IMG/VR virus record: IMGVR_UViG_3300009008_000030
Length of the DNA stretch: 64,000 nucleotides
DNA from: an uncultured virus (IMG/VR IMGVR_UViG_3300009008_000030)
Lineage: Duplodnaviria; Heunggongvirae; Uroviricota; Caudoviricetes
Strand: one strand, 5' to 3'
In this document: positions 1 to 64,000 of the stretch, piece after piece
How the letters are laid out: every line of letters starts with the position of its first letter
How positions within the stretch are numbered: position 1 is the first letter of the stretch
Made by a program: the position numbers and the translations under genes
Notes under the pieces: model-generated
What the model was told of the DNA's origin: nothing
The model's database searches: none
What the model saw: the letters and a program-made list of their open reading frames with translations, nothing else

Positions 1-721
1 CATGAAGGGGGTTATAGCTTCCCACCACTATGTAAGGTTCGCTGGGATCGAAGCGCGGTGACACCTCATATTCCGTAAGAACGGGTAGATCTTGGGGATT
101 CCAGTCTACGGTCCTCCCCGGAGCGCGACGGCCACGACCACGCCGACCTGATGATGAGATCATGTAGGCAGCGAAGTCCATCCCCGTCTTGGTAAGGTCT
201 TTCTCCGTCCAGAAGCTCCCGCTAGGCATCCGTAGGACACGACCGAATCGCCCCTCATGGTCGATCTTAGCTCCCTGCTTGACGAAGCCTAAGATCGCTT
301 CTCGACGGCTCGTGTACTCCCCACCGAAGCCCTGGACCTTGTTGAGTGCGGCGATAGCTCTTGCTCTCGATCTCGGAGAGAGTTGGTCAGCGAAGCCGTA
401 GGTTTCTTCATAGGCGGCCTTCTCCGCAGACGCCTTAGCTGCGACCGAGGCCGACTTCTCTTTCATGCGCTGGTGAGAGCCTAGAGAGCGGGTATCGAAG
501 TCGATCTCCGACTCTAACTCAGCGGGTTGGAGCAGGATATGTCCAGTGCGCCCAGGCACCTCGATCAACAGCATCCCCGAGGGGTGCGTACCGACCACGG
601 TCTTGACCCCCTCTGGACTATCCCAGGAGCGCCCTACATCGGCACGACGGCCACGACCACGACGGGCTGCCGCGTAGCCTAGAGCGGCCCCTCCAAGGGC
701 ATAGGGGAAGTAGCCTGCCAC
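1..721 (-). CDS. RGRRA-linker modular protein (3' partial; absent from the ORF track)
   Basis: Manual translation from GTG at 721 gives MAGYFPYALGGAALGYAAARRGRGRRADVG..., with a second GRRGRGRRA at about 122-148. The frame stays open to the window edge. Confidence 0.8.
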   Translation of the reverse strand, partial: MAGYFPYALGGAALGYAAARRGRGRRADVGRSWDSPEGVKTVVGTHPSGMLLIEVPGRTGHILLQPAELESEIDFDTRSLGSHQRMKEKSASVAAKASAEKAAYEETYGFADQLSPRSRARAIAALNKVQGFGGEYTSRREAILGFVKQGAKIDHEGRFGRVLRMPSGSFWTEKDLTKTGMDFAAYMISSSGRRGRGRRAPGRTVDWNPQDLPVLTEYEVSPRFDPSEPYIVVGSYNPLH

Positions 722-725
722 TGAG

Positions 726-2336
726 TTACCATCCCCAGGCTCGGCGGCCTCGATTCTTGAGGCCCCATTCGCCTAGAACGCCATATTCGTCGGCTAGGGC
801 TTGCCAGGAGCCTGCGGATCGAAGTTCAGAGTCGAACTCTTTGGCGTACTCCTGGGCGACGTGCATCCGCGTTTCCTTGGGGAACACTTTGTGCCAGGGC
901 ACCCCAGGAGAACCGAACGCCTTGTTGTACTTCTTGGCTCCTGCATCCACTAGGTACATCCAGAGCTTCGGAGCGAGGGCGGGGTTGTACTTGCCGCTCT
1001 TGACCTTGCGAAGCTGGTTTTTGCGGATCTCAGTCTTCTGGCGATAAAGCTGGTAGTCGTTGTCGATGTAAAGCTCAAGCTCGCGGGCTGCGTGTTCATC
1101 CACAGCGCGGCGGCCTCGGGAAGATCGACCTCCCACTGCTGTGTAGTCTCCCCGCTCCAGCAGGAAGCTAGCCGCATGTTCTAGATCTGATTTCTTAGCG
1201 GGATTGCCTTTGTGATCAGTGAGTAGGAACACCAGTCCCTTCTCTTTCCACCCCGGCTGATTCGTTGCAGGGATCGCAAAATAGGTCTTGTTCTTGTTGA
1301 GCTTAATGCCCGTCCCTAACAAGGAGTAGTCCATGTTGGGGCTTACGCTGATCAAGTTATCCTCCCACGATGCGCGGCGGCCTCGGGCAGAGCGGCCTTT
1401 GCGAGCTTCAATGGCCTCTTGGAAGGTCGCAAAGAATCCGTGGTCTACTGGATCTTGGCCCACCCGGTTGGTCATTCGTCGCCAGTCGGAGTTAAGCCAG
1501 TAGTAGGTTACGGTGTCAAAGCTGCCGTCTGGATTGTCTTTGACAAAGGTGCCCTCCATCTGCTTACGCCAGCCTGCCGGGGGCTTGGGGCCAGGGTAGG
1601 CATAGCCTATCTTGACTCCAGCGCGGCGGCCTCGGCCACGAGCGCCTTCTCCTAGCGAATGTACGCCGAACTCAGCGCCACTAAGGTGCTTCACCAACTT
1701 CTTTGCGTCGGCAAGGCTAGACGACCATTCCTCAGCGCCACGATTCGGACCTGAGACCATCACCACATCAAAATGCTTCTCGCCCCGACTCTTGGAGATG
1801 TCAGCAACCTCTCGATCCCCGTAGGTAACGGTCCACATCTGTGTACCAAACTGGTTGACCCCTGCGCTGTGGGTGTACCACCTCTTCCCGGCGCGGCGGC
1901 CTCGGGAGCGTCGGCCCTTGTTGGCGGCTCCGGTCTTGGTGTGGCAGGTGCGTTTCTGGCCTCGACCAGAGCAGGTCACATCTTGGAATGGGCCTAGACC
2001 CCACTTCTCTGTTTTCTTGTAGATCAGCTTGAGGTCTGCCAGCGTAAGGTTGCCGTCCTTCCACGCCTTGGTGGCGAACTGCCTAGCGTTCACTGCCTGC
2101 TTCTTGCCGCAGTTCATGGGGTAGCCCCCGCTGAACGCTTTGCTCTTGCCGGAGCGAGTTGGATCTTCGTCCTTGTGCTTGCGCCTGTAGAGAGCGGATG
2201 CCTTCGACCAGGGAAGGGCAAAGTTGCTCCCGCGCATGGTGCGGCGTTGCTTGGCGGTGGGGTTGGTCTTGCACTTAGCCATGATCTCTATCTCTTTCCT
2301 GGCCACGGAACGTCGCCGTCTTTGTATAGCTGCCAC
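726..2336 (-). CDS. RGRRA-linker polyprotein with about 5 modules; likely start MAKCK at 2282
   Basis: RGRRA motifs at about 1890, 1620, 1372, 1105 and 740 separate distinct domains. The N-terminal module is basic and contains Cys. Confidence 0.85.
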   Translation of the reverse strand: MAAIQRRRRSVARKEIEIMAKCKTNPTAKQRRTMRGSNFALPWSKASALYRRKHKDEDPTRSGKSKAFSGGYPMNCGKKQAVNARQFATKAWKDGNLTLADLKLIYKKTEKWGLGPFQDVTCSGRGQKRTCHTKTGAANKGRRSRGRRAGKRWYTHSAGVNQFGTQMWTVTYGDREVADISKSRGEKHFDVVMVSGPNRGAEEWSSSLADAKKLVKHLSGAEFGVHSLGEGARGRGRRAGVKIGYAYPGPKPPAGWRKQMEGTFVKDNPDGSFDTVTYYWLNSDWRRMTNRVGQDPVDHGFFATFQEAIEARKGRSARGRRASWEDNLISVSPNMDYSLLGTGIKLNKNKTYFAIPATNQPGWKEKGLVFLLTDHKGNPAKKSDLEHAASFLLERGDYTAVGGRSSRGRRAVDEHAARELELYIDNDYQLYRQKTEIRKNQLRKVKSGKYNPALAPKLWMYLVDAGAKKYNKAFGSPGVPWHKVFPKETRMHVAQEYAKEFDSELRSAGSWQALADEYGVLGEWGLKNRGRRAWGW

Positions 2337-2665
2337 TCATAAGCTGCACTCTCAAAATCAGGCCAGGGTACTTCCTTGAAGTAGTCGCTGACAAACTTCT
2401 GGTAGTCACTCAGGCCCTTCATTCGCTTCGTGCGTGAGAAGGTGACTGTCTTTTGTCGGGGGGTACCTTTGTGGAAGGTGACACTACGGGGCTTGGGGAG
2501 CAACTGAGCTTGTTGTTCGCGCACCCATTTCGCCCCTTCGCTCTCGCCCGTAAAGGGGAGGTAGGGCTGCTGTGCGGCAGATCCACGTCCCTCCGCACCC
2601 TGCTGAGCCGCAACATAGCCCACCCCGGCTCCCACCAATCCCCATGCCATGTAGTTCTGAGCCAC
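2288..2665 (-). CDS. Small protein with hydrophobic Gly/Ala-rich N-terminal leader
   Basis: Starts MAQNYMAWGLVGAGVGYVAA; AGGAG RBS upstream. Confidence 0.7.
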   Translation of the reverse strand: MAQNYMAWGLVGAGVGYVAAQQGAEGRGSAAQQPYLPFTGESEGAKWVREQQAQLLPKPRSVTFHKGTPRQKTVTFSRTKRMKGLSDYQKFVSDYFKEVPWPDFESAAYEWQLYKDGDVPWPGKR

Positions 2666-2673
2666 GATCTCTC

Positions 2674-4029
2674 CTAGTCGCAGACGCAGTTGCGACGGCC
2701 TCGGGCGGCCTGTCCGGTGGTTGCATCAATGTACTTTTGCAGGCCGCCTTGAAAGGCGTAGCGGAAGTCGCTCCAGAACTCCTTGGCTACCGCGTTGGGA
2801 ACAGGACCGTTCTTGAAATACCGCTTCTTGAACTGCGCGAAGGTGTACCGCTTGGAGTAGGGGTTGACCTCTCTCCCTGCACGGCGACCGCTAGCTCGCC
2901 TGCCTCGGGCACCAGCAGGGGGTAGCGCATACCTCAATATTTCCTCTACGCGGTAAAAGGCTGCACTTTGCGTATGAGAAGTTCCATACGCAATCCTCTT
3001 GCCATGCAAGATTACCCCCCAACTCCATCCCAGCTTCCCAAACTTCTTTACAACCGCCCGCACCATGAACTTGCCGTAGGGGGCCTCCAGAACGTAGTGA
3101 CCGGGCTTGATCTCCGTGTACGCCTCACCCAACGCCTGAGACACCGGAGGGTAGGCGGCTCGCCTGCCTCGGGCGGCCTTCTTACGCCCCAGCCCGTAGT
3201 GTCCTGCCTTGGTCATGCGGTTGAGGTATGGCCCCTTGTGAAAGGACATGCGAGGGTGGCGCTTCTTCCAGAGGGCTTCGATGTGGTCCTGCGCTGCGTG
3301 GTATCGCCGCAGGTAGGAACGAAGATCCTCCTTCACCTTGCGGGGGAAGTGGTCGCGCACGACGCCTGAGATTGCAGAACCGTGAGATCCATGCTCCTTG
3401 AGAGCAGCAGCAACAGCGCGATTATACTTGCCCGCCCAGGTGTTTGCCTTACGGATCGCGCTGTCAAACTCTTTCTCAGACACATGCTGGCTTCGGACGT
3501 TACGCCTGCCTCGGGCGCTGTGGCCCGTCTTAGTGAGGCCCCTCAACTCAGCCTGAGCATCTTTTTTGAGGGTGTGCCACTCTCCCACATAGTCGTTGTT
3601 TACCCCTGTAACTCGGTACAAAGGGCGGCCCTTGTAGTGGTCATAGCCCTCAAAGATCTTGTACTTGAAAGAAGCGCGTCGTCTTGCGTCTGCGAGCGCA
3701 CCTCGTTCCTCGTCCTTGTCAGGATCATATCGAGCGCGACGGCCTCGGGCGCGGTGGCCTTCTTCCTGGGCCATGACCTTGGCGGTATTGTAGGCGTCCT
3801 CTCGGTCGTCGGTGTGATACCACTCCTCGATCTCGCGGCTACCCTGCGGCTTGACGATGTATTCTTCCCACTCTCGGTCAAAATAGACCTTCATCGGCCC
3901 GATGGTTTTCTTGAGTACCAGGGTGCCCCGGCGACCTTTGCCGCCGTGTAGAACATGCTCCACCGCTGCCTTTCCGGCTCCTGCGCCGAACGAGCTAATC
4001 GCTGCCTGTCCTAGTGACTTCCAGATCAT
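2674..4029 (-). CDS. RGRRA-linker polyprotein with about 5 modules
   Basis: Leader MIWKSLGQAAISSFGAGAG, then KGRRG, ARGRRA, ARGRRN, ARGRRA, ARGRRASGRRA and ARGRRN. Confidence 0.85.
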   Translation of the reverse strand: MIWKSLGQAAISSFGAGAGKAAVEHVLHGGKGRRGTLVLKKTIGPMKVYFDREWEEYIVKPQGSREIEEWYHTDDREDAYNTAKVMAQEEGHRARGRRARYDPDKDEERGALADARRRASFKYKIFEGYDHYKGRPLYRVTGVNNDYVGEWHTLKKDAQAELRGLTKTGHSARGRRNVRSQHVSEKEFDSAIRKANTWAGKYNRAVAAALKEHGSHGSAISGVVRDHFPRKVKEDLRSYLRRYHAAQDHIEALWKKRHPRMSFHKGPYLNRMTKAGHYGLGRKKAARGRRAAYPPVSQALGEAYTEIKPGHYVLEAPYGKFMVRAVVKKFGKLGWSWGVILHGKRIAYGTSHTQSAAFYRVEEILRYALPPAGARGRRASGRRAGREVNPYSKRYTFAQFKKRYFKNGPVPNAVAKEFWSDFRYAFQGGLQKYIDATTGQAARGRRNCVCD

Positions 4030-6573
4030 CTACCACCTCCAGCCCTGACGCGGCGGGATGCCGGGTCCGTAGGGGCCAGGACCGCTAGGATACCTGCGGC
4101 GAGCTACTGATCTACGCCCCCAGGCACTTTGTCCCTCGGGCTGGTAGATGTTTCCCCAGGTTTCTCGGCCTAGCTGCCGCTTGTACTTGTACAAGATCCC
4201 ATAAGCAACCTGCTGAGCCACAGGGTCCGACAACCCTACCATCGCTAGCAGGTTGCCTGTGTACGCATCGGGCTTATTGAAGCCGCACTGATCTTTTGTC
4301 AGCGCCCAATCGCAGACGCTAGAAAGCTGCTTGAGGGCGTCGTCCATCACCACGGTCTGCTCATGGGTGAGAGAGACAGACTCAAAGCCCTTGCCCTCCA
4401 TCTGCCGCAACTTGGCCCCCAGCTTGCGCCTCGCCTTGCCTGCTCGGGCATCCTTGATCGCCTGCTGGATATTCCCCCAGGTGGCCTTGGCCTCCGTAGA
4501 TGCGCCTCGCGGCGGGGGCGGGGGCGGCGTGTACTCCATGCGCTGCTCAATGGCGGCATGGACGACTTGTGTCTTGTTGTGCAAGATGCGGTTGATGTGC
4601 TGGTCAAGGGGGTGAGGGCTGACCATGATGCGGTACAGGGGAGAGCTTTTCTGGCCGATGCGGTGGAGTCGATCTTGCGTCTGTCGGTTGTCTCCCGGCT
4701 TCCACGCTTGGTCTACGAAGATCATGGTATCTGAGGCGGTCAAGGTGATCCCCAATCCCCCTGCATCAATAGAGATTGCGATCCCCTTGAGGTTCCCGGC
4801 TTGAAACTCGTCCTTCAACCTTTGTTTTTCAGGTCCAGATGTCCCTCCCATAATGGCCGCCCAGCCAGGGCGCTCGGCCAAGGCCAGCAAAGGCGCTCGA
4901 TGGGCCGAGGCCACCACCACAGGCTTGCCTGCTTCTTCGTATTCTTCCACAAGCTCCAGCACTGCCGGGACACGCGACTCCGCGAGCATGCGGCGCACCG
5001 TAGACATGGACTCAAAGGGAGGTAGTTCGCCACTCTCAATATCGTCAGCCAACATGGCGTAGAGTCGATCAAGCTCGCTCTCGATCTTGTTCCAGTCTTT
5101 CGGCTCTGGCACCACCACTACGGTCTCAAACCGCTTTTCTGGTAGCTCGGGTAAGACCTGCTCTTTGGTGCGCCGTAGCATGACACGTCGCAAGATCTCA
5201 GCTACCTCCGGCTTCGGGTAGCCCCACTCGATGCCGTAGCGCCCATCGCGAGCGTTAAAGAGCTTCTTGAAGTTGGTAAAGCCGTGTTTTCCCCAGCCAA
5301 AGGCTTCCTGGGCGCAGCGGCCTGCCGACATGATGCCCCACAGGTCGGGGGGTTTGTTGTCGAGAGGGGTGCCTGTCAGCAGCCAGATGGTCGCTGCGAA
5401 GTCAGCTAGGGTGCGGAAGGATTGAGTGCGCTGGGCTTTGGGGTTCTTGATCTTGTGAGCCTCGTCGGCAATCAGGAAGATCGGCAGGCGCTTGGGGTAG
5501 CCTCTCTCATTCTTTCCCAGGCGAGCTTGCCAGGAGTGCATTTCAGCCAAGATCTGCTCTCCAGCTTCCCGCTTCGCTCCCCGCCCCGCAGGCTCCGGTT
5601 GCCAGTTGGTTCTCTTGTTCTTCTGGATGCCCGGCAAGCGGTCATAGTTGAGGACGATGATCTCCCCTGGCCTCGGTAGTCGCGACAGGTACTCTTTGGG
5701 CTTGCTGATAACGGTGACCGCGAGATCAGGCCGCCACCGCTGTGCCTCAATCGCCCAATTCAGTTTCACTACGTCAGGCACCACCACAATGGCCTGGGCC
5801 TTGCCAGGGAGCGCCAGCAAGGTCTGCACGGTCTTGCCCGTACCCATGTCGTCGGCCAAGAGGGCACAGGCCCCGCGCTCGTCGCTGAGGTGACTGCGCC
5901 TCGCCAGGAACTCGACCCCTTGTAGCTGGTAGGGGTAGGGACGAAAGCCCTCTTTGGTCTTGACCCTCTTTGCAGAGCGCAGGACGCCCTCTAACGCCTT
6001 TGCGCCCCCTGTGCTAACGCCAGTCATGCCCTCGGCCCCCGCAACGCCTCCTAGAAGGGCTGGGTCTATCTGAGCGCCGATTTTGCGTGCCACTTCAATG
6101 GTGCGCGGCAGGTCACGGGGCTGTACAGACAAGATCCATTTTCTGCGTTGTCCATCCCAGCGCCGCCCTGGTGCGGTTTTGATGATGGGGATAGCGTTGG
6201 GATCATATGGGAAGTCGAGTGTTCCATCGGCATGTAGGTACTTGGCCTCGGCCTCGGCCTCTTTTGGGGCTCCCCCTTTGCGGTAGTTGCCGGGGGCGCG
6301 GGGGTCGTTCTCAACGTAGTCGAGCAGGAAGTCAGGCCAGTCAGAGGGATCTTTATCGTAGACCTGCCAGCGGGAAAAACCTTCTCGCTTGACCGACACC
6401 CCCTGGTTGGGGCCAATGCGCTTCTTGGTGATGGGGTCAGTACCCCCGAACTTGTTGCCGTAGAAAACCCGCTCTACATCACCACGAGCGCGACGGCCTC
6501 TCCAGGGCGCAGCCCTACCTCCCCACTGAGGCCGTGGGCGCGGGGGAGCTTGCAACCACCGGGGGAGGCGCAC
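4030..6573 (-). CDS. SNF2/SWI2-family helicase-like ATPase inside the RGRRA array
   Basis: Q-motif PYQLQGV, motif I LADDMGTGKT, motif II DEAH, LTGTP, MLRRTK, GLGITLT and QTQDRLHRIGQ. RGRRA near the N-terminus and WGRRS near the C-terminus. Confidence 0.93.
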   Translation of the reverse strand: MRLPRWLQAPPRPRPQWGGRAAPWRGRRARGDVERVFYGNKFGGTDPITKKRIGPNQGVSVKREGFSRWQVYDKDPSDWPDFLLDYVENDPRAPGNYRKGGAPKEAEAEAKYLHADGTLDFPYDPNAIPIIKTAPGRRWDGQRRKWILSVQPRDLPRTIEVARKIGAQIDPALLGGVAGAEGMTGVSTGGAKALEGVLRSAKRVKTKEGFRPYPYQLQGVEFLARRSHLSDERGACALLADDMGTGKTVQTLLALPGKAQAIVVVPDVVKLNWAIEAQRWRPDLAVTVISKPKEYLSRLPRPGEIIVLNYDRLPGIQKNKRTNWQPEPAGRGAKREAGEQILAEMHSWQARLGKNERGYPKRLPIFLIADEAHKIKNPKAQRTQSFRTLADFAATIWLLTGTPLDNKPPDLWGIMSAGRCAQEAFGWGKHGFTNFKKLFNARDGRYGIEWGYPKPEVAEILRRVMLRRTKEQVLPELPEKRFETVVVVPEPKDWNKIESELDRLYAMLADDIESGELPPFESMSTVRRMLAESRVPAVLELVEEYEEAGKPVVVASAHRAPLLALAERPGWAAIMGGTSGPEKQRLKDEFQAGNLKGIAISIDAGGLGITLTASDTMIFVDQAWKPGDNRQTQDRLHRIGQKSSPLYRIMVSPHPLDQHINRILHNKTQVVHAAIEQRMEYTPPPPPPRGASTEAKATWGNIQQAIKDARAGKARRKLGAKLRQMEGKGFESVSLTHEQTVVMDDALKQLSSVCDWALTKDQCGFNKPDAYTGNLLAMVGLSDPVAQQVAYGILYKYKRQLGRETWGNIYQPEGQSAWGRRSVARRRYPSGPGPYGPGIPPRQGWRW

Positions 6574-6582
6574 AGGCTCGAC

Positions 6583-6816
6583 CTAGCGGCGGCTGCGGCT
6601 GCGGCGGCCTCGATTGGAATGGCCTGCCATTGAGGTGCCGGGAGGACCACCCGCCTGTTCCCAGGCCATAGCTTCGTAGACGCCACCCAGGTGACGGCGG
6701 GCGCGAGAGCCCATGTGCTGCTTGCCATAACGCACCTTGAGACCCGACTTCTCGTAACCGTAGAAGGCGAGAGCGCCTAGACCCATGAAGGCGATGTTGT
6801 TAAGCCACTTTCCCAT
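6583..6816 (-). CDS. Small membrane-anchored protein ending in NRGRRSRSRR
   Basis: N-terminal hydrophobic segment IAFMGLGALAFYG; RBS upstream. Confidence 0.7.
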   Translation of the reverse strand: MGKWLNNIAFMGLGALAFYGYEKSGLKVRYGKQHMGSRARRHLGGVYEAMAWEQAGGPPGTSMAGHSNRGRRSRSRR

Positions 6817-6820
6817 TTTC

Positions 6821-7201
6821 TTATCTCCTTGGACGGACGACGGGAATGACCGCCAACGTCAGCATTAAGTAGTTCATAACGATCAGCCCTGCTCCAGCGA
6901 GAGCCAGATAGCCTACATTCTCTTGCATCCATTCAGTTACGCCTTGCTTGGCGCGGATCTTACATTCTTCTTGTAGCGTTTCCAGCTTGGTTTGTACCTC
7001 GGGGCTGTTGATTAGGTCTTGACCCGCTTGGGTGGCTACATCACCGAATCCCAGCCCTCCCAAGGCTTGCAGGAAGCCTTCCACGGGGCTTGCTCCATAG
7101 GAGTCTCCGTTGAGATCATCGTAGTCCCACGGAAGGTAGGGGTTGCCGTTGTAACCGTAACTGGAGCCGTGCATCTCGCGATAATGTGGGTACATCACCA
7201 C
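6821..7201 (-). CDS. Putative virion membrane protein with C-terminal TM
   Basis: C-terminal hydrophobic helix followed by RPRR; SYG motifs near the N-terminus. Confidence 0.65.
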   Translation of the reverse strand: MVMYPHYREMHGSSYGYNGNPYLPWDYDDLNGDSYGASPVEGFLQALGGLGFGDVATQAGQDLINSPEVQTKLETLQEECKIRAKQGVTEWMQENVGYLALAGAGLIVMNYLMLTLAVIPVVRPRR

Positions 7202-7398
7202 TTCCTTTCTGGACAGGTCGAGGCTTTCATTCTGGTCTTGACCTTCATAAAGCAGCCACAGTGCGTACAGCGCCAGTCACGGGTCATTTGGGGGCACCGC
7301 TGGCAGATAGCTAGGCGCTGCCTCGGCGTGGCCTTGACGGCCCGCTGAGGTCGCTGCTGCTGTTGTCTAGCGGGCTTCCACTTCCGCATCAGGTCCAC
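7195..7398 (-). CDS. Small Cys-rich zinc-binding phage protein (DUF6171-like)
   Basis: RLAICxxC...CxxCGCF..K.....CP..KW pattern. Confidence 0.7.
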   Translation of the reverse strand: MDLMRKWKPARQQQQRPQRAVKATPRQRLAICQRCPQMTRDWRCTHCGCFMKVKTRMKASTCPERKW

Positions 7399-7736
7399 CC
7401 CTCGGCCTGGGCGACCGGAGCCGCGTCGAGGACAGGGGGCGGGTCATGGAGGATGCGCTCAAATACCGTTCGACGCCTCGACGCCACACCTCGGCCCGTA
7501 TCGGTCAACTGGTAGGTACGCATCCGGTGTCGGCCATGTCGCAGGGACCAGCCTGTGCAGGTGATGAGAGCTTTCTCCTGCATGGAGCGGAGTTCACGAT
7601 TGACGTTGAAGGTAGGAACGTCGATCCCTACCTCAGCCAAGGCATCCCCTACTTCCCCTGCACCCACGGGTCGCGGCTCCCCTTCCAAGAGAAAGAGAAT
7701 CACGCTGTCGAGACGTAGGAGATCGCTAGAGAACAC
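7389..7736 (-). CDS. Winged-helix DNA-binding protein (PadR-like)
   Basis: VNRELRSMQEKALI...RTYQLTDTGR matches a wHTH wing signature. Confidence 0.65.
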   Translation of the reverse strand: MFSSDLLRLDSVILFLLEGEPRPVGAGEVGDALAEVGIDVPTFNVNRELRSMQEKALITCTGWSLRHGRHRMRTYQLTDTGRGVASRRRTVFERILHDPPPVLDAAPVAQAEGWT

Positions 7737-7749
7737 TGCTCTCTATCTC

Positions 7750-8733
7750 CTAGTAGCTGTAGGCGAAGTTGGCTGCACCCCCGCGACCGCGCATAGCGAG
7801 AAACGCGATCAGGCCGACGACGGCCACGCCGCCTAGACCGATTCCGACCCACGCTCCGGCTCCGAGACCGCCCGAACCGCTGCCCTGCTCGTCGTTGACG
7901 GTGTTGGCCGCGTTGGCGATGGATTGGTTCATTCGATCTTGAGCCATTTGCTCAGCCAGCCTGTTGTTGTTGAGAATGGCATCGGCAAGGTCAGACTTTG
8001 ACTGAGCTAGCTCGTTGGCGCTCGTTTGCAGTTTGGCGTTGGCCTCGGCGCTGAGTGCGCTGGAGTCACCTCCAGAGGCATTGACGGCTGCGTGAAGCTG
8101 ACCGATGCCCCCAAACAAAGCCCCCGCTCCTGCCAAGGCCGTTCCTAAAATGTTGGCGAAGGCGTTGGGGTCGAAGCTCTGCTTGTTGCCAGAGCCAGCA
8201 CCGCCCCCTTCTGTGTCGCTCGCCCCGCCGGAACTGGTGTCTCCGCTGGAACCGCCGTTGCTGAAATCGAAGCCTGTCCCGGTCCATGTAAAGCCGTACC
8301 GATCTCCAGAGAATCGAGCCCTTCGCGTTTGCGTAGCTCGGACAAGACACCCTCCTTTACGGAGACCTCGGAGAGAGGCTCTGAGAAAGGCATTACGCTT
8401 AGCTGGAGGAATCTCGTGGCGCAAGATGCCCCAACGCATCTGAAACTGAATGATGGAGCGAGCGCGGCGGCGTGTGCGCCCTGTGCCCCACTGAACGACC
8501 GCTCTAGCCAGTTCAGGGTTGTCGGGGTGGTTCCTCATCCCCGGCGTTGCATTGAGCGAGCGGGTGACCGCCTGGACGCAGGGAGAGAGGGGCTGGCGTA
8601 GCTGCCCTGCCTGGAGGCCAGCGGCTTGTCCGTAGGCTTTTCCGGCGGGGTGCGCGTTGGCCCATAGGGCATCTCGATAGTGTGGCTGCATGTTATTGCT
8701 CCGAGGCGTCAAGTAAAAGGGTCTCGGCCCCAC
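7750..8733 (-). CDS. Putative virion membrane protein (Gly/Ser linker, coiled coil, C-terminal TM)
   Basis: Ends GAWVGIGLGGVAVVGLIAFLAMRGRG; internal hydrophobic helix; YG motifs. Confidence 0.65.
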   Translation of the reverse strand: MGPRPFYLTPRSNNMQPHYRDALWANAHPAGKAYGQAAGLQAGQLRQPLSPCVQAVTRSLNATPGMRNHPDNPELARAVVQWGTGRTRRRARSIIQFQMRWGILRHEIPPAKRNAFLRASLRGLRKGGCLVRATQTRRARFSGDRYGFTWTGTGFDFSNGGSSGDTSSGGASDTEGGGAGSGNKQSFDPNAFANILGTALAGAGALFGGIGQLHAAVNASGGDSSALSAEANAKLQTSANELAQSKSDLADAILNNNRLAEQMAQDRMNQSIANAANTVNDEQGSGSGGLGAGAWVGIGLGGVAVVGLIAFLAMRGRGGAANFAYSY

Positions 8734-9108
8734 TCCAGGGAAAGGGACCGGGATCTAAGGTCACGCGCAAGAGCGGTTGCCCCTGCTCACTTTGGACAGC
8801 TTGGGATCGAACGAGACCGCGACAGAGTTTCCATCCTAAGATCAGGCCGATACAAGTTCCGGCCAGGAAGGTAGCTAAAGCAGAAACAAAGGTCGAGATC
8901 ATCACGCACGAATATCCAAGGGGGTTTACCCCGAGGGGAGTCTACTCGCACTTATCCCCTGGAGTCGAGTCCGTCTATCGCACCAGATCTATTTTGTACA
9001 CCGAAAAGCCGTTTATCGGCAACCGGAGAGGGACGGGAAGGGGGAGGACTGGCAGCGGCCTCAGAGCGTCTCTGAGACGCTCGGTGTGGGGTCCAGCGGG
9101 TACAGGGT

Positions 9109-9357
9109 CTAGGCCGCCCCCTCTTGTGACGCGGGCCGTACAGACTCACCTTCATCGTCCTCGTCCTCTGGTTGTGCTTCTTCCCAACAGGGAAAGCAGA
9201 GCCCATCGTACTCCAGCTTGTCGGGAGCCATGAATCTCTCACAGGCGGGACATTCTTCACAGTTGCAGGGGTCGGTCCCGCTGGCATGGTAGCGCCCCTC
9301 ACACTCTGAGCAGGTGCGCCAGTAAGATCCCCAATCGGCAGGGAGGTTGAAGCCCAT
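9109..9357 (-). CDS. Small Cys-rich hypothetical protein
   Basis: Several CxxC pairs; abuts the upstream gene. Confidence 0.55.
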   Translation of the reverse strand: MGFNLPADWGSYWRTCSECEGRYHASGTDPCNCEECPACERFMAPDKLEYDGLCFPCWEEAQPEDEDDEGESVRPASQEGAA

Positions 9358-10287
9358 TTATTCGCTCTCTATGGTGATCGTGAGTTCTTCGCTCACGGTG
9401 CGGGGAGTGTTGCTCAGGGTGCAGCCATTCCATGCGGTGATCTCCGCTCGCTCCACGCCGTACTGGCGCAGCATGTTGCGGAGCATTTCAATCGCCGTGC
9501 GGATTTCTTCCATCGGCTCGGAGAGAGACGGCACAGGAGGCTTAGAGGGCGACGGGAGGGGAGACGCCGAAGGATAGTCGAGCCGGGGAGGGTCAAGGCG
9601 TGCTGGTGACATGGCCTTGACCTGGGCTTCCAGGGAACGTCGCGCCGCAGTGGCCTTTAGAGCCGCTGTGGAGAAGGGGTCATTGGGGGGAGAAGGCATG
9701 AAGTTGATGGGGAGATCTCGCCTACCCTCCCGGCTAGTACCCTTGGCTGCGCTGCGGAAGGTGGACAGGCCGTGAGAGTTGCGCCACTCGCTGCGAACGC
9801 GAAAGAAGTAGGCCACCAGGGCCTCGGCGGCTTTGGTGTCGTCGGGCCACTCCGGGTGCTTCTCTAGCCTGTGTTGCGTCATTTCGTCGGGGTGGGCGTC
9901 GGCAATTCCCATCAACCACTGCCCTCGATTGCGGTAGTTGGATAGGGAGATCGAGTCGAAGGGAGAAAGGGTCATAGGTTCCTCGGGGGGAATGGGGATG
10001 GTTGGAGGTGGAGAGGGGATGGTGATGAGTCCTGCACGCAGTAGCTCATCGTGGAGGGCGATGTTCTTGGCTAGGCAGATGACGGGTTTGCCCGTTCGCG
10101 CTCCCCATGCCCTGGCGCGGTTCTGTGCGCCGTGGGAGATCGCCTTGGGGATAAAGATCAGGGCTTCCAACTTGTCGCTGAATGTGGCGTTGGACTTCGG
10201 CACTACCACCGTGCAGGGGATGCTCAGGTGACTGAGGTTGCGCTGGACGGTCTTGGCCGCCCAGGTATCAGCGACGATGCCGATCAT
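9358..10287 (-). CDS. Hypothetical protein with DUF2325-like N-terminal domain
   Basis: ALIFIPKAISHG...ARAWGARTGKPVICL pattern. Confidence 0.5.
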   Translation of the reverse strand: MIGIVADTWAAKTVQRNLSHLSIPCTVVVPKSNATFSDKLEALIFIPKAISHGAQNRARAWGARTGKPVICLAKNIALHDELLRAGLITIPSPPPTIPIPPEEPMTLSPFDSISLSNYRNRGQWLMGIADAHPDEMTQHRLEKHPEWPDDTKAAEALVAYFFRVRSEWRNSHGLSTFRSAAKGTSREGRRDLPINFMPSPPNDPFSTAALKATAARRSLEAQVKAMSPARLDPPRLDYPSASPLPSPSKPPVPSLSEPMEEIRTAIEMLRNMLRQYGVERAEITAWNGCTLSNTPRTVSEELTITIESE

Positions 10288-10427
10288 TTTTCTCGATTCC
10301 GGTAAGCGACGACGGCGATGCAGGCCACTCCCGCGAAGTTGAAGGCCCAGGTAGAGGGTGGAGCATCAGGCGCATGTTCAGCACTCGCCAAGAGCAGCCC
10401 CGAGATCAACAGCAGCGTATCCAACAT
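10284..10427 (-). CDS. 47-aa membrane peptide (below the ORF-track cutoff)
   Basis: AGGAGA RBS; MLDTLLLISGLLLASA...FAGVACIAVVAYRNREK; the stop overlaps the next ATG. Confidence 0.55.
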   Translation of the reverse strand: MLDTLLLISGLLLASAEHAPDAPPSTWAFNFAGVACIAVVAYRNREK

Positions 10428-10536
10428 CAGCGTTCTCCTATGACGACTCAAGTGGCCGCCCATTCAACGTATACCCCGATTTATACGTCTGGGTCAACCG
10501 GGTATACGATCTCCATCATGGACAAGCTGGTGACAG

Positions 10537-10962
10537 GTGTCTACGATAGCCGCGAAAGAGGTGGCCCCCATGACTCAGCAGATGATCTCCCCCCAAGGCA
10601 CTCCCGCGCACAATGGCAGCGCACACCCCCATGTCGCTAGCGTGTCTCAGGTCGATCCTCAGAGGCAACACCAAGGCCAGCCCCTCGGAGGACCGGCAGG
10701 AACCCCCCAGCACCACCCACAGCAGCCTCAGCCGCAGCAGCGCACCTTTGCCCCTGTTGGCGGGCCTCCGGCAGCGGTCGCGATGGTGCCTGCTCAGCGT
10801 CCTGCGCCCCAGCCCAAAGAGAGCTTCTTTTCGGCACACAAGCGTGAGATCTTGATTGGCACCGGGGCCGCTATCTTCGGAGCTATGTTCCTGGGGAATA
10901 CGGGCAAGGTGATTACGGACGTGGCCACGAGCGCCACGAACTCCCGTCGCAACCAGGGATGA
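10537..10962 (+). CDS. Pro/Gln-rich membrane protein
   Basis: C-terminal TM ILIGTGAAIFGAMFLG; ATGA overlap with the next gene. Confidence 0.65.
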   Translation: MSTIAAKEVAPMTQQMISPQGTPAHNGSAHPHVASVSQVDPQRQHQGQPLGGPAGTPQHHPQQPQPQQRTFAPVGGPPAAVAMVPAQRPAPQPKESFFSAHKREILIGTGAAIFGAMFLGNTGKVITDVATSATNSRRNQG

Positions 10963-11297
10963 AGCGCAAGCTGATCATCGGGCTGGTGGTCGCTACCATC
11001 GTCATTATCTTGGTTGCTATCGTCGCTCCGGCCCTGGTCAAGTGGCTGGTTGGAGGCGTAGCCGTAGGCGGGGCCGCCTTGGTCAAGGCCCAAAAAGCAC
11101 GGCGAGCCGCCAACAAAGAACATCGTGTTTCCATTGAAGCTGAACGCCGAGAGGTTGACAGCTTGCAGGCAGATGCGGATGCTGAGGTTTCGGATGCGAC
11201 TTCTCGTGCCGATGAAGATCCCCAGGCCGATGCTGCCAGTCTCACCGAGGCTGAACGGCGCGAGCGCCTTGACGATGTAGCTAGGAGAGTGAAATGA
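10959..11297 (+). CDS. Membrane protein with coiled coil (i-spanin-like or holin-like)
   Basis: Two N-terminal hydrophobic segments and a charged helical tail. Confidence 0.55.
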   Translation: MKRKLIIGLVVATIVIILVAIVAPALVKWLVGGVAVGGAALVKAQKARRAANKEHRVSIEAERREVDSLQADADAEVSDATSRADEDPQADAASLTEAERRERLDDVARRVK

Positions 11298-11575
11298 GCC
11301 TGCCCTTTGATCCCAGCGACTTCACCGTTGCCAATGCCACAGAGAAGCTCGATGGGCTCTCTGATGAAGAACTTGATGCCGTCTACGAAGCGGAGATTGA
11401 CGACAAACAGCGCACCACGCTGCTCGACGCCATTACTGCTGCTCGGGAGGCCCTGCGTGCCCCTGTCCCGCAGCTTGAGGCTCCGGCACAGAGCGACGAG
11501 GACAGGCGGGCCGCTAATCGAGCCAAGATCAAGGCCGCAGGAATTGGTGGCAGTTACGTCGGCCCCAGCGTTTAG
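11294..11575 (+). CDS. Small helical protein related to the N-terminus of 16686..17429
   Basis: EELDAVYEAEIDDKQRTTLLDAI aligns with EQLAVFRAAETAAKSRKGILSLL. Confidence 0.65.
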   Translation: MSLPFDPSDFTVANATEKLDGLSDEELDAVYEAEIDDKQRTTLLDAITAAREALRAPVPQLEAPAQSDEDRRAANRAKIKAAGIGGSYVGPSV

Positions 11576-11582
11576 AGGATTC

Positions 11583-12002
11583 GTGCGGGCGCTAGTCGCG
11601 ATCTTACTCGCGTTGTGGGGGAGTGGTTGCTTTCCTGTTCAGCAGAAGATCGCCTGGGAGCCCTTTCCTGAGTATGCCTCTCCGTCTATAGAAGATGTAG
11701 TGGGCCATGACCCAGCCTCGCTTCTACAGGGTGATCTAGCTCCTTGGGATGGGTTGCTCCTGCATCCTGATGATCTTACAGCCCTGCTGGACGAGCGCGA
11801 CCGACTCATCGACGCTCTGAGTATCTCCTACCAGGGGCGCACGGAAGATCGAGAGTACGCCACCAAGGCCCTTGATGCGGCTCAGACGGCCTTGACCGTC
11901 TGCCGCAAGAACCTGCCTCGTGCCTTCGTCGCCGGAGCCGGAGCCGGAGCCGCTGCCTGCGGGGTCACGACCGCCATTGTCGCGGGAGCAGTTTCGAGGT
12001 AG
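11583..12002 (+). CDS. Lipoprotein with C-terminal TM (spanin-like)
   Basis: AGAGGA RBS, GTG start, MRALVAILLALWGSG-C lipobox, coiled coil, hydrophobic C-terminus. Confidence 0.55.
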   Translation: MRALVAILLALWGSGCFPVQQKIAWEPFPEYASPSIEDVVGHDPASLLQGDLAPWDGLLLHPDDLTALLDERDRLIDALSISYQGRTEDREYATKALDAAQTALTVCRKNLPRAFVAGAGAGAAACGVTTAIVAGAVSR

Positions 12003-12008
12003 GGCGAT

Positions 12009-12266
12009 CTAATCTCTCCCTGGTTCGGGGTCGAACAAGAACATCGCCATAGCGTCGAACATTTCGCCTTCCTGGGCGTGGGTGCCTTTGAGTACCTCCG
12101 CGCCCAAGGTGCCGATTACGGTCATGGCGTTGCTGTGCCCTGTGGGAATGTGGACAAAGCCCCCTCTGCCGTGGTCAGGGTGATCTAATATCACCACTGC
12201 TGCGGTGCCTGTGTTTTCCTGGGTAGCTTCGTAGACGGCTTGGAGAGCGACGGTGAGCGTATCCAT
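12009..12266 (-). CDS. Hypothetical protein
   Basis: ORF directly downstream of the RHH gene on the same strand. Confidence 0.5.
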   Translation of the reverse strand: MDTLTVALQAVYEATQENTGTAAVVILDHPDHGRGGFVHIPTGHSNAMTVIGTLGAEVLKGTHAQEGEMFDAMAMFLFDPEPGRD

Positions 12267-12270
12267 CCCG

Positions 12271-12579
12271 TTACTCTAGCGAGACGGGAAGATCGAGGGG
12301 AGGGCTTTCAGGATTCTCGGTGGGAACCGCAAAAGTTGCGAGGCGATCTAGCGCCTCCTGTCTTACCTGCACTGCCTGTTGGAAGGTAGGGGATTCCAGC
12401 ATGTGGTCGAGGGCTGGAGTTATCAGGAGTCGAATGAGGTCGGCTTGAGATCGACCCATCACGCTGGCTACGTCTGCCAGTCGGGCTGAGAGGGTGTCGT
12501 CCAGGCGCAGCGAGAAGGTACGGGGCATCTTGAGATCTCCAATCCCCGCTATCGTGCCTGCACCGCACCGGGTAGTCAA
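12271..12579 (-). CDS. Ribbon-helix-helix (CopG-like) regulator; likely start MPRTF
   Basis: TFSLRLDDTLSARLADVASVMGRSQADLIRLLI. Confidence 0.75.
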   Translation of the reverse strand: MTTRCGAGTIAGIGDLKMPRTFSLRLDDTLSARLADVASVMGRSQADLIRLLITPALDHMLESPTFQQAVQVRQEALDRLATFAVPTENPESPPLDLPVSLE

Positions 12580-12730
12580 GGTGAGTCGGTGGGCCTAGAC
12601 CGCTTCCTATCTGGTGCGTGAGGTCGTGTATTACAAGGTGCGTCGATACCGCGCTGGCGCTCGCGCACACTTCGCCTGTAGTGTGTACGGAATTGGAAGC
12701 TAAAACCCGCCCAATCGCCGGAGATTTCCG

Positions 12731-13486
12731 TTGACAAAGAAAGCAAACTCTGATCTCGCCATCGCCTACATTCGGGTCTCGACCGACGACCAACACCTGG
12801 GACCGGAGGCCCAGCGCCAGGACTGCGAAAAGTGGTGTATACGCCACGAGGTCAAGCTCCACTCTGTTTTTACGGACCAGGGCGTGTCTGGTGGAAAGGG
12901 TCTCGACTCCAGCGGGACCGCTCTCGACCTCACCAAGCGCCCTGCGCTGATGGAGGCGATCTCACAGATGCGGGAAGTGGGTGCTGGGATCTTACTGGTG
13001 GCCAAGCGGGACCGACTCGCCAGGGACGCGATGTTGGCCGCCATGCTTGAGCGGCTCTTGGCCAAGACCGGAGCGGTGGTGCGCTCGGCAGACGGCGTAG
13101 CTGGAGGCGACACCCCGGCAGATCGCTTCCAAGCTCAGATTCTCGATGCCGCCAGCGAGTACGAGCGGGCGCTCATCCGTGCCAGGACCGCCGCTGCGCT
13201 GGCCGTCAAGCGCCGCCGGGGGGAAAAGACAGGGGGAGACACACCCTTTGGCTTCCGCGCCGTTCCTGATGCCTCTGGTACGCTCCTGCTGGTCGAGGAC
13301 GCAGGGGAGCAGTGGGTCATGGCCTACATCGAGACTGCACGGCGGGCTGGCCTGTCCTACGCTAAGATCGCCAAGAGGCTCAACGCAGAAGGGATCTCAT
13401 GTCGCGGAAGCCGCTGGCATACGACGACGGTGGTTCGCCTGTACAAGCGGCAGGTGGCTAAGCGCCTAGCGCCCGCTCTCATCTGA
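12731..13486 (+). CDS. Serine recombinase (resolvase catalytic domain plus short recombinase domain)
   Basis: YIRVSTDDQ with catalytic Ser, DQGVSG, RPAL, KRDRLARD, SEYERALIRART, and C-terminal LSYAKIAKRLNAEG...RWHTTTV. Confidence 0.93.
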   Translation: MTKKANSDLAIAYIRVSTDDQHLGPEAQRQDCEKWCIRHEVKLHSVFTDQGVSGGKGLDSSGTALDLTKRPALMEAISQMREVGAGILLVAKRDRLARDAMLAAMLERLLAKTGAVVRSADGVAGGDTPADRFQAQILDAASEYERALIRARTAAALAVKRRRGEKTGGDTPFGFRAVPDASGTLLLVEDAGEQWVMAYIETARRAGLSYAKIAKRLNAEGISCRGSRWHTTTVVRLYKRQVAKRLAPALI

Positions 13487-14020
13487 GCCTTCTGCGGCTA
13501 GTTTAAGAGCTAGTGCGTTCTGCTTCTTGCTCAAGATCTGAGGGTCTCCAAAAGGGTCCAAAGCCTCTACAACACGACCTTGGGATACAACTACCGTGAG
13601 AGGTAGGTCCGAAGAAAAAAGTCGAGGAAGAGTCACCGTAACAGACGCATCCTCGTCCATTGGCTCACAGCCGCTTTCCCCCTCGTTTCGGGGAGGGTTC
13701 AAGGCGTTTTGTGCCATTCCTATCAAGATCTCCACAGCGGCACGCATGGCCTCTTCGCTGGTTGCCCCAGACGCAACGCGCTCGACACGGCCTCCCTTGA
13801 AGTACACGCGAACTGACCATAGCCAGGGGTGGGGTGGAGATAAGCCTTCTTCAAGTACGGTGTCTATCCCGTTCTCGGAGTAGCCTATTAGTGCTGCTGT
13901 TGCCTTCCACTGGTGACAGAGGATCTTCTCCAGCTTGCTGCCAACGTAGTTTGACTCTGTAAGCTCGATACTCATCCTCTCTACCGCCAGGGTTGGGCCT
14001 TCTTCGTTGTGACTGCTCAT
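13466..14020 (-). CDS. Hypothetical protein; C-terminal domain paralogous to 14576..14932
   Basis: Likely start MSSHNE (ATGA overlap). C-terminus VVVSQGRVVEALD...AAEGSDESGR. Confidence 0.6.
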   Translation of the reverse strand: MSSHNEEGPTLAVERMSIELTESNYVGSKLEKILCHQWKATAALIGYSENGIDTVLEEGLSPPHPWLWSVRVYFKGGRVERVASGATSEEAMRAAVEILIGMAQNALNPPRNEGESGCEPMDEDASVTVTLPRLFSSDLPLTVVVSQGRVVEALDPFGDPQILSKKQNALALKLAAEGSDESGR

Positions 14021-14574
14021 GGGGTGTCTCCTTGGTAAAGAAGGGGGATCAGCACCTCTTGTGCTTTGCTCTTTCTGAGTTCCCACTCCAACCGCTCTAG
14101 GTTGTCGTTGTAGGTGGCTTCGATCAGACCTTTCGCTTGCAACGCGCAGAGGGCGACGTGTACCTCTCCCTTGGGGGAGGTGAGGGGCTCTGTCCCTTCG
14201 GACCACAGACGGTCGCTGGCGGGGTCATGGGGGTGGTGTGTGAACTGGAGCAACGCCTCTCGTTCCGCTGCTGGCATTGTCGCTATGAGAGCTTGCTTGC
14301 GCTCGCTCAACAACACCTTGACCTTCTGGAGAGTGGTCTGAGAAGAATTGAAGTAGGTGCGCCACTTCTCGCGGATCGACTCATCATCTTCTTCCCATCC
14401 CCCCTCGTTGATTTGATCTTCGGCTATCTCTAGGTAGCGGCTCTCGGTGATTCTGCTGTAGGCGTATATGACGCGATCCAAGATCAGGTTTGGCCATGTC
14501 CCTATCTCTCCCTCCTGTCGATAGAAGTCCAGCAGCAGGTGGTCTTTCTCTTGCTGTGTAAGCTCGATACTCAT
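14017..14574 (-). CDS. Hypothetical protein
   Basis: 185-aa ORF in the operon, starting MSIELT. Confidence 0.65.
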   Translation of the reverse strand: MSIELTQQEKDHLLLDFYRQEGEIGTWPNLILDRVIYAYSRITESRYLEIAEDQINEGGWEEDDESIREKWRTYFNSSQTTLQKVKVLLSERKQALIATMPAAEREALLQFTHHPHDPASDRLWSEGTEPLTSPKGEVHVALCALQAKGLIEATYNDNLERLEWELRKSKAQEVLIPLLYQGDTP

Positions 14575-14575
14575 C

Positions 14576-14932
14576 CTATATCCCCGACTCGTCTGAGCCG
14601 TCTGCGGCTCTCTGGAGGGCCTCAGCGGTCTCGGAGGGGGTCAAGGCAACGGGAGCGCCCCACTCGTCCAGGGCGTCCACCACAGCGCCTCCTGAGACGC
14701 CTACGGTCACGGCCATGTCAGGCCGCTCGATGGTGATGGTCTGTGAAGTCTCGCGGAGGTGATCTAGCCGAATCCCCTGGAAGGTGAGGGCCAGGACTTT
14801 GATGAGGGCTTGTTCCTGGGGGCTGGGGTCTCGGGGGATCTCGTGGAGCGGCTCCCCTGGTTCCCCGCAGGCGGGGCAGGCCAGAGGGCCGTTGTAGATC
14901 TCGCCACAAGCGATGCAGGCTCGGTTGGTCAT
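14576..14932 (-). CDS. Zinc-ribbon protein with duplicated C-terminal domain
   Basis: MTNRACIACG...CPACG; C-terminus VGVSGGAVVDALD...AADGSDESGI. Confidence 0.6.
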   Translation of the reverse strand: MTNRACIACGEIYNGPLACPACGEPGEPLHEIPRDPSPQEQALIKVLALTFQGIRLDHLRETSQTITIERPDMAVTVGVSGGAVVDALDEWGAPVALTPSETAEALQRAADGSDESGI

Positions 14933-16187
14933 GCTTCCCTCTCGTTTCCTTCGATAAGCATGCCCGCTTCCACGTTTTCCCGAAGGAAGTTTGCTAGGTC
15001 GCGTCTGGTGTCGTCGCAAGACATAGGCTTGCCCTGGAACTTCCCGCAATAAAGGGCGTCGATTACAGACAGCACTGCGTTTGCGGCCTGTTGGTTCATA
15101 AGGGCGTGTTGGTTTTCATTGAGTCGGTGGTGGCTCATGCTCACTCTCCATCGAGTAGCTGTTTGATGTTCACGTCAGGCAGCTTCACTTCGCTGCCGTC
15201 CTTCATGGTGACCACCGATCCGTACAGCATGGGGAGTGGTTGCTGACCCCGTTCGTGAGCCTTCACTCGGGCGAACCCCACGGTGGTGTCATAGCCACGA
15301 GGGATGAGCAGGATGGATGAGATCTCATGGGCCTCGATGCCGTACTCGGCCTTGACCGCAAGCTGCCTCTCTAACTGTTGCAAGAGGCGCTGCTGCTCAG
15401 CCCTTTTCTCTTTGATTCCGGCTATCAGGGTCAAGGCCGATTTTAGCATGGTCAGTTCCATCCAGGCGAGAGGTTCTCAGCGATCTCAGAGGACACCTCG
15501 GGATAGGCCGTGGCCGTGGCCATGACCTTGCACACCTCCACGTCGGTAGGTGAGATCTGCTCGTCCTCTACCAACTCATCAGCCGCGCTGCCAGCCACCA
15601 GGGACCAGAAGGGGCTCGGGGCGGTCAAGGCCAAGCACAGGATGCTCGTGAGGCGCTCGATGGGGGTGGGGGTCATGGGCTATCCTCCTGGCGCTGCTCT
15701 CGGCAGGCCGCTTTGGCCTGCCGTCGCAGGGCCTTCTCGATGATACGCTTGTGCTTCCTGGCCTTCTCGGCCCGCCGACCGCCATGACCTCGATGGAACT
15801 GTCCATCAATGTCCTTGCGGTCCTTGAACAGTTTAGCTTTGCCGACCATTGTCAATACTCCCTCTCAGGTTCTCTCTGTGGGGCGCTCAGCGCCGGGGGT
15901 GGAAGGGCGCGGCTCCTGGGGCCTGAGAGGGACGCTCACTCGGCCTCCCCTCCGTATACGTCCGACCCGCATGGCTGCGCTGCGGGGGGCAGCGGTCCAT
16001 ACTGCGCCTGGGAGTCCCAATAGCGGCGGTAGAGCCTTTGCGCCGCGTCTCTCTCTGCGGCGTTGTAGCCCTCCTGCCACGCCAGCGCCCGCCACGTTCG
16101 CGCCTTGTAGGGGTTGGTCATGGCTGCTCCGGTGCGGTAGGCGTCCCAGCCCTTTGCCTTGATTCCTTGCTCGGTCACTGCGCCCAT
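14929..16187 (-). CDS. Run of small early-type hypothetical genes (14929-15144, 15141-15461, 15452-15676, 15673-15855, 15936-16187)
   Basis: Co-oriented ORFs, mostly with overlapping stop/start codons. Confidence 0.6.
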
Positions 16188-16270
16188 TGTCTCAGTCTCC
16201 TAGTTGGTGCCCCAAGGGGCAGGGGGTGGACCCCCATCTGACGGCTCCCGTAGGAGCCGCCAGTCCGGTT
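16188..16270 (-). repeat. Structured intergenic element, copy 1 (three hairpins plus RBS)
   Basis: ACCGG-CTG[stem]CAG-GGGGGTCCACCCCC-TGCCC..GGGCA-CCAACTAGGAGAC on the minus strand. Confidence 0.85.
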
Positions 16271-16276
16271 GTGGAT

Positions 16277-16597
16277 CTAAAGTCTCTCCATCTTTCCGGT
16301 CTTCGGGTTGTGGTAGCGGATCTCTGTGCATCCCGCGTTCGGCATCCCGAAGTCTTCGAGTGGCTCGAACCCAGTGGCATCGTCGTCGCCTACAAAGATC
16401 CCCTCGTAACAAAGATCCCCGTCGTCGTCGTACATCGAGAACCGCTCACCGCTTTCGCTTGAACGGATCTCATCCAGACTCAGGCCCGTCAGGGTCGAGT
16501 TCCAGTCGCCCGGCTCAGGGTCGTTCCAGTAGCCCTTGCAGCCGACACAATCTTTCGTGATCAACCATGCGTATCCGGCCCGCTCGTGTACATTCAT
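16277..16597 (-). CDS. Hypothetical phage protein
   Basis: FSMYDDDGDLCYEG...FEPLEDFGMPNAGCTEIRY; flanked by two copies of the element. Confidence 0.75.
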   Translation of the reverse strand: MNVHERAGYAWLITKDCVGCKGYWNDPEPGDWNSTLTGLSLDEIRSSESGERFSMYDDDGDLCYEGIFVGDDDATGFEPLEDFGMPNAGCTEIRYHNPKTGKMERL

Positions 16598-16680
16598 TGT
16601 CTCAGTCTCCTAGTTGGTGGCCTATGGCCAGGGGGTGGACCCCCGTCTGACGGCCCCCGCAGGAGCCGCCAGCCCGGTCG
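16598..16680 (-). repeat. Structured intergenic element, copy 2
   Basis: Same layout as copy 1, with compensatory changes. Confidence 0.85.
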
Positions 16681-16685
16681 TTCAA

Positions 16686-17429
16686 TCACTTCTTGCTCTT
16701 GCCCTTGCCCTTGCCCTTCGGCGCAGTCTTGGGTGCCTTAGCGGCGGCCTCAGCGGCCTTAGCAGCGGCCTTGGCCTCACGGCGCTCCTTGGCCTCGGCC
16801 TTGCGGCAGTTGCGGCAGTGGCTCTGGTTGCGCTCGGTGACACGGATGGTCTGGTTCTTGTGGTTGACTTTCTTCATGTTCCGCAGACCGAAAATGGAGT
16901 CGATGCCGCCGTTGGGGTCCTCGGTACTGTCGCGGCCCTTGCCGGTGACGCCACAGCGGGGGCAGGAGTGAGGGTCAGCGATGAGCGACGGGTTGCGGAT
17001 CACCTTGTAGTCACTCGTGTCGATGGAGGCAGTGTCCACGGCCTCAGCCTTCGGCTCGTCGGCCTTGGGAGCGGCCTTCGCCTTGGGAGCGGCCTTCGCC
17101 TTGGGAGCGGCCTTCGCCTTGGGAGCGGCCTTCGCCTTGGGAGCGGCCTTGGCCTTGGGAGCGGCCTTCGCCTTGGGAGCGGCCTTGGGGGGCAGCACTT
17201 CGTCGGCAGCGTCGAGAGCGTCGATGGCGGCGTCGTCGGCCTTCATTTCGGCCTCGATGCGGTCGAGCAGCGAGAGGATGCCCTTGCGGCTCTTGGCGGC
17301 AGTCTCGGCAGCGCGGAACACAGCCAGTTGCTCATAGCTCTGGATGGTGTCGTTGCACACGCGCTTGGCGTCTTTGACGGGGGCGCTGGTCATGGTCTCG
17401 GCGGCGGCGTTGGTTTCGTTGACGTTCAT
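16686..17429 (-). CDS. Histone H1-like (PKAKAA)n protein with C-terminal zinc finger
   Basis: About seven tandem 18-bp units encode PKAKAA; CPRCG...IFGLRNM...QSHCRNCR; Lys-rich tail; AGGAG RBS. Confidence 0.8.
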   Translation of the reverse strand: MNVNETNAAAETMTSAPVKDAKRVCNDTIQSYEQLAVFRAAETAAKSRKGILSLLDRIEAEMKADDAAIDALDAADEVLPPKAAPKAKAAPKAKAAPKAKAAPKAKAAPKAKAAPKAKAAPKADEPKAEAVDTASIDTSDYKVIRNPSLIADPHSCPRCGVTGKGRDSTEDPNGGIDSIFGLRNMKKVNHKNQTIRVTERNQSHCRNCRKAEAKERREAKAAAKAAEAAAKAPKTAPKGKGKGKSKK

Positions 17430-17497
17430 GTTCTCATTCTCCTAGTGCCGGGGGGGTGGTGGCTCCGGCTAGCCAGTCGTTGATCGATTAGGGGTCC

Positions 17498-17525
17498 AGA
17501 ATAATCGTCTGGTGATCCCTGTCAA
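17498..17525 (-). promoter_or_regulatory. Sigma70-like promoter (TTGACA-16 nt-TATTCT)
   Basis: Perfect -35 box in an AT-rich gap upstream of the H1-like gene. Confidence 0.6.
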
Positions 17526-17742
17526 TACTTTTGTATACGATAGTTTTCCTACACCGAAATGCGTCCGTTGGGATTCACCCATGCCACGCTATTCCCCCCG
17601 CCCCTCCCCGCCCCCTGAGAGCGCCTGTGGCTCTCAGGGGGTGGCCCTCGTCACCGCCGTGAGACCGTTGCAGCGGCCTAGGTGAGACGAGGGCCTCGGG
17701 ACGGCCTGCCAGGGTAGCGTTCCACCCCAACCCTGGTCAGCG

Positions 17743-19556
17743 TCATTCATCATCATAGGCGTAGGCCACTTCGCGAATCAGATCCTCAGTCACGCCTGCC
17801 TTGTTGCCAGCAGCCTCCACGCGAGCGCGGGTGGTGTGTGAGAACACCAGCCGCAGCGTGGTGTGGGCCATGACCCGGCGGGCCATGTCCTTGATGCGTC
17901 GTTCCGTCCTGGCGTAGACGGGGAGCCCCACCCCGGTGGGCGCGTGGCTCAGCCGCCAGCCGCGCCCCCCGAGAACCCGGTGGACTGCGAACAGCCCAGA
18001 AGCCACCTGGGCCTCGACCACCTGGGGGTCTCCCTCAGTGGCTAGGGTGATCTCACTGGCGACGAAGCGGGTCATGGAGCCGTGGGTGCTGAGGCCAGGG
18101 CGCGAAGCTCTCGCCGCCTCACGTCCTTGAGGTGTTGTCGGTACTCAAAGCGCACCACCGCCTGCGTTGACCCGCTCTCGGTCCAGCCACAGGGACACAC
18201 GCCCGTAGAGCTTCGTTCCTCGCCATACTCACCAGACCATTCGACGGTCAGCTTGTGGCCCTTGATTCTAAGAGCCATGCTATCGGTCCTCCCGCTGGGC
18301 GGTGCTGCGGCTGACGAAGCCCATCGCCCCAAGCGCCTGGAGGGCAGCGGTCTCTCGGCAGACCATGCACAAGCCCTTCCAGGGGCCTCGTGTGCGCTGC
18401 GCCAGGGTGTAGCCCCAGGCGTCGAACGTCGTGCGGCACTTGCTGCACGGCATCGGATGCTCCATTTTCTCGCTAGGGTTGGTCATGGCCTATGCCCCTT
18501 CGTTGCAATCGCCTGTTCCGAGATCCTCGTAGCAGCAGGTAGTGCAGCACCCGCAGTCCTCACAGAGATCTCCGGTTTCGTTTTCGTCACCACAGTGGGA
18601 GCAGGGGTGGAAGTGCTGAGGCGGGCCGACCGTGATGGTGATGCGCGAGTAGCCCTCGAAGTTGGGCTCGTCGGTGATGGGCTCCAGCAGGGCCGTGACC
18701 CCGCCGCAGTAGCGGAGGCGCTCTTGGATCACTTCTTCCAGCCGCTTGCCGTAGCTGTCCTCATCCACTTCCAGCAAGTCGATGTTGTGGCTGTCGTTGT
18801 TGTCGTTGATGCCGATGTAGCGATAGATGGTCATGTCACTTGTTCTCCGTAGGGGGGGTTGAGGGGGCGTGCTGCCAGTCGCGAATCAGGTCAGCCAGGG
18901 GGCTGTACATGCCGATGTAGATCTCGTTGTTGCGTACTATCCGGCTGCCTGACGGCCAGCGGGGAGACCCGGCGGGCATGGACAGGCCGCCGTGGACCGC
19001 ATCCTCGCCGGGGTGCAGGTCGGGCCAGCGCAGATCTTCCAGCAGTCGGAGGATCTTCAAGGCCAGTTGTTCTTTCGATGCAGCCATGTCAGTCTCCCTG
19101 CGGGACGGCGGTGGTCACGACCGTCTCGTTGAGTCGGAGGGCCTCTACCGTTGTCTCCAGGCTCGCTATCACCCGCTCTACCGCCGCCATGTGCGCGGCT
19201 CGGTCACTGGCTTGCCAGCGGTCTAGGGGCTGCGAGATTTCGGGGGGAACTGCTGCCACAACAGAGTGGAGATCCGAAGTGGTTTGAAGTGAGGTGAGGG
19301 TAAAGGTCTGCTGGCCGAAGTCGCCGGGAGGGGCCTCGACCAGAGTGATGTTGAGTGCTGTTGTCCACTCGCCTGTTGTGGCGCTTGAGCGCACCCGCAT
19401 CACCAAGTCAGTCCCGGCCCCTGTGTTGCGAGCGAGGGTCTCGATGCGGTGGGAGGCTCCGTAGAGGTGAGGATCTCGGACGATGAGTTGCGCCAAGGTG
19501 ATCAGGAACCCGGCGAAGTTGGTGGTGTTGTGGATAGTGGCTTTCTCAAAGGGCAT
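17743..19556 (-). CDS. Run of small hypothetical genes (17743-18075, ~18072-18278, 18280-18486, 18490-18834, 18836-19087, 19089-19556)
   Basis: Closely packed co-oriented ORFs with RBSs; several are Cys-rich. Confidence 0.6.
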
Positions 19557-19560
19557 GGCG

Positions 19561-19635
19561 GTCTCCTAGTTGGTGCCCGTAGGGCAGGGGGTGGACCCCC
19601 GTCTGGTGACCCCTCTCGGGGCCACCAGCCCGGTC
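19561..19635 (-). repeat. Structured intergenic element, copy 3
   Basis: Same layout; GAGA tetraloop in the long stem. Confidence 0.85.
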
Positions 19636-20157
19636 TCAGTACATTCCTGGGAAGCACACGTCTTGGGTGGTGGTGATCGCGTCCTCCCAGGAGTTCAGGG
19701 CTTCTTCCAGTTCTCCCATTTGGTCGGGCAGGTCGGTCTCGGCCTCGTCGGCCTTTTCCTGGGCCGCTGCAAGGGCCTCTCGGCCCGCGTCGAGAGCCAC
19801 CTGGGCCATGACCTGTCCGTTGGACAGACGGCCCCACCGCGCCCATGCCTTGCGCCTGCTGTCATAGGTGTAGTCGAGTCGCTGGTTTTGGATCTCGTCG
19901 GGGAGATCTCCCACCAGATTGTTGAGGGTGTCCAATTCCTCTACCGCTTGATCTAGCTGCGCGGCGGCTTCCGAGACTTCTTCGTACTTCGGCAGGTGAT
20001 CCATGCCGTTGCACTCCAGATTCTCCTGCCACTCGGTTATCTCGTCGCGCAGTTCCTCGACAGCGCAGTAGGCGTCACAGACGAGCGCCTCCAGGGTGCT
20101 GCTGGCGGGAGCGTTGCGGGAGCCGCGAGGGCGGCTGGGCCGGGTGGGGTGGGTCAT
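19636..20157 (-). CDS. Acidic coiled-coil hypothetical protein
   Basis: VEELRDEITEWQENLE...; flanked by element copies. Confidence 0.7.
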   Translation of the reverse strand: MTHPTRPSRPRGSRNAPASSTLEALVCDAYCAVEELRDEITEWQENLECNGMDHLPKYEEVSEAAAQLDQAVEELDTLNNLVGDLPDEIQNQRLDYTYDSRRKAWARWGRLSNGQVMAQVALDAGREALAAAQEKADEAETDLPDQMGELEEALNSWEDAITTTQDVCFPGMY

Positions 20158-20160
20158 GGT

Positions 20161-20240
20161 CAGTCTCCTAGTTGGTGCCCGTAAGGGCAGGGGGTGGACC
20201 CCCGTCTGCTGAGGGGGTCAAGCCCCCCAGCAGCCCGGTC
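20161..20240 (-). repeat. Structured intergenic element, copy 4
   Basis: Same layout with a different stem sequence. Confidence 0.85.
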
Positions 20241-20245
20241 GTCTG

Positions 20246-21286
20246 CTACCAGACGCTCTCAACCCATCCGTCCTCCTGCATGCGGCTCCGCATCTCGTCA
20301 CGCTTCTCTTCGACGCGCTCCTTGTTGGCCGCGTATACGTCCTCATCAAAGTACACCTCTACACCACTCTCCACGAGCCCCTGTAGGACACGAGGCTCCA
20401 GAGCGTCCAACTCCCAGGCATCATCCAGACCATGCTCGGCAACGTAGCTGTCGTAGCGGCTGCTGCTCTGCTTGGCGGGGAAGGGGGGCGGGCTGTAGGT
20501 GTCAATCTGCTCGGCGCTCAAGGCCAATCGCTCAAAGCGAATGTTGAGCGGGGTGGCGTAGTCGTCGTTCTTGTTGAACGACTGGCCAGCAGGGCAGCGA
20601 TCCTCGATGATGCCGTTCTCCAGCATCGTGTTCAGATTGCGCTCGGCGCTACGAGGGATCTCAAACCCGTCAGGGTCATGGTCGCCAAAGTAGAGAATCA
20701 CGCAGTCTTTGGTCTCGTCTCGGGTGGCGCGGTCAGCCCGCTTGAGCCACTCGTGGAGGCTGCTGACCGAGGGGTAGCCCTTGCAAGCAAAGAGTCCCAC
20801 ACCCAGGCGCGAGCAGACGTTCTCAAAGACGCCTGTGAGGGCCTCTTTCTCAACCCAGACGTACACCAGGGTGTCTTGACCGAACCAGCGAGCGCGGTTG
20901 ATGTTCCACGAGGGCATAGAGCGAATCTGTCGCCCCGCCATGTCGAGGGCCTCTTCCACGTCCAGATCATCGGTCAGAGAGTCGGTGAGTCCCACCTTGC
21001 GGCCACGATCCTCGATGAAGTGCATCGGGAAATCGCCCGCCAGTCGCGCCTTCGCGCAAGTGTCAACGACGCGCTTGTAATGCTTCTGGCCGTTCGCCAG
21101 GAGCCCGCGACTGACAAGCTGGTAGTACAACTGCCGGATGGTGAGGGTGAGGTTCCCGTAGTAATACTCTTCGCAGATCACCCGACAGCAGTCGAGCAAC
21201 TGAGGACGGGTCATTTTGGGGGGAGTGCCGGTGGCTTCTGCGGAAGCCTTCATGGCGTCATAAACGTGTTGGGAAGGAATAGACAT
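20246..21286 (-). CDS. Topoisomerase VI-A/JetD-like TOPRIM protein (DUF2399-like)
   Basis: LTIRQLYYQLV, VWVEKEAL, KGYPS, ILYFGDHDPDG, ERLAL and WELDAL. Confidence 0.8.
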   Translation of the reverse strand: MSIPSQHVYDAMKASAEATGTPPKMTRPQLLDCCRVICEEYYYGNLTLTIRQLYYQLVSRGLLANGQKHYKRVVDTCAKARLAGDFPMHFIEDRGRKVGLTDSLTDDLDVEEALDMAGRQIRSMPSWNINRARWFGQDTLVYVWVEKEALTGVFENVCSRLGVGLFACKGYPSVSSLHEWLKRADRATRDETKDCVILYFGDHDPDGFEIPRSAERNLNTMLENGIIEDRCPAGQSFNKNDDYATPLNIRFERLALSAEQIDTYSPPPFPAKQSSSRYDSYVAEHGLDDAWELDALEPRVLQGLVESGVEVYFDEDVYAANKERVEEKRDEMRSRMQEDGWVESVW

Positions 21287-21636
21287 TTTCTTCTCCTGGG
21301 GGTGTAGCCGCTAGGGCTTGACCCCGGTTGGGTCGTGACCGGGAATCGGCCACACCCAGGACACTAATGGATGCGAATACCCCTGTATACGCTAGAATAT
21401 ATCTACACCGAAATACGCTCCCTTGGGATGCCCTAAGCGCCGGGTCGTTTGAGCGGTGGGGGGCGCTCTGAGGCGCTCTGAGGGCCTCTCCCGCCAGGGG
21501 GGTTTTCGCCCCCCTATAGGGGTAGACGCGAGGATAGAGGGCATCTCCTTCGACTCGTGACCGTCGTCACGCTACCGGAGGCGTCACCTGTCCTGTAAGT
21601 GGACAGCGCCTTTGCGCCGGATGCCAGCCCTCTACC

Positions 21637-22071
21637 CTATCCTGCGTCCATCATCCTCTCTCTTGACTTACCACAGTGGATGCAGTCTGCGCTGCACGCG
21701 CTCTCGGTGCGCTCCCAGCAATACAGGCACTCTAGGAGGCAGGGTTGATCTGCGCTCCTCTTTGGGTGCCAATAATGCTCTCCGTTGGAGCAGTCGCGCT
21801 TGCGCCGCTGGGGGCCACCCAGGACCACCCCATCATCGAGTTGCAGATCTGAGTTGAGCAGCACCACCGTGGCCCGCCCATCCTTGCGATACCGCCGCCC
21901 CCCTCTGCGATGGAGCGTAGTTCCCTCTCTCGCCCCGCCGCAGTGCATGGCGTAGATCTTGGTTTCTGACCACCTGCCCGGTACTGGTGGCCGAGTGTCG
22001 TCGGCCATCCCCACCACAGCGTCCTCGTCATACCGCTTGAGAAGCTCAATAAGATCTTTCACAGTCATCAT
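21637..22071 (-). CDS. Hypothetical protein
   Basis: MMTVKDLIELLKRYDEDAVV is a common phage N-terminus; Cys-rich C-terminus. Start position uncertain. Confidence 0.5.
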   Translation of the reverse strand: MMTVKDLIELLKRYDEDAVVGMADDTRPPVPGRWSETKIYAMHCGGAREGTTLHRRGGRRYRKDGRATVVLLNSDLQLDDGVVLGGPQRRKRDCSNGEHYWHPKRSADQPCLLECLYCWERTESACSADCIHCGKSRERMMDAG

Positions 22072-22136
22072 ATCCATTCCCTCCAGCGAGGCACGATTGC
22101 CCCGTCCCTTATCCTCACAACCGCCAAGGCCGTTTG

Positions 22137-22384
22137 GTGACAAACAAAATGAAGGGAGACCGAAAATAGGCGAGCAGCGATGCGATTTACTACAGCCATA
22201 TCCAGCCCCTTCATCGGCGGGACACCGTGCCCCGTCCTCTCACTACCTATCAGGCCGGAATGGCCCGATGTGTGACAAACAAAATGAAGGGAGACCGAAA
22301 ATAGGCGAGCAGCGATGCGATTGTCACTACAGCCATCTCCAGCCCCTTCGTCGGCGGGACACCGTGCCCCGTCCTCTCACTACC
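22137..22384. repeat. ~111-bp direct repeat, two copies (22137-22247, 22272-22384) with degenerate flanks
   Basis: Near-identical gtgacaaacaaaatgaagggagaccgaaaatagg...cctctcactacc. Confidence 0.9.
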
Positions 22385-22463
22385 AAGGACGAGCAAAGTG
22401 ACAGGGTTCTGACAAAATAGACTGAAAATAATTGAAAATAGGAGAGCAGGGATGCGGTTGGGA

Positions 22464-22766
22464 CTAGAAGAGTCCGTCCAGTTCTTCGGCTGCTAGGAGG
22501 GACTCATCGATCTGCTGGCGCAGCCACTCGCTGCGCGGCATCTCGCCTCTCAGATACTCAATGCGCTCGACGGTTCGCTCGGTGACTCTCACGGTCAGGA
22601 CCGAAGTGTAGGAATCAGGTGACCTCTCCGTGCCGGGCAGAGGGCCTCTTGACCCTACGGGTTGGCCTTGACCCCCGCACCTGGGACAGACCGTGTTCTG
22701 TACGGCGTAGTAGCTTGTGGTGCAGGCAGAGCAGCCCCACCGTTTGACGACTTGTTGTGCCTTCAT
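22464..22766 (-). CDS. Zinc-ribbon plus RHH-like protein
   Basis: CSAC...CPRC and LTVRVTERTVERIEYLRGEMPRSEWLRQQI. Confidence 0.6.
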   Translation of the reverse strand: MKAQQVVKRWGCSACTTSYYAVQNTVCPRCGGQGQPVGSRGPLPGTERSPDSYTSVLTVRVTERTVERIEYLRGEMPRSEWLRQQIDESLLAAEELDGLF

Positions 22767-23338
22767 GTTGATCTCCTTATTTCACCGTTGACGGGCAGCA
22801 TGGCCTGTTGGTAGTCAAAGTTGGTATCGAACGCCTCTCGTATCGAGATCTTATTCCCCGAGAACTGCTCAAACTCGCCTTTGTAGGTCACCACTGACTC
22901 CGGTATCTGTATGCGACCCCTGACGAACTCGATACCCGTCTCGGTCGGTCTCCACAGGCCCGAGTGCTTTGTCTTTCCGCTAAAAGACCAAAGAGGATCT
23001 TCGGTAGGCCGAATGATTAAGCCCCAATGACGCAAGGTAGGTAGCTGGTTGGTTTGGACAACGTGGCGCGGAGCGGTGTGTGCAACATTGACCCACCTGT
23101 TTTTCTCAGGGTGATAGTGCTGAACCAGCCACATCAATCCCACAGCCATAGACTTGTTGATCGTGTACTTGTACCGCTTCGCCCAACCTCCGCAACAGGG
23201 GCAGTAGATCCCGGTACTGTAGGTAGCGGCTCGCACCGCAGCCCGTACCTTACTTAACGGCTCATTAGGATCTACAACGTGGTATCTAGGCTTCTCACTT
23301 TCGTCCATACGGTCTCCGGTAGGCTCCAGGGGAGCCAA
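22763..23338 (-). CDS. Hypothetical phage protein (CPCC, winged-helix-like)
   Basis: CPCCG..AKRYK...LRHWGLI...SGLWRPTETGIEF. Confidence 0.65.
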   Translation of the reverse strand: MAPLEPTGDRMDESEKPRYHVVDPNEPLSKVRAAVRAATYSTGIYCPCCGGWAKRYKYTINKSMAVGLMWLVQHYHPEKNRWVNVAHTAPRHVVQTNQLPTLRHWGLIIRPTEDPLWSFSGKTKHSGLWRPTETGIEFVRGRIQIPESVVTYKGEFEQFSGNKISIREAFDTNFDYQQAMLPVNGEIRRST

Positions 23339-23714
23339 TCAAGTGCCAGCGGCGTTGCCGACAGGTAAACATCGAGTGAGCTTTGAGAGAAGCCCGTACA
23401 GAGCCAAGAGAGGCCCCTACACGCTCGCTAAGCTCGCGGGGAGTACCAGGGCCGCGTAGCAGCAACTCGCCTATGAGCCGCTGACCTACGCTCCCTGGAG
23501 CGGGTCTAGGCCGGAGAGGACGGTTGCCGCGACCACGACGACGCCGTTGAGCGGTGCCCGAAGGCAAACCCCACAACAGTCGATCTCGCCGCACTGTCTC
23601 CAAACTGGCCTCGACCCCGAAGTGTCGGAGCGCATCGCACACCGAAACATCACTGGCTTCAGGGCTCGCCAGAAAGAAAGACCGCACGAAGTCGCGACGG
23701 AACCATATCTCCAT
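23295..23714 (-). CDS. HTH-containing protein
   Basis: GPGTPRELSERVGASLGSVRASL. Confidence 0.55.
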   Translation of the reverse strand: MEIWFRRDFVRSFFLASPEASDVSVCDALRHFGVEASLETVRRDRLLWGLPSGTAQRRRRGRGNRPLRPRPAPGSVGQRLIGELLLRGPGTPRELSERVGASLGSVRASLKAHSMFTCRQRRWHLIGSPGAYRRPYGRK

Positions 23715-23746
23715 GTGGAGAAGTATACGTTAGTAGCTACAGGTGG

Positions 23747-24004
23747 TCAATCCCCTGGACACGCGCTCGCAGCGAGTTCCACAATGGCCTTGGCCAGCAC
23801 CGGGATGGGGGCAGCTTCGCGGGACTTGACCGGGTGGCCTCCCTCTTGGACACGGACGCGCCGTTGGTCCCACCGCCGAACTGAGCGGTCAGATACGCTT
23901 ACTTGAGTTGCGATCTGATCGTAGCGCCAGCCTGCGCTGCGAAGTCTACCGAGAGCATCCATCCAGAGATCGTGTGGTTCGTCCATGCGCCGAAGATAGG
24001 CCAC
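23747..24004 (-). CDS. Small HTH protein
   Basis: WRYDQIATQVSVSDRSVRRW. Confidence 0.6.
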   Translation of the reverse strand: MAYLRRMDEPHDLWMDALGRLRSAGWRYDQIATQVSVSDRSVRRWDQRRVRVQEGGHPVKSREAAPIPVLAKAIVELAASACPGD

Positions 24005-24387
24005 GAACTTGACTCATGTCAATCGCAGGCTCTAGCCGCGAGCATCCACCCTCAGAGAAGGAGGGGAGAGGGTGGATACTGCGGAGAGGACGATCTTGAG
24101 TGGGGGAGGATCGTCCTGGCAACGCTACCACAAGCTCAAAAAGGTGCAATCTGCTTTACCACCTCTTGCATCTTCTTGGACTCGCGTAGCAAGACCTTCA
24201 CCTGAATGTCGGCCTTCACCTTGCGCTCATGGCAGCGCACGCACAGCCCGTGGGCCAAGACCATCGACTGCGCTTCGCACAGGCGGCACTCAATCGCTTC
24301 AACTCTACTTCCCATCGCTCAACTCCAGCTTGTCCAGGGGGCGGGAGAGTACAGCAGATCTCGCCGTCTGGAAGCCCCTCCCTGAAA

Positions 24388-24537
24388 AAAACAAAAGAAA
24401 AAACGAAGCGATGCGCCTGGAGAGGACATCTACATGCAGAGGGCAGCGTCCACAACCGTGAGTGCCTGTCCCATAAACAGAGAGGCATCGCAAAGAAAAC
24501 AAAAGAAAAAACGAAGCGATGCGCCTGGAGAGGACAT
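24388..24537. repeat. 42-bp perfect direct repeat (24388-24429, 24496-24537)
   Basis: aaaacaaaagaaaaaacgaagcgatgcgcctggagaggacat occurs twice in a divergent intergenic region. Confidence 0.9.
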
Positions 24538-24754
24538 TTATCAATAGAGGCCCTCGATGAGAGAGGGTCGGAATTGTCAAAAGAGTGTCAACGACTGCAA
24601 CTTTTGCTGGTCTGGAGCACATAGGGGAATAGAGGCAATCCTGCCTCGATTATGAGAAGGAAGATACAATGGAAGGTTATACTTTTTACGCACTTACGCG
24701 CTGCCACAACTCTAGTACCCGCGACTACCGCTTCAAGGTGGAAGGGGGAGGCGT

Positions 24755-25126
24755 ATGAGCAGGGGATTAAAGAAGGGAGTTGGGAGCTACGACGAGAGGG
24801 CCGACGATGCCTTCGACGCACTGATGGAGAAGGACTATCTCGATCTCACGGACGTAGAGAAGCTCCTGGCCGCCCTGGTCTTGGTTCGCGATGTGTACCT
24901 CGCGGTTCACACCGGGTCACACCGCTGCGAGTGTTGTACCCGGCAGACCTATGAGGATTGGGACGGGCATCAGGTCAAGCAGGTCTACAAAGGGCTGGTC
25001 AACAAGCTGCGGAACACGATCCACACCACCGAGAAAGCTCTCGGGGAAGGGTGGGAGCCGCGCCGACCAGACTGGTATCTCGATGCCCGCCAAGGCGATA
25101 CGAAGAAAGGAGGTGCAAGTAAGTGA
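24755..25126 (+). CDS. Hypothetical protein
   Basis: GGAGG RBS; CECC motif. Confidence 0.65.
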   Translation: MSRGLKKGVGSYDERADDAFDALMEKDYLDLTDVEKLLAALVLVRDVYLAVHTGSHRCECCTRQTYEDWDGHQVKQVYKGLVNKLRNTIHTTEKALGEGWEPRRPDWYLDARQGDTKKGGASK

Positions 25127-25171
25127 AAAGCGGATGCCCTCGGCAGATACCCTAGTCCCTGCCGGGGGCGT

Positions 25172-25486
25172 TCAGCTATCTAAGATCGGCTCGCCGTCCT
25201 TGCCGTAGTTGGCCTGAAAGGTGGGGGTGCCTTCACCCATCCACGCCCCGATGGTGTTGTAGCAGTACCAGTCCAGGGCCTCATCTTCCCCGCAATCCAA
25301 CCACGACATGATGGCCTTAACGCACTTGAACTCATCGTAGACTGCTACCCAGATGTCCTGCTTCCTGGGCCACGAATCCACCGGATGGTCCGTTATGTCC
25401 ACGATGGCTGCGTCGAAGAACTCACGGGGCTCCACCAGGGCCGCATCGGGGTTCAGCTTCACCAACTTGTCGATCAACTCGCTCAT
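25172..25486 (-). CDS. Hypothetical phage protein
   Basis: AVYD...EDEALDWYCYNTIGAWMGEGTP is a common phage family pattern. Confidence 0.75.
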   Translation of the reverse strand: MSELIDKLVKLNPDAALVEPREFFDAAIVDITDHPVDSWPRKQDIWVAVYDEFKCVKAIMSWLDCGEDEALDWYCYNTIGAWMGEGTPTFQANYGKDGEPILDS

Positions 25487-25827
25487 TCCTGGGCCGCTTC
25501 CTTCTTGCGTGTCTTGCGGCTGACTTCCTTGAGAGCGCGGATCTCACCGAGGGTGCGTACCGTGTCCACCGTATCGAAGCTAACAAATCTTCTTTCAAGT
25601 TCGTACAGATCATCGACGGTCAAGGCCACATGGCCTAGCCGGAGGTTCACCAGGGTACGCTCGGTGACGCCGAGAACCTGTGCGATGGTCTCGCTGCCGT
25701 AGCTCTTGATGAGATCTGTCAAGTTCATGTCAAGGGCCGAGATCTCGGTGTTCCTCCCATCCGATTTCTTCCTCGGACTGAATCTGTAGCACTGTCTCCG
25801 AGGGTTCCTCCGTAGGAGTCTGAACAA
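25483..25827 (-). CDS. HTH protein
   Basis: SETIAQVLGVTERTLVNLR; true start probably MNLTD. Confidence 0.55.
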   Translation of the reverse strand: MFRLLRRNPRRQCYRFSPRKKSDGRNTEISALDMNLTDLIKSYGSETIAQVLGVTERTLVNLRLGHVALTVDDLYELERRFVSFDTVDTVRTLGEIRALKEVSRKTRKKEAAQE

Positions 25828-25906
25828 GGTGAGGGTCTGCGCTTTGACCTATTCTAATGATCTCAGCTATGCCGTCTTGAAAGGATTGGTCGTTCATGTT
25901 CTCTCC

Positions 25907-27763
25907 TTATGGGGTCCAAGGGATTAACTCACCGGAATCGTTGAAGATAGGCTCTGCATCCTTGTACCACCTCGCCATAAGGTGTGCATCCGCTTTGATG
26001 GGAATGTCGGGGATGAAGGACGCCATGCCCTCCACCATCACCTGTGAGAGCCGCTGTGCCGCGCTCTGAGCCATTTTCGGGCTGCTCTCGATGATTACCT
26101 CGTCATGCACGAAGGCAACGGGCCTAGACCCGTACAGGGGGCTGTCGGAGGGGAGGTAGCACTCCCTGGTCACTTTCCACAGCGCCAGCTTCGCCCCATC
26201 GGCTACCAGCCCTTGAAACAGGGTGTTGGCTCCGCTGGTGAAGGTGCAGCCCCCTCGGAGGCGGCCAGAGCGATGCTGTTCGATGCGAAAGCTCCCTCCT
26301 GCCAGCTTGCTCTTTTCTCCGATTAGCTTGAAGTAGCGGGTCATTTCGGGGTAGCGCGAGATCCAAGCTGCTTTCAGCGCCCTGGCCTCGTCCACCGAAA
26401 CGATGAGCCCATACCCCGCCTTGGCGAAGGCCGCGAAGGCATCCGGGCCTAGACCCGCTGGCAAGCCAAAGTTGAGCGCCTTGCTCAGTTGCCGGGTCTC
26501 TTTGAGTTGCTTGTCTCCCGCTTCGTAGCGGGTCACCGCATCTTCGTAGGAGATACCCAAGATCCCAGCAGCCGTCTCTAGGTGCAGTTCGCGACCAGCC
26601 TGGAGCGCAGTAGCCATTTCGCTTTCGCCAAAGAGATCGAGCAACACCTGGGCCAGCCCGCAAAGCTCCGCAACGTGGTAGTCGGCGCAGACAAAGAGCT
26701 TGCCAGGGCGAGGCACGAAGCACTCCCTGGCCCCGCCGCGCCGGGGCTGATTCTGGACGTTGGGCTTGCTGGCGCTGGTCCTGCCGGAGTCCACCAGCCC
26801 ATAGCGCGGGTTGAGGGGCTTCTCTGTGCCTTTTCGGAGCAGGGGAACGTAGGTGCTCAGGAGCTTCTGGTCGTTGCTGATGGACGCGAGAAGCTGGAGA
26901 TCTGAATCCCCCGATGCCTCCAGGGTCTCGACCGATGTGCTGACAGATCCCTTGGGCGTAAGCGGAGTAGCGTCACCCAGCGCGGCCTCGACCAGCCGTC
27001 TGACTTCCTTCATGTCCTTAGTCCGGTTGGGACGATACAGGCCCTTGCGCTGCAAGATCACCATCGCCTCGTCTACAGACAGGCTGAGGTCTTGCTCCAG
27101 GGCTTCGACCGCTTCGGGGTCCGTTCGCATCCCCCAGGCACCCAACAGGTGCAGGGGCCATGCGTAGGCGCACTGGCGCTCTAGGTCGGGCATTTCATCG
27201 AAGCCGTGGAACCTCTGCTCGACGTAGCGCCGCTGCGCGGCCCATACGCGCCATGTGATGCGTGCATCCTCGGCGGCGTAGCGGTGGGCCTCGATGGGGT
27301 ACTTGGAGATCGGCACTCCCTCAAGCTCACGGTATCGGAGACGCCACACATCGTCTCCGTTCTTGCCTTCGACCTTCTCTCCCAGGAACTTCTCAGAGAG
27401 TGCGGCCAGGGAGTGTTTGGGGGGGCGACCCTGGTCGGGATCGAACTTGGTAGTGCCTTGACCAATGTGGATGAGGCGGCTGTGAATCATGGTGTCTCGG
27501 ATGCGCCCGGCATCGTAGGCGTCCCACACCAGCTTGGCATCGAGGCCCGCTTGAACGAGGACTGCGAGATCGTAGGAGATGTTGTGTCCCACGATCACTA
27601 GCTCGGGGCCTGCTTTCAGGAGCCGCTGCGCGTAGGAGAGGGCCTCGTCGCGGCCTAGCAAGACCGGCTCGCTGCCGTAAGAGGCCGAGAGGCACACCAG
27701 CCGGGGCGCGAGCCGCCCAGGAGCGATGAGCCATGTCTCGGTGTCTATTGCGACGTATTCCAT
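25907..27763 (-). CDS. Family A DNA polymerase with 3'-5' exonuclease
   Basis: ExoI DTET, GHNISYDL, YAAEDA, SGRTS..PNVQNQPR, motif A ADYHVAEL, motif B RQLSKALNFG, motif C FVHDE. Confidence 0.95.
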   Translation of the reverse strand: MEYVAIDTETWLIAPGRLAPRLVCLSASYGSEPVLLGRDEALSYAQRLLKAGPELVIVGHNISYDLAVLVQAGLDAKLVWDAYDAGRIRDTMIHSRLIHIGQGTTKFDPDQGRPPKHSLAALSEKFLGEKVEGKNGDDVWRLRYRELEGVPISKYPIEAHRYAAEDARITWRVWAAQRRYVEQRFHGFDEMPDLERQCAYAWPLHLLGAWGMRTDPEAVEALEQDLSLSVDEAMVILQRKGLYRPNRTKDMKEVRRLVEAALGDATPLTPKGSVSTSVETLEASGDSDLQLLASISNDQKLLSTYVPLLRKGTEKPLNPRYGLVDSGRTSASKPNVQNQPRRGGARECFVPRPGKLFVCADYHVAELCGLAQVLLDLFGESEMATALQAGRELHLETAAGILGISYEDAVTRYEAGDKQLKETRQLSKALNFGLPAGLGPDAFAAFAKAGYGLIVSVDEARALKAAWISRYPEMTRYFKLIGEKSKLAGGSFRIEQHRSGRLRGGCTFTSGANTLFQGLVADGAKLALWKVTRECYLPSDSPLYGSRPVAFVHDEVIIESSPKMAQSAAQRLSQVMVEGMASFIPDIPIKADAHLMARWYKDAEPIFNDSGELIPWTP

Positions 27764-27778
27764 AGCTCCCCCAAGGTG

Positions 27779-27810
27779 CCGTAGGAGAGGGGAGGCCCCC
27801 TCTCCTACGG
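27779..27810 (-). terminator. Perfect ~14-bp stem-loop between the SSB and polymerase genes
   Basis: ccgtaggagagggg...cccctctcctacgg; weak U-tract. Confidence 0.5.
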
Positions 27811-27823
27811 GAAAGCTCAGCGA

Positions 27824-28270
27824 TTACTCGCTGACGGTCGCGGGTGACCAGTTGACCTTGGTGAAGTCGTTGCCAGCGCGGGTCTTGATATTGACCGCAT
27901 CGGCCTTGACCCGGATGCCAGCAGCAGGCTGGTCGGGACCGACCAACTGCTCCATCGCGCTCTCGTCCAGATCATCCTCGGGCGTGTCAGGGAGCAACGC
28001 CATAGCGAAGCCCTTGACGTTGCCGAGAGCAGACGGCTGCTCCATGTTGACGAGCCAGGAGATCACGCTACCGGCGCTGTAGGGCGCGGTCTCGTCGTCG
28101 GCGGTGAACTCGTCCACGTCGGCCTCGACGCAAAAGAACCACTTGCCCTTCTTCTGGCTGCTCTCAAAGAGCTTGATCTCACGCACAGTCAGGACATGCT
28201 GCCCCGGCTGAATGTAGCGACCGGACTTGGTTGCGTTTTCTTCTTTGATTCCAGCGAAAATGCTGCTCAT
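27824..28270 (-). CDS. Putative single-stranded DNA-binding protein
   Basis: Beta-rich 148 aa between helicase and polymerase; YIQPGQHVL...FTKVNW. Confidence 0.55.
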   Translation of the reverse strand: MSSIFAGIKEENATKSGRYIQPGQHVLTVREIKLFESSQKKGKWFFCVEADVDEFTADDETAPYSAGSVISWLVNMEQPSALGNVKGFAMALLPDTPEDDLDESAMEQLVGPDQPAAGIRVKADAVNIKTRAGNDFTKVNWSPATVSE

Positions 28271-28360
28271 TTTTAGTCTCCAATTTCGACTTGTTTTTGT
28301 TGTCGGGGAGCCGCCCGACTCGGGTTAGAAAAGAGGTTTACCAGAGCTTCGTGACACCTG

Positions 28361-30184
28361 TCAAAGCTCCCTGGTCAAAGTTCCGTAAATTAGCTTCTGA
28401 GGGTTGCCTGTGCTGTCGAAAATGTACTTGGCGTCCCGCTGAGCTTTGTCCCACGCATCGACAAAGGCGGCGCTGTGAACCATGACATGGCACTCGACCT
28501 CATCGGCCTTCTGGCCCTGCCGATGGAGGCGGCCTAGAAGCTGCTCCCAGGCAAGCCCGCTGCTCGGGGGGGCCATGACAAGCTGTGTGCGCCACGCCTG
28601 GAGGTTTTTACCGACTCCATGCGCCTGGATGCTCATGGCGCACTTCTCGGCCTTCCTGGGGGGCGCTGCGCCCGCTCCGTAGGTGGTCACGCCTCGGGTA
28701 GCCAGCGCGGCCTCGACCGCCGCGCTGTCGTACCACAAGATCGCAGGCTCGCTCTGTTGCTCCAGCCAGGAGATCGCGTAGTCGAGCAAGAAGGGGGAGA
28801 GCCACACTGGCTTGGTCGGTGGGGGCTTCTTGTGGCGCTGTCCCTGCCAGCGTTGCCAGCTTCGATGAATGGCGAGGCGTTGTCCCGCTTCATGTTGGCG
28901 TTGGATGCGGTTGAACACGAGCAGGGGGCTGTCATAGCCCTCGGCTGAGTGTTGGGCTAGCTCGGCCCTCACCCGGCGCGACCAGTCGCTCCTGGCCTCG
29001 ACCCATTCAGTGTCTACCAGCCCACCGGGCCAGTCCCACACATAGTAAAATCCTTGGCTCATCTGGCGCTGGAATCGCCAGATCTCGATGGGGTCTGCAA
29101 GCACCTCTCCGTCAGGCCGCTCACCCGTCTGCAAGACCGTATCGAGAACCTGGGTGACGGTCTCAGGCACAGGGAGATCCGGGTGGAGAGACAGGTACAA
29201 CGAAGATCCCACCGAAGGGGAGGTCGTCGCAACCACGCCGGGCGTCGTCCAGAGCCGATGCCGGAAGGCCGCTCTGACCTTATCGCACTTCTCTGCTCCT
29301 GTGCCACACAAGCCTGCATCCGGCTCGGGGCACTCAGGGAGCTTGGTGAACCAGTCCCAAAGGGGCTGCACCATGCGCCACGCCTGCTGCCCTGGCTGGC
29401 CCTCCACATCGACCGCCTGCGCCCAATGATCAAGGTGGTAGCTGTCGGTGGGGATTGGAGATCCTTCGCGCAGAGCCAACTCGGCCAGATGCTTGTAGTC
29501 GTGCAGAGAGCGGCTGGTGAAAGTGCCGGAGAGAGCCGCAAAGGTGACTTCGGGGTGCTGTTGGAAGAACCGGATGATGCGCTTTGTCCTGGCGGCCTCG
29601 GGGCGCTTGATGCGATGGGCTTCGTCAGCCACGATCAACATCTTGGCCGGGTCATACTGCCGCGCCAGCCGCTCCAGCAGGTCGGTGTTCTTGGCCTGGG
29701 AGAGCGCGGCGTAGCTGTAGATCCTGAGATTCTCTGGCAGCAGGAAGTGCAGCGCGGTCTCGGCCATTACCTGCTTCAACTGAGGCACTGTGCTGGCGGG
29801 AGCTAGGATGATGGTCAAGGCCGCTTTGGCGACCCTCCCGGCCAGCAAGGCGATGAGCGTCTTGCCGTGGCCCACGCCGATGGGAGCCAAGAGGCCCCCA
29901 TGCTCGCGTAGCTCCCACAGGGCGGCGGCTTGGATGGGGCGCAGGGTCATGGCCCCGCCGGGGGTTCTCAACTCGTTGGTCATGCGCGTGGCCAGCTTGC
30001 GCTTATCTTCGTGGTCGAAGGGCCGCATCGGCAGGTTGACCACCCGCAGGGTCTCGGTGCGGCGAGCGCGAGGCTCCCGGCGCTCGTGGGCCATAAGGGC
30101 CTCGACCGCCGGGAGTCGCTTCTCAGGGAGCTTGCGCCCCCCGCCTCGCTTGGCGAGGCTCTCTAAGATCGAATCAGCACACAT
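28361..30184 (-). CDS. Superfamily 2 (DEAH) helicase
   Basis: LRPIQ, GVGHGKT, ADEAH, LSGT, HGVGKNLQ and EQLLGRLHRQGQ. Confidence 0.88.
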   Translation of the reverse strand: MCADSILESLAKRGGGRKLPEKRLPAVEALMAHERREPRARRTETLRVVNLPMRPFDHEDKRKLATRMTNELRTPGGAMTLRPIQAAALWELREHGGLLAPIGVGHGKTLIALLAGRVAKAALTIILAPASTVPQLKQVMAETALHFLLPENLRIYSYAALSQAKNTDLLERLARQYDPAKMLIVADEAHRIKRPEAARTKRIIRFFQQHPEVTFAALSGTFTSRSLHDYKHLAELALREGSPIPTDSYHLDHWAQAVDVEGQPGQQAWRMVQPLWDWFTKLPECPEPDAGLCGTGAEKCDKVRAAFRHRLWTTPGVVATTSPSVGSSLYLSLHPDLPVPETVTQVLDTVLQTGERPDGEVLADPIEIWRFQRQMSQGFYYVWDWPGGLVDTEWVEARSDWSRRVRAELAQHSAEGYDSPLLVFNRIQRQHEAGQRLAIHRSWQRWQGQRHKKPPPTKPVWLSPFLLDYAISWLEQQSEPAILWYDSAAVEAALATRGVTTYGAGAAPPRKAEKCAMSIQAHGVGKNLQAWRTQLVMAPPSSGLAWEQLLGRLHRQGQKADEVECHVMVHSAAFVDAWDKAQRDAKYIFDSTGNPQKLIYGTLTREL

Positions 30185-30911
30185 CTTCGGGGGTCAGTCC
30201 CTTGAAGAAAGTGTGGGCTGAGGTGTACCGCTCAAAAACGTCGTTGGGCGTGCCCTTCTTGAGCGCCTCGGTGAAGGCGTTGTAGAGCGACCACAGGTTG
30301 CGCGGGTCGAAGGCTGCGTGGTCAGGCTTGACCCACTGCCGGAGCGTCTCGCTGGCCTGCTGCGGCTTGAGTACGTCCTTGTACATCGCAAGGCCGATCA
30401 ACTCAGCGCCTCGCTCGGTCTCGCACTCCAACTCTTGGAGCCTGTCGAACTCGTCCGACATGCGGTAGTAGACCCCCGTGCTGCGCTCAAGGGACTGGTC
30501 GAACAACTCGCGGAAGTCACGCCAGACGTTGGTGGTGTTCTTGCGAACGACTCGCACGGAGTCACCGTCGAAGCACAGGTTGTCACAGACGAACACCTGT
30601 TGTCCTGCGACCGCGCCTGCGGAGATGCTCTTGTCGAGGCTCTGACGCAAGCCGATGCTGAGTCCTCGGTCCTCACGGTCCATGTCGAGGGTAAAAACGG
30701 CGAACATCTGACGACCGCCACGACCGAGAGCGAACTGCTCGTCCCGCATAGCTCCTGGCATCTTGGCTTCGATGCGCTCGCGCACAAAGTCCACCATGTT
30801 GGGGTAAGAGATCGGTCGATAAGACCGGGTGGCAGGTGGCATAGCTACCTGTTGGAGATCGGCGTAGGTAACTTCCTTACCGCCGCAGTGCAACATGAGT
30901 CCCATAATCAA
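30174..30911 (-). CDS. DUF932-like protein
   Basis: IGLRQSLDKS...G..VFVCDNLCF...RNLWSLYNAFTE. Confidence 0.75.
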   Translation of the reverse strand: MIMGLMLHCGGKEVTYADLQQVAMPPATRSYRPISYPNMVDFVRERIEAKMPGAMRDEQFALGRGGRQMFAVFTLDMDREDRGLSIGLRQSLDKSISAGAVAGQQVFVCDNLCFDGDSVRVVRKNTTNVWRDFRELFDQSLERSTGVYYRMSDEFDRLQELECETERGAELIGLAMYKDVLKPQQASETLRQWVKPDHAAFDPRNLWSLYNAFTEALKKGTPNDVFERYTSAHTFFKGLTPEDVC

Positions 30912-32545
30912 GTCCTCTCAATGACGTGGGTGTAAAAAGGGATCAACACTTCCAACACCGCATCGGTGCAGGGAGTTCTTCGGTCAGCGTAGAGCGCGGG
31001 GGGAAGCTCTAGGCTCCCGTTCTCCAGTCGATGTGCAATCAGGGCCGCGACCCGCTTAGGTCCGTTGTTGTACTCCACGAGCCCGTAGAAGGGCAGCGCA
31101 GCAGCCTCGGCCACTTCGGCCTGGAGGCTCGGTAGCAGTTGGTCGAGGTAGGTCATAACAACCCCGCGAGGGAGGCAGTTGATGTAGAGGGCGGTCTCGG
31201 TGGCCGTCTCTGTATTTTCCTCCACCGAAATGGCCTCTACAGGCTCGGGGGGTGGCTCGGCCTGTACGGGGGTCTCAGGCTCGCTCTCAGCGCGTTCCTG
31301 GGCCGCTGCTGCTCGCAGCTTTTCGCGCCCGGTCGGCTCGCTCAGCGCCTCGGGGGTTGGCACCCCAGCGGCCTCGTACAAGCGCCGTAGCAAGTGGCGC
31401 TTCGTTCCCTTGCTTTCGATCTCCGTCTCCAGCACCTTTGCGAAGTGCTGCACGACCTCCACCAGCGGGGCTTTCTTGATGCCTGCGTAGGCTTCCCGCA
31501 AGAGGTACGCACGGCAGTCCTCGGGGGTCTGTAGAACGTCGCTCACAATGGCTGCGTAGGGGTGGGCGGCCTTGACCACGGGGGGAGCATCGGTCGAGAC
31601 CTGCTCAAACTCCGGCGTCCCATCGGGCGGGTTAATGTCCTGCGGTCCCGGCAGAGAGAGCGGCACTGAGATCTCCCCCTCCTGGCTCGCCTTTCGCTTC
31701 TGGAGCCTCTCTGCAAAGCTCATCTGGTTCGTTCCCGGCATCTTGACAGTCCCTCTCTTTGTCTGGTTGAAAAGGCCGCTGAGCGGCCCAAAAGAGCCCA
31801 CGCCTGTTGCAGCGCAGTTAGCTCGGAAAGGACACCCGCCATAGTCCATGCAGGCATCCAGATTGGGTTCGATCTCCAGCACAGGCAGCTTGGCTGCTTT
31901 GTGCATGGTCTTGCCGATGGAGACGATCTCTTTCCACCCCTCTTTGAGCATGGGGGGCGTCATGTTGACCTCGACCTCCCGTACCTCCGGGCCGCCTCGG
32001 GTCAGGTAGTACAGGTGACGAAAGTTCACGCTCCCGTCAGGGAGGGTGAGTCGCTCGGTCACGGCATGATAGGAATAGATGATGCACTGAGAATCGTGAA
32101 CTAACTCGTCCTCGGACTTCATGTACTTGAAGCTGCTGGTGGTCTTGTGGTCGGTGACCCGTCCAGGCTCCAACAGGTCAATGACGCCACGCAAGGTGAC
32201 CGAAGGACTGAGCGAGCTTGGCAACTGGAAGCGGGCCTCGACCCGGCCCGCCGGGAGAGTGCCGGGAGCAGGCAGATAACCGAAGTCCACAGCAGGCTGG
32301 AGACGGGGGTCTAGCTTACCTACGCTGCGGGTGCCGAGAAGGTATTGCTCAAGCTCTCCGTGAAGCCCCAATCCTAGCTGCGCTGCGGGCTTGGTCGGGA
32401 CGGGAAGTTTGGCGATCTTTTCCCACCACCATGCGCGTTGACAACGGTTGAAAGTCTTGATCTGACTTGGGCTTGAAAAGCGCCAATTTTTCTCGACGGC
32501 TGAGATCAACTTTGCCTCCGTTTTTGTGCTAGCCGTTTGTACCAT
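30908..32545 (-). CDS. PD-(D/E)XK exonuclease (Cas4/RecB-like) with C-terminal extension
   Basis: SPSQIKTFNRC, LGLGLHGELE, RGVIDL, DHKTTS, Q..IY, and C..YGGCPF..C. Confidence 0.85.
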   Translation of the reverse strand: MVQTASTKTEAKLISAVEKNWRFSSPSQIKTFNRCQRAWWWEKIAKLPVPTKPAAQLGLGLHGELEQYLLGTRSVGKLDPRLQPAVDFGYLPAPGTLPAGRVEARFQLPSSLSPSVTLRGVIDLLEPGRVTDHKTTSSFKYMKSEDELVHDSQCIIYSYHAVTERLTLPDGSVNFRHLYYLTRGGPEVREVEVNMTPPMLKEGWKEIVSIGKTMHKAAKLPVLEIEPNLDACMDYGGCPFRANCAATGVGSFGPLSGLFNQTKRGTVKMPGTNQMSFAERLQKRKASQEGEISVPLSLPGPQDINPPDGTPEFEQVSTDAPPVVKAAHPYAAIVSDVLQTPEDCRAYLLREAYAGIKKAPLVEVVQHFAKVLETEIESKGTKRHLLRRLYEAAGVPTPEALSEPTGREKLRAAAAQERAESEPETPVQAEPPPEPVEAISVEENTETATETALYINCLPRGVVMTYLDQLLPSLQAEVAEAAALPFYGLVEYNNGPKRVAALIAHRLENGSLELPPALYADRRTPCTDAVLEVLIPFYTHVIERT

Positions 32546-32669
32546 CGTGCTTTACGCAACGCAAGAAATCATTAGTCTGTTTCTCACGTCTCCGATAGAC
32601 TTTTTCACAACTCGTCCTTGTGGTCTCCCCTAGCCTCCGTTATTTTCAAGTTTCCTTGAATCTCAGAGA

Positions 32670-32903
32670 GTGCTGGAGGGGTCGATGTTGTTGCTGGAAT
32701 GGATGAAAGCCACGGAGACCTCCGTGGCTGAGTTGGCGCTCAGCCTGGGAGTCACAAAACAGGCGATCTACCTCTGGCTGAGCGGCGAGAACTGCCCGAA
32801 CGCCAAGAGCTTGCTCGCCCTCTACCGCCTGACCAAAGGCAAAGTCACCGTCGAGAGCTTCGTCACCGCCCTAGAGCAAGATGGGGAGGTAATCAATGGC
32901 TAG
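32670..32903 (+). CDS. Cro/CI-like HTH regulator
   Basis: SVAELALSLGVTKQAIYLWLSGENCP; divergent from the nuclease operon. Confidence 0.85.
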   Translation: MLEGSMLLLEWMKATETSVAELALSLGVTKQAIYLWLSGENCPNAKSLLALYRLTKGKVTVESFVTALEQDGEVING

Positions 32904-35163
32904 AGTGACTGCCTTTCCTGACCGCCACGCCAAAGGCTGGACTGGTGGCCCGCTCACCGAATGTACCCGCTACCCCTCCGATGATCTCTACGCTGTTCTG
33001 GAAGAACGCTACACCTCAGATGCTCACTTCGCTCCATACACCATACTTGACGCGGAAGATAAGCCCCTCGGCTCGATCCCTCGACTGAACAAGGGGAAGC
33101 ACATTGACGAGGCATCGGGAGCCGTCGATGGTCTCGGCACCGTTCGCTTTGAGACCCTGGTCATCGACGTGGATGGTCCTGACCACAAGGCCAGTGTGCA
33201 GTGGGTGGATGATCAACTCAATCTTCTGGAGGACTCCCCGCTGGCCGCTTGCTGCGGCTGGTACATGACGAGAGGCGGCTACCGCCTCCTGTGGACGCTT
33301 CAAGATCCAGTCGGCCCCGCCACTTATCTGCGCTCCCTGGCGCAGCTACGCCGAAAGCTCGGCGCTCTCGGCATCGAGGCTGACCCTTTGAAGGACTACA
33401 ATCGCCTGTACCGTCTGCCTTTCGTCGTTCGCGACGGAGAGCCCCAGGAGCTTCCCTTTGACTTCCAGGGCCTCCAGCATCCCCTGGTCATGGAGTGGGA
33501 CACGTCCACCGAGGCGTCTCCCCTGGCGGGCATCGGCAGCACGTCGGCCCGCGTCAAGTTTCCTAAGATCGTAGACAAGAACCGCAACACCACTCTCACC
33601 CGGTTTTGCGGCAGCTTACGCCACAAGGGGCTGGAATATGACGAGATTCTGGTCATGGCCCAGGCGTTCAACACCTCGCGCTGTCAGCCGCCCCTGGACG
33701 ATGCCGAGGTAGAGAGCGTGGCTCGCAGCATCGCCCGCTATGAGGCTCCCAAGGATGCCCTCGTTGCGGGAGGCTCGGAGGCCGAGAGCGGCGATGGTGA
33801 GGGGGGAGATTTCGTCACCTTCACGCTCGGCTCGGAGGTTGAGATCGCCAAGTACGTCTGCTCCCAGGTTGAGGATGAGAAGGAGCCTACGGTCTGCGAG
33901 CGGGGGCACCTGTGGAAGTACGCTCAGGCGCGGGGAGTGTGGGAGGTAGTGGGCGACAACCACCTGCACCGCCGGGTAGCTGCCCTGGACGGCTCTCTCA
34001 TCCGCAACGGTCGTGACCGGGACGGGAACGAGAAGTTCAAGATCTTGAAGGTCTCCAAGAAGCTCATGGATAATGTGGCTCTGGTCTGTAGCACCTTGCG
34101 CTATCAGGAGGGGTGGTTCGACAAGGCCAGGGACGGGATCGTGTTCCGCAACACCTTCGTCCATGTCACTGAGGATGGGCTCTCTGAGGCCGCGCACTCT
34201 GCCACCCATCGACAAACCGTGGCCCTCCCCTTCCCCTATACCCCTGATGCTGAGCCTGAAATGCTGCTCAAGATGCTACGCGAAGTCTGGTCGGACAAGT
34301 CAGATGTTGAGGACCGCATCCAGCTTTTCAGAGAGTGGCTAGGGACGGCCTTGACCAACCGCTCGACGCTCTACCAGAAAGGCATGATCTTCGTAGGTGG
34401 GGGAGCCAACGGCAAGAGTACCTTGCAGGAGATCGTGAAGGCCCTGTTTCCCATCACCACCGTCACCGCAATCGCACCACAGGATTTTGAGCAGGAATAC
34501 CGCAGAGCCCAACTGGCCCACTCGCGCATCAACATCGTGGCAGAGCTTCCCGAGGCCGACATTCTCGGAGCCGAGGCGGTCAAGGCCATGATTACCGGAG
34601 ACCTAATGACGGGCCGTGAGATCCGGCGCTCCCCGTTCAGCTTCACTCCCAAGGCAGCGCACCTTTTCTCGGCCAACACCTTGCCGTCTGTGCGGGACAT
34701 GACCAGGGGTTTCTGGCGGCGCTGGCTGCTGCTCGACTTCACTCGTGAGTTCACCGAGGACGAACAGGACCAGCGCCTCGCCTCGCGCATCATCGCCAGC
34801 GAAATGGCCGCTGTCGCCTCCTGGGCGCTCCAGGGCGCAGCCAACCTCGCCGCCCGAGGCCAGTACGATGTGCCGCAGAGCAGCCATGACACCTTGGATG
34901 AGTGGAAGATGGTGGCCGATCAAGTAGCGGCTTTCATGGAAGATCGCTGCGCCCTCACCGACCACAACGACCGCAGCGAGTACACCCCGCTGAGCCGGGT
35001 CTACAACCACTACCGGACCTGGGCTGAGAGCAACGGCCACAGCCCGCTGAGCATCCGCAAGTTTGGTCGCAGGCTGTCGGGCCTCGGTGTTATGCGAAAG
35101 CGCCAGAGCAGCGGTATGACCTACGCTCTGTCCGTAGGGCCGATCCTCAAAGCCGTCAACTAG
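32896..35163 (+). CDS. Primase-helicase (prim-pol-like N-terminus, PriCT, D5/P4 SF3 helicase)
   Basis: VIDVDG, RNTTL...CQPPLDDAEVESVARS (PriCT), Walker A GGGANGKST, FSANTLP and GFWRR. Confidence 0.92.
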   Translation: MARVTAFPDRHAKGWTGGPLTECTRYPSDDLYAVLEERYTSDAHFAPYTILDAEDKPLGSIPRLNKGKHIDEASGAVDGLGTVRFETLVIDVDGPDHKASVQWVDDQLNLLEDSPLAACCGWYMTRGGYRLLWTLQDPVGPATYLRSLAQLRRKLGALGIEADPLKDYNRLYRLPFVVRDGEPQELPFDFQGLQHPLVMEWDTSTEASPLAGIGSTSARVKFPKIVDKNRNTTLTRFCGSLRHKGLEYDEILVMAQAFNTSRCQPPLDDAEVESVARSIARYEAPKDALVAGGSEAESGDGEGGDFVTFTLGSEVEIAKYVCSQVEDEKEPTVCERGHLWKYAQARGVWEVVGDNHLHRRVAALDGSLIRNGRDRDGNEKFKILKVSKKLMDNVALVCSTLRYQEGWFDKARDGIVFRNTFVHVTEDGLSEAAHSATHRQTVALPFPYTPDAEPEMLLKMLREVWSDKSDVEDRIQLFREWLGTALTNRSTLYQKGMIFVGGGANGKSTLQEIVKALFPITTVTAIAPQDFEQEYRRAQLAHSRINIVAELPEADILGAEAVKAMITGDLMTGREIRRSPFSFTPKAAHLFSANTLPSVRDMTRGFWRRWLLLDFTREFTEDEQDQRLASRIIASEMAAVASWALQGAANLAARGQYDVPQSSHDTLDEWKMVADQVAAFMEDRCALTDHNDRSEYTPLSRVYNHYRTWAESNGHSPLSIRKFGRRLSGLGVMRKRQSSGMTYALSVGPILKAVN

Positions 35164-35683
35164 CGTCCCAATCCCCCAGGAGAAAGTGCGCGATCCTACA
35201 GCGCAGATTCACCACCATCTTCCGCAGATACAACTCGTCGGCAGCAGCCGCCTGCTCAGCTTCCTGCTCAGCCCACTCTCGCTCTTGCGCCCGCTGTCGG
35301 TCCCTGGCCCGCCGTATGGTCTCGTGGCGGCGCTTGAGACGCGCCTCGGCCTGAGCCTGCCTCCGCACAAACCGCTGGTACTCTCGCTCTGCGACTTCTT
35401 CGGGGGTCGGCTCCTGCCGCGCCTGGGGTCTAGGCCGCCTACGCTTCGCTACAAGCTCTGTATCGTAGTCTTGGCGGGTCTGCGGGTCGCTGAGTACCTC
35501 CCAGGCCGCTCTGGCCTTCTGGAAGCGTCTCTGGAGGCTGTTCTCGGCCCGCTTGGCAAGGCCCCTGGTCTCGGCCCGGTCAGGGTGGCACTCAAAGGCG
35601 ATCTTACGCCATGCCTTCTTGATCTCAGCCTGGGTAGCCTTCTTGTTGAGATCAAGCGCGGTATAGTGGGTGTGCCGGGGCAC
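35156..35683 (-). CDS. J-domain (DnaJ-like) protein
   Basis: HYTALDL...EIKKAWRK...HPD...AWEVLSDP..R..YD. Confidence 0.9.
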   Translation of the reverse strand: MPRHTHYTALDLNKKATQAEIKKAWRKIAFECHPDRAETRGLAKRAENSLQRRFQKARAAWEVLSDPQTRQDYDTELVAKRRRPRPQARQEPTPEEVAEREYQRFVRRQAQAEARLKRRHETIRRARDRQRAQEREWAEQEAEQAAAADELYLRKMVVNLRCRIAHFLLGDWDAS

Positions 35684-35685
35684 TC

Positions 35686-36489
35686 TCAGGCACTAGCAGT
35701 TTTAGTCTTGCTCCGGCTGCGCTTCTTGGCAGGGGCCTTCTTGGTAGCGGCCTTCTTGGCGGCTCCGTTGGCTTTGCCTTCCGGCGCGGCCTCCACCTGG
35801 GGAATGGCCATGACCTCGATGGGCGCAACCGCTCCCGGTTGAAGCTCCAGCACGATAGGCTGGGCCACGACCGGGGCGGGAGCCTGGGCGGGAGGGGGAG
35901 AAATGATCTCAGGGAGGGTAGGAGGCTGAGGGACCGCCTGGGGCTCACGGACAGCAGCAGCCTCTTGAATTGCCGCCTCGCCCGCTTCCATGACCGTCAG
36001 CACTTCATTTAAGAACCAAAGCCCGTTGTAGTGTGGAGAGACAGCGGGCTGGCGCAGTTGGGTGCCTTCTTGGCCTACGGGAGTGCCGGGAGGCTGCTCT
36101 CCTGCGGAGGGCGGCGGGGCATAGAGGAAGGTGTTGAGATCGGGTATCTCTTGGGTCATTGGATCTTGCGGGTCCATATCCCGCAAGGGCTGGGAGAAGC
36201 CGAAGTAATGGGCCACGGCCAAGGTAGTGTGAAGGACCGAGGGAAGCTCATCTCCTGAGACGCTGAACGCGATGGAAAATCCTTGCGGCCACTCTGGCAT
36301 CTTCGATAGGACAGCCTGGGGGTTCCCTACCAGGGCTGGATCGAGGCTGTAGGTGGCGATGATGTTCCACAGGGCGGCCCGGTCACCTTCTATGCCTTGA
36401 GGTGCTGAAATCGGGGATGCCCCCAGCTTCAACAAAAGCACGGTATCGGGAGAGGGAAGGAAGCCTATCTCAAGCGCGATGTTTGACAT
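35686..36489 (-). CDS. Hypothetical protein with Pro-rich linker and Lys/Ala-rich tail
   Basis: 267-aa ORF in the operon. Confidence 0.65.
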   Translation of the reverse strand: MSNIALEIGFLPSPDTVLLLKLGASPISAPQGIEGDRAALWNIIATYSLDPALVGNPQAVLSKMPEWPQGFSIAFSVSGDELPSVLHTTLAVAHYFGFSQPLRDMDPQDPMTQEIPDLNTFLYAPPPSAGEQPPGTPVGQEGTQLRQPAVSPHYNGLWFLNEVLTVMEAGEAAIQEAAAVREPQAVPQPPTLPEIISPPPAQAPAPVVAQPIVLELQPGAVAPIEVMAIPQVEAAPEGKANGAAKKAATKKAPAKKRSRSKTKTASA

Positions 36490-36528
36490 TCGGTGACCCT
36501 ACGCAAAGGCAGGACAGGTGTCAACTTC

Positions 36529-36777
36529 TCAACTAAAGCGCGAGGGGAGCCAATGGCGGTAGATGCCCTGGCCCACAAAGCGCCCACCTTTCGGCCCGCC
36601 TCCATCGTCATAGATGCCGCTCTGAGCTTGCCGATAAATATCCTGCACCCCGCCTGCCGGAGTGATCGGCAACCTCGTCGGATGGACCTGATTGACGATC
36701 ATCCTCGGACCAGGGTTGTTGAAGCGAGCGGGTCTAGGCCCGTAAGCTGCAAACCAGCGATCATATCGTCGTGGCAT
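36529..36777 (-). CDS. Hypothetical protein (MPRRYDRW...)
   Basis: GGAGG RBS before the ATG at 36777. Confidence 0.5.
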   Translation of the reverse strand: MPRRYDRWFAAYGPRPARFNNPGPRMIVNQVHPTRLPITPAGGVQDIYRQAQSGIYDDGGGPKGGRFVGQGIYRHWLPSRFS

Positions 36778-36778
36778 C

Positions 36779-37153
36779 TTATCCTCCGAGTCGTTTGCGA
36801 AGTGCGTCAGGAAGCACCGCGATAGCTTTGGGGATCGCCATCTTCGCTGCATGGTAGACACCCACCGACATGCAGCCAGCGGTAGCTCCCAACATCACGG
36901 CCCAGGAGCGAGAGACCCAAGCGGGCCACACATGCGGCTGGATGCCGCACGCGATGCCTGCGCCGATGGTCAAGCTACGGATGCACCACTGGTACAGCGC
37001 CAAGTTGTCACCGCGCAGAGCTTTGCCGCTGCGCTGCTTCCACAAGATCTTGATGGGAGTCTTGAGAACCTGAGTCACCCCGGCGCAGGCCAGCGAGAGC
37101 ATGACCCACAGCAAAGAAAGGTAGGCGAGGTTTCCCCAGGAGATCGTGTCCAC
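36779..37153 (-). CDS. Holin-like membrane protein
   Basis: Three hydrophobic segments, basic C-terminus, close to the peptidase gene. Confidence 0.5.
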   Translation of the reverse strand: MDTISWGNLAYLSLLWVMLSLACAGVTQVLKTPIKILWKQRSGKALRGDNLALYQWCIRSLTIGAGIACGIQPHVWPAWVSRSWAVMLGATAGCMSVGVYHAAKMAIPKAIAVLPDALRKRLGG

Positions 37154-38091
37154 TACTGATCTTGCTCCATCATGCTCTTGAGCAAGTAGCCAGCAGCGGC
37201 TCCCAAGACACTCCCTCCAACCCGGTTACCTCCTACCATCGTGGCTCCCAGGACGCCTACCAGAGCGCCACCGCCCATGTAGGCGATGTTGGCCCCTTGC
37301 CCTGTGGTTTCAAGAGAGGACATATCCGTTTTGTCGGTCACGGCGGTTTCGTCGGGGGGAGGGAGGACGTTTTCCTCGTCCAGAACTTCTATGCTGCTGT
37401 TCTCAGGGAGTTCATCGAGAGCTTCTTCGATCACCTCATCCACGTCGGCGGCCAGTGTCTCGGCATCCCCTTCCGCTTCCCCTACGAAGGTATCTTCCTG
37501 GGGAGGCACATCAACTGTCTCTCCAGAGTCCGTCTCGGTCGCTGATAATCCTGGGTTGGTCTTGACCACATCGACCGTCTCGGTGCTGCCTCCCCCTGGA
37601 GACGAGGGAGATCCCTTGCCGCCATTGAGATTGAGCTTAGGTATCACCACCACCACCGGAAGCTGCGGCTGGTCTACTACATCGGTGGACGTAGAGGGGG
37701 TGGGATCTACAGAGCCCCCTGACGATGCCCCGGAAGTTGATGCCCCTCTGCTGTACGCCTGGAGACGGGCGTTGCTCCACGAACCGCTCTTAGACCCTGA
37801 GCCGATGTTGGTGTAGTAGTCCCTGGTGCGATCCCTGTGGGGGCTATGTTGGTGACCTCGGGTCGGCCACCAGACCCTAATTCGGAGGCGAGCAGGAGCA
37901 TCACTCACCCGCTGAGCGAGCTTGTGGCGAGTAGTGACGCGAGCGCGATACTTCCCGGCCCCTGTCAGGAGTGCGGCAGGCTTAATGGTGTGCCAGTTCC
38001 CCGCTCGGTCTTTCTGCCACACCTTGAGCTTGCGGGCATTGGTAGCCTGAAACACTATTCTCCACGAGTTGTTGCTCACCTTGTTCTCCAA
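37153..38091 (-). CDS. Membrane-anchored protein (basic N-terminus, acidic linker, glycine-zipper C-terminus)
   Basis: GGGALVGVLGATMVGG...GSVLGAAAGY. Confidence 0.6.
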   Translation of the reverse strand: MENKVSNNSWRIVFQATNARKLKVWQKDRAGNWHTIKPAALLTGAGKYRARVTTRHKLAQRVSDAPARLRIRVWWPTRGHQHSPHRDRTRDYYTNIGSGSKSGSWSNARLQAYSRGASTSGASSGGSVDPTPSTSTDVVDQPQLPVVVVIPKLNLNGGKGSPSSPGGGSTETVDVVKTNPGLSATETDSGETVDVPPQEDTFVGEAEGDAETLAADVDEVIEEALDELPENSSIEVLDEENVLPPPDETAVTDKTDMSSLETTGQGANIAYMGGGALVGVLGATMVGGNRVGGSVLGAAAGYLLKSMMEQDQ

Positions 38092-38610
38092 TCAGACGGT
38101 GCGATAGCCGCCGCTGGCAGGTGCGTACTTGACCTGCCTCTTGTTTGATCTTGTTTGGCTATAGCTCACATGGACATGACCGCCCCTGGCAACGTCGTAC
38201 CAGATCAACTGATCAAAGGGCAGTCCTGAGTTGCGAATAAAGGTCACAAGCTGTTGGGCGCTCATGCCGGGAACTTTGATGTCTATGGCCTCTCCGCTCA
38301 TGTGCTGAGACGCCTCGGCCCCACCGACTGCCTCGTTGACCGCCTGGGAACGGTAGCCACTGGTGATCTCAATCTCGCGGTCTCCTAGCTGCTCCTGCAA
38401 AGGACTCACCACGTTCTCGACCAGGGCTCGCATCGCCTCAGCAGCTTCCGGTGTAGGCGCGTTGCTCAGGCCGAGGCGCTGTGCGGTGTTGCTGCGAGTC
38501 AACTCGGCCCAGGTAAAGACCCGCCGCAACCGCTCGCGGCCAGGACCAACGGCCAAGCCCAGCAGCACTGCGCCTAGACCCAGCCAGAGCCATGCAGGGA
38601 CGCGGTTCAT
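38092..38610 (-). CDS. Peptidase M15 family peptidoglycan hydrolase with N-terminal TM
   Basis: FTWAELTRS, ITSGYRS..VN..VGG...SQHMSGEAIDI, FDQLI and HVHVSY. Confidence 0.92.
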   Translation of the reverse strand: MNRVPAWLWLGLGAVLLGLAVGPGRERLRRVFTWAELTRSNTAQRLGLSNAPTPEAAEAMRALVENVVSPLQEQLGDREIEITSGYRSQAVNEAVGGAEASQHMSGEAIDIKVPGMSAQQLVTFIRNSGLPFDQLIWYDVARGGHVHVSYSQTRSNKRQVKYAPASGGYRTV

Positions 38611-38873
38611 TGTCCATTCGTCAGTACGTCATGGTTGAGTGGAGAAGTGCCGTTGTCTTTGGTAAGGGGCACAGCCAAGATCTCTCCTGCCAGCCCGCCC
38701 AGGAAGTACCCTGCGGCACCTCCCATCCAACAGGGGCCACCTAGCCTACGATTCAGCTTGCATCCATAGATGGTCCCGGCTATCGCCCCTGTTACCCCTA
38801 AGATCAAGGGAGGAATATCTATGGGGATGCCCTGGTCTTGGGCCTCGGCAGCAGCGAGAACGGCACGGAACAT
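38607..38873 (-). CDS. Small glycine-zipper membrane protein
   Basis: Two Gly-rich hydrophobic segments. Confidence 0.6.
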   Translation of the reverse strand: MFRAVLAAAEAQDQGIPIDIPPLILGVTGAIAGTIYGCKLNRRLGGPCWMGGAAGYFLGGLAGEILAVPLTKDNGTSPLNHDVLTNGQ

Positions 38874-39502
38874 CAGACTCCCCTCACATCATCGAAGATT
38901 AACTCTGCTGCTCGATCTGACCACACGCCATACTCCGCAGCGCGGTAATGAACACCATCACGAGTTTGGAGATCATAGGTGAGAGGCATCGAGTCGTGCC
39001 ACTCCACGTTCAAGGTCGGGAGCATTTCGGACTGCCACTTGGCGATCTTGTCTCGATTCGGCATCAAGTGGGCTTTCTCTCTCTCGCTCTTAGACGGGCC
39101 GAACCAGATGATCTTACGCACCCCAGCCGCCTTCGCCAAACCCACAAACCGTTGGAGATAATCCTTGTAGTTGCTCTCGTTGCGGGCCATGTCGTTGGCT
39201 CCGAGGGCCACGACCAATAACTCCGGCTGAGTCGCCGCTAACTGTCGCTCTAGCTCCCCTGTGTCCACATACCACTTCACGGTCTTGCCCCGGTTACCTG
39301 CCACGCTGGCGCTCATGCCCGCCTCTTGCAGCTTGATTCCCAGCCGCCCGCCAAAGGTCCACGCCGCCTCGCTGTGAGAATCCCCCACCACCAGCCCCCG
39401 ATGGTAGGCCGGGAGAGCTACGGCACCCCCTCGCGGGATGAGCGCCGCTGCGAGTGCCAGGGCACCGAGGCCGATCAAGATCCCAGGATGCACTATACAC
39501 AC
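38873..39502 (-). CDS. SGNH/GDSL hydrolase with N-terminal TM, paralog 1
   Basis: VGDSH, LGAND and DGVH catalytic blocks. Confidence 0.88.
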   Translation of the reverse strand: MCIVHPGILIGLGALALAAALIPRGGAVALPAYHRGLVVGDSHSEAAWTFGGRLGIKLQEAGMSASVAGNRGKTVKWYVDTGELERQLAATQPELLVVALGANDMARNESNYKDYLQRFVGLAKAAGVRKIIWFGPSKSEREKAHLMPNRDKIAKWQSEMLPTLNVEWHDSMPLTYDLQTRDGVHYRAAEYGVWSDRAAELIFDDVRGV

Positions 39503-40299
39503 CCTTCGTAGCCGTAAGTAGCGCCCTGCACCTCATCGAAGATCACCGGAGCAGCGCGGGAGGCCCACACGCCGTACTCCGCTGACTTGAAGTGAATCCC
39601 GTCGTTCGTTGGGAGGTCGGCTGTCATGGGGATAGAGTCGTGCCATTCCACGCCTAGCGGCACCAGCACTTGGCTCTGCCACTGAGCGACTTGTTGGCCG
39701 CCTGGAATCAGGTGTTGGTCATCCCTGTCGAACTTGGACGGCCCGAACCAGATGATCTTACGAACCCCAGCATCCTTCGCGATCTGAACAAACTCAGCCA
39801 GAACAGCGAGATACTGCTCCTGGCGCTGAGGGAAAGGCGCTAGCTTATGCTCCCCTGAGTGCGAGTAGCCGTCCACAATCCCAAGCAAGGCGTCGTTGGC
39901 TCCCAAAGCCACGATGAGAAGATCAGGCTGGAAGTCGGACAGAGCTTCTTTCAAGGTGCCGCTTCCCCTCCCTGGTCGCGGCAACAGAGCCGGATAGCGC
40001 CCGCTCACAAACCAAGGTGCGCCTCGGCCACCGTGGGCCACGATCTGAGTGGGGATGCCCGCGTCGTTGAGCATCTTCCCCAAGCGCCCGCCAAAGCCCC
40101 AGGACGGGCGGCTGTGTGAGTCGCCTATAACCATCCCGCGCTGGTAGGTCACAACCTCAGCCGCGCTCTCTCCACGAGTAAGCGCGAAGGTCAACAGCGC
40201 CGCTGCGCCTAGACCCATCCATACCCCAGGATGCACTACCAGTCCTCTCCGTACCTGTTCGCCATAGACGGGGCTGGGGAAGGCCCACTGCGGAACCAC
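39493..40299 (-). CDS. SGNH/GDSL hydrolase with N-terminal TM, paralog 2 (likely GTG start at 40236)
   Basis: IGDSH, LGAND and DGIH; shares KIIWFGPSK and VEWHDS with paralog 1. Confidence 0.88.
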   Translation of the reverse strand: MVPQWAFPSPVYGEQVRRGLVVHPGVWMGLGAAALLTFALTRGESAAEVVTYQRGMVIGDSHSRPSWGFGGRLGKMLNDAGIPTQIVAHGGRGAPWFVSGRYPALLPRPGRGSGTLKEALSDFQPDLLIVALGANDALLGIVDGYSHSGEHKLAPFPQRQEQYLAVLAEFVQIAKDAGVRKIIWFGPSKFDRDDQHLIPGGQQVAQWQSQVLVPLGVEWHDSIPMTADLPTNDGIHFKSAEYGVWASRAAPVIFDEVQGATYGYEGCV

Positions 40300-41141
40300 A
40301 TGAAAGCTCCGATCCCCAACAAGGCCACGCCGCCGATTAAGAGACCGCCTCGCGGGGTCAACGCCTTCGCGCTCAGCGCCGTGAGCAAACCCTCATCGCC
40401 ATTCTCGGTGCGGGTGTCGGTGGTAGCTACCCCCCCTGGAGGGGTGTAGCTCGATGTGCCTCGCCTACGTCCAGACGACGAACCACGGGCCTTCCAACCA
40501 GGGCAATACTCGTCCTTTTCGGCAGTCGTCAGGGTGCTGGCAACATCGGTCTGAGTGTAGGTAGAGCCGATCAGCATCCAAAGCCCATCGGTCAACTGAC
40601 CATCCCTGGTGAGCTTCTGGACGTACTGAGTAGGTAGATCGGCGGTCATTCCGACTCGTGTGCCGAGGTACTCCCTGGCCACGGCCTTGGTAGCCCTCCG
40701 AGTATCGTCTCCGTAGTCACCATCGACGCAGTAATCGCCAATCCCGAAGCCTTGGCGAACAAGGAAGCGTTGCCACTTCTTAACATCGCTTTGGCTTCCC
40801 GTCCTGGGACCTAACAGAATGTCGCCCGCCAGTGCCTCGGGGTGACTCCAATCCACAGAGTCCAAAGCTACCGATGAGAACGCCCTAGAGGGAATCGCGC
40901 CGTACTGTGCGGCCTCTTGCATGGTGTAGGGATGGGGGTAGGTGGCCCCAGGAACGCCCAGAGTGGCTTCTGCGGCCTGTTTGTTGCCTAGACCCGGTGG
41001 AAGCGCGTAGCCGCCCTCTACGGCGGCCCTGGTGGCGCTCATGGCGCTCTGATAGACCTCCTGGGTAGGGGTCGGCAGGTCCGGTGAGGCCGGGTTAGGC
41101 GGGACCATGTACTGGCCGTAGATCTTGTACCAACTACTCAT
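40236..41141 (-). CDS. Peptidoglycan-binding-domain protein with C-terminal TM
   Basis: DVKKWQRFL...VDGDYGDDTRRA; C-terminal GGLLIGGVALLGIGAFMWF. Confidence 0.75.
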   Translation of the reverse strand: MSSWYKIYGQYMVPPNPASPDLPTPTQEVYQSAMSATRAAVEGGYALPPGLGNKQAAEATLGVPGATYPHPYTMQEAAQYGAIPSRAFSSVALDSVDWSHPEALAGDILLGPRTGSQSDVKKWQRFLVRQGFGIGDYCVDGDYGDDTRRATKAVAREYLGTRVGMTADLPTQYVQKLTRDGQLTDGLWMLIGSTYTQTDVASTLTTAEKDEYCPGWKARGSSSGRRRGTSSYTPPGGVATTDTRTENGDEGLLTALSAKALTPRGGLLIGGVALLGIGAFMWFRSGPSPAPSMANRYGEDW

Positions 41142-41150
41142 GGCGCTCTC

Positions 41151-41675
41151 CTACCATTCCATCCCTGCCTGCCAAGCAGGTAGCGAAGGGTACAGCCCTC
41201 TGTACTCAAGTTCTTCCACGATCTTAAAAAACAAAAACGACCCCGGCTTACTACCTGACTCGGTAGCGATCACCTCCCAGAGCTTTCGCTTCTTGGCAGC
41301 GGTGTAAGGGGGAGAGACAGGCACATCACCGTCGCTCTCAAGGGAATCTACAAAGTCCTCGATCCATTCATCATCTTCCGCAGAACGGCGGCCTCGGGCA
41401 GAGCTTCCTGCCTTGCGGGCCATCTCGCGGGCCAGTGTACGCGCCCTTCGCTTGGTGGTAGCGAAGTCCCACGTCGTATTGTCACTTGGGTCAACCGCTA
41501 TGATGTACTGATCGAACTCCCAATCGAGATAGATGGGAATCCCCTTGACGGTCTCGACGTAATCTCGGCCTTCCTTCAACAACCACCTATCCACAGCCCG
41601 GCGGCCTCGACCACGCGCAGCCCCGCCGACCCGGCATCGGGTGAACTGTCCTCGGCGGTTGCGGCAGCTACTCAT
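41151..41675 (-). CDS. RGRRA-linker modular protein with Cys-basic leader
   Basis: MSSCRNRRGQFTRCR...ARGRGRRA...GSSARGRRS. Confidence 0.8.
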   Translation of the reverse strand: MSSCRNRRGQFTRCRVGGAARGRGRRAVDRWLLKEGRDYVETVKGIPIYLDWEFDQYIIAVDPSDNTTWDFATTKRRARTLAREMARKAGSSARGRRSAEDDEWIEDFVDSLESDGDVPVSPPYTAAKKRKLWEVIATESGSKPGSFLFFKIVEELEYRGLYPSLPAWQAGMEW

Positions 41676-41856
41676 GTCGATCTCCTACTTTCTTGCGATT
41701 GGGGGTCAAGGCCCAGGTGACGGCGGCACGGAGACCCTCAGCGAGCGCAGCCCCAGCAAGGCCCGTTACCTCGGGGCGAACGCGCTCAAAGGCCGCAGAT
41801 GCAGCCTCCTTGGCCTTTTGGCCTTTTTCGTCCACCGAAATATCCTCGTCAGTCAT
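41668..41856 (-). CDS. Small hypothetical protein
   Basis: 62-aa ORF overlapping the next start. Confidence 0.5.
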   Translation of the reverse strand: MTDEDISVDEKGQKAKEAASAAFERVRPEVTGLAGAALAEGLRAAVTWALTPNRKKVGDRHE

Positions 41857-41906
41857 ACCCTATCCCTCGCGTCGTCTGTGCCCTGTGCGAAGCCTCTAGC
41901 GGCGTC

Positions 41907-42761
41907 TCAGAAGCCTCCGCGCTTATACCACTGAGCGGCGTTTTTTCGGTTCATCAGAGACCACAGAACCCCTCGCTCTGCTGCATTAGGCTTAGTGCGG
42001 CGAATACTCACATACTTCATATCGCTACGGTTGCGAGCGTTCTGGGCCACAACCTCAGCCTCACGCAGACTTTTTACCGGGAGAATGACCTTGTTCTTCT
42101 TGCCCCTTGCTTTGCCCCATCCCGACATGAAGGAATCGGTAGCTGTGACGTAGCCCCATGCAGACGGGATCTCCTCGGCGCTGGTGACGATGGCGGCGCG
42201 GCGGCCTCGGGCTGCACTACCCCTCTCACCCTTCTCTACGAGCTTGATCAGCTTTCGATGGTCAGTCCATGCTCTGCGAAGCTCAGGGGTATCCTTGAGT
42301 CTCCCTGCGTCAAGCAGTTGCTTGGCATAGACTCTGGTTCGGAGAATGGTGGTTCGCCAATCTCCGTCCCATTCCCACTTAACGGTAGGGGCTCGCCTCC
42401 CTTGCATGGCGCGGCGGCCTCGACCACGGCTCAGGCTTTGGAAATACTTACGGTGTTTGATCGCTCGACCTTTGGCCTGCGCCCGCGTCTTGAAGCCGCT
42501 GCCTCTCTTGACCACCTTCGATATTACATAGCGACCGTCAGGTTGCGGCTCACTGGTAGAGATGTTCTCAGTGATGACGAACCCAAAGGTTCCAGTCGGT
42601 TCCTTCTTTGTGCGCCAGCTATATAGCGGCACATCGTGGTAAAGCCGAGGGGTCAAGGGGTTGAGGGGAGGTGCGCCGTCAGCGCGGCGGCCTCGACCAC
42701 GGCTCAGGCCATAGGCGGCTGCGGCTCCGACTGCGGCCATTCCTAGCTTGGCGTAGCTCAT
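41907..42761 (-). CDS. Leader-bearing RGRRA polyprotein, 3 modules
   Basis: MSYAKLGMAAVGAAAAYGLSRGRGRRA; ATGA overlap with the upstream gene. Confidence 0.88.
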   Translation of the reverse strand: MSYAKLGMAAVGAAAAYGLSRGRGRRADGAPPLNPLTPRLYHDVPLYSWRTKKEPTGTFGFVITENISTSEPQPDGRYVISKVVKRGSGFKTRAQAKGRAIKHRKYFQSLSRGRGRRAMQGRRAPTVKWEWDGDWRTTILRTRVYAKQLLDAGRLKDTPELRRAWTDHRKLIKLVEKGERGSAARGRRAAIVTSAEEIPSAWGYVTATDSFMSGWGKARGKKNKVILPVKSLREAEVVAQNARNRSDMKYVSIRRTKPNAAERGVLWSLMNRKNAAQWYKRGGF

Positions 42762-43354
42762 AGTAGATCCCACCCCTCTTGTATCTTGTTCAGTGCAGCC
42801 AAGACGTTCTCAGGAGACCCCTTTAGGCGCTTACTCTCCTTGATCCAAACGATAACTGCGGGGTCGTTGGTTGAGTCAGAAAAGTTGATAGCCAGAGAAC
42901 CAATCCACGCAGATCCAGTCCTGCTCTTTTTGTCGAACCTGAGCCTGATGCCTCTGGCGCTGTATTTTTTCCTAAGTAGGGCAGCGAACTGCTCTGCTTC
43001 CCCGACATACCCATTAGCGCGGCGGCCTCGGGCTGTACTACCTCCCGCATCTTCCCAATCATGGTACTCCTGCAAGGAGATAGAGGGTTTGCCCCCAGCA
43101 GCCGCGAGAATCCTCTTGGCTTCGTGCTTGTAGCCTTCCGCTAGAGAGGGATCGAAAGACATCCCTCCGCTCTCTATGTCTTTCAACATGCGGTGAAGCT
43201 CTCTAATCCCTGGCGCACCCCCTCCGAAAGCGTCTGAGTAAGCCTGAGATCTCCCAAGCTCAAAGTTACTCTCGTCGCGGCGGCCTCGACCACGGCTCAT
43301 GCCATAGGCTGCTGCGGCTCCAAAAGCGGCCATTCCTAGCTTGGCGTAACTCAT
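42758..43354 (-). CDS. Leader-bearing RGRRA polyprotein, 2 modules
   Basis: MSYAKLGMAAFGAAAAYGMSRGRGRRD...STARGRRA; AGGAG RBS. Confidence 0.88.
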   Translation of the reverse strand: MSYAKLGMAAFGAAAAYGMSRGRGRRDESNFELGRSQAYSDAFGGGAPGIRELHRMLKDIESGGMSFDPSLAEGYKHEAKRILAAAGGKPSISLQEYHDWEDAGGSTARGRRANGYVGEAEQFAALLRKKYSARGIRLRFDKKSRTGSAWIGSLAINFSDSTNDPAVIVWIKESKRLKGSPENVLAALNKIQEGWDLL

Positions 43355-43374
43355 CTCGTTCTCCTACCCTTCCA

Positions 43375-44517
43375 TCAGTCCCAGGATATGCCAGCAGCTT
43401 TCATGTCCCGCTTGAAACCCGCCCGTAGCTTCGGCAATCGCAGCTTGAGCCACCGATCAAGAGCCGCAGGGTCTTTAGACATGATTTTTCCAACATCAGC
43501 ACTCTTGTCGCTGGGAAGCGCCCCCCACACCACCGTGGACTTGAAGTGCGCCTTGTGGCCTTCCCTAGCCCAATACTTCGCGTTAGGTCGATAGTGCATA
43601 GGCCCCGACGAAGGGCTGAACAGGTGCCACTTGATGAGCGGGCGCAGCTTCGGGAAGTAGCGCCTCACCATGCCGTGGAGTTGGCCCCCCGACACTTCTC
43701 GACCGTTGGGGGCGTATCCGGTTCCCGTAATAGAAAAGTAGGGTTCCCGGTTCCCCCTAAGAAAGTTCATTCCATACTCAGCTTGGAACTTGCCTTTTCT
43801 GGAGTACCCGGTGTCTGCGGGCACCTTCTCGGTTTTCTTCCTTCGGCTGGACCCGGCGGCCATGACCCGGCGGCCTCGGGCAGAGCTTCCTTTTGGCTTC
43901 ACCATGTAGGAGTGGAGTTTTCTTAGGTCAGAGTCGGAGAGGGAGTCGAGGTATACGACCGCCGTGGAACCTTCCCAGCCCATGTGGTCATGGGCGGCGG
44001 GGCCGATCATAATGCCGATTCGCCCCCATCCCTTGTCACTTCTGTAGTCAGGGTGCTTGCTCGACCAAAGCTCCTTCATCAGCTTGGTACGCGAAGATGT
44101 CGCAGCGCGGCGGCCTCGGGCGCGGCGACCTCGGTCCCTCACTAGATCATTGGGATAGCCGCCCCACCAGTCGATAATCCCTCTGAGCGACCCTGGAGTG
44201 ATTCGTCCCAGGAAGTCGTCCGGTTGGTCGGTGATAGCCAATACTGAGCCTATCGAGGTGAACACCTCGTCGTCGGGATAGGGATGGACGAAACTCAACC
44301 GCTTGTACACCATAGCGCCTCCCCCATCCTCTGGATTGGGAATGAAGTAGTCCTGCCCGATGGTTACGGAGGCGTTGTCGATGAACTCCCCTTCGGGGGT
44401 GTCGATGCTGTGAGGGCCTGATCCAAGACGGATTCCAGCGCGGCGGCCTCGACCACGGCTTAGGCCGTAGGCGGCTGCGGCTCCAAAAGCGGCCATTCCT
44501 AGCTTGGCGTAACTCAT
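43375..44517 (-). CDS. Leader-bearing RGRRA polyprotein, 3 modules
   Basis: Same leader, then RGRRARGRRA and GSSARGRRV. Confidence 0.88.
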   Translation of the reverse strand: MSYAKLGMAAFGAAAAYGLSRGRGRRAGIRLGSGPHSIDTPEGEFIDNASVTIGQDYFIPNPEDGGGAMVYKRLSFVHPYPDDEVFTSIGSVLAITDQPDDFLGRITPGSLRGIIDWWGGYPNDLVRDRGRRARGRRAATSSRTKLMKELWSSKHPDYRSDKGWGRIGIMIGPAAHDHMGWEGSTAVVYLDSLSDSDLRKLHSYMVKPKGSSARGRRVMAAGSSRRKKTEKVPADTGYSRKGKFQAEYGMNFLRGNREPYFSITGTGYAPNGREVSGGQLHGMVRRYFPKLRPLIKWHLFSPSSGPMHYRPNAKYWAREGHKAHFKSTVVWGALPSDKSADVGKIMSKDPAALDRWLKLRLPKLRAGFKRDMKAAGISWD

Positions 44518-44657
44518 GTGAGAGGCTTCGGGCGACCGCGAACGAGGGTGACGAGGCCGCTAATGGCCCCACTGGCCAGGAAGAAGGTCATCCAGGGGTG
44601 TTCGTAGATCCAACCCTCGTGACACACAGGGCCTTCGGCGCGTTGTCCATATCTCAT
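44514..44657 (-). CDS. 47-aa membrane peptide (below the ORF-track cutoff)
   Basis: AGGAG RBS; MRYGQ...PWMTFFLASGAISGLVTLVRGRPKPLT; ATGA overlap. Confidence 0.65.
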   Translation of the reverse strand: MRYGQRAEGPVCHEGWIYEHPWMTFFLASGAISGLVTLVRGRPKPLT

Positions 44658-44666
44658 GTCGATCTC

Positions 44667-45008
44667 CTAGTAGGCGAGCAGCCGTGCCTTCTTGGCACTA
44701 CGGTACTCTCCAGGCGTGGCAGCAATAGTCATACTGGCTTCTTGAGCATTGGGAAAGACGGACAGGAGTGCGCTACGCCCACCGTACCCCTCGTCAACAA
44801 AGCCCAGGAACTTGCCGCTGCGGTCATGGACGTACCAGCCTCGACGGGGGTTTCCGTTTGTATCGTGGCCTGCGTTGATCTTCTGCGCCCATACCTTGTT
44901 GCGCGAGATAACGGGGATGCCTTTGTACCGCCTACGCTCAGCAGGACCGCGAGCCGCACGGCCCCGGCACTTCGTAAACTTCCCTGCTTTCGTTCTGCAA
45001 CTGTCCAT
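44667..45008 (-). CDS. Single-module protein with Cys-basic leader
   Basis: MDSCRTKAGKFTKCRGRAARG resembles the leader of 41151..41675. Confidence 0.75.
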   Translation of the reverse strand: MDSCRTKAGKFTKCRGRAARGPAERRRYKGIPVISRNKVWAQKINAGHDTNGNPRRGWYVHDRSGKFLGFVDEGYGGRSALLSVFPNAQEASMTIAATPGEYRSAKKARLLAY

Positions 45009-45018
45009 CTTGATCTCC

Positions 45019-45453
45019 CTATCTAAGCTCTTGCGGAATGTACCAGGGTTGAGGCTGGTGGAACACCGCCGACTCTACCCGCAAGCGAGATTGCTCCTGG
45101 GCCTCGGCCCTGGCCTTGGCCACGGCCTTGACCTCACTATCCCTTGCAGCAAACGCCAACTTGATTTTCTGCACCGCTGCGCTGGGGTCTTTCGACCTAC
45201 GCCAACTGCGGGTGCCCGATGAGAAATGCGACTTGAACCGCTGCGCTCCCAGCTTATCCACCCACGGCTTCGGCACTCCCACCCACACCACATGCCCCGC
45301 CGGGATATTCCCCACAGCGGCCACAGACGGCCCTCTGAGGGCCTTGAGCGAGCCCTCCCTGGTCAGGGTGTACACGAGCGCGTCTGTGGCCTCTACGGCG
45401 CGCAGAAAGGCCCGGTCATGGGCTGAGAACACAATGGCAGCGACAGGGGTCAT
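45019..45453 (-). CDS. Hypothetical protein
   Basis: ORF inside the array, without leader or linker. Confidence 0.6.
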   Translation of the reverse strand: MTPVAAIVFSAHDRAFLRAVEATDALVYTLTREGSLKALRGPSVAAVGNIPAGHVVWVGVPKPWVDKLGAQRFKSHFSSGTRSWRRSKDPSAAVQKIKLAFAARDSEVKAVAKARAEAQEQSRLRVESAVFHQPQPWYIPQELR

Positions 45454-45459
45454 AGGGCC

Positions 45460-45798
45460 TCAGTAGATGTACTGCGCCATTCGGCGCACCATGTTGTGTT
45501 CTGCTAGGTCTAGGCCGCGAGGCCCCAGGATTTCTTCGATCTCCCAATCATTCTGTAGAAACTTGTCTCCTACGGCTTCTCCCTCGGGATCGAAGATCTC
45601 CAGGCCCACATACCCCATCCTCAGATTGGTAATCAAGACGTAGAGGTAGCCGTCGTCTCCCTTGAATACGTCGATGCCGTCGTTGGTCCCTGCGCCTATG
45701 GGGAGGGCATGACCATTTACCAAGACCTTGGTGGACGGCCCGTAGTGCCCTGGTTGCCAATACTGTTCCTTGCGGAAGTCGATGGAGCGAAGTTTCAT
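45460..45798 (-). CDS. Hypothetical protein
   Basis: GGAGG RBS and ATGA overlap; no leader or linker. Confidence 0.7.
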   Translation of the reverse strand: MKLRSIDFRKEQYWQPGHYGPSTKVLVNGHALPIGAGTNDGIDVFKGDDGYLYVLITNLRMGYVGLEIFDPEGEAVGDKFLQNDWEIEEILGPRGLDLAEHNMVRRMAQYIY

Positions 45799-46616
45799 CG
45801 CCGCCTCCTAGCCCGTCGCCCACTCATGGCGAACTCCACGTCCTCGACTGAGACATACATATCGCTGCCTCGGTCATAGTGTCGGCCCTTTCGGGGGTCA
45901 TAGTACAAGATCTTGCCACTTCGGTAGCGGAACGGCCCCTCCATGCCAGGGATGGGCGGCGGCAAGTCCTCGGCGGGCCTAGACACCACACCTTGCTTCT
46001 CCCATGCCTGCGCCACCAAAGCTCGCTTCTCGGCCTTCGACATAGCGCGGCGGCCACGACCAAACTCCCATCCAGAATAGCCTCCAAACTCGCTAAACTC
46101 CTCAAAGCGGGCGATAGCTCGATCTAAGGCCGCTCTTGCCTTGGGGGTGTTGGGTCGCAGTCCTTTGTGGCTTCGATAGAAATTGGTGAATCGGCTCTCT
46201 ACTCGGTATTGCTTGTCCTTCTTGTCAAAGACCACCATCACCTTGCCCCACGGCTCAAAGTGGCTAGATCTCAAGATCTCCACATCTCCCGCAGCGCGGC
46301 GGCCTCGGTCAGAAAAATCCCACCCGTATTTCTCGCGCACTTGCCCGATAAGAAGGTACGGGGGAGTACGCATATCAGCTTCGATTGCATCAGCGACAGC
46401 ACGAGCTTCTTTTGCAGTACGATAGCGGGGAGGGGTAACGTCAAAGGTTCCGGTGGTCCGTTCCTCAACCGTCACATAATAACGACCTTCTTTGCTACGG
46501 GCCAACGACACCACGGGATAGATACCAGGGCCTCGGGCACGACGGCCTTGACCACGGCTCAGTCCGTAGGCTGCTGCGGCTCCGATTGCGGCCATTCCTA
46601 GCTTGGCGTAGCTCAT
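45795..46616 (-). CDS. Leader-bearing RGRRA polyprotein, 3 modules
   Basis: MSYAKLGMAAIGAAAAYGLSRGQGRRA, then DRGRRA and GRGRRA. Confidence 0.88.
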   Translation of the reverse strand: MSYAKLGMAAIGAAAAYGLSRGQGRRARGPGIYPVVSLARSKEGRYYVTVEERTTGTFDVTPPRYRTAKEARAVADAIEADMRTPPYLLIGQVREKYGWDFSDRGRRAAGDVEILRSSHFEPWGKVMVVFDKKDKQYRVESRFTNFYRSHKGLRPNTPKARAALDRAIARFEEFSEFGGYSGWEFGRGRRAMSKAEKRALVAQAWEKQGVVSRPAEDLPPPIPGMEGPFRYRSGKILYYDPRKGRHYDRGSDMYVSVEDVEFAMSGRRARRRR

Positions 46617-47473
46617 CTCGGCACCCTGCCGTCCACAAGAGGAACGAGACGATAGCCCGTATACCTTTTCGCCTCAGCCAGAGTGCGGAAGTGTGGCCCC
46701 TTGCGGCTCCAACCCCAAGACCGACTCTGGAACAGGTAGGAGTTATGATAGACCGCCCAGCGCGTGGCCTCCCGGCCCTTCGACCAGACTCGCTCCTTCT
46801 TGATCAAGACGGAGCCGCCGTCTGAGGGAGTTCTCGACCACAGGTAGCTACCGTCTCCCTGACGCTTGAAGTCGGGCTTGTGGGCTGCGCGGCGGCCTCG
46901 GGCAGAGTGTCCCGCCTTGCGGGTAACGTGCAGCACCCACATTCCCTTGCCTTCGTAGTAGGCTTCTACCTGGGTGACTCCAGGGATACTCAGGCCAACC
47001 TGTTTAGCCAGGGGAGCGAGTCGGTCCTTCTGCGCTTCATATTCGTAGTCGTCCAAACCGTCGATGTTGGGACCGTGCAATTCGTACTTATTGGGGCCTG
47101 CTGGCTCCAAGCTATCGAAGGCGTCCATATTTCTACGACCTCGGCGGGTGGCGTGGTGTGCCTGATATGCCTCAAGGTGGTGAAGCGCCTCGGCTAGTTG
47201 GTGGCGAAAGTCTCTGCCTATCTCAACGGTCGCGGCTGCGGCTCGCTCGGCCTCGTGGTCGTAGTTCGTGTGCGTCGGGTCGGCCTCGGGGAGCCACATC
47301 GCATCGATGGTGGCTTGCGCCCCGGCGATCTCGCAGTCGAGGCGGGAGATCGCGTCTCGGAGGGACTGTGGCGAAGAGTGGTCAATCTGGCTGGCGCGGC
47401 GGCCTTGACCACGGCTCAGTCCGTAGGCTGCTGCGGCTCCGATTGCGGCCATTCCTAGCTTGGCGTAGCTCAT
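46613..47473 (-). CDS. Leader-bearing RGRRA polyprotein, 3 modules
   Basis: Same leader (TGATG overlap), then RRGRRN and HSARGRRA. Confidence 0.88.
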   Translation of the reverse strand: MSYAKLGMAAIGAAAAYGLSRGQGRRASQIDHSSPQSLRDAISRLDCEIAGAQATIDAMWLPEADPTHTNYDHEAERAAAATVEIGRDFRHQLAEALHHLEAYQAHHATRRGRRNMDAFDSLEPAGPNKYELHGPNIDGLDDYEYEAQKDRLAPLAKQVGLSIPGVTQVEAYYEGKGMWVLHVTRKAGHSARGRRAAHKPDFKRQGDGSYLWSRTPSDGGSVLIKKERVWSKGREATRWAVYHNSYLFQSRSWGWSRKGPHFRTLAEAKRYTGYRLVPLVDGRVPR

Positions 47474-48993
47474 CAAAGGTACCTCTGCACGATGGGCCAC
47501 AGAGCGTCTTTATGCTCCGATAGGTCAGCGAGCGTCATGCTAGGTGCGTCAGGGAGCGCCTGAGCCAACTCCTCGACCAGCTTCCTGGCTGCTGGCTTTC
47601 CCCGGACGGTACCGAGGGCAATCCCGCTCGGCAAGTGCGTCACCGACCAGTAAAGGCGACCACTTTTCCACATGCCAAAGCCAGAGTCTCCGTAGATTTC
47701 CCCGTCCTTGTCGAGCCTTTCCCCCTGCGGGCTTGTGAGCGAGAGGGTGCCGGGTCGCCACGCAGACCTGCTTGCGCTTTTCTTGCGCGGCGTGACCACG
47801 GCAGAGCGGCGCAGGGTCAACCAGCCACGCTTGTACCCTACGGTCAAGGGGAGGTCATGGAGATAGGGATCTACCGCTCTCAACGACCGCTTGCTCTTGA
47901 GATTCCGCAAGATGGTGCCTGCGGCGGCCTCGGCCTGGGATTTTGTCAGAGCGTCGGTCCAGACGAACCAGCCCTGCCCCCGCCACAACAAGATGCGTCC
48001 GTCCTTCGCCTTCTTGGCCCCGGCTGGCTTGAGCAGGAGAGAAGCAGAGAGGTGTTCCTCCAGCCCACTGTACTCACGGCCTGCCCCCATCGCGGACTGG
48101 TGAGCATCGTAGTCGCGTCCCTTGTAGGGTTCGTGATGCTCCTGCCGCCGACCGATAGCGCGGCGGCTTTTGGCAGATCGATAGGTTCCATCAGAGCGCA
48201 GACGCTCTTCTCGATCCATGTTCAAACAAGCAGCCACAGCCCGACGCTCATCCCAACCCTCGCCACGCACCTTGCCGGAAATGCACTTGCTTACACGCTT
48301 GTTGTGCTTGCGGCCTCGGGCACTCCGGCCCTTCTTGAGCAAACCCAGCGCCTCGGCGCGGCGTACCGTCTTGGTTGCGTAGGCCCCACGCTTTACCCCG
48401 GTCGCTGCGTCATACCCGGCCTTCCACTCAATGCCGTGACGTTGGCTGATCTTACCCCGCCTGTACGCAGTCGAGGCCGCGACGATCTTCTTTGCCTTCT
48501 TCCCTGCCGCAAACCCAGCGCGAAAGTCGTCGTCCCATGCAGCTTTCCACTGTATGGGCGAACCGAAATCATCGACTTCGTATCCGGCAGGTCCAGCACG
48601 GCGGCCTCGGGCCTCGTGCCCTCCCAGCCGTGCCCAAGGGTCTCTGTGGTAGCTCCTCGGTGGTGCGTGGTGAAAGGTTACCTCCTTCCTGGCCGTGTCA
48701 AAGACCTCGACGGTGCGCGTGTCGTCCTCTGCGATCACCTCGTCGGCCAAGTCCCACGCAGCTTGCTGATCATCGGTACGCAGGATCACCTCGGGACCGC
48801 TGTAGTCAAGTCCGTAGCGTTGCTGATCGCCCATCACCGACATGCGAACGTGATAACGCGAGGGGCTGATCTTCTTGCGGCCCCTGTTCTGGCCCCAGCC
48901 CTGGCGCATCTTTTCTTCGGACCTCGCCGCCCAGGCTATGAGCCCGACTCCGGCGAGAGGCGCGATCCAACGTCCTGCGCTCATCACGACCAC
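47473..48993 (-). CDS. RGRR-linker polyprotein with variant hydrophobic leader
   Basis: MSAGRWIAPLAGVGLIAWAA, then NRGRKK, EARGRRA and SARGRK. Confidence 0.85.
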   Translation of the reverse strand: MVVMSAGRWIAPLAGVGLIAWAARSEEKMRQGWGQNRGRKKISPSRYHVRMSVMGDQQRYGLDYSGPEVILRTDDQQAAWDLADEVIAEDDTRTVEVFDTARKEVTFHHAPPRSYHRDPWARLGGHEARGRRAGPAGYEVDDFGSPIQWKAAWDDDFRAGFAAGKKAKKIVAASTAYRRGKISQRHGIEWKAGYDAATGVKRGAYATKTVRRAEALGLLKKGRSARGRKHNKRVSKCISGKVRGEGWDERRAVAACLNMDREERLRSDGTYRSAKSRRAIGRRQEHHEPYKGRDYDAHQSAMGAGREYSGLEEHLSASLLLKPAGAKKAKDGRILLWRGQGWFVWTDALTKSQAEAAAGTILRNLKSKRSLRAVDPYLHDLPLTVGYKRGWLTLRRSAVVTPRKKSASRSAWRPGTLSLTSPQGERLDKDGEIYGDSGFGMWKSGRLYWSVTHLPSGIALGTVRGKPAARKLVEELAQALPDAPSMTLADLSEHKDALWPIVQRYL

Positions 48994-50417
48994 CAGATGT
49001 TTCCACCTTCGCCTTGCGAGAGGTCTTTAATGGCCTCGACCCACTCATCGTAGGTCTTGACCGAAGGGGAGAGAGCATAGACGCTGCTGCTGTACCAAAA
49101 GTCGGTCTCACCAAAAGGCTGGGGATGGCCCTCAACTGCGTCTACATAGCGGTGCCAGCCGCCATAGTAGGCGGGCATTTCTGACATCCTTGTAACCACG
49201 ATCTCATAGCCATAGCCGTTCTTGAGCAGCCACTTGTTGAGTTGCTTCCACGTTCTCGGGGCCTTACCCCCGTCAGCATGACGGGCGCGGCGACCTCGGA
49301 ACTTCTCTTTCTGGCGGTACTTGGCCTGGGCTTTGGGATCGAGCAGTTCTTGCAGGGTGGTTTCGCCTCGGGTGACGGGGCTTGCTTCCCACCCGATCTC
49401 GCGCTTCGGAGACCCTTTGCGGCGACCTCGGGCAGAGCGGCCTTTGGGAGCCTCAATCACGATGGACAAAAGCTGGTCTGGGGTGCCCTTCATGGCATCT
49501 ACCCAATGTCCAGGCTCTCCCTTCTTGAAGGTGCCCGCAGGCACCCACGCTTCGGTCAGCAACCACGCGATCTCATCCTTGTCGAGATTCCACTGGTGAT
49601 CCCATATCCTGGGAGAAACTCGATAGAGAGTTCCCCGGTTATGCGAAAGACCAAAGGTCGCGGGAAAGCGGTTTATAGCTGCTTGGATCGCCTTGTCTCG
49701 GGCCTTGCTCTCTCGGCCCAAGCGGGAGTCAGAATAACTCGTGTCTCGTCGTCTTGGCCTTGACCCAGGTAGGGATACTCTCTTGGCGGCGGGCTTCTTA
49801 GCAGGACGACGGGCACGGCGGCCTCGGGCAGAGCTTCCCTTCTTCGCGCTGCGGCTATAGACCTCTTTCATCCCCCCACCCGGCAAGACACGCTCAACTG
49901 TGCCTCGCTCGGCGTCTCCGGTGCGGATAGAGTGATCGACCGACTCCACAGCATTGATGTTGCCCTCGCGCCCATACTCGCTCCAGCGGGTAGGGGAGAT
50001 CCCCTTTCCGTAGTGCAAGGTCACGATGTAGCGGTCCTGATGCTTAGCTCGGCGGCCTCGGGCAGAGTGGCCCCAGCCGGGTGTGGTCGCATAGTAGTGC
50101 TTGCGAGCCGCATCTACAGCGGCCTTGAGGGTCTTGAAGCGCCTCTTGAATGTTGTGGACTCCCACCCATCGTCGCCACGGAAGGTCACCCTCACCGCCC
50201 ACTTTCCTTGGGAGGAATCAACTCCGTAGGAAGGGCCTTCTGCGGAGTCCCAACGATACTTAGATTCGCCTTGCCGAGTCTGCCGACGCCAGTGCTTGGC
50301 ATCGGGCATCGGATCTCGCCTGCCTCGGGCAGATTGGCCTTGACCCTCGCTCAGGGCATAAGCGACGAAAGCCAAACCTCCTAGCGCCAAAACAGGCTTA
50401 ATGTCTCCAGCGGCCAT
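48984..50417 (-). CDS. RGRRA-linker polyprotein with variant hydrophobic leader, about 5 modules
   Basis: VLALGGLAFVAYALSEGQGQSARGRRD plus four more linkers. Confidence 0.85.
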   Translation of the reverse strand: MAAGDIKPVLALGGLAFVAYALSEGQGQSARGRRDPMPDAKHWRRQTRQGESKYRWDSAEGPSYGVDSSQGKWAVRVTFRGDDGWESTTFKRRFKTLKAAVDAARKHYYATTPGWGHSARGRRAKHQDRYIVTLHYGKGISPTRWSEYGREGNINAVESVDHSIRTGDAERGTVERVLPGGGMKEVYSRSAKKGSSARGRRARRPAKKPAAKRVSLPGSRPRRRDTSYSDSRLGRESKARDKAIQAAINRFPATFGLSHNRGTLYRVSPRIWDHQWNLDKDEIAWLLTEAWVPAGTFKKGEPGHWVDAMKGTPDQLLSIVIEAPKGRSARGRRKGSPKREIGWEASPVTRGETTLQELLDPKAQAKYRQKEKFRGRRARHADGGKAPRTWKQLNKWLLKNGYGYEIVVTRMSEMPAYYGGWHRYVDAVEGHPQPFGETDFWYSSSVYALSPSVKTYDEWVEAIKDLSQGEGGNIWWS

Positions 50418-50419
50418 GA

Positions 50420-52233
50420 CTACCTCCTAAAGATCGCAACAAGCAACAGCAACCCGACCAACCCGCCACTAATGCCGACACCTGCGGCTGCTGCGGGAGG
50501 CAAGCTCGCCCACCAGCCTTTTTCTTCTTCGCCGTTACCATTACCCCGCGTTTCGTCCCAGGCGTCATGCTCAGCCTGAGCAACCTCCTGCTCGATGCTT
50601 GGAAGTCCCTGCTGCGCTCGCCGCTCGTTCTCGGCGTCGTGGGCTTCCTGGGCCTCTCGCTCGCGCTCCATATCTTCTGAGAGATCCTCAAAGAACCCCC
50701 CATAGCTGGTCGCGAGACGGTAGTGATCTCCAGGGCTCAGGCGATACATCAGACTACCTTCCGCTGAGCTTGTAGACACCAAAGGTCAGGCCAGAGACAC
50801 CCACCGCTACAGCACTGACCTTGATCCAAGGAGCCAAGCCAGCCCACCAGCCTTCGTCCTCGGCCTCGTCATCAGAGAAGTCATCCTCGTACTCGTCGCC
50901 GTTCCCCGAGGTGTCACCCCCACCGTTGCCAGAGGTTCCACCGCCACCGTTCCCCGAGGTGTCGCCTCGCCCGTGCTTACGCCAGGGGTTAAACAAGCTG
51001 GGGTCAGCAAGAGAGATAGTGGATCTCCCTAACAACCCTGGATCAACTCCGTAGCTGACGTTCTGTTGCAAGTGGTACAACTCAGAGGGGGTATAGGTTC
51101 GCATAGTCTTATCTTCCTATCAGTTTCCAAAGTAAAAATGCGCCTAGACCCACGCCCCCGACCCCCATACTCACCTTGGCCCAGGTGGGGAAGTGGAAGG
51201 GCTCGACTTTCTGTAGCCATGCTTCAAGATCTTCGGGAGAGGCCCTGCTGCGGTAGTGCCCTAGCTCGACCATGCCTCGGATCGACCAGTTAGCTTCTTC
51301 CCACTTCGCCTTGGTTTCAGGCTCCAGGGTGTCGAGCCACGCATCAAACTGCTCGGAGGTCATGTTCTTGGGAGAAGGCTGAGGGAGACCTCCGGTGGTC
51401 TGAACTCCGAGATCTCTCATACGAACCGCTCGTGGATCTGCCACCAAGGTTCCGTAATGAGACGCGGCGACCGTCCCGGTGGCAGGGTGGTCCCGAAACC
51501 AGTTAAGCCACTGAGGCAAGGTCCGTACTGGAGGGCTTCGCCGGGTAAAGGGCCGCCGATAGGTGATGCCTGCGAGGTTTCCCGGCACCCCTGACCACTG
51601 AGAGACGTGGGATGGATGCTCAAACGGGTCAAACCCACCCACAGCGTCTCCAAACTTCAAGTGAACGCCGTGAGCAAGCCCACCCACAGGAACTCTACCC
51701 ACGCCCCCAGGCCCAGCAAACCAACCGATGATCTCCAGCGGTTGGTTTCCCCTGTGTCTAAGCCGGATACTAGGTTTCCCGCCGTTTAGTGTTGAAGTCG
51801 CCCTGTATCGCTTACCAAGAGAGGGCACATCTACCCACAGGGGGCGCTTTACTCCATAGCTTCCCAGCAGGTGACCGGAGTAGCGCCTCCACCGACCTGT
51901 TCGTACCCTACGGTAGCGACCTGCACTCCTCGGTCCAGCAGGTCTTGCTCCGTAGCTTACCGGGACGCCGCTGTATTCCTGCCAGTGTGAGATCATGTTG
52001 AGCTACCTCCGCGTGAAGCGCACCGCCAGGAGCGCCCCCACGATAATGCCAGTAGTGAGCGTGAGAGCATAGGAGGTCAGAGAGCCTCCGGTGCCATTGT
52101 TGGTCTCGGCCCCGAACTGAGCATTGGGGGCGAGCATCAGCCCGTAGGCTGGGATGCCCTTGTTGCCTACCGGGCTAGACGGCTTCGCGTAGCTCTGGAG
52201 GGTGCTGGCGAGGTTGGGGTCAAGGGCTGGCAT
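50420..52233 (-). CDS. Four putative virion membrane proteins with C-terminal TM (50420-50782, 50754-51104, 51109-51996, 52003-52233)
   Basis: Each ends in a Gly-rich hydrophobic helix plus basic residues and carries a YG motif near the N-terminus. Confidence 0.7.
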
Positions 52234-52239
52234 CCTGCA

Positions 52240-53295
52240 TCAGTACCTCGGGCCACGCATAGACATGAGCCCCCATATCCCGAGACCTGCTACCGCCGCA
52301 ATAGCTGCCGTGCGGCCCGGTCGATCTACCACTTCCTCGGTGAACCAACCGCCGTTCTCGCTGCCGTTCGCGGCGTCTCCATTAGCGTCCACATCGTTAA
52401 AATCAAAATCGGTAATGTCGCGTGCGACCTGAGAACCATAAGAGGTATGCCCCAACGCCTGCATGTTGGCGCAGGTCAAGGGATACCGCTTGCAGAAGAT
52501 GGTATCTGACATTTCAGGCAAGGTATTGGGAGGCACCTCGGCTACGCTTCCCACAGGGGCCGCTGAGGCCGCAGAGACGGCTCCATAGCTGTAGGTGGAC
52601 CCAGGACCAAAGATACGGTTTGTAGCGGCTCTCGCGCCTGCAAGGGCTGCTCCTGTGGCTTGTCCATAAGCGCCTTGGTAACGTGCCTTGCGCCCCCTCG
52701 CGTACCTGCTGACGCTCGCATTGACCTTGCGCTGAGCGCGGCGAGCCTTGGCCGCTTGTAGCCGTGCCGTGCGTGCAGGCTTGCCCTTCCTAGCCACCGG
52801 GGTCCGATACTTCGCTCCCGTTTGACGGGCATGGTCGCTTCCCTGAGTCTTGAGTTCGTTCATCAGACCCACGGCCTCCATCATATTGACGAAAGGCTGG
52901 CCCATAGCGCGGAAGTCGTTGAGAACATCGTCTCCCGGTACGGGGAGTTGGCCCCGTCGAAGCACGACTGTTTTGCTGCTCGACACCATGAGCGGGAAGA
53001 TCGCCATAGCCACCGGGGCTAGGCTCCCTCCGGCAGCGCCGATTCCCGATCCGGTAGTGGGATACCATGCGTGGACGATGAGCGATGAAGGTCGATCAGC
53101 TATGAACGGAGGTAAAGGGAGAAACCTCTTGGTCAAGACCGTGACCTGACTTCCCGCCACAGGACCAACGAAAGGCCCACCCGCCAGAAAGACAGGGAGC
53201 CCCGGAGGGTTGGGGGGAGAGGGGAACTGGAGAACCTCTAGCGCGATTGCGCCAGGGACACGGATATTGACGGTGTGCCGAACTGGAAGGGGCAT
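52240..53295 (-). CDS. Putative virion protein (beta-rich N-terminus, basic middle, C-terminal TM)
   Basis: AYG/SYG motifs; ends AAIAAVAGLGIWGLMSMRGPRY. Confidence 0.65.
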   Translation of the reverse strand: MPLPVRHTVNIRVPGAIALEVLQFPSPPNPPGLPVFLAGGPFVGPVAGSQVTVLTKRFLPLPPFIADRPSSLIVHAWYPTTGSGIGAAGGSLAPVAMAIFPLMVSSSKTVVLRRGQLPVPGDDVLNDFRAMGQPFVNMMEAVGLMNELKTQGSDHARQTGAKYRTPVARKGKPARTARLQAAKARRAQRKVNASVSRYARGRKARYQGAYGQATGAALAGARAATNRIFGPGSTYSYGAVSAASAAPVGSVAEVPPNTLPEMSDTIFCKRYPLTCANMQALGHTSYGSQVARDITDFDFNDVDANGDAANGSENGGWFTEEVVDRPGRTAAIAAVAGLGIWGLMSMRGPRY

Positions 53296-53346
53296 GAGGG
53301 GCTCCGGTGCAAGTGAGGAACAAAGCTCGATCTAGCGAAGGCCCGA

Positions 53347-53381
53347 TGCCCTTGCTCCCCGTCAGGAGGGAGCGAGGGGCA
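53347..53381 (-). terminator. Stem-loop downstream of the basic protein gene
   Basis: tgcccttgctccc...gggagcgaggggca. Confidence 0.4.
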
Positions 53382-53399
53382 CCGGACCATCAAGATCAA

Positions 53400-53840
53400 C
53401 TAGAAGCGCCTCGACCGCTTGCTGCCCTTACGGCAACCACCGGACTTGAGCTTGTCTGTCCACCGACCCGTCTTCTTGCTCACGCACACGAAACCGGAAC
53501 CTGCGCGGCGACCTCGGTTGGCAGCAGCCCTTTTCTTAGCCTTCCCACGGCAGTACGGCTTCACCGTGTAGGTGATCGACTTGGGCGTCTTGAGCAACTT
53601 CCCGGTTCTCTTGCTCTTGACCTTGATCTTCTTACCCTTGACCGTGTAGCCGCTGATCTTGACGGTATAGGGGCTGGAACAGCCACCCCTCTTACCCCGC
53701 TTAGCGGCGTAGCCACGCTTGCGGCCTGTGGCGGCGTCCTTGTTGCGGCGAGATCGGTTGCTGTCTTGCGGGCAGCGACCACTCTTGAGAGGCGACTTCT
53801 TGAGTCCGGTCTTGGTGTAGCAGAGCTTCCGGCTGGCCAT
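53400..53840 (-). CDS. Extremely basic Lys/Arg/Cys protein, candidate DNA-condensing core protein
   Basis: Almost no acidic residues; contains NRGRRAG; AGGAG RBS. Confidence 0.65.
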   Translation of the reverse strand: MASRKLCYTKTGLKKSPLKSGRCPQDSNRSRRNKDAATGRKRGYAAKRGKRGGCSSPYTVKISGYTVKGKKIKVKSKRTGKLLKTPKSITYTVKPYCRGKAKKRAAANRGRRAGSGFVCVSKKTGRWTDKLKSGGCRKGSKRSRRF

Positions 53841-53951
53841 TGTCCTGTTCTCCTAATTGATTGACGCCGGAGGCCGGGTCAAGTTGATTGAAGGGAGTGT
53901 ACGCCACTTGGATCTCTAAGTGTAGTGATCCTACGCATCTTCCCACGCATG

Positions 53952-54719
53952 TCAGATCTCTGGTTCCTCAAAAGGGTCCAAAGGAGGGGCGGTAGCCCGC
54001 TCAGGGCGAGCTAACCAAGTTCCGTAAAGAGGGGGAAGCAACACGCGGGCCGTGACCAATACCGCTGTCCCGCCGATAGCCCATTTCAGCCAGGGGGGCC
54101 AGCCCTTGTCGGGCTTGCGGAGCAGACCACCCTCAAAGACCACATCGCCTTGCTCTCCTGGCGTGGCAGTCCATTCGCCTCCGGCTCGGGAAACTTCCGC
54201 ATCGTCTCTTGCCTGACGCGCCTTCTCTGTCTCTCCCTGTGCTGCATACCACTCACTGACTCGCTGCAACGCCTCATCGCGCACCATCTGCGCGTGGGTC
54301 AAGGCCGCTTCCCAATCCTGGCACTTGGCCTTGTAGTCCCACTGATCTATCCAATCGGCCTCAGCCCGCCCATTGTCCAGGCAGTAACGATAGGTAAAAA
54401 CAGGCATCCCCAAGAAGCCGCCGATCTGACTATCGTCCCGTAGCGCGGCCACGACCGCCTCGTTGGCGTTGCTAAGGGTGGTGAGCATGGCAGCAGGTAT
54501 GTCGTCATTCCCGTACCAGCGGGTTTTGATTCGCTGGTACTCCTGCATGATGTGCTTCTCAAGCGCGGAGATCGGAAGCTCTGGAGGGTGGTCTCCCCGA
54601 TAGCGACGGGCAAAGCCAGGGGCGTAGGTACCGCCGTATCCACTAACGTAGGAAGGCGGTAAGCCTACAACTGCCGCCGCAGAGCCGGGTGAGATCTCAG
54701 TTAGGCTGAGGCGGCGCAT
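53952..54719 (-). CDS. Putative virion membrane protein with C-terminal TM
   Basis: GWPPWLKWAIGGTAVLVTARVLL. Confidence 0.65.
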   Translation of the reverse strand: MRRLSLTEISPGSAAAVVGLPPSYVSGYGGTYAPGFARRYRGDHPPELPISALEKHIMQEYQRIKTRWYGNDDIPAAMLTTLSNANEAVVAALRDDSQIGGFLGMPVFTYRYCLDNGRAEADWIDQWDYKAKCQDWEAALTHAQMVRDEALQRVSEWYAAQGETEKARQARDDAEVSRAGGEWTATPGEQGDVVFEGGLLRKPDKGWPPWLKWAIGGTAVLVTARVLLPPLYGTWLARPERATAPPLDPFEEPEI

Positions 54720-54721
54720 CC

Positions 54722-55426
54722 TTAGAGACCTGCCAGGAAGAACACTACGTTGACCCCGATGTTGGAGGACACGGTGCCTGCGAGGGTACGAAGGGGCTGA
54801 CCTGCCACGGCGTTGACCACGAAGGTGGTAAAGGCCACACCGCCGCTCACGTTGTCAAAGGAGGTGAAGGTCAAGACACAGTTGGCCTCACAGACCATCT
54901 GCGCGGCCCCGTCAGGAACGGGAGTATTGGCCGCAGCCACCAGGGCGGTGATGGGCGAGCGCAGCAAGCCAGCGTCGGGCTGGGCGGGGAGTGCATCGAC
55001 CCACTGAATCCGCAGCGGGAAGTTCATGTCCGTACCGATGACGGTGGACTTGCTCTCCTGCACGATCTTAGCGTTCTGATACTGGCCCAAGGCCAAGGTC
55101 ACAGGAGTTCCCGGTCCTGCTACACAACGCCGGAACGCTGCACCGCCGTTGGAGTCACCGACTGTGATGTTGAGCACCGAAGATGTGGCCAAGGTTTGAT
55201 CTACGAAGCCACGAGGCTGGTCAATCACCGCACCGAGATAGGGACGGTTGGTGAATGGGTTGAGGGGCGGTGCGCCGTCGAAGAGCCGGTTGAGCGTCGG
55301 CGCGGCGATGGAGAGACCACGCGGGTACTGTGACCAGCGTACTCCGTCGATGGTGGGGTCGTTAGGTCCGAAGTGGCCTTTGTAGACCCGCTCTCCCGGT
55401 CGGTGGATAAATGGATCTTGGCTCAT
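54722..55426 (-). CDS. Beta-rich putative structural protein
   Basis: Start MSQDP by ATGA overlap; beta-strand-like patterning. Confidence 0.55.
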   Translation of the reverse strand: MSQDPFIHRPGERVYKGHFGPNDPTIDGVRWSQYPRGLSIAAPTLNRLFDGAPPLNPFTNRPYLGAVIDQPRGFVDQTLATSSVLNITVGDSNGGAAFRRCVAGPGTPVTLALGQYQNAKIVQESKSTVIGTDMNFPLRIQWVDALPAQPDAGLLRSPITALVAAANTPVPDGAAQMVCEANCVLTFTSFDNVSGGVAFTTFVVNAVAGQPLRTLAGTVSSNIGVNVVFFLAGL

Positions 55427-55812
55427 GCGATAGCTCCCATGCCGCCCTCGCGGGAGGGGTCGATGTATTCCACGCCAGGAACCCCCTCCACCTGCACGAC
55501 AACGTGCCACAGACCCGGCTGGGCCTGATAGGCCACAGGACGGGCTGGTATGCCCGCAGAGATAAGCTCACTGGCTACAGCGGTGGTCAAGTCCTCGCAA
55601 TCTCCGGTGCCCCTGGTCTTGACCTGTTCCCAGGTCAGCCATTCTTCATTGGGGTCGGCTTTGCGGTACTTGATGGTGCCGTCTTGCAGGCCCTTGAGGA
55701 CAGGGAGCTTCCCTACCTCTCCGGCGTCTGCAATCTGCATGAGATCACTCTGCACCAACCCGGCCAGTACCCCAGCCGCGTGTCGCGGGTCGAGGTCCAT
55801 GACAAGGCGCAT
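55423..55812 (-). CDS. Transglutaminase-like cysteine protease
   Basis: GDCEDL (Cys), GIPARPV, WHVVV (His) and YIDPS (Asp) form the triad. Confidence 0.82.
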   Translation of the reverse strand: MRLVMDLDPRHAAGVLAGLVQSDLMQIADAGEVGKLPVLKGLQDGTIKYRKADPNEEWLTWEQVKTRGTGDCEDLTTAVASELISAGIPARPVAYQAQPGLWHVVVQVEGVPGVEYIDPSREGGMGAIA

Positions 55813-55838
55813 CGCTGATCTCCCTAACGGTCACTCGC

Positions 55839-57019
55839 TCAGTAAGCTACGATCACAGCGAGTTCCAGGCCAGCCAACGGCGCAGCGCCTAGTGTCCAGT
55901 TATTCACCTGTCCATCCGCTGCATCGCGGAAGGTAAGGCGGTTGTTGACCGTATCGCACACCATCGTCGCGCTGACCGGGGCTACCCCGGCGTCTGAAAG
56001 AGTTGCCCCTCCCATGTCGAGACACGCCAATGCCTGCGGTCCCGTGGCGGGGAGACCAATCGCATTGAAGATAGGACCGAGGTTGTAGAAGGTGTCGGCG
56101 TCAGTAAGAGCAACCACACCTGACCAGATGTAGATGTTGCCGCCGCCTTCAACAGCAATCTGCGCGGTGTTGGCTGCGCCTGAGTTAGTAGAGGTAACAG
56201 TGAGCGTTCCCATGATCTTCTCCTACTGCCGAATCACGGCCACGAAGTCAAAAGTAGTGGCTCCGGCTGCGAGGGTGGTTGCGAGACCTGCGGTAGCGCC
56301 GTTCATGCCGAAGAAATCGCACATGCCAGCAGACCCCTCACCAGGGGTAATGCCGATCTGGACACCGTTTCCGGTGGTCGCGTCTGCCAAGGTGCCGCCG
56401 CCTGCATCCCAAAGAGATACCAGAGATGCGCCAGTGAGGTTATATACACCCGCGTTCGCTGAGACGATCCCCGCTGCAAGCTCGGTCATGGTAAAGCCAG
56501 CCTCACCTCCAGCGAATGTTCCATCCACCGAAAAGAAGGTAAGCGTACCGCCTCCCTCACAACCTACCTGAGCGATAATACTCGCTGCTGTTACTCCAAG
56601 AGCCATTGTCGTCTCTCCTAGTTCTTGAGAATAAAAATTGCTGTGGCGTTGAGTTGTACGTCAAGCGCCTGATTCACGGTGCCGTCAGACAAGTTACGGA
56701 AGCTACAGCTATTGACACTGCCTGTAGCGTTGGATTCTGTCGTCCAGCTACACGCCTGTCCCACTGCGCCGTTGGCGTGGAAGCCTCCGGGACCGGGAAC
56801 CCCGAGGGCAGAGGCGATCACGATGGTGTTTGCGTAACTCAAGTTGGTCAGGCCGTTGATGATGCCGTCAGCGCCAGCACCCTCTCCAACGGCTCCCTGA
56901 GTCACCAACTCAAGGTCACCTGCGTTTGTGTCCCACTGCGCCGTGGCAAGGGACAAGAGCCCACCCCCTACAAGGGGAACCTGGGCGAGAATCGAGCCTG
57001 AATCGAAGTTAGTTGGCAT
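55839..57019 (-). CDS. Three small beta-rich structural proteins (55839-56213, 56223-56606, 56618-57019)
   Basis: Gly/Ala/Thr-rich, each with RBS. Similar N-termini (IIAQVGCEGGG, ILAQVPLVGGG, TAQIAVEGGG) suggest paralogy. Confidence 0.65.
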
Positions 57020-57042
57020 GAGAATCTCCTAGAGAGCAAGGA

Positions 57043-57074
57043 AGGGGTCTAGGCCCTGGTGGACCTAGACCCCC
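57043..57074 (-). terminator. Stem-loop directly after the candidate capsid gene
   Basis: aggggtctagg/cctagacccct 11-bp inverted repeat followed by a pyrimidine run on the minus strand. Confidence 0.55.
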
Positions 57075-57084
57075 TCAAAAGCTC

Positions 57085-58641
57085 TTACATGTTCTGCTTC
57101 AAGAAAGAAGCCGGGACGAGACCCTGCGGGCTGCTCATGCCGCCATAGGGGGCCTGGGCGCTGCTGGGCTGGACACCGAACACGTCGTCCACGATGCGGT
57201 CCACGAGGAGGTTGCAGTACGCAATATCCACGTTACCTGCGAGACCCGGCACTCCCGTAGTACCGATCAGGCCGCCGAAAGTGACCTGACAAGTGTTCGT
57301 CGCGGAGAGCAGAGGGTAAAATCTCAGGCCACACATCGAGTGCATACCACCACCACGACCGGACTCGTCACCGATGTAGTTAATGGCCGGGATCGCACCC
57401 TGCTGCGGAAAGAGGCTAGCTCCACCGCGAACTTGCAGATCTTCAACCGTAGGTACGTCAGTCACGTTCGCCTTGAGGGGAGTGGCAATCTCAAAGCCCA
57501 CAATCTGCATTTCGGCCCACGCGATCTGCTCGCTCTGGAGGACGATACCTCCCGCAGCGGCCAGAGCCGGAGTGAGTCGGAACGACGAGGTATTCACATC
57601 GTTCGTCACGTCAGCAGTGAGGACACGCATCGGGATGCGCTGGATGGTGCCGGAGATCGGTGCGCCCTGTGGGAACACATATCCACGACCCTGGCCACCT
57701 CCCAGCGACCCAAGATTGAGGCGCTGCTGCCAGTTGTTGATCTTGCCATAGGTCGAGTCCTCAATGGTCTCGATCACGGCAGACACATACAGAGTGCTGT
57801 CGCCAGCCGGGAACACATCCGTCGAAGCGACGGCGTTCGCGGTGATGGTCACCTCCAACACGTCGGGAGACTGAACGACCGGGTTGTAGCGCAGACCGAC
57901 AAGGTGACGGTCTCCCATGCGGAAAGACTCAACACCAAGCTGACCATCACCGATGATCAGGTTGGGTCCACCACCAACGTGGAGGGCCGAGACCCGAATC
58001 GCATCCCGGTTGCCTGCCGCTGTACTCATGCGCTCGATAAGCAGACCGCGAAGGCGGTAGGTGAGCCAGGGAGTATTGGGCGTCTGCATCGTGAGGGTAC
58101 GAGTACCTGGGCCAACACCCGCAGCTACGAAGGTGTAGGGGTCACCAATCACGCCTGCTACCGGAGTAGACATGGCAGTGGTTGTGAAGGGCAGACGCAT
58201 GTACATGCCTGCGCCTGGGGGGGCCTGGATCAAGCCACCAGCTTGAGAGTAACCTCCCTTGCCGAAGGTTCCACCCTGGCCTTGCCAACCGGGTCCGTTC
58301 TGAGCGATGCGGGGCGCGGGTGCCTGAAATGCAGGCGGGACGTTTCGATTGATGGCCACGGTATTAACCTCCTGTAGCTTTTTTCTGAGCCTAATGAGTT
58401 CGTTGCAGCAGGCCGCATTGACTTGCTGATCTTTCTTGGTGCCAATGCGAGCATTGACCTTGGCACGGAGATTGTTGACAGCCTGCGCTGCATGGGCGTC
58501 TGCGGCGGCCAAAGCGGCTCCCGCAGTTGCTTGATCTCCATTCGCCAAAGCCTGCTTAGCTTGCTCGACTGCGACGAAAACTTCTGGGTGCTGTGCCCGT
58601 GCCTTGGCAGCGCCCGCTTTCTTGATTCTGTTGGAGGCCAT
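57085..58641 (-). CDS. Candidate major capsid protein (tandem beta-rich domains, double jelly-roll-like)
   Basis: Two homologous ~160-aa beta-rich repeats after a helical N-terminus; near the head of the structural operon and followed by a hairpin. Confidence 0.6.
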   Translation of the reverse strand: MASNRIKKAGAAKARAQHPEVFVAVEQAKQALANGDQATAGAALAAADAHAAQAVNNLRAKVNARIGTKKDQQVNAACCNELIRLRKKLQEVNTVAINRNVPPAFQAPAPRIAQNGPGWQGQGGTFGKGGYSQAGGLIQAPPGAGMYMRLPFTTTAMSTPVAGVIGDPYTFVAAGVGPGTRTLTMQTPNTPWLTYRLRGLLIERMSTAAGNRDAIRVSALHVGGGPNLIIGDGQLGVESFRMGDRHLVGLRYNPVVQSPDVLEVTITANAVASTDVFPAGDSTLYVSAVIETIEDSTYGKINNWQQRLNLGSLGGGQGRGYVFPQGAPISGTIQRIPMRVLTADVTNDVNTSSFRLTPALAAAGGIVLQSEQIAWAEMQIVGFEIATPLKANVTDVPTVEDLQVRGGASLFPQQGAIPAINYIGDESGRGGGMHSMCGLRFYPLLSATNTCQVTFGGLIGTTGVPGLAGNVDIAYCNLLVDRIVDDVFGVQPSSAQAPYGGMSSPQGLVPASFLKQNM

Positions 58642-58644
58642 TGG

Positions 58645-59103
58645 TTAGACCGCCACCACTTCTTCGATAACAGCAGCGGGAGCCGCAACAGCCGCCGCAG
58701 CCTCACCCTCGGGGAGAGGCAACTGCGGCACTGCGATGCCAAAGAGCTTGCCGTCCTCGCGCCAGCGGATGCCCTCGGTGCTGACCAGCGACATGAGAGC
58801 AGAAGCTCCCAGGACACTCATCGTGCCCGCGATCATGTTGTTCTCCTGGGCGATGCCGTAGGCGGCTGCGCCAAAGGAAATACCCGCGATCCAAACACGG
58901 GCATCGCCCCACAGGGGAATCTCACCGTCTGCGTCACGCATCCAGCCGTAACGGTAGCCTTCTTCGGGAGTTGCATAGAAAGTCATGGCAGACGCGCCCA
59001 AGAGGGCACCTACACCCGCGAGGCCACCTGTCAGGAAGGTGCCGGGTCCGATTTCGGTGTCTCCGTAGCCCCAAGCGGCTTGACCATAAGATGTGTGATA
59101 CAT
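58645..59103 (-). CDS. Multi-pass membrane protein, first gene of the structural operon
   Basis: Three hydrophobic segments; starts MYHTSYGQAAWGYGD; GGAG RBS. Confidence 0.7.
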   Translation of the reverse strand: MYHTSYGQAAWGYGDTEIGPGTFLTGGLAGVGALLGASAMTFYATPEEGYRYGWMRDADGEIPLWGDARVWIAGISFGAAAYGIAQENNMIAGTMSVLGASALMSLVSTEGIRWREDGKLFGIAVPQLPLPEGEAAAAVAAPAAVIEEVVAV

Positions 59104-59391
59104 GGACTGGTTTCTCCAAGTTGGTTCAGGCGACCCGGCCTGTCATCCAGCCGGAGCGGTCGGACGTAGAGTATCGAGGTCTGATCTCCAACGAAAGCTG
59201 GAAAGATCAAAAACATCAACTTTTTTTACATGCGTCCCGTACTGTCAAACCGACAGGGTTCAATGTGGTGCTGCTCGGGAGCGCAGTCATACAAAGGGGG
59301 CATGTATGTCATTCGGAATGAGGCATGTCCTACCGTATTCATGTAGGACAAGGTTGCATGACACCTGTCCATATCGGTATCTTCCGATCTC

Positions 59392-60483
59392 ATGTGCGCC
59401 GATACCAACAAACTTCGTAGGCGGTTCTGCTCGGCCTGCGCTGCCGTAGTCCGTAGCGGATTGGCGGCCTGCCCCTCGTGTGGCAACACCGCCATGACCA
59501 CGCGCTGGGTGCGCCCAACCCGGCAATCCCGTGCGGCCTCTGTAACGCCCGCATTTCCCTTCCACGGGGTCCAGTGGCCCGAGGGGGTGACCGTCGCTCT
59601 GTCAGCGTCTTTCGGTGTAGGAAAATCCTCATCTGCTGCACTGCTCGGCAATCCCGGCTCAGATGGTAGTCCTCCCATGCTGAAAAACTGGATCACAACA
59701 GAACAAGACCCCACTCCGGTCCAGGCGATGTTCAAGCGGCTCAAGGTGCCGTGCCCGCAGATATGGGCGGCTGACCCTCTCGACCCTGTGGGCTCGGTCA
59801 AGCGAGCGATTCGTACTCAGGTAACGGGGGCCGGGGCCTTGACCGTTCTGGACTCCACTACCCCTCTCGGCATCGACGGTGCGGTGGAGACAATGAACTT
59901 CATTGTGCAGGACTGTCTCAACACAGGGCGACGAGCCATGATGATCTCGCAGCAGAACAAGCAGAAGGAAATCCTCGGCAAGATCGCTCTGGCCTTCATC
60001 CCTGACATTGTGATTGAGATTGACGTTGACCAGTTTGGGCGGCGGCGTCTGCGCGTCTCTAAGAACCGCCACGGGCCTCCCAGCACTACCTACTTCCAGT
60101 TTGGAGAAGAAGGCAAAATCTTGCAGCCCGACTTCACCACCGTCGCTCATAGCGTCGAAGGGGCAGTCATGGACATGCAACTCATCCCCTACGGCCTCCA
60201 TATCAGGGGCGGCAAGTGGGACGGCTTGCTGAGCGCCCTGGACACCCACAGGCTCCTTCCTGACCTGCCAGGGGTAGCCTCAGCCGCTATCAAGACGGGG
60301 GCCACCGCCTGCGGCTTCCTAGCCCCTCCTGATGAGCCCGCTCGCAAAGCTCTCGCAGAATCCCACGGCTTGCGCTGGCTCGATCTTGAAGAAGGAGTAG
60401 ACCTCCTAGCAGATGCACGGCGGCGAGGGCGACAGCCCGCTGCTCCCCCTGAACTCGACCCCCATGAGGATCTTGCACTATGA
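59392..60483 (+). CDS. RadA/Sms-like RecA-family ATPase, divergent and without a recognisable Lon-like domain
   Basis: N-terminal CxxC...CPSC zinc finger, Walker A FGVGKSS, Walker B VLDS, and KNRHG matching the RadA KNRFG motif. Confidence 0.75.
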   Translation: MCADTNKLRRRFCSACAAVVRSGLAACPSCGNTAMTTRWVRPTRQSRAASVTPAFPFHGVQWPEGVTVALSASFGVGKSSSAALLGNPGSDGSPPMLKNWITTEQDPTPVQAMFKRLKVPCPQIWAADPLDPVGSVKRAIRTQVTGAGALTVLDSTTPLGIDGAVETMNFIVQDCLNTGRRAMMISQQNKQKEILGKIALAFIPDIVIEIDVDQFGRRRLRVSKNRHGPPSTTYFQFGEEGKILQPDFTTVAHSVEGAVMDMQLIPYGLHIRGGKWDGLLSALDTHRLLPDLPGVASAAIKTGATACGFLAPPDEPARKALAESHGLRWLDLEEGVDLLADARRRGRQPAAPPELDPHEDLAL

Positions 60484-61583
60484 GCCAGCCCCTTGATATT
60501 CAAGCCCTTCGCACTCCTTCTCCTGAACGCGATGCGCTCCTAGAGGCGCTCGGAGAGGCCCTCGATACGGCCATTGAGAAAGACCTCCAGACCTTGCGTG
60601 CCGTGCTGTGGTACGCCCATGTCCACACCAACGGAGTGCAAGGGGAGTTGCAGCAGTCCGGTCGTCCTGAGTTTCCTGCTGAGGGAGCGAGCGTTGAGCA
60701 ACTTGCTGAGACTTTGATCTCAAGCTACATCGACCGGGCTCCCGGCGATGGGTTCATTGGCCGCATCCGTATGGTCATTGAAGGGGTAGGAGGGGAGGAT
60801 GGAGAACCCCCCCTCGCGACCTTTGAGCGGCTGGTTCAGATCGGTGAGCCCAATCATCAAAGTGCCTATGGAGATCACGGAGGCTTCCTTCCCCCACCCC
60901 CGCCGCCAGGGCGCTACCGAGGCGACCCCTACCGTGACCGAGACCCCTACGGAGGTCGCGGTGGCTATTACGATGACCCCTACAACCAGGGGCCGCCGCG
61001 TATGCCTCCAATGGGGCACGGTTTTATGGGGCCTGACCCCAACAACTTCGGGGATGAGATGAACCAAGAAGAACGCGGCATGGCTATGGCTATGTCTGCT
61101 GCCAACGAGCGCCGACTCGATATGCTCATGCGCCAGCAGCAGTTTCTTCTCCAGCAGAACGTGGAGTCCTACCACCACCAGCAGCAGGTCAATCACAACT
61201 TTCTGCAACTTGTGGGGATCGTTCTCCAACGGTCTCTCCCGGCGCTTGATGTACGCGCTGAACAAGGCGGGGGCGGGGGGATGCACCCTCTTGCCGAGGT
61301 AGCTGGAGGGCTGTTGTCCAGCTTCTTGATGGGGGGAGGGAGCCCCCAAGAGGCACCCCAACAGGCCCCTTCCCCCCCGAGTCCAATGGCTCCCAACCCC
61401 TTGCCTCCCCAGCGCGATGCCTACGTTCCTTATGAGCCTCCTGCTGACGAGGGGTTTGACCTGGACCCTGGCGACATTACTGAGGAAGCAGCGAACGAAT
61501 GGGCGCAGCAAAATCCTGATGCAGCCAAGCGCGTAGCCAAGAACCTCTTGCCCCCGGCCATGAAGAAGTTGATCCCTGATTGA
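60480..61583 (+). CDS. Pro/Gln-rich hypothetical protein
   Basis: ATGA overlap; low-complexity segments and a coiled coil. Confidence 0.7.
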   Translation: MSQPLDIQALRTPSPERDALLEALGEALDTAIEKDLQTLRAVLWYAHVHTNGVQGELQQSGRPEFPAEGASVEQLAETLISSYIDRAPGDGFIGRIRMVIEGVGGEDGEPPLATFERLVQIGEPNHQSAYGDHGGFLPPPPPPGRYRGDPYRDRDPYGGRGGYYDDPYNQGPPRMPPMGHGFMGPDPNNFGDEMNQEERGMAMAMSAANERRLDMLMRQQQFLLQQNVESYHHQQQVNHNFLQLVGIVLQRSLPALDVRAEQGGGGGMHPLAEVAGGLLSSFLMGGGSPQEAPQQAPSPPSPMAPNPLPPQRDAYVPYEPPADEGFDLDPGDITEEAANEWAQQNPDAAKRVAKNLLPPAMKKLIPD

Positions 61584-61601
61584 TCTTAGAAAGGACTCCC
61601 G

Positions 61602-62797
61602 ATGACGACTCCGTGTAAGTTCCTGTGGAACGGCCCCCCTATCAACCTCTCCAATCCCAACGGCGAAGGTAGCCTGGGGATTGTGAAGCAAGGACATGAG
61701 GGGGTGCTGGTCTATCCAGGGCTGGCTGCGTTCTCCCCCGACCTCGCCCTTCTCTACAAAGTGGATGAAGCCCACATCGACACCGATCTTCCCCTAACTG
61801 GTGGGCTCGGAGGATGGGATGGAAAGACCATCACCCCAGCATTGGTCAAGACCCTGTTAGAACTGGACGGGGCGATTCCCACCCTGGTGAAAGTGATGAA
61901 CGACAATCCAGACCTCGGTCCCAAAGTAGTGCAAGGGGTCATGGCCGGAATGGCAGGGTGACATGAAAACTGAGGGCTTCGTTGAGAGTGTGCAGATAAG
62001 GCCACTGGACCCGGCTCAGATCGGTTTGGTCTTAGGGGGAATCATTGGTGCCCTCGTCCAGCACAACGACATAAACAAGGTGCGAGAGTGTGTGCAGATG
62101 TTCGCCAACACAGACGAGATATGGGAGACCATTGAACACGATCTCTGCATCGCCAATGCCGTTCTCCAACCCCTCTCGACCGCTAAGGAGCTTCATAAGA
62201 CCCTAGAGGACAAGAAATGAGTTCCCCCATGCGCGAGCTAGGCCGGGCTGCCTTGATCAGCGGACTCTCTGAGAGGCTCAAAGGAACGTCCTGGGGAGAG
62301 CCAGAAATGGCAGGGGTGGTCAACACCTACCTCATCAACCTGGGGCGCACTGCCAGCATGGCGATCTTCGTGCGCCTCTCCCCCCTGGTAGACATGGGGC
62401 TCGACGTAGCAGATGGAGCCACAGCAGCAGCACAGCTAGTGGCAGTGCAGGCGTTGCCCCAAGATGAGTTCTTCTCGGTGGTGAGCGAAGCCTGGGAGCA
62501 AGCCAATGGAGAGCCTCCCCCCGAGACGCAGGGCTATCGCAACTTCCTGGGAGAGTCTATCCTCGACGCTCTGCGTCGATTGAAAAGGAGTGGATGATGG
62601 GTAAAAAGAGATCTCGCGGAATCGAAATCCCCGCTGGAAAGAGCGTTGTGTTGTTCAATGACGACGGAAGTACCAAGGTCCCTGACCTCAGTGGAAACCG
62701 TGCCTCGCGCCGCAGAGCTACCAGGGCACACGACAAAGAGGTTCAAGCCTTCCTGAGAAAGCAGCAGGAAGATGGAAAGAAGATACGCAACGACTAG
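61602..62797 (+). CDS. Four small hypothetical genes (61602-61961, 61963-62220, 62217-62597, 62594-62797)
   Basis: Tightly coupled co-oriented ORFs with RBSs. Confidence 0.65.
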
Positions 62798-63156
62798 AGT
62801 TCGTATCCTGCTTCTGAGAGCTTCTGCAAGGCATCCTCGGCCCCATAGCCCACCAGGGGTCTCCATCCCCTTTGCTCCAGGGCGCTGAGCCACTCTCTCT
62901 GGGCCTCTGAGACGCTAGAGGGCCTAGACCCTTCCCTTTTCATTTCCAGGGCCACCCCGGCGCTCTGAGGCGCTTGTGGAGGGGGGTCAAAGATGAGCAG
63001 GTCAGGCACTCCGGCCTGTACACCTGAGCGTTTCAAGAGCGCCCCCTCTTTTCGATCTCGACGCCCCCCATTCGGCACCGCTGCAAACAGCACCCCGGCG
63101 GCTCGCAGCTTACCCACTACGATCATCTGCTCGCTCAACTCGCTCGGGGAACCCAC
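62794..63156 (-). CDS. VRR-NUC domain nuclease
   Basis: AVPNGGRR...LKRSGVQAGVPDL...LEMKR...SEAQREW. Confidence 0.9.
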   Translation of the reverse strand: MGSPSELSEQMIVVGKLRAAGVLFAAVPNGGRRDRKEGALLKRSGVQAGVPDLLIFDPPPQAPQSAGVALEMKREGSRPSSVSEAQREWLSALEQRGWRPLVGYGAEDALQKLSEAGYEL

Positions 63157-63219
63157 TGAGGTGGTCTACCTCGACAAGATCAGGTCTGTCAAGTCCCTAA
63201 AATCAGGAGATAAGTGCTG

Positions 63220-63485
63220 TTTTGGTGTAGTTAGAGTGTAGTTAGTGAATCTAGGTAAATACCCTAAATTACTATAGAAATGTAGTTTAGTGTAGTTAGT
63301 GTAGTTAAGTCTGGTAACTCCTACTAGATTTACTCTTGACATACCTTGGTTATTCCCATGACATTCCCTTGACATGCGTTTTGTATTAGTGGAGGTATTG
63401 GCGACAAACTACACTAACTACACTAGATTATTTTTTCTGAGTGATTTCAACCACTTGGTAGTGTAGTTTAGTGTAGTTACGGGGA
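63220..63485. repeat. AT-rich region with GTGTAGTT(T)A iteron-like repeats in both orientations; candidate origin
   Basis: About 7 direct copies plus inverted copies (aactacact) at about 63407-63425. Confidence 0.6.
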
Positions 63486-63716
63486 AAGCTACCAATGGCT
63501 AGTACAAGATTCGCTGCATGGGGTAAAAGAGGTGTCTGAGTTTGGCAGGTGCAGGATGCGGCGTAGCTTCAAGATGGTGACGAGGCGAAAGGGGTACGGG
63601 AAAGAGGGCCGAGTTGCGTCTTGTCCTCCCCCTCCCAACACCTTGGCCATGACCCCCAGGAAGGCGGCGATGGAGGCACCTCAGATCGTGCAGTACCCCA
63701 AAGAGGGCAAGAAGCT

Positions 63717-64000
63717 GTGAAGGACGCTGCGCCCTACCTCAGTGTGGCGGTAGCCGCCACAGGAGCGTTCACCGAGGACTATGAGCCGACCTTGCTTGAG
63801 ATCGGGGTGGTGTTGGTCACTCCTAGCAAGGGCAAGCTCGGTCTCTCCGACACAGGCCAGTTTCACGCCCTGATTCGCCAACCAGAGGACGTACTTAGCG
63901 GCGCACAGTTCAAGCAAGCGGTGCAGTTCCACGGCATCACTCCTGACATGACCATGACGATGGGAGAGGACGAAGCCGACATTCAACTCTCCCTAGAAAT
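63717..64000 (+). CDS. DnaQ/DEDDh exonuclease-like protein with degenerate ExoI motif (3' partial; absent from the ORF track)
   Basis: Manual translation: YLSVAVAATG...LLEIGVV...FHALIRQP...AVQFHGITPDM. Confidence 0.65.
   Translation, partial: MKDAAPYLSVAVAATGAFTEDYEPTLLEIGVVLVTPSKGKLGLSDTGQFHALIRQPEDVLSGAQFKQAVQFHGITPDMTMTMGEDEADIQLSLE

Follow-up and report, generated by a model that had tools for sequence, protein, structure and literature searches.

The proteins pp220 and pp62 of ASFV are cut by pS273R and the adenovirus core precursors by adenain; these virion cysteine proteases belong to clan CE, act at Gly-Gly-X or similar sites, and yield fixed structural proteins. In phage T4, the cutting rule of the prohead protease gp21 is Leu/Ile-x-Glu. 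This protease removes a capsid-targeting sequence from the T4 proteins IPI, IPII, IPIII, and Alt, and processed ejection proteins are described for SPN3US/phiKZ-type phages (PMC3012670; PMC7411985; PMC10052503; PMC5694885). The polyvalent proteins encoded by phages and conjugative elements combine unrelated domains in one polypeptide and show extensive mosaicism (Iyer, Burroughs, Anand, de Souza, and Aravind, 2017; PMC5512222). SNF2 ATPases are common among them, their embedded peptidases are of the zincin-like MPTase, assemblin-like, LonC, and DD-peptidase kinds, and peptidase release of the domains and delivery with the DNA were proposed (PMC5512222). The word "linker" has 0 occurrences in the main text of that article, which suggests that a conserved linker acting as cut site or swap joint is not part of the description given there (PMC5512222). 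Full-text literature searches found no published description of RGRR-type or cassette-type phage polyproteins.

The DNA analyzed here (the window) is a stretch of 64,000 nucleotides from an uncultured virus (IMG/VR record IMGVR_UViG_3300009008_000030). The original prediction was that one system of RGRR-linked polyproteins occupies two loci, about a quarter of the window, and that these loci exchange sequence. One system at two loci is what we found: the linker peptide and a DNA word are common to both arrays, which cover 6.8 + 9.3 kb (~25%; Table 1). The five ORFs foreseen for array 1 are all present on the minus strand at their predicted positions, the three hydrophobic leaders read exactly as quoted, and the array continues past the left edge of the window, where ORF 2-721 runs off the end with its C-terminus beyond. 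The tally of about 16 linkers was too high for RGRR itself, which occurs 14 times in frame (starts at 125, 644, 741, 1107, 1374, 1623, 1893, 2692, 2896, 3160, 3502, 3736, 6490, and 6601; 11 RGRRA, 2 RGRRN, and 1 RGRRS), but comes close with three GRR variants (KGRRG at 3928-3939, NKGRRS, and ASGRRA). For the ORF given as 726-2336, ATG 2282 is likely the true start, lying 5 nt past the preceding stop. Three array-1 ORFs lie in one frame across single TAG stops, which prompted us to consider stop-codon read-through or recoding; this was rejected because every such stop lies where an AGGAG-type start region of normal form is found, and because the genes of array 2 are spread over all three frames.

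Table 1. Features of the two linker arrays and of other loci discussed in the text.
Feature	Position	Strand	Size	Description
Array 1	2-6816	minus
ORF, array 1	2-721	minus	240 aa	Left-edge truncated; hydrophobic leader, RGRGRRA, 173-aa module, RGRGRRA, further module
ORF, array 1	726-2282	minus	518 aa from ATG 2282	GTG 2336 also possible; five unrelated modules, RGRRA closing each; tail AWGW, stop
Small ORF, array 1	2288-2665	minus	125 aa	Hydrophobic leader; degenerate linker AEGRGSA
ORF, array 1	2674-4029	minus	451 aa	Gly/Ala-rich leader with KGRRG; five modules closed by RGRR(A/N); tail NCVCD, stop
ORF, array 1	4030-6573	minus	847 aa	28-aa N-terminal peptide ending RGRR↓A (arrow, predicted cut), then SNF2-family ATPase module
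First ORF, array 1	6583-6816	minus	77 aa	Hydrophobic leader, one short module, RGRRS, tail RSRR, stop
Representative linker word	1372-1393	minus		TCT GCC CGA GGC CGC CGC GC (minus-strand reading)
Serine recombinase	12731-13486
Array 2	41151-50417	minus		Eight linker-bearing ORFs, 21 in-frame RGRR
Linker-bearing ORF, array 2	41151-41675	minus
Linker-bearing ORF, array 2	41907-42773	minus
Linker-bearing ORF, array 2	42758-43354	minus
Linker-bearing ORF, array 2	43375-44517	minus
Leader-plus-linker DNA repeat	44437-44517	minus	~81 nt	One of five copies
ORFs without linker, array 2	44514-45798
Linker-bearing ORF, array 2	45795-46616	minus
Linker-bearing ORF, array 2	46613-47500	minus
Linker-bearing ORF, array 2	47473-48993	minus
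Linker-bearing ORF, array 2	48984-50417	minus
ORF outside arrays	52240-53295	minus	351 aa	Linker-like YARGRKARY; C-terminal hydrophobic anchor
Basic ORF outside arrays	53400-53840	minus	146 aa	Very basic; linker-like AANRGRRAG
Candidate processing protease	55423-55812	minus	129 aa	Transglutaminase-like (papain-type) fold

Considered as a whole, the arrays are best explained as in-frame cassette polyproteins in which the linker is a DNA joint and probably also a peptide cut site, a reading to which we give slightly better than even chances. Each polyprotein would consist of a leader, mostly hydrophobic, followed by one to five unrelated and self-sufficient modules, each ending in the linker G-x-[S/R]-[A/G]-R-G-R-R-A. 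At the DNA level, ~15-20 identical bases would form a joint for in-frame gain, loss, and exchange of modules inside one array, between the arrays, and between related phages. At the peptide level, a cut at RGRR↓A would release each module as a small protein of its own and strip off the leader, and the products may be virion cargo delivered along with the DNA.

The predicted products resemble the T4 internal proteins in being small and in having a short N-terminal leader with a conserved short site at its end, a likeness at the level of sequence. This site is found again in neighboring proteins outside the arrays, and the proposed outcome is a set of small virion-borne proteins. Unlike the T4 case, many unrelated modules are chained per gene, the site is dibasic, most leaders are hydrophobic, and the linker, which is also fixed at the DNA level, is where modules are swapped. 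Also unlike T4, the window has no recognizable head genes (no capsid, portal, terminase, or known head protease by Pfam, PHROGs, NCBIfam, and PDB sequences) and no gp21/U9/U35/S78-type prohead protease (Pfam, PHROGs, and NCBIfam). The arrays share with polyvalent proteins the joining of at least two unrelated domains per polypeptide and mosaicism across relatives, but by Pfam no peptidase is embedded in the array ORFs and, of the hallmark conflict domains (MPTase, methylase-SNF2 dyad, ART, and others), only an SNF2 ATPase is found; the modules are also much smaller and belong to no Pfam family. As in ASFV and adenoviruses, a dsDNA virus has proteins with repeated short sites and a papain-like Cys protease candidate; this candidate is transglutaminase-like rather than of clan CE, and the units are swappable cassettes. 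Integron gene cassettes are likewise unrelated units bounded by a repeated DNA site of gain and loss. However, the units here are joined in frame in one ORF, Pfam searches found a serine recombinase and no tyrosine integrase, and the site, unlike attC, is a 15-20 nt direct repeat with no hairpin signal, which makes ordinary homology-driven exchange more likely than the integron type.

The enrichment check proposed along with the original prediction gave a clear result. Array 1 contains 14 in-frame RGRR against a shuffle mean of 0.19 (maximum 3), and array 2 contains 21 against 0.38 (maximum 4; 2000 amino-acid shuffles), so that a motif no commoner than chance is excluded. Taken together, the arrays hold 35 in-frame copies where about 0.6 are expected, and these account for 35 of the 54 six-frame RGRR in the window. 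Outside the arrays, a relaxed form of the motif is present in the window only in ORFs 52240-53295 and 53400-53840, the linker-like segment of the latter being coded CGA GGT CGC CGC GCA. Gly at position -4, encoded by varied codons, was found in 21/35 window linkers and 16/28 linkers of relatives, and Ala at +1 in 26/35 and 23/28, respectively. We count these two positions as support for selection that would act on the linker residues at the peptide level.

The leaders are similar in kind but not uniform. A hydrophobic window (Kyte-Doolittle >=1.0 over 15 aa) lies within the first 45 residues of 11 of the 15 array ORFs and is found in none of the other four; array leaders end in the sequence RGRGRR↓A. 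In array 2, the leader-plus-linker repeat (further copies starting at 43354, 42761, 46616, and 47473) encodes MSYAKLGMAAxGAAAAYGxSRG[R/Q]GRR, and its identity is bounded by the ATG and by the codon after RR. Between the linkers lie ~40 modules, most of 68-132 aa and a few larger, and these are mutually unrelated in all-against-all BLASTP, in which the sole matching non-leader pair shares 31% identity over 58 aa. Several modules match small PHROG families (7884, 5423, and 13298), and several correspond to stand-alone proteins of other phages. The last module of ORF 726-2282 (741-1106) is a widespread, uncharacterized all-alpha domain with 2707 matches, many of which are standalone proteins of 115-180 aa. 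Its model is a compact domain (pLDDT 93.6), with confidence dropping to 72 and then 59 over the linker; no PDB structure matched (best Foldseek E 0.8), and the best Z from a wide structure comparison (VIA), 5.9, is no higher than the noise expected of helical bundles. A set of 17 relatives and domain homologs matched no Pfam family. Among the array ORFs, Pfam detected an SNF2 ATPase in ORF 4030-6573 only (PF00176, 2.9e-25; PF00271, 2.3e-9; phrog_62, 1.5e-79) and no methylase, MPTase, or other peptidase.

The linker is also conserved as DNA. The 19-mer at 1375-1393, which had been predicted to match array-2 linkers, has exact copies at 41386, 43868, and 49816, and copies with one mismatch at 46890, 49420, and 50050. 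A 17-nt core with at most two mismatches occurs 19 times, always on the minus strand, where 0.08 are expected (100 DNA shuffles). At seven linker positions, codon usage departs strongly from the background: CGA encodes the first Arg in 31/35 (background 0.193; P 1.7e-18), and GGC (31/35; P 6e-10), GCC (17/17; P 2e-8), and TCT (10/12; P 5e-6) are similarly preferred. A local AGG sub-variant is common to three linkers within one gene. Across genomes, conservation of linker codons was seen indirectly, via contig pieces that end at linkers. The 17-mer has 95 single matches in IMG/VR and a 20-mer has 119 in GTDB genomes, all in high-GC DNA without arrays. No match was found by blastn and tblastn against INPHARED, no relatives by IMG/VR protein scans and JGI metagenome scans, and nothing by a leader scan of GTDB.

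Comparison with metagenome relatives revealed the same modules in different orders. Among 29 HSPs from 20 relatives, 21 starts and 21 ends fall no more than 12 aa from a module border. Only 6/29 span a linker, although these indicate that adjacent modules are sometimes co-inherited. The predicted exchange between loci is supported by 5/20 relatives that combine modules of both arrays in one protein (P0002, P0005, P0008, P0158, and P0160). Relative P0157 has the leader, module 1, and CVCD tail in common with ORF 2674-4029, with other modules in the interior. Natural variants were sought in contigs of runs X4, X7, and X9 (three other marine samples; >=80% likeness), the joints coming from short-read contigs of mixed communities. 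Joint 3160>3503 removes one module of exactly 342 nt, and the 15 letters shared there, CGCCCGAGGCAGGCG, are present at both linkers; joints 1389>1889 and 2911>3742 have 481 and 212 other letters inserted between, respectively; a further joint is 1400>3733; and X7 and X9 contigs lack the whole gene 2288-2665 (joint 2282>2666). Of the joint ends, 9/16 fall no more than 20 nt from a linker, as do 9/12 of the listed loose ends, compared with 10.4% of the stretch (P 8e-6 and 2e-7, respectively). In these three samples, modules were gained, lost, or replaced at 9/14 array-1 linkers. Such comparison shows the exchange step proposed for the DNA, and a role of linker DNA as the joint for module swaps is well supported.

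For the peptide level, RGRR↓A is probably a protease cut site. The candidate cutter is a Cys-His-Asp protein, ORF 55423-55812. Its PF01841 match is borderline (23.1 bits vs cut-off 23; E 9.1e-5), and the same family is precomputed in 18/37 cluster representatives listed for it. Its 36 homologs have invariant D71-C72-E73-D74, H103, and D118-P119-S120; from the motif order known for the family, we take Cys72/His103/Asp118 to be the catalytic triad. The AF2 model has a pLDDT of 92.8, and its top Foldseek matches in PDB, with modest scores (best E 4.6e-4; TMq 0.51), are TgpA, LapG, the putative Cys protease 3isr, PeiP/PeiW isopeptidases, and transglutaminases; the fold is also used by cell-wall isopeptidases and cross-linking enzymes. 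No PDB sequence or PHROG matched, BFVD matches are mostly unnamed, and no link between this ORF and Arg-type sites was found. A 68,082-nt contig is on record as carrying both a homolog (P0206) and an RGRR polyprotein (P0005). As the only recognizable non-cell-wall peptidase candidate in the window, this ORF is tentatively inferred to be the linker-cutting enzyme. ORFs 52240-53295 and 53400-53840 lie next to its gene. Searches against Pfam, PHROGs, NCBIfam, and PDB sequences did not show the 50-59 kb block to be a virion module.

Array 2 lies directly upstream of the lysis genes on the same strand, and for this reason the array products are probably made late. Loading of these products into the virion as cargo is speculative, gene order being the sole basis for lateness and packaging alike. 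A fuller version of the proposal is possible but doubtful: the 15-20-nt word would be a homology joint for plugging any small gene in frame and would also encode a dibasic protease site, one leader would load changing effectors into the virion, and the small transglutaminase-like Cys enzyme would add a new type to the maturation proteases of phages.

The proteins may instead stay uncut and act whole, like beads on a string, with RGRR as a tether that is flexible and carries positive charge, for example a spacer that binds nucleic acid or membranes. We regard this as rather unlikely. Arg/Gly-rich linkers are typical of disordered spacers, the fall in model confidence over the linker agrees with this, and the window yielded no protease of matching known specificity, including subtilisin-like or omptin proteases in profile searches. 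Some relatives also have degenerate linkers without RR (SARGRS, SAKGGRD, and GHGGQRS), which would be left uncut if RR is required. However, a spacer needs neither a fixed nine-residue consensus nor Gly -4 and Ala +1, and the modules are free-standing as proteins elsewhere. Moreover, a full linker followed by merely 4-5 residues ends four array genes, and another separates the leader from the first module, both pointless for a tether. The AT-hook form of this idea was rejected: the core of that DNA-binding motif is R-G-R-P, and the fourth linker residue is Arg in 35/35.

An improbable alternative is that the hydrophobic leaders insert into a host or viral membrane and that a host protease, not a phage enzyme, cuts the dibasic sites. 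The frequency of hydrophobic leaders fits, as do signal-peptide-like leaders in relatives (e.g., MKKAMLFAGAAALGAAAM) and seven neighboring ORFs whose C-termini are a hydrophobic helix followed by Arg, and a dibasic site followed by Ala would agree with omptin- or kexin-like rules. On the other hand, the hydrophobic stretches are short (~15-18 aa) and followed by 3-4 arginines, which by the positive-inside rule disfavors export of the part downstream, and four array ORFs have no such leader.

Slightly less probable still is a constraint on nucleic acid only, with the word serving as a recombination joint or a translational pause (rare CGA plus internal GAGG) and the peptide as a by-product. The skewed codon choice and the breakpoints at the word would follow from it, and ATG comes next after four linkers; yet the genuine ribosome-binding sites at array genes are AGGAG, Gly -4 is kept through varied codons, and relatives retain GRRA even where linkers are longer or altered. 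Linker windows have no excess RNA structure after GC correction (-22.6 vs -19.4 kcal/mol at 66% vs 59% GC), no Rfam family or tRNA matched among the signals scanned, promoter and terminator scans stayed at chance level, and no RNA datasets are listed among the sequencing runs. Finally, a compositional or assembly artifact of GC-/Arg-rich sequence has a negligible chance of being correct: scattered RGRR does occur in all frames of high-GC contigs, but here the motif is restricted to one strand, coding frames, and two loci, its count exceeds all amino-acid and DNA shuffles, the assembler worked with 31-letter words, which exceed the linkers in length, and the same architecture recurs in independent metagenome proteins and in runs from 12 studies.

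Under the cassette polyprotein reading, about a quarter of the window of this uncultured marine phage is devoted to genes that chain modules with one Arg-rich linker, and a joint that serves as both DNA swap site and peptide site would mean that selection acts on the same short sequence at two levels. Should the linkers be cut, the lineage would express dozens of accessory proteins as polyproteins, as RNA viruses do, and the cut site would be of a chemistry, dibasic Arg, that is not known to have been described for phage maturation. Swapping of parts would then be built in, which would explain the fast turnover of small accessory phage genes, and the rule of a leader followed by modules between RGRRA could be used to harvest candidates for host takeover and anti-defense from marine viromes.

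A six-frame scan of the window found 54 RGRR motifs; two minus-strand arrays account for 35 of these in their coding frames (14 in array 1 and 21 in array 2; see table). Amino-acid shuffles of the arrays gave mean RGRR counts of 0.19 and 0.38, respectively, and at most four in 2,000 trials, which places the motif far above chance at both loci. The 17-base core of the linker, which is the arginine-rich word between modules, was found 19 times when up to two mismatches were allowed, with every copy on the minus strand (expected: 0.08). The minus-strand ORFs named earlier in array 1 are present, and the suggestion that the same system occupies two loci is supported by linkers in the coding frames of both arrays. 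The 19-mer at 1375-1393, reported as matching array-2 linkers, has exact copies at 41386, 43868, and 49816. The estimate of about 16 linkers in array 1 is refined to 14 canonical RGRR and three GRR variants.

Cutting the array proteins after every RGRR yields 46 pieces of at least 25 residues, namely, nine leaders or short pieces (26-44 aa), 33 modules of 68-132 aa, and four larger pieces (163, 173, 374, and 819 aa), the largest being a SNF2-family ATPase. The modules do not repeat one another: apart from five copies of one leader, comparing all pieces with each other by BLASTP found a single related pair outside the leaders (31% over 58 residues). Among the 15 array ORFs, 11 open with a Gly/Ala-rich, moderately hydrophobic segment leading directly into the first linker. 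Five share a DNA repeat of approximately 81 nt at the start, which encodes MSYAKLGMAAxGAAAAYGxSRG[R/Q]GRR and whose identity breaks off abruptly at the ATG on one side and at the codon following RR on the other. Another leader type, which is not hydrophobic and has two cysteines, was also observed (see table). Short tails follow the last linker in four genes (AWGW, NCVCD, and SRSRR in array 1; RARRRR after a GRR variant in array 2). Genes start in the usual way, at AGGAG-type sites and ATGA overlaps, and ORF 726-2336 likely starts at the ATG at 2282. Three successive array-1 ORFs (2674-6816, minus strand) share one reading frame and are parted by single TAG stops. In array 1, TAG often provides the first bases of the TAGGAG ribosome site of the next gene; no TAGGAG-type site precedes the GTG of ORF 4030-6573.

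The linker is constrained at two levels, peptide and DNA. The peptide consensus is G(-4)-x-[S/R]-[A/G]-R-G-R-R-A(+1), with Ala at +1 in 26 of the 35 window linkers and 23 of the 28 linkers of relatives. Gly at -4 is preserved although its codons vary. At the codon level, the linkers differ strongly from the usage of the arrays themselves: CGA for the first Arg (31/35; background 0.193; P = 1.7e-18), GGC for Gly (31/35; background 0.377; P = 6e-10), GCC for Ala at -1 (17/17; background 0.356; P = 2e-8), and TCT for Ser at -2 (10/12; background 0.203; P = 5e-6). Three linkers in a single gene have a local AGG sub-variant in common, which points to linkers being copied from one another and not to a single word required everywhere. 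RNA folding at the linkers does not exceed what their higher GC predicts, and an Rfam search found no match.

Linker DNA very probably acts as the joint at which modules are swapped, a reading well supported by sequence comparison. Approximately 18 metagenome relatives have the same architecture and the same modules in different orders. When 20 relatives were compared with the 15 array ORFs by BLASTP, 21 of the 29 matches had their start and 21 their end no more than 12 residues from a module border, and six extended across a linker. The claim that the two loci exchange sequence is supported by the five of these 20 relatives that combine modules of both arrays. The metagenome protein P0157 has the same leader, first module, and CVCD tail as ORF 2674-4029 and differs in the modules between, which suggests fixed gene ends with exchangeable contents. 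At the DNA level, contigs of four marine runs were compared with positions 1-7000 at 80% likeness, and the jumps found are given in the table; the other joints are an insertion or deletion of ORF 2288-2665 as a whole and two diverged segments. Nine of 16 joint ends are no more than 20 nt from a canonical linker, as are nine of the 12 loose ends (where a contig match stops) listed outside a conserved SNF2 motif; 10.4% of the stretch is this close to a canonical linker. At least nine of the 14 linkers have a joint or loose end among those listed. Contigs from mixed communities can mislead; nonetheless, the assembler works with words longer than the linkers.

Features of the window and joints in contigs of marine runs (a>b, jump from window position a to b).
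Feature	Position	Strand	Remark
Array 1	2-6816	-	
Array 2	41151-50417	-	
Second leader type	44667-45008	-	MSSCRNRRGQFTRC...
Second leader type	41151-41675	-	MDSCRTKAGKFTKC..., then degenerate linker AARGPAERR
Joint	1389>1889		481 other letters between
Joint	2911>3742		212 other letters between
Joint	1400>3733		
Joint	3928>2882		
Joint	3160>3503		Clean 342-nt loss of one module; 15 shared letters are the linker word at both ends
Serine recombinase	12731-13486		
Family-A DNA polymerase	25907-27763		
D5-type primase-helicase	32896-35163		
PD-(D/E)XK nuclease			Within the 64-kb window
M15 endolysin	38092-38610		
Two GDSL-type lipase/esterase genes	38873-40299	-	Adjoining
Helix-plus-Arg C-terminus	50420-50782	-	
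Helix-plus-Arg C-terminus	50754-51104	-	
Helix-plus-Arg C-terminus	51109-51996	-	
Helix-plus-Arg C-terminus	52003-52233	-	
Helix-plus-Arg C-terminus	52240-53295	-	
Helix-plus-Arg C-terminus	6821-7201	-	
Helix-plus-Arg C-terminus	7750-8733	-	
Small Gly/Ala/Thr-rich ORF	55839-56213		
Small Gly/Ala/Thr-rich ORF	56223-56606		
Small Gly/Ala/Thr-rich ORF	56618-57019		
518-aa ORF	57085-58641		Helical N-terminus

The array modules behave like proteins in their own right. Three have matches among small phage protein families whose members stand alone (phrog_7884, 5423, and 13298). The last module of 726-2282 (741-1106, minus strand) has 2,707 library matches at E 0.001 or better, many free-standing at 115-180 aa and some inside proteins of up to 1,682 aa. 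Its AF2 model, built from 34 sequences, is a confident all-alpha domain (pLDDT 93.6), and confidence drops to 72 and then 59 across the following linker; neither a Pfam family nor a convincing PDB fold match was found for this module. RGRR is present in just 13 of the 156 examined proteins that match it, which argues that the linker is a trait of a narrow lineage and not of the domain. Other joints were also observed. RRKNP-type joints occur in the distant multi-module proteins P0017 and P0011, which carry the 741-1106 domain, and an RPRGA-type joint occurs among the distant multi-module proteins with this domain (P0017, P0011, and P0024). A longer joint, GQRSRKIWLGMQGLPxQGRRA, is found in the close relatives P0009, P0013, P0014, and P0002. 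From the RRKNP-type and longer joints, lineage-specific basic joints seem to be a wider habit, which suggests linker "dialects" particular to lineages.

Cleavage at RGRR/A is predicted as somewhat the likelier fate of the array proteins. It is favored by the fixed small residue after RR, the linkers right after leaders and right before short tails, the module sizes typical of free small proteins, and the limitation of the relaxed motif outside the arrays to two neighboring ORFs, which encode a 146-aa protein of very basic composition (AANRGRRAG, with CGA once more) and a 351-aa protein (YARGRKARY). The sole recognizable peptidase in the window besides the endolysin is encoded by ORF 55423-55812 (129 aa), which matches PF01841 right at the cut-off. 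Cys72, His103, and Asp118 are invariant among its 36 homologs, and the best PDB neighbors of its confident AF2 model are transglutaminase-like cysteine proteases and isopeptidases. The Atlas groups it with other small viral proteins in one family. For one homolog and for one RGRR polyprotein, the contig on record has a length of 68,082 nt, which is a single, weak co-occurrence. The candidacy is weakened because cell-wall isopeptidases and cross-linking enzymes share this fold, and this transglutaminase-like protein is a rather doubtful candidate for the linker protease.

The internal proteins of T4 carry a capsid-targeting sequence that is cut by gp21. They have a Glu-type site and a prohead serine protease, whereas neither was found for the RGRR arrays. 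Together with the polyvalent proteins (Iyer et al., 2017; PMC5512222), they are the closest published systems. In that article, release by embedded peptidases is proposed and the word "linker" is absent from the main text; the embedded peptidase and hallmark domains described there are lacking in the RGRR arrays. A full-text literature search turned up no article on phage polyproteins of the RGRR or cassette type.

The 64-kb window looks like an uncultured phage, with replication, recombination, and lysis genes (see table). It had zero matches to 50,697 deposited phage records at the nucleotide and protein levels, and no close relative was found in an IMG/VR search. Part of the stretch 1-7000 is present in 20 public runs from 12 studies, the majority labeled as marine or seawater metagenomes and two as hydrothermal vent. 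The region 16000-20000, which adjoins the serine recombinase gene, has a GC content of 0.63-0.64 (approximately 0.60 elsewhere), a strongly negative AT skew, and ORFs without family match.

Array 2 lies directly upstream of the lysis genes (37-41 kb) on the same strand, and downstream of the 50.4-59 kb block, a suspected virion module. In the lysis region, the paired GDSL-type genes beside the endolysin hint that the host has an outer lipid layer through which the phage must break. Searches of 50.4-62 kb and the rest of the 64 kb with every library detected no capsid, portal, terminase, or head-protease family. The 50.4-62 kb region also contains three neighboring small Gly/Ala/Thr-rich ORFs and a 518-aa ORF (see table). 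Many proteins of the 50.4-59 kb block have a C-terminal hydrophobic helix followed by Arg; in the window, seven minus-strand ORFs end with a 20-residue hydrophobic Gly/Ala-rich helix, then Arg residues and the stop (e.g., ...LLLLVAIFRR). These ends mirror the array leaders (helix then RGRGRR) and may bear on why the leaders are hydrophobic; they could reflect a membrane-associated assembly step or a shared docking signal. Gene order would point to late expression and packaging of the array products, and their loading into the virion is a tentative prediction from this order, possible but short of probable.

Follow-up and report, generated by a model that had tools for sequence, protein, structure and literature searches.

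The question raised by this locus is why a phage would string small domains together in long open reading frames and repeat one short peptide between them. Within the window analysed, 64,000 nucleotides from an uncultured marine virus of the Caudoviricetes, the block at 41151-50417 on the minus strand holds 8 genes that are in-frame chains of 2-5 small domains, with the joint consensus G-x-[SR]-[AG]-R-G-R-R-A, likewise in frame, between the domains. A sequence-only reading of this DNA had reported at least 8 such co-oriented modular genes and about 25 linkers; the present analysis agrees, with 8 minus-strand genes that have at least one internal linker and 26 linker or leader-end sites, namely 21 strict RGRR sites together with RGRK and QGRR variants. 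The modules of these chains measure 44-277 aa, mostly about 65-130 aa, and are mostly unrelated, as had been claimed: all-versus-all BLASTP of 44 modules returned 6 pairs at E<=0.01, 3 of which involve linker-adjacent residues only.

Along the minus strand, the array begins with a 477-aa polyprotein (48984..50417), in which a hydrophobic leader ending in SARGRR is followed by 5 modules with the joints GHSARGRRA, GSSARGRRA, GRSARGRRK and KFRGRRA, and continues with a 506-aa polyprotein (47473..48993) that has a hydrophobic leader, the joints HEARGRRA and GRSARGRKH, and a 277-aa C-terminal part. These are followed by two genes encoding a leader and 3 modules each, one (46613..47500, with the leader ATG at 47473) with the joints ATRRGRRN and GHSARGRRA, the other (45795..46616; modules of 81, 83 and 83 aa) with the protein C-terminus RRARRRR and a match of phrog_13298 to its last module alone. 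Beyond three single-module genes without a linker (44667..45008, 45019..45453 and 45460..45798, encoding 113, 144 and 112 aa) lie a leader plus 3 modules with the double joint RDRGRRARGRRA plus GSSARGRRV (43375..44517), a leader followed by two 86-aa modules (42758..43354), and a leader plus 3 modules (41907..42773, ATG at 42761) whose internal joint SLSRGRGRRAMQGRRA is identical in DNA to a leader end. In the last gene (41151..41675, 174 aa), 2 modules follow a basic N-terminus that has a Cys pair and finishes with RGRGRRA, and a similar N-terminus is present in the 113-aa linker-less protein.

The joint motif is far above chance and is confined to late-operon genes of the arrays and the adjoining late block. 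Strict RGRR occurs 21 times in the 41151-50417 array versus 0.39 expected from residue shuffles (maximum of 4 in 2000) and not once in 15,036 aa of the window's other ORFs; the 14-mer CGAGGCCGCCGCGC, at up to 2 mismatches, has 32 copies, all on the minus strand, versus 2.0 expected; and the relaxed joint motif was detected outside the arrays in only 2 proteins, both in the adjacent late block. The linker array posited earlier is real, and its extent is larger than claimed: a further array at 1-6816 contains 14 RGRR sites versus 0.22 expected and encloses a gene for an SNF2 helicase. The chains of this array (1..4029, minus strand) comprise a 240-aa protein truncated by the end of the window and others of 536, 125 and 451 aa, with 5 RGRR sites in each of the 536-aa and 451-aa proteins; in 2 of these proteins the chain ends 4-5 residues beyond the final linker, an arrangement that fits a module-attached site better than an inter-domain tether. 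The SNF2-family helicase itself (4030..6573, minus strand; Pfam SNF2-rel_dom, E 2.9e-25, and Helicase_C; phrog_62) has a 28-residue N-terminal extension that terminates in WRGRRA, and a 77-aa leader-only ORF (6583..6816, minus strand), ending in GHSNRGRRSRSRR, is in frame with it, with a single TAG codon between them. Across both arrays the chains comprise 2-6 modules, for which no Pfam family was found in either array and all per-module PHROG matches were of unknown function.

A leader of 26 residues, MSYAKLGMAA[FIV]GAAAAYG[LM]SRG[RQ]GRR, is near-identical in 5 genes and ends in the joint motif; in DNA it is an 82-nt repeat in 5 copies with 85-100% identity, and the homology ends directly after the RGRR codons. 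Further genes carry similar Gly/Ala-rich leaders. The earlier observation of a common Gly/Ala-rich leader that ends in RGRR holds for 5 genes; two further leaders, those of 47473..48993 and 48984..50417, differ and are hydrophobic (1.67 and 1.46, respectively, in a 19-residue Kyte-Doolittle window, KD19). The membrane anchoring that had been attributed to the leader finds no such agreement: the common leader reaches 0.86-1.06 on the same scale versus 1.45-2.38 for the anchors of neighbouring genes, and this weak hydrophobicity renders anchoring doubtful.

Single-module homologues are stand-alone phage proteins of about 70-140 aa that end at the linkers, so that homologue boundaries coincide with linkers as the sequence-only reading had anticipated. 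The last module of 41907..42773 matches phrog_5423 (E 4.6e-23) and is encoded by itself, as a short ORF, in 12 of 13 IMG/VR loci; the second module (m2) of the 477-aa protein has 13 stand-alone matching proteins of 68-120 aa; and its third module (m3), fused in the window, is a separate 138-aa gene with 78% identity in the relative P0005. An AF2 model of the 477-aa protein contains a compact m1 (residues 35-115, pLDDT 81-94) and a compact m2 (residues 125-195, pLDDT 91-96), with pLDDT <50 at residues 24-31 and 116-124, which are the linker positions. Judging from this model, the modules probably fold independently, and the linkers, as low-confidence segments, would be flexible.

Module content and order, proposed earlier for comparison among relatives, vary: the same modules are reordered, recombined or present as separate genes in P0004, P0006, P0007, P0008, P0010, P0013, P0018 and P0045 and at contig breakpoints, and in P0004, P0006, P0007, P0008 and P0045 the exchange is specifically at joints. 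For example, P0004 has the leader and last module in common with 42758..43354 and two other modules between them. In contigs from four metagenome runs, 17 of the 34 breakpoints listed fall no more than 15 nt from a linker core (11% expected, p 2.5e-8), a statistic that comes from short assembled contigs, in which some joints are flanked on one side by only 24-30 nt and may represent linker cross-matches. A contig piece from X6 (48310-48609) is exactly one module of 47473..48993, linker to linker, and an X6 contig jumps from 41369 to 41597 with 17 nt between, which amounts to an in-frame loss of module 1 of 41151..41675; contigs from X5 and from X6 part from the window sequence at 43890/43891, at a linker of 43375..44517, each into different sequence. 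Of the 14-mer copies in the arrays and late block, 29 of 30 are in one reading frame of a gene, and at the single out-of-frame copy (47919-47932) a contig from X7 diverges, at 47920. At the level of these genome comparisons, the cases demonstrate that modules are exchanged, deleted and added by recombination at the joint and leader DNA tracts. The polyprotein and cassette interpretation stands on both the homologue boundaries and this variation among relatives.

The explanation that we favour, with somewhat more confidence than doubt, is that of leader-tagged cassette polyproteins, in which the joint is both a recombination point and an endoprotease site and the leader is a removable sorting tag. 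Under this model, small, independently folding accessory proteins would be translated as chains with one conserved joint. At the DNA level, the joint tract (17 copies of 19 nt, the near-identical tract spanning 19-30 nt) and the 82-nt leader tract are where module exchange, deletion and gain take place, as the relatives show; at the peptide level, an endoprotease would most likely cleave behind R-R, Ala being the P1' residue, and free each module as a small protein. The leader most likely functions in sorting and would take the chain to its place of processing, which by analogy could be the assembling virion.

With respect to the peptide, RGRR is probably a cutting site. In a logo of 36 sites, which were chosen by RGRR and hence have it in 36/36, G is present at -4 in 21, A or G at -1 in 26 and A at +1 in 27, with no conservation further downstream; this one-sided conservation resembles the non-prime side of a protease site and counts for cleavage. 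RGRR is retained with alternative codon sets (CGA GGC AGG CGA and CGT GGC CGT CGT) and in P0010 and P0013, whose modules share just 38-39% identity with the window protein. The first Arg is nevertheless encoded by CGA in 30 of 34 sites, compared to a 15-19% background, and GGC (30/34) and CGC (24/34) also prevail, so that the codons are more uniform than the peptide needs and part of its conservation could ride on DNA-level copying. Moreover, degenerate joints in some relatives (GRSAKGGRD, GHGGQRSRK and GHRAGQRAG) indicate that the dibasic pair is not strictly required. The joint was also compared with the AT-hook, the core of which is R-G-R-P, and this assignment was rejected: in the 36-site logo, the six most frequent residues given for the position after R-G-R-R, where Ala predominates, do not include Pro.

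The joint itself differs between lineages. The fifth module (m5) of the 536-aa protein has 75 homologues within long polyproteins of other lineages, and in other marine phage lineages this family is preceded by lineage-specific repeated joints, ELDE-A (EEVELDE), RL[GN]E-G and x-N-P; thus, the joint follows the lineage rather than the module.

Several other explanations for the chains have to be weighed. They could remain uncut, as beads on a string, with Arg-Gly linkers and basic modules that bind nucleic acid, whether RNA or the packaged genome, which they could condense or coat, and with a leader for oligomerisation or membrane contact. Most modules are indeed basic (pI about 9.5-11), the arrays are richer in Arg (0.096-0.110) and Lys (0.066-0.075) than the other ORFs (0.075 and 0.033, respectively), a very basic 146-aa ORF of the late block bears the same motif, and the linkers are probably flexible. 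We nevertheless regard this possibility as unlikely, given that several modules are acidic (pI 4.2-6.2), that the acidic EEVELDE joints serve the m5 family elsewhere, so that charge is not the common denominator, and that Pro, which belongs to the AT-hook core, is missing from the joint motif. Furthermore, the occurrence of free-standing modules in other phages and in the 78%-identity relative suggests that linkage is dispensable for function, and linkers at the extreme C-terminus, with 4-5 residues behind them, make no sense as tethers.

Still less probable, in our view, is that the joint is mainly a DNA element, a short homology or recombination site at cassette borders with the peptide as a by-product of an in-frame open site; promoter-stem-loop cassettes mark such boundaries in T4-type phages. 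The excess codon identity, the multiple copies of the 19-nt and 82-nt tracts, the breakpoints at linkers, and the coincidence of the out-of-frame 14-mer copy with the X7 divergence all speak for such an element, whereas the single reading frame of nearly all copies in the arrays and late block, the alternative codon sets that still encode RGRR, and the persistence of the peptide in diverged relatives speak against it. Moreover, the cassettes are not separated by stop codons, which independent genes would need, and a common N-terminal leader with the same terminal peptide would be left unexplained; a DNA role is better seen as a second function of the joint than as an alternative. Least probable of all is that the leader is a signal-anchor and that the chains are inserted or exported at the host membrane late in infection and trimmed by a dibasic-specific host envelope protease, without being virion cargo. 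The position of the arrays directly upstream of the lysis cassette, the many neighbours with hydrophobic anchors followed by basic residues, the fairly hydrophobic leaders of 47473..48993 and 48984..50417, and the resemblance of R-R|A to the omptin preference would all fit; however, the common leader is weakly hydrophobic and has no N-terminal positive region, a basic cluster after the hydrophobic stretch would hold the chain in the cytoplasm, and the SNF2 helicase, an unlikely exported protein, bears the same N-terminal motif.

With regard to genomic context, an M15 peptidase, two GDSL/SGNH hydrolases and an endolysin-like protein, all of them cell-wall or lysis enzymes, are encoded downstream of the 41151-50417 array, and upstream are genes with C-terminal hydrophobic anchors. 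The array had been placed between virion-membrane genes and cell-wall enzymes; the latter do adjoin it, but nothing marks the anchor-bearing upstream genes as virion-membrane genes. Searches of the 64-kb window with Pfam, PHROGs and NCBIfam brought up no capsid, portal, terminase or known head protease, and the genome extends further; a link of the arrays to head maturation would be pure analogy. RGRR fits the furin/kexin-type proprotein processing site, R-x-[KR]-R, and neither an S8 or subtilisin-like convertase nor an Ulp1-like protease was found within the 64-kb window. The late block includes the very basic ORF (53400..53840, minus strand; pI of its first part 11.4), with one linker copy, ANRGRRAG, whose DNA has 1 mismatch to the 14-mer. 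The sole protease-fold gene seen in the window, a 129-aa transglutaminase-like ORF with a papain-type fold (55423..55812, minus strand), is a candidate for the processing protease: its match to Pfam PF01841 is at threshold (E 9.1e-5, 23.1 bits, cut-off 23.0), Cys72, His103 and Asp118 are present by inspection, in what we take to be motifs typical of the transglutaminase-like triad, and its Atlas neighbours are small viral proteins, some with PF01841.

If the joints are cut, one operon would yield some 40 free small proteins, with a repertoire that can be reshuffled via a 20-nt joint. Accessory or counter-defence factors could thereby be carried and traded in compact form, in an arrangement that gene-by-gene annotation would miss. 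One module family with three joint types across marine phage lineages suggests a general principle. As a speculative extension, about which we are more doubtful than hopeful, many phage lineages could use a so far undescribed system of cassette polyproteins in which a lineage-specific joint is both a protease cut site and a DNA crossover for effector modules. The present lineage would form a separate branch, marked by its furin-like RGRR|A joint and Gly/Ala-rich leader, by a protease of non-canonical type (perhaps a transglutaminase-like cysteine protease) and by the inclusion of an SNF2 helicase in the tagged cargo; its modules would enter along with the genome and act in anti-defence or takeover. 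The joints also offer a sequence-based rule by which hundreds of long phage ORFs now called 'hypothetical' could be divided into functional units, and leader plus joint could act as portable tags to load foreign proteins.

We found no description of this layout in open-access papers and bioRxiv; the closest parallels are as follows. The T4 internal proteins IPI-III and Alt have a capsid targeting sequence that is removed by the prohead protease gp21 (PMC3012670, PMC5694885). Like these, the proteins described here are unrelated and small, share one short N-terminal leader ending in a motif that is here a putative processing site, and form a diverse, fast-evolving set of would-be cargo in the late region; unlike them, they are chained, many domains per ORF, with the motif repeated between domains, the motif is basic (RGRR-A) rather than of the x-x-Glu type, and the leader is a 26-residue Gly/Ala-rich helix. 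Neither a gp21-type protease nor a T4-type head gene was found in the 64-kb window, and packaging is proposed here by analogy. In the giant phages SPN3US and phiKZ, ejection or inner-body proteins are processed (PMC5694885, PMC10052503, PMC7411985), multiple copies of one short motif serve a single phage protease as cleavage sites in several head proteins, and the propeptides act as targeting signals; the extra sites there are inside long discarded propeptides, whereas here the pieces between sites would be folded domains with free-standing homologues. The polyvalent proteins of phages and conjugative elements (Iyer et al., 2017; PMC5512222) are mosaic, multi-domain proteins (2-15 domains) predicted to accompany the DNA and to be released proteolytically; the word 'linker' is absent from that paper. 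The chains resemble these in their 2-6 modules and in content that differs between relatives, and the SNF2 helicase, a typical polyvalent-protein domain, is within the 1-6816 array as a separate ORF. In contrast, the recognisable enzymatic (conflict or early-function) domains and embedded peptidase, such as MPTase, of polyvalent proteins are absent from the chains, which have 65-130-aa modules without a Pfam family and one uniform repeated joint. In the core polyproteins of eukaryotic large DNA viruses (ASFV pp220 and pp62), a short motif recurs along one precursor and is cleaved to give several mature proteins, but the virus here is bacterial and the products would be exchangeable accessory modules, not fixed structural proteins. 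Integron and shufflon systems rely on a dedicated site-specific recombinase, whose targets are structured repeats at the cassette borders. A serine recombinase gene is present in the window at 12731..13486, far from the 41151-50417 array.

The minus-strand block at 41151-50417 (array 2) comprises 11 densely packed genes, with gaps of -10 to +20 nt except for two of 149 and 231 nt, and internal copies of a linker of the form G-x-[SR]-[AG]-R-G-R-R-A (hereinafter the joint) are found in eight of them. The linker-joined chains of small modules described for this block in the sequence-only reading are present: we find 26 sites in linkers or at leader ends, of which 21 are strict RGRR, compared with a mean of 0.39 in residue-shuffled array-2 proteins. 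A second array at 1-6816 (-) (array 1), missed in that reading, contains 14 RGRR sites where 0.22 would be expected, and none occurs in the 15,036 residues of the window's other ORFs; a relaxed form of the motif occurs outside the arrays in two proteins only, both in the same late block. The logo of 36 in-frame sites shows G at position -4 in 21 sites, [SRHA] at -3, [RS] at -2 and A or G at -1 in 26 sites; RGRR is followed by A in 27 of the 36, and there is no conservation further downstream. One 26-residue, Gly/Ala-rich leader that ends in the linker motif opens five genes. Its DNA is an 82-nt repeat with 85-100% identity, and leader-to-leader homology, including that with the leader in a relative's contig, ends directly after the RGRR codons.

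Sequence comparison shows both a protein constraint and a DNA constraint at the joint. With respect to the protein, RGRR is still encoded by local variants that use other codons, GRSARGRRA is kept in relatives that share only 38-39% identity with the window protein in their modules, and 29 of the 30 linker-DNA copies in the arrays and the late block lie in the frame of the gene. With respect to the DNA, the joint codons are far more uniform than the peptide demands: CGA encodes the first linker Arg at 30 of 34 sites (vs. 15-19% elsewhere), GGC encodes the linker Gly at 30 of 34 (vs. 37% elsewhere), and the linker 14-mer, with up to two mismatches allowed, has 32 copies, on one strand only, against two expected. 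The out-of-frame copy, at 47919-47932 (-) inside the gene for the 506-aa chain (47473..48993), is read as QAEAAAG, and the match of a contig from metagenome run X7 to the window ends at 47920. The possibility that translation generally starts internally at the GAGG within the linker was rejected, given that only four ATG and two GTG codons follow the 34 sites.

As the sequence-only reading had predicted, the ends of homologues fall at linkers. When the 477-aa chain (48984..50417) was searched exhaustively with HMMER, 20 proteins were retrieved: 13 are stand-alone proteins of 68-120 aa that match module 2 only, many of them starting with MDRYIV..., four residues past the window's linker, and six are chains of the same kind. 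The remaining protein, P0005 (138 aa), corresponds to module 3 at 78% identity and is encoded by a gene of its own, without linkers. Small PHROG families of unknown function (profiles of 66-190 positions) match four modules, each match being confined to one module, and the module matched by phrog_5423 is a short frame of 83-130 codons, without adjacent RGRR, in 12 of 13 IMG/VR loci. In the AF2 model of the 477-aa chain, computed with aligned relatives as input, a leader helix (residues 7-25) precedes a compact beta-plus-helix domain (35-115, pLDDT 81-94) and a compact alpha/beta domain (125-195, pLDDT 91-96); pLDDT drops below 50 precisely at linker positions 24-31 and 116-124, and modules without an alignment stayed unfolded. 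The fold matches of this model are all below Z 8 and serve as leads only. Modelled module 2 (49815-50048, -; 70-aa alpha/beta) aligns with the T4 antitoxin Dmd (5hy3_B) with Z 6.6 and rmsd 2.5 over 57 residues, too low to claim a shared fold, and modelled module 1 has fold matches to other chains with Z 6.9.

Module content and order vary among relatives, again in agreement with the sequence-only reading, and this variation shows that modules are exchanged at the joints. Among the related proteins, P0004 combines the window's leader with the last module of 42758..43354, with two other modules in between; P0006 reverses the first two modules of the 477-aa chain (2, then 1) and continues with an array-1 module; P0007 and P0008 have other modules after the same joints; and P0045 joins the array-2 leader to an array-1 module. 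The sole yield of the metagenome scan, a 2.1-kb contig (L014), shares synteny with 7389-9233 (80-98% identity) and encodes, at 336-722 (-) between its homologues of 7389..7736 and 7750..8733, an extra 128-aa gene (leader plus one module) at a place where the window has 13 nt. Breakpoints were mapped by aligning contigs of four runs from four studies to 40000-52000, and these related contigs have single modules in common with the window. Among the 34 joint ends or loose ends listed inside the array, as counted from assembled contigs (for instance, 105 further loose-end rows stand outside the count), 17 are no more than 15 nt from a linker core, compared with 11% expected (p 2.5e-8), three of the joints having only 24-30 nt on one side and possibly being linker-to-linker cross-matches. 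Of the remaining breakpoints listed, five are no more than 15 nt from gene borders, and the other 12 are elsewhere.

With the 536-aa array-1 chain as query, 77 proteins were retrieved, 75 of which (328-875 aa) match its module 5 only; in these 75, a short joint unlike the RGRR joint stands before module 5 and recurs along the protein. Because the same module is preceded by different repeated joints in other proteins, the joint follows the lineage rather than the module, as would be expected if a lineage-specific enzyme reads the joint. Three types of such joints were distinguished, namely EEV[ED]LDE (ELDE or DLDE occurs at least three times in 19 of the 77 proteins), RL[GN]E-G, and x-N-P, which P0113 and P0114 carry in 11-14 copies. 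Of the EEV[ED]LDE type, P0102, P0060, and P0103 have seven joints each, separating pieces of 53-227 aa, and the middle pieces are unlike among the three. These other marine phage lineages have one module family in common with the window. Long ORFs of other marine phages are divided into pieces of 50-150 aa by EEV[ED]LDE or x-N-P (P0053-P0103, P0096/P0097, P0113-P0115; locus L016, 3700-6486; locus L017, 5151-7496), and at both of these loci the chain comes after a 1037-aa cytidyltransferase-fusion gene. The Glu-ending joints (of the L-x-E kind) fit the T4-type head-protease motif. One locus of the Glu-joint lineage encodes a UvsX-like protein, a DnaB-like helicase, and a DNA primase, a replication set typical of T4-type phages; no protease gene was found within the DNA examined at this locus.

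Within array 1 lies an SNF2 helicase that has WRGRRA at the end of its first 28 residues. A 77-aa leader-only ORF, the helicase, and the 451-aa chain share one common frame, with single TAG codons between them (the chance of two junctions both being in frame is 1 in 9), and the helicase begins with GTG behind a weak ribosome-binding site. Leader-helicase fusions made by read-through or re-initiation are conceivable. Stop-codon recoding was rejected: TAG terminates 27 of 85 ORFs, as a normal stop would.

Earlier studies describe a capsid targeting sequence common to T4 internal proteins (PMC3012670), the removal by T4 gp21 of N-terminal propeptides, which are targeting sequences, from capsid proteins, Alt, and internal proteins (PMC5694885), the cleavage of giant-phage head proteins at repeated A/S-x-E motifs (PMC5694885), and polyvalent proteins as mosaic, multi-domain proteins with embedded peptidases (PMC5512222); the word "linker" is absent from the polyvalent-protein paper (PMC5512222). 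No description of chains of free-standing modules on one repeated joint was found in the full-text literature, where few subscription journals are covered. The proposal of the sequence-only reading that these genes are polyproteins built as cassettes is well supported by comparative evidence, and putative cleavage at the RGRR joints is likely. Its further suggestions, virion cargo and membrane anchoring, would hold by analogy, and anchoring by the leader is not accepted as established since the common leader is weakly hydrophobic (0.86-1.06 in a 19-residue Kyte-Doolittle window, vs. 1.45-2.38 for the C-terminal anchors of neighbouring proteins). We file the system as leader-tagged, putatively protease-processed phage accessory proteins.

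No capsid protein, portal, terminase, or known head protease was recognised in the 64-kb window with Pfam, PHROGs, and NCBIfam. A conserved 518-aa late protein (19 homologues) has ambiguous fold matches that do not establish it as a double jelly-roll capsid protein. Its AF2 model consists of a helical bundle and two beta-sandwich domains, helices being scarce in residues 147-485; TM scores from Foldseek were about 0.1, VIA-align scored single viral jelly rolls and CBM or discoidin domains alike at Z 6-8, an HK97-type capsid protein was not among the fold matches, and an ESM Atlas search returned no usable match. This protein is preceded by three small, paralog-like, beta-rich proteins (124, 127, and 133 aa). 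The sole protease-fold gene in the window is a transglutaminase-like ORF of 129 aa in the late block, at 55423-55812 (-), which matches Pfam Transglut_core (PF01841) exactly at threshold and resembles small viral proteins in the Atlas; a PDB sequence search gave no match. This ORF is hidden beneath a longer opposite-strand ORF, 55411..55818 (+), favoured by a greedy ORF picker. At least six late proteins, at 50420-59103 (-) and 7750-8733 (-), have a C-terminal hydrophobic segment followed by basic residues (...VAIFRR, ...YKLSGR, ...WKLIGR, ...SMRGPRY).

We read the window, with a GC content of about 0.60, as an uncultured phage. According to Pfam and PHROGs, it encodes a family-A DNA polymerase, a D5-type primase-helicase, helicases, a PD-(D/E)XK nuclease, a serine recombinase, and a lysis cassette of an M15 peptidase and two GDSL/SGNH hydrolases. 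Given the serine recombinase gene (12731-13486, +; Resolvase domain, E 2.2e-29), the element may integrate or invert DNA. Promoter and terminator scans gave background level only, and no tRNA genes were found. The phage collection holds no near-identical DNA and only distant relatives of the DNA polymerase (at most 30% identity). No relative was detected in IMG/VR when the exact leader DNA, the helicase of the SNF2 family, the 518-aa protein, the related protein P0010, and alignment A2 served as queries, and the sole match in GTDB genome scans with P0006 and A2 was one of 26 residues (L015), which stands alone according to tblastn. The DNA of the window is present in marine and seawater metagenome runs, and 87-99% of the array words occur in runs X1-X4; no RNA datasets are among the sequencing runs listed for it. 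A basic stretch with a Cys pair, N-terminal or internal (e.g., SCRNRRGQFTRCR and SCRTKAGKFTKCR), recurs at 41151-41675, 44667-45008, 726-2336, and 53400-53840 (-) and may be a small metal or disulfide knuckle; similar Cys pairs are seen in a 146-aa basic ORF and at the end of P0007.

Follow-up and report, generated by a model that had tools for sequence, protein, structure and literature searches.

Shared linker DNA as a likely in-frame crossover point in the modular polyproteins of an uncultured marine phage

A novel, uncultured marine phage carries a polyprotein array in which, as predicted from its sequence, about 37 mostly unrelated small modules are chained into 12 long proteins by one arginine-rich linker. 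The view that crossover takes place in frame at the linker DNA is well supported by protein junctions and contig break points, which together make a strong but indirect case. We propose that the repeats encoding the linker and the leader supply short homology for in-frame module exchange, and that the linker peptide is a likely protease cut site releasing the modules, a combined reading that we moderately favour.

Organisation of the polyprotein array

The window, that is, the whole 64,000-nucleotide stretch analysed, contains 12 polyprotein genes, all on the minus strand and grouped in two clusters at positions 2-6816 and 41151-50417 (Table 1). Most begin with a Gly/Ala-rich hydrophobic leader, and the modules are mostly 66-132 aa long. 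The repeats between them encode the peptide G-x-S-A-R-G-R-R-A (in its fuller form G-[RHS]-[SR]-A-R-G-R-R-A, 9 residues). As a rule the modules lack start codons of their own, and ATGA and TGATG overlaps couple the translation of the array genes. A Pfam scan of 11 polyprotein ORFs returned no family at E<=0.01.

Table 1 Features of the window discussed in the text
Feature	Position	Strand	Details
Second cluster of the same family	2..4029	-	genes 2-721 (runs off the window), 726-2336, 2288-2665, 2674-4029
Small family member, 77 aa	6583..6816	-	hydrophobic leader and one module ending GHSNRGRRSRSRR
Serine recombinase, 251 aa	12731..13486	+	Resolvase N-terminal domain, E=2e-29
Polyprotein gene, 174 aa	41151..41675	-	Cys-containing leader (MSSCR..CR..RGRGRR) and 2 modules; linker cores 41598-41609, 41385-41396
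23-bp exact repeat	41386-41408 (copy 1), 43868-43890, 49816-49838	+ (copy 1)	coding strand reads G-S-S-A-R-G-R-R
Polyprotein gene	41907..42773	-	3 modules; linker cores 42684-42695, 42411-42422, 42198-42209
28-bp exact direct repeat	42409-42436, 42682-42709		flanks module 42437-42681; equals the leader tail of gene 41907-42773
Module between the 28-bp repeats	42437..42681	-	internal linker is a copy of a leader tail (LSRGRGRRA)
82-nt leader repeat family	42681..42762; others 43274-43355, 44437-44518, 46536-46617, 47393-47474	+ (42681..42762)	85-98% identity
Polyprotein gene, 198 aa	42758..43354	-	leader and 2 modules
Polyprotein gene, 380 aa	43375..44517	-	leader and 3 modules
Three small genes interrupting the array	44667-45008, 45019-45453, 45460-45798	-	no RGRR linkers
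Polyprotein gene, 273 aa	45795..46616	-	variant leader ..IGAAAAYGLSRGQGRR, then 3 modules; C-terminal end SGRRARRRR
Polyprotein gene	46613..47500	-	MSYAKLG leader from 47473; 3 modules
Polyprotein gene, 506 aa	47473..48993	-	different hydrophobic leader; linker cores 48874-48885, 48598-48609, 48307-48318
Polyprotein gene, 477 aa	48984..50417	-	hydrophobic leader and 5 modules; linker cores 50316-50327, 50049-50060, 49815-49826, 49419-49430, 49287-49298
Small transglutaminase-core-like protein, 129 aa (P0038)	55423..55812	-	PF01841, E=9e-5, 23.1 bits vs cut-off 23
Candidate recombination protein (RadA/Sak4-like, RecA superfamily)	59392..60483	+	N-terminal zinc ribbon and Walker-A ATPase

The true start of gene 41907-42773 is likely the ATG at 42761, which opens a MSYAKLG leader and overlaps the upstream stop as ATGA; the last module of this gene matches phrog_5423. 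Gene 44667-45008, which lacks RGRR linkers, has a Cys-containing N-terminus in common with gene 41151-41675. The last segment of gene 47473-48993 is long (277 aa); a degenerate linker (AKSRRA) lies in it at 48158-48174, and at 47919-47935 the linker DNA recurs out of frame. Twelve RGRR linkers are found in the cluster at 2..4029. The small family member sits directly upstream of an SNF2 helicase ORF which, called from a GTG start, has a first 28 aa ending in WRGRR-A (6490-6501).

Linker DNA, codon choice and module autonomy

The 23-bp repeat, the 28-bp direct repeat and the two local linker variants described in the initial annotation were all recovered. Four further copies of the 23-mer carry 2-3 mismatches (1375, 46890, 49420, 50050), against 0.00 matches expected from 100 shuffles, and the 28-mer matches four other MSYAKLG leader tails at 86-96%. 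The 17-nt linker core GCCCGAGGCCGCCGCGC has 32 matches at up to 3 mismatches, on the minus strand only, compared with 1.06 expected (largest shuffle 5), and 30 of the 32 fall in the two polyprotein clusters. Local synonymous variants read CGT GGT CGT GGC CGT CG (twice in 2-721) and GCC CGA GGC AGG CG (three times in 2674-4029). The copies of the first variant, CGTGGTCGTGGCCGTCG, lie at 126-142 and 645-661; those of the second, GCCCGAGGCAGGCG, lie at 2897, 3161 and 3503, with a fourth at 50317-50330 that was absent from the earlier list. The 82-nt leader repeat encodes MSYAKLGMAA[VFI]GAAAAYG[LM]SRG[RQ]GRR, and the leader DNA of gene 46613-47500 is 98% identical to that of its neighbour 45795-46616. 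Both leader variants and local linker variants are common to adjacent genes, as local exchange would give.

Linkers had been said to use the same codons as a rule, and binomial tests on codon counts from 35 RGR[RK] linkers place this far beyond background usage. The first Arg is CGA in 31/35 linkers (background 15-21%, P=1e-17) and the Gly is GGC in 31/35 (background 36-37%, P=3e-10), while the third-position Arg is CGC in 26/35, Ala at -1 is GCC in 18/18 and Ser at -2 is TCT in 10/12; background use of the favoured codons is 15-40%. Since different Arg codons are favoured at fixed positions (CGA at Arg1, CGC at Arg3), general codon bias does not explain the pattern. Selection on the peptide, as the initial annotation proposed, is supported as well: synonymous variants (AGG or CGT for CGC, GGT for GGC) preserve R-G-R-R, the replacement of CGC by AGG retaining Arg through two nucleotide changes, and the motif is kept in more distant relatives. 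In some relatives the linker has decayed, as in the KGRSAKGGR and GHGGQRS of P0033.

By sequence comparison and structure prediction, each module behaves as an autonomous unit, one being predicted to fold confidently alone and having stand-alone homologues elsewhere. This is module 3 of gene 48984-50417 (49815-50048), whose homologues of 68-90 aa align end to end, with Met at the module start and no RGRR tail; its predicted structure has a mean pLDDT of 90.1, compared with 56 for the linker tail, which shows no secondary structure. Similarity among the window modules is limited to 1 pair, and four modules match small PHROG families (66-190 profile positions).

Module junctions among relatives and in metagenomes

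Comparison of the window modules with 8 relatives gave 18 BLAST rows, 13 of them module matches, and 11 of these 13 cover at least 94% of the module and end at linkers. Across the relatives the modules recur at 80-100% identity, in a different order and setting. P0033 has modules m2 and m3 of gene 48984-50417 in reversed order, and w726_m1 and w726_m5 (cluster 1-4029) share a protein with modules of the 41-50 kb cluster in P0003 and P0033. The last module of gene 42758-43354 is 99% identical (86/86 aa aligned) to that of P0004, in which the upstream modules differ. Gene 43375-44517 has two modules with 100% identical counterparts in relatives: module 3 (80 aa) recurs in P0003 in other surroundings, and module 4 (163 aa) in P0002, where a different module precedes it. 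P0040 differs from P0003 in lacking one 80-aa module, which is also 100% identical in window gene 43375-44517 and lies between two copies of the direct repeat KGSSARGRRA; the flanks agree at about 99% of their residues. A one-module indel with exact linker repeats at its bounds and nearly identical flanks is the signature of repeat-mediated recombination.

The population sample consisted of Logan contigs from 4 marine runs in 4 studies, and the ends tested were those listed. Ten of the 18 listed loose ends (of 99) lie within 16 nt of a linker core, a zone that makes up 11% of the stretch (P=6e-6), as do 11 of 24 joint ends among those listed (P=2e-5), a test that covers the listed subset of joints. 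Contigs from runs X5 and X6 are identical to the window up to 43890 and then continue in unlike sequence for about 255 or more letters. Contigs in X6 also hold an in-frame variant of gene 41151-41675 that lacks the middle module (joint 41369->41597, 17 letters inserted, net -210 nt), and the junctions of the window itself are confirmed by 100%-identical contigs spanning linkers in X4 and X7. Three linker-to-linker joints have short sides (24-30 nt) and may reflect a repeated linker aligned to another copy, so they mark divergence at the linker and not a specific new adjacency. The positional codon choice, the module matches ending at linkers, the P0003/P0040 indel and the contigs diverging at linkers bear out, indirectly, the initial suggestion that the linker DNA serves for in-frame crossover.

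Proposed mechanism, alternatives and known systems

We suggest that the 17-28 bp shared by linkers or leader tails would serve as short homology for ordinary homologous recombination, probably promoted by the phage, both between co-infecting relatives and between copies within one genome. With all linkers in the same codon phase, each crossover would yield an in-frame swap, gain or loss of modules, and repeated exchange would in turn keep the linker DNA uniform. The linker peptide would most likely be recognised and cut by a protease after R-R and before Ala, freeing the modules as separate small proteins, and the role of the hydrophobic Gly/Ala-rich leader would be to tether or target the precursor. 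The asymmetry of the motif, with four conserved positions upstream of RGRR and one downstream, fits a protease site. Several polyprotein genes have a linker near the C-terminus with only 4-5 residues after it, which suggests that the linker is a C-terminal tag of the upstream module. No protease family scored convincingly in the 64 kb, the sole hint being the Transglut_core match of P0038 at the Pfam cut-off; read by eye, this protein has Cys, His and Asp in papain-like triad order, and its candidacy as the processing protease is speculative. Nor was any prohead protease, capsid, portal or terminase recognised in the 64-kb window. As for recombination proteins, the serine recombinase is probably a phage integrase or resolvase, and the language-model features of 59392-60483 resemble viral KaiC/RadA-type (PF06745, AAA_25) clusters, its RadA/Sak4-like identity being a lead rather than a family assignment; nothing in the 64-kb window ties either protein to the linkers.

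Alternative accounts of the uniform linker DNA differ in what they ask of it. It is unlikely, in our judgement, that the constraint is on the peptide alone, with DNA identity inherited through recent duplication and fusion and with selection removing recombinants that break domains. Junctions would also fall at linkers if selection kept only those recombinants that break at domain boundaries, the junctions among relatives are seen at the protein level only, the clustering of synonymous variants within single genes fits local duplication, and the internal 28-bp copy of the leader tail resembles a one-off gene fusion. However, the modules flanking linkers are mutually unrelated, implying many fusions and not one recent duplication, the synonymous sites are uniform over 35 linkers in two clusters 40 kb apart, and the P0003/P0040 indel has an exact linker repeat at its bounds. 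A function of the nucleotides themselves, in which CGA-GGC makes a Shine-Dalgarno-like GAGG for ribosome pausing between modules or internal initiation, appears improbable. CGA GGC is indeed the most invariant part of the linker, the array genes are translationally coupled, and Met stands second after R-R in 4/29 internal linkers against 1.9% overall (P=0.002, post hoc), which puts an ATG about 10 nt after GAGG; yet 25/29 internal linkers have no ATG there, the conserved GCC, TCT and CGC codons have no Shine-Dalgarno meaning, the variants in ORF 2-721 (CGT GGC) lack GAGG and keep the peptide, and a Met after the linker is equally explained as the start-codon relic of a formerly separate gene. 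Least probable of all is an active site-specific system, integron-like or shufflon-like, in which a dedicated recombinase such as 12731-13486 would recognise the linker DNA and cut out, insert or swap modules as cassettes. The window encodes a serine recombinase, the linker site is short, highly uniform and strictly oriented, and the modules act as discrete cassettes; as in integrons, unrelated and individually mobile units follow one another in a single orientation, each with a repeated element at its borders. Integrons, however, depend on an IntI tyrosine recombinase and on folded attC sites, and they move whole genes, whereas the phage units are in-frame protein modules, as a rule without starts of their own; none of the 111 ORFs scanned is an IntI-type tyrosine integrase, no attC-type hairpins were found, with only 1 of 14 inverted-repeat pairs in 41000-50500 adjoining a linker, and the linker core, as read from its sequence, lacks the dyad symmetry around a central dinucleotide that serine recombinase sites need. 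Moreover, more than 30 active direct repeats, including copies 40 kb apart that flank the replication genes, would destabilise the genome, and the recombinase gene lies 28 kb away on the other strand and looks like an ordinary integrase or resolvase. The integron-like array of the initial annotation is thus not upheld, and recombination by short homology is the likelier mechanism. In the IncI shufflon, the Rci tyrosine recombinase acts at inverted sfx repeats inside pilV and inverts segments within one genome; there too short repeats within coding sequence permit in-frame segment exchange, but the phage repeats are all direct and the variation is seen between genomes.

A separate question is whether the chains are cut. 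They may instead be membrane-tethered multidomain proteins, uncut beads on a string whose basic linker is a spacer or contacts nucleic acid or membrane, a possible reading that we rank below cleavage. It agrees with the failure to find a convincing protease in the 64 kb, with leaders that, read by eye, resemble weakly hydrophobic membrane helices followed by positive charges, with the many membrane-anchored proteins encoded by neighbouring genes, and with the large unprocessed polyvalent proteins of phages, such as the N4 virion RNA polymerase, described in PMC5512222. A 9-residue asymmetric motif, on the other hand, is not expected of a passive spacer, module order and number vary freely, one module is found elsewhere as a free-standing protein, and the linkers close to gene ends point to a tag on the upstream module.

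Elements of the proposed exchange and cleavage have counterparts in known systems. Flavivirus NS2B-NS3 cuts its polyprotein after R-R or K-R before a small residue, and the phage likewise has independent proteins in one chain with two basic residues and then a small residue at the junction; it is, by contrast, a dsDNA phage in which no chymotrypsin-like protease was detected in the window and cleavage is predicted from sequence. In T4, the prohead protease removes the leader of the internal proteins, a capsid targeting sequence, and T-even phages are hypervariable at this locus. In the account given in PMC3012670, these proteins (IPI, IPII, IPIII) are diverse, unrelated and small, with only a short N-terminal leader in common, and the phage array similarly places diverse unrelated small proteins behind a short conserved leader. 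It differs in its basic junction (A-R-G-R-R-A, where the T4 motif ends in Glu), in its hydrophobic Gly/Ala-rich leader, in the many modules chained per ORF, and in having no recognised T4-type protease or capsid gene in the window. In polymorphic toxins (CdiA-CT after VENN; Rhs tips with orphan modules), conserved DNA and peptide border a swappable segment and recombination there is in-frame. The phage linker is likewise a short conserved peptide with conserved DNA, but the toxins swap one C-terminal tip with its immunity gene, whereas in the phage any junction of a multi-module chain could serve as a crossover, none of the modules is a known toxin and immunity genes are absent. Polyvalent proteins of mobile elements, as described by Iyer et al. 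2017 (PMC5512222), combine 2 to 15 independent domains per polypeptide in mosaic architectures, and peptidase processing into separate units was proposed there. The phage chains share the independent domains and the mosaicism; unlike them, the domains of that article are recognisable enzymes with an embedded metallopeptidase, and the word 'linker' occurs 0 times in its main text, whereas the phage modules are tiny, without a Pfam family in the 11 polyprotein ORFs scanned, and joined by one linker that is uniform also in its DNA.

Polyprotein architecture and the DNA of the linkers

The polyprotein family comprises about twelve minus-strand ORFs in two clusters, in which small modules are joined by R-G-R-R-type linkers. 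Most of these genes start with a leader that is Gly/Ala-rich and hydrophobic and ends in R-G-R-G-R-R, and five of them carry it in near-identical form (MSYAKLGMAA[VFI]GAAAAYG[LM]SRG[RQ]GRR; the 82-nt DNA copies are 85-98% identical). A second, non-hydrophobic type of N-terminus, M-[SD]-S-C-R ... F-T-[RK]-C-R, is common to genes 41151-41675 and 44667-45008 and has the look of half a zinc ribbon. Linkers follow at a spacing of ~66-132 residues, with 35 R-G-R-[RK] sites in the 11 genes counted, and splitting at them yields ~37 modules of at least 41 aa, all in-frame ORF segments with no stops between them. The internal sites (n=29) give the logo G-[RHS]-[SR]-A-R-G-R-R-A, an asymmetric motif with four conserved positions upstream of RGRR and one downstream. 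Similarity between modules was found for one pair only (31% over 58 aa), a scan of 11 polyprotein ORFs recognised no Pfam family at E<=0.01, and four modules matched PHROGs, all small families of unknown function. Several genes terminate in a linker plus 4-5 residues. Since adjoining genes are chained by stop/start overlaps of the form ATGA or TGATG (42758-42773, 46613-46616 and 47473-47477), one small indel or crossover could fuse or split neighbours.

Coordinates of the polyprotein clusters and of candidate enzymes in the window
Feature	Coordinates	Strand	Basis
Polyprotein family, first cluster	2-721, 726-2336, 2288-2665, 2674-4029, 6583-6816	minus	
Polyprotein family, second cluster	eight genes between 41151 and 50417	minus	
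Serine recombinase	12731-13486		only recombinase found in Pfam scans
Transglutaminase-core-like ORF (P0038, 129 aa)	55423-55812		Pfam score at cut-off
Zinc-ribbon and Walker-A ATPase	59392-60483		language-model features

The initial annotation had described exact repeats at the linkers, and every one it listed was found where it had been placed. A 23-mer occurs exactly at 41386-41408, 43868-43890 and 49816-49838, with four further copies at 2-3 mismatches (0 expected from shuffles), and an exact 28-mer lies on both sides of 42437-42681, at 42409-42436 and 42682-42709. Within 2674-4029 there are three copies of GCCCGAGGCAGGCG, a fourth having been overlooked at 50317-50330, and two copies of CGTGGTCGTGGCCGTCG fall within 2-721. 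The 17-nt linker core, GCCCGAGGCCGCCGCGC, has 32 matches at <=3 mismatches versus 1.06 expected, and 32 of 32 lie on the minus strand. A Chi-like or packaging signal was considered and dropped, since 30 of the 32 copies sit inside the two polyprotein clusters and 29 encode an in-frame RGRR. One copy with 3 mismatches (47919-47935) is out of frame, read as A-E-A-A-A-G, within the final segment of gene 47473-48993, which at 277 aa is unusually long; it may be the remnant of a linker now shifted out of frame, or chance, given the 1.06 such matches expected per window.

The claim that linkers use the same codons is borne out at levels well above the background, taken from the same genes outside linkers and from the other window genes. 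Since the Arg codon is fixed differently by position, general codon bias is excluded as the cause. Departures from the usual codons (AGG or CGT for CGC, GGT for GGC) are synonymous and preserve the peptide; the peptide is therefore selected, as the initial annotation had argued, and the identity of the DNA needs a further cause. Variants also cluster locally, with AGG-CGA in three copies in 2674-4029 and CGT-GGT-CGT-GGC-CGT in two copies in 2-721, while the I/Q variant of the leader is common to the adjacent genes 45795-46616 and 46613-47500 and the F variant to 42758-43354 and 43375-44517. Such local clustering is the pattern of local exchange or duplication.

Codon use at linker positions
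Position	Codon	Linkers	Background	P
Arg1	CGA	31/35	15-21%	1e-17
Gly	GGC	31/35	36-37%	3e-10
Arg3	CGC	26/35	29-35%	3e-6
Ala at -1	GCC	18/18	35-40%	8e-8
Ser at -2	TCT	10/12	17-20%	4e-6

Module shuffling among relatives and the break points of metagenome contigs

A small set of relatives was gathered by word-based protein searches and HMMER, and BLAST searches with the window modules against eight of these yielded 18 rows, 5 to leaders and 13 to modules, with module coverage of at least 94% in 11 of the 13. The last module (163 aa) of gene 43375-44517 is 100% identical in the relative polyprotein P0002, where the two upstream modules are replaced by one different module, and that gene's third module (80 aa) recurs at 100% identity in P0003 among other neighbours. 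Likewise, the last module of gene 42758-43354 recurs at 99% identity in P0004 after two different modules, and modules 2 and 3 of gene 48984-50417 appear in reversed order in P0033. Modules of 726-2336 co-occur with modules of the 41-50 kb cluster in single proteins (P0003 and P0033). The clearest case of shuffling is P0003 versus P0040: P0003 equals P0040 plus exactly one 80-aa module, with ~99% identity on both sides, and the indel is bordered by the direct repeat KGSSARGRRA. In-frame gain or loss of a module with break points in linkers, which the initial annotation had named as a test, is thus found in this pair. Members of other lengths in the 90% clusters of the window proteins were also considered as architectural variants, and proved to be alternative start calls or contig-end truncations.

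Logan contigs from four marine runs of four studies were compared with 41000-50500 at >=85% likeness, the uncovered parts of three of these runs (X5-X7) being excluded from the evidence; contigs of this kind give no frequencies. The junctions of the window itself are confirmed by 100%-identical contigs across linkers (records 1, 2, 3 and 8 of run X4; records 29 and 30 of X7). Loose ends lay within 16 nt of a linker core in 10 of the 18 listed of 99, a zone that makes up 11% of the stretch (P=6e-6), as did joint ends in 11 of 24 among those listed (P=2e-5), and the other listed ends are mostly at gene borders (41150, 44660, 47507 and 48996). Contigs from X5 and X6 match the window identically up to 43890/43891, where the 23-bp repeat ends, and beyond this point run into unlike sequence. 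Another contig from X6 joins 41369 to 41597 via 17 other letters (net -210 nt), an in-frame loss of the module between two linkers of gene 41151-41675. In three joints between linkers the sides measure only 24-30 nt, and these joints may be one linker aligned to another copy.

Probable recombination at the linkers and a proposed role of the peptide

The junction DNA is conserved more strictly than the peptide requires, relatives differ by whole segments that switch at the junction, and the proposal of in-frame exchange at linkers stands on the codons, the swaps, the indel and the divergence of contigs. The accompanying description as an integron-like cassette array does not, since the defining parts of an integron are absent. 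Pfam scans of 49 + 62 window ORFs recognised neither a tyrosine recombinase of the IntI type nor Phage_integrase, only one of the 14 inverted-repeat pairs in 41000-50500 adjoins a linker as an attC-type hairpin might (I2, 43849-43867), and dyad symmetry is lacking in the 17-nt core. In an integron each cassette is a whole promoterless gene that brings its own start and stop, whereas the modules here are in frame, lack starts and stops of their own and have Met after 4 of 29 internal linkers. Shufflons rely on inverted short repeats within a gene and on an Rci-type tyrosine recombinase, unlike the uniformly oriented cores described here.

Linkers and leader tails provide 17-28 bp of near-identical DNA in a single orientation and a single codon phase. 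Homologous exchange between these copies, in co-infecting relatives or within one genome, would swap, delete or insert whole modules in frame, and such exchange, when recurrent, would itself make the linker DNA uniform. A length of 23-28 bp is about the minimum usable by RecA-type and phage recombination systems, and phage RecA-like or annealing proteins are tolerant of short, diverged homology. As a lead only, the zinc-ribbon ATPase is a RadA/Sak4-like candidate on sequence features: it has a language-model score of 0.94 and shares 208 features with viral KaiC/RadA-type clusters, and phmmer against PDB sequences returned nothing below E=0.06. The serine recombinase lies far from the arrays on the opposite strand. 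More than 30 active direct sites would be self-destructive for a genome, which argues against site-specific use of the linkers. It would go further to suppose that the RGRR linker evolved for diversification in a dual capacity, as a dedicated recombination signal and a module-freeing cut site, with cassettes actively shuffled, captured and deleted in frame by a phage recombinase (the ATPase or the serine recombinase) in a 'coding-sequence integron' that yields new repertoires at high frequency during co-infection; we regard this as improbable.

The modules are autonomous proteins. HMMER with the 477-aa product of gene 48984-50417 against 1.84 billion representative proteins (E<=0.001) retrieved 20 proteins only, mostly of 68-120 aa and matching module 3 alone (residues 124-201). 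The alignment contains nine stand-alone homologues of 68-90 aa, most with a Met that coincides with the module start or lies within ~4 residues of it; their C-termini follow shortly after the last conserved strand, by a few residues, and none of the nine has an RGRR tail. An alignment of the homologues gave a predicted beta-beta-alpha-beta-beta fold for module 3 (mean pLDDT 90.1), with its C-terminal tail (KKGSSARGRR) at pLDDT 56 and without secondary structure in the model. A Foldseek search of PDB with this model found nothing at E<=0.001, its top hits (E=0.07) being photosystem I subunit D and Top7-like beta-beta-alpha-beta-beta folds, and a single-sequence AlphaFold model of a 380-aa polyprotein was uninformative (mean pLDDT 32.9). 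Met stands second after R-R in the internal linkers with cores at 42411, 43867, 46047 and 47132, a frequency that exceeds the overall 1.9% of Met (P=0.002, post hoc). The linker-associated ATG lies ~10 nt after a GAGG formed by CGA-GGC, and could be an internal start or the relic of once-separate genes.

Because the motif is conserved, asymmetric and nine residues long, lies between freely ordered autonomous domains and also closes several genes almost at their ends, we infer that the linker is a site of recognition and cutting in which R-R precedes Ala, which fits better than a passive spacer. Cutting would free the modules as small proteins like the stand-alone homologues, and the precursor would be tethered or targeted by its leader, which by eye is a weakly hydrophobic helix with positive charges after it. 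A serious alternative is that the polyproteins stay uncut, as membrane-tethered multidomain proteins. There is a hint of a protease in P0038, the only candidate for polyprotein cutting: its Cys, His and Asp are arranged in triad order. The language-model clusters closest to P0038 consist of small viral proteins (136-155 aa), of which a minority carry the annotation Transglut_core; phmmer against PDB sequences returned nothing below E=0.06. If the linker is cut, it would offer a defined 9-residue site with a matching protease of dibasic specificity, and a natural catalogue of about three dozen autonomous mini-proteins, open to screening and likely to be host-takeover or anti-defence factors.

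Comparison with known systems and the phage background

Many RNA viruses express their proteins as polyproteins as a rule, and to our knowledge this is hardly described in dsDNA phages; full-text literature searches found no account of such linker-joined phage polyproteins. Polymorphic toxins follow a similar logic, with cassettes and a conserved junction, and the likeness to CdiA/Rhs-type cassette exchange lies in how the exchange works, the window polyproteins not being homologues of CdiA or Rhs. A similar logic also applies to T4 internal proteins with their common capsid-targeting leader, as outlined in PMC3012670, and to polyvalent proteins, as outlined in PMC5512222. In the T4 type, leader and linkers end in a hydrophobic-x-Glu motif for the prohead protease, whereas R-G-R-R-A is found here, and Pfam, PHROG and NCBIfam recognised no such protease in the window (the longest related contig, of 74,264 nt, has ~10 kb outside it). 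Polyvalent proteins combine multiple independent conflict-related domains; the modules here are multiple and independent, and no Pfam family was recognised in them. The present case differs from all these systems in that the junction is basic (RGRR) and the leader hydrophobic, the phage lineage is unrelated and unclassifiable, and the junction DNA, homogenised at its synonymous sites, falls on the borders of indels and swaps. It presents a phage accessory repertoire arranged as in-frame cassettes whose junctions also serve as recombination points, and suggests a way for phages to trade very small genes without a promoter, ribosome-binding site and intergenic space for each. It also offers a concrete, testable case for the long-standing idea that phage mosaicism is driven by short conserved boundary sequences.

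The window is a phage-like element of 55-64% GC, in which we recognised replication genes (family A DNA polymerase, D5-type primase-helicase, SNF2 and DEAD helicases) together with a PD-(D/E)XK nuclease, a DnaJ protein, an M15 peptidase, two SGNH hydrolases and a peptidoglycan-binding protein. Capsid, portal, terminase, tail, protease and prohead-protease families were not recognised in the 64 kb by Pfam, PHROGs or NCBIfam, and the structural module is either very divergent or located outside the window. Among 50,697 phage records, identity to the polymerase does not exceed 29.7%, and megablast of 41000-50500 against these records found no match. The element is known from marine metagenomes only, the runs containing 41000-50500 being marine or seawater metagenomes of 14 studies. 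DNA of relatives was found neither in IMG/VR (gene 43375-44517, a degenerate leader pattern, module 49815-50048 and gene 40236-41141 as queries) nor in JGI metagenomes (gene 45795-46616 and the protein P0036). The 17-nt linker pattern occurs at no fewer than 120 IMG/VR loci, with a single match each among the 80 listed; loci with several RGRRA peptides there are GC-rich out-of-frame noise, and the matches were set aside as due to chance.

Several neighbouring genes deserve mention. Within 4030-6816, the SNF2 helicase ORF (as called, with a GTG start) has 28 first residues that end in W-R-G-R-R-A, and just upstream of it the 77-aa ORF 6583-6816 consists of a leader and a single module whose end is GHSNRGRRSRSRR. 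The polyprotein-type junction may thus be present in a core replication enzyme as well. The two adjacent SGNH/GDSL hydrolase genes (38873-40299) are diverged tandem paralogues with 71-74% DNA identity in blocks, and both products carry a hydrophobic segment at the N-terminus; the pair belongs to a lysis-like cluster that also includes the M15 peptidase and the peptidoglycan-binding protein. Upstream of the second array, four consecutive genes (50420-53295; 120, 116, 295 and 351 aa) each encode a C-terminal hydrophobic helix followed by basic residues, resembling tail anchors, and the gene for the 116-aa protein contains a 24-nt tandem repeat (50894-50974).
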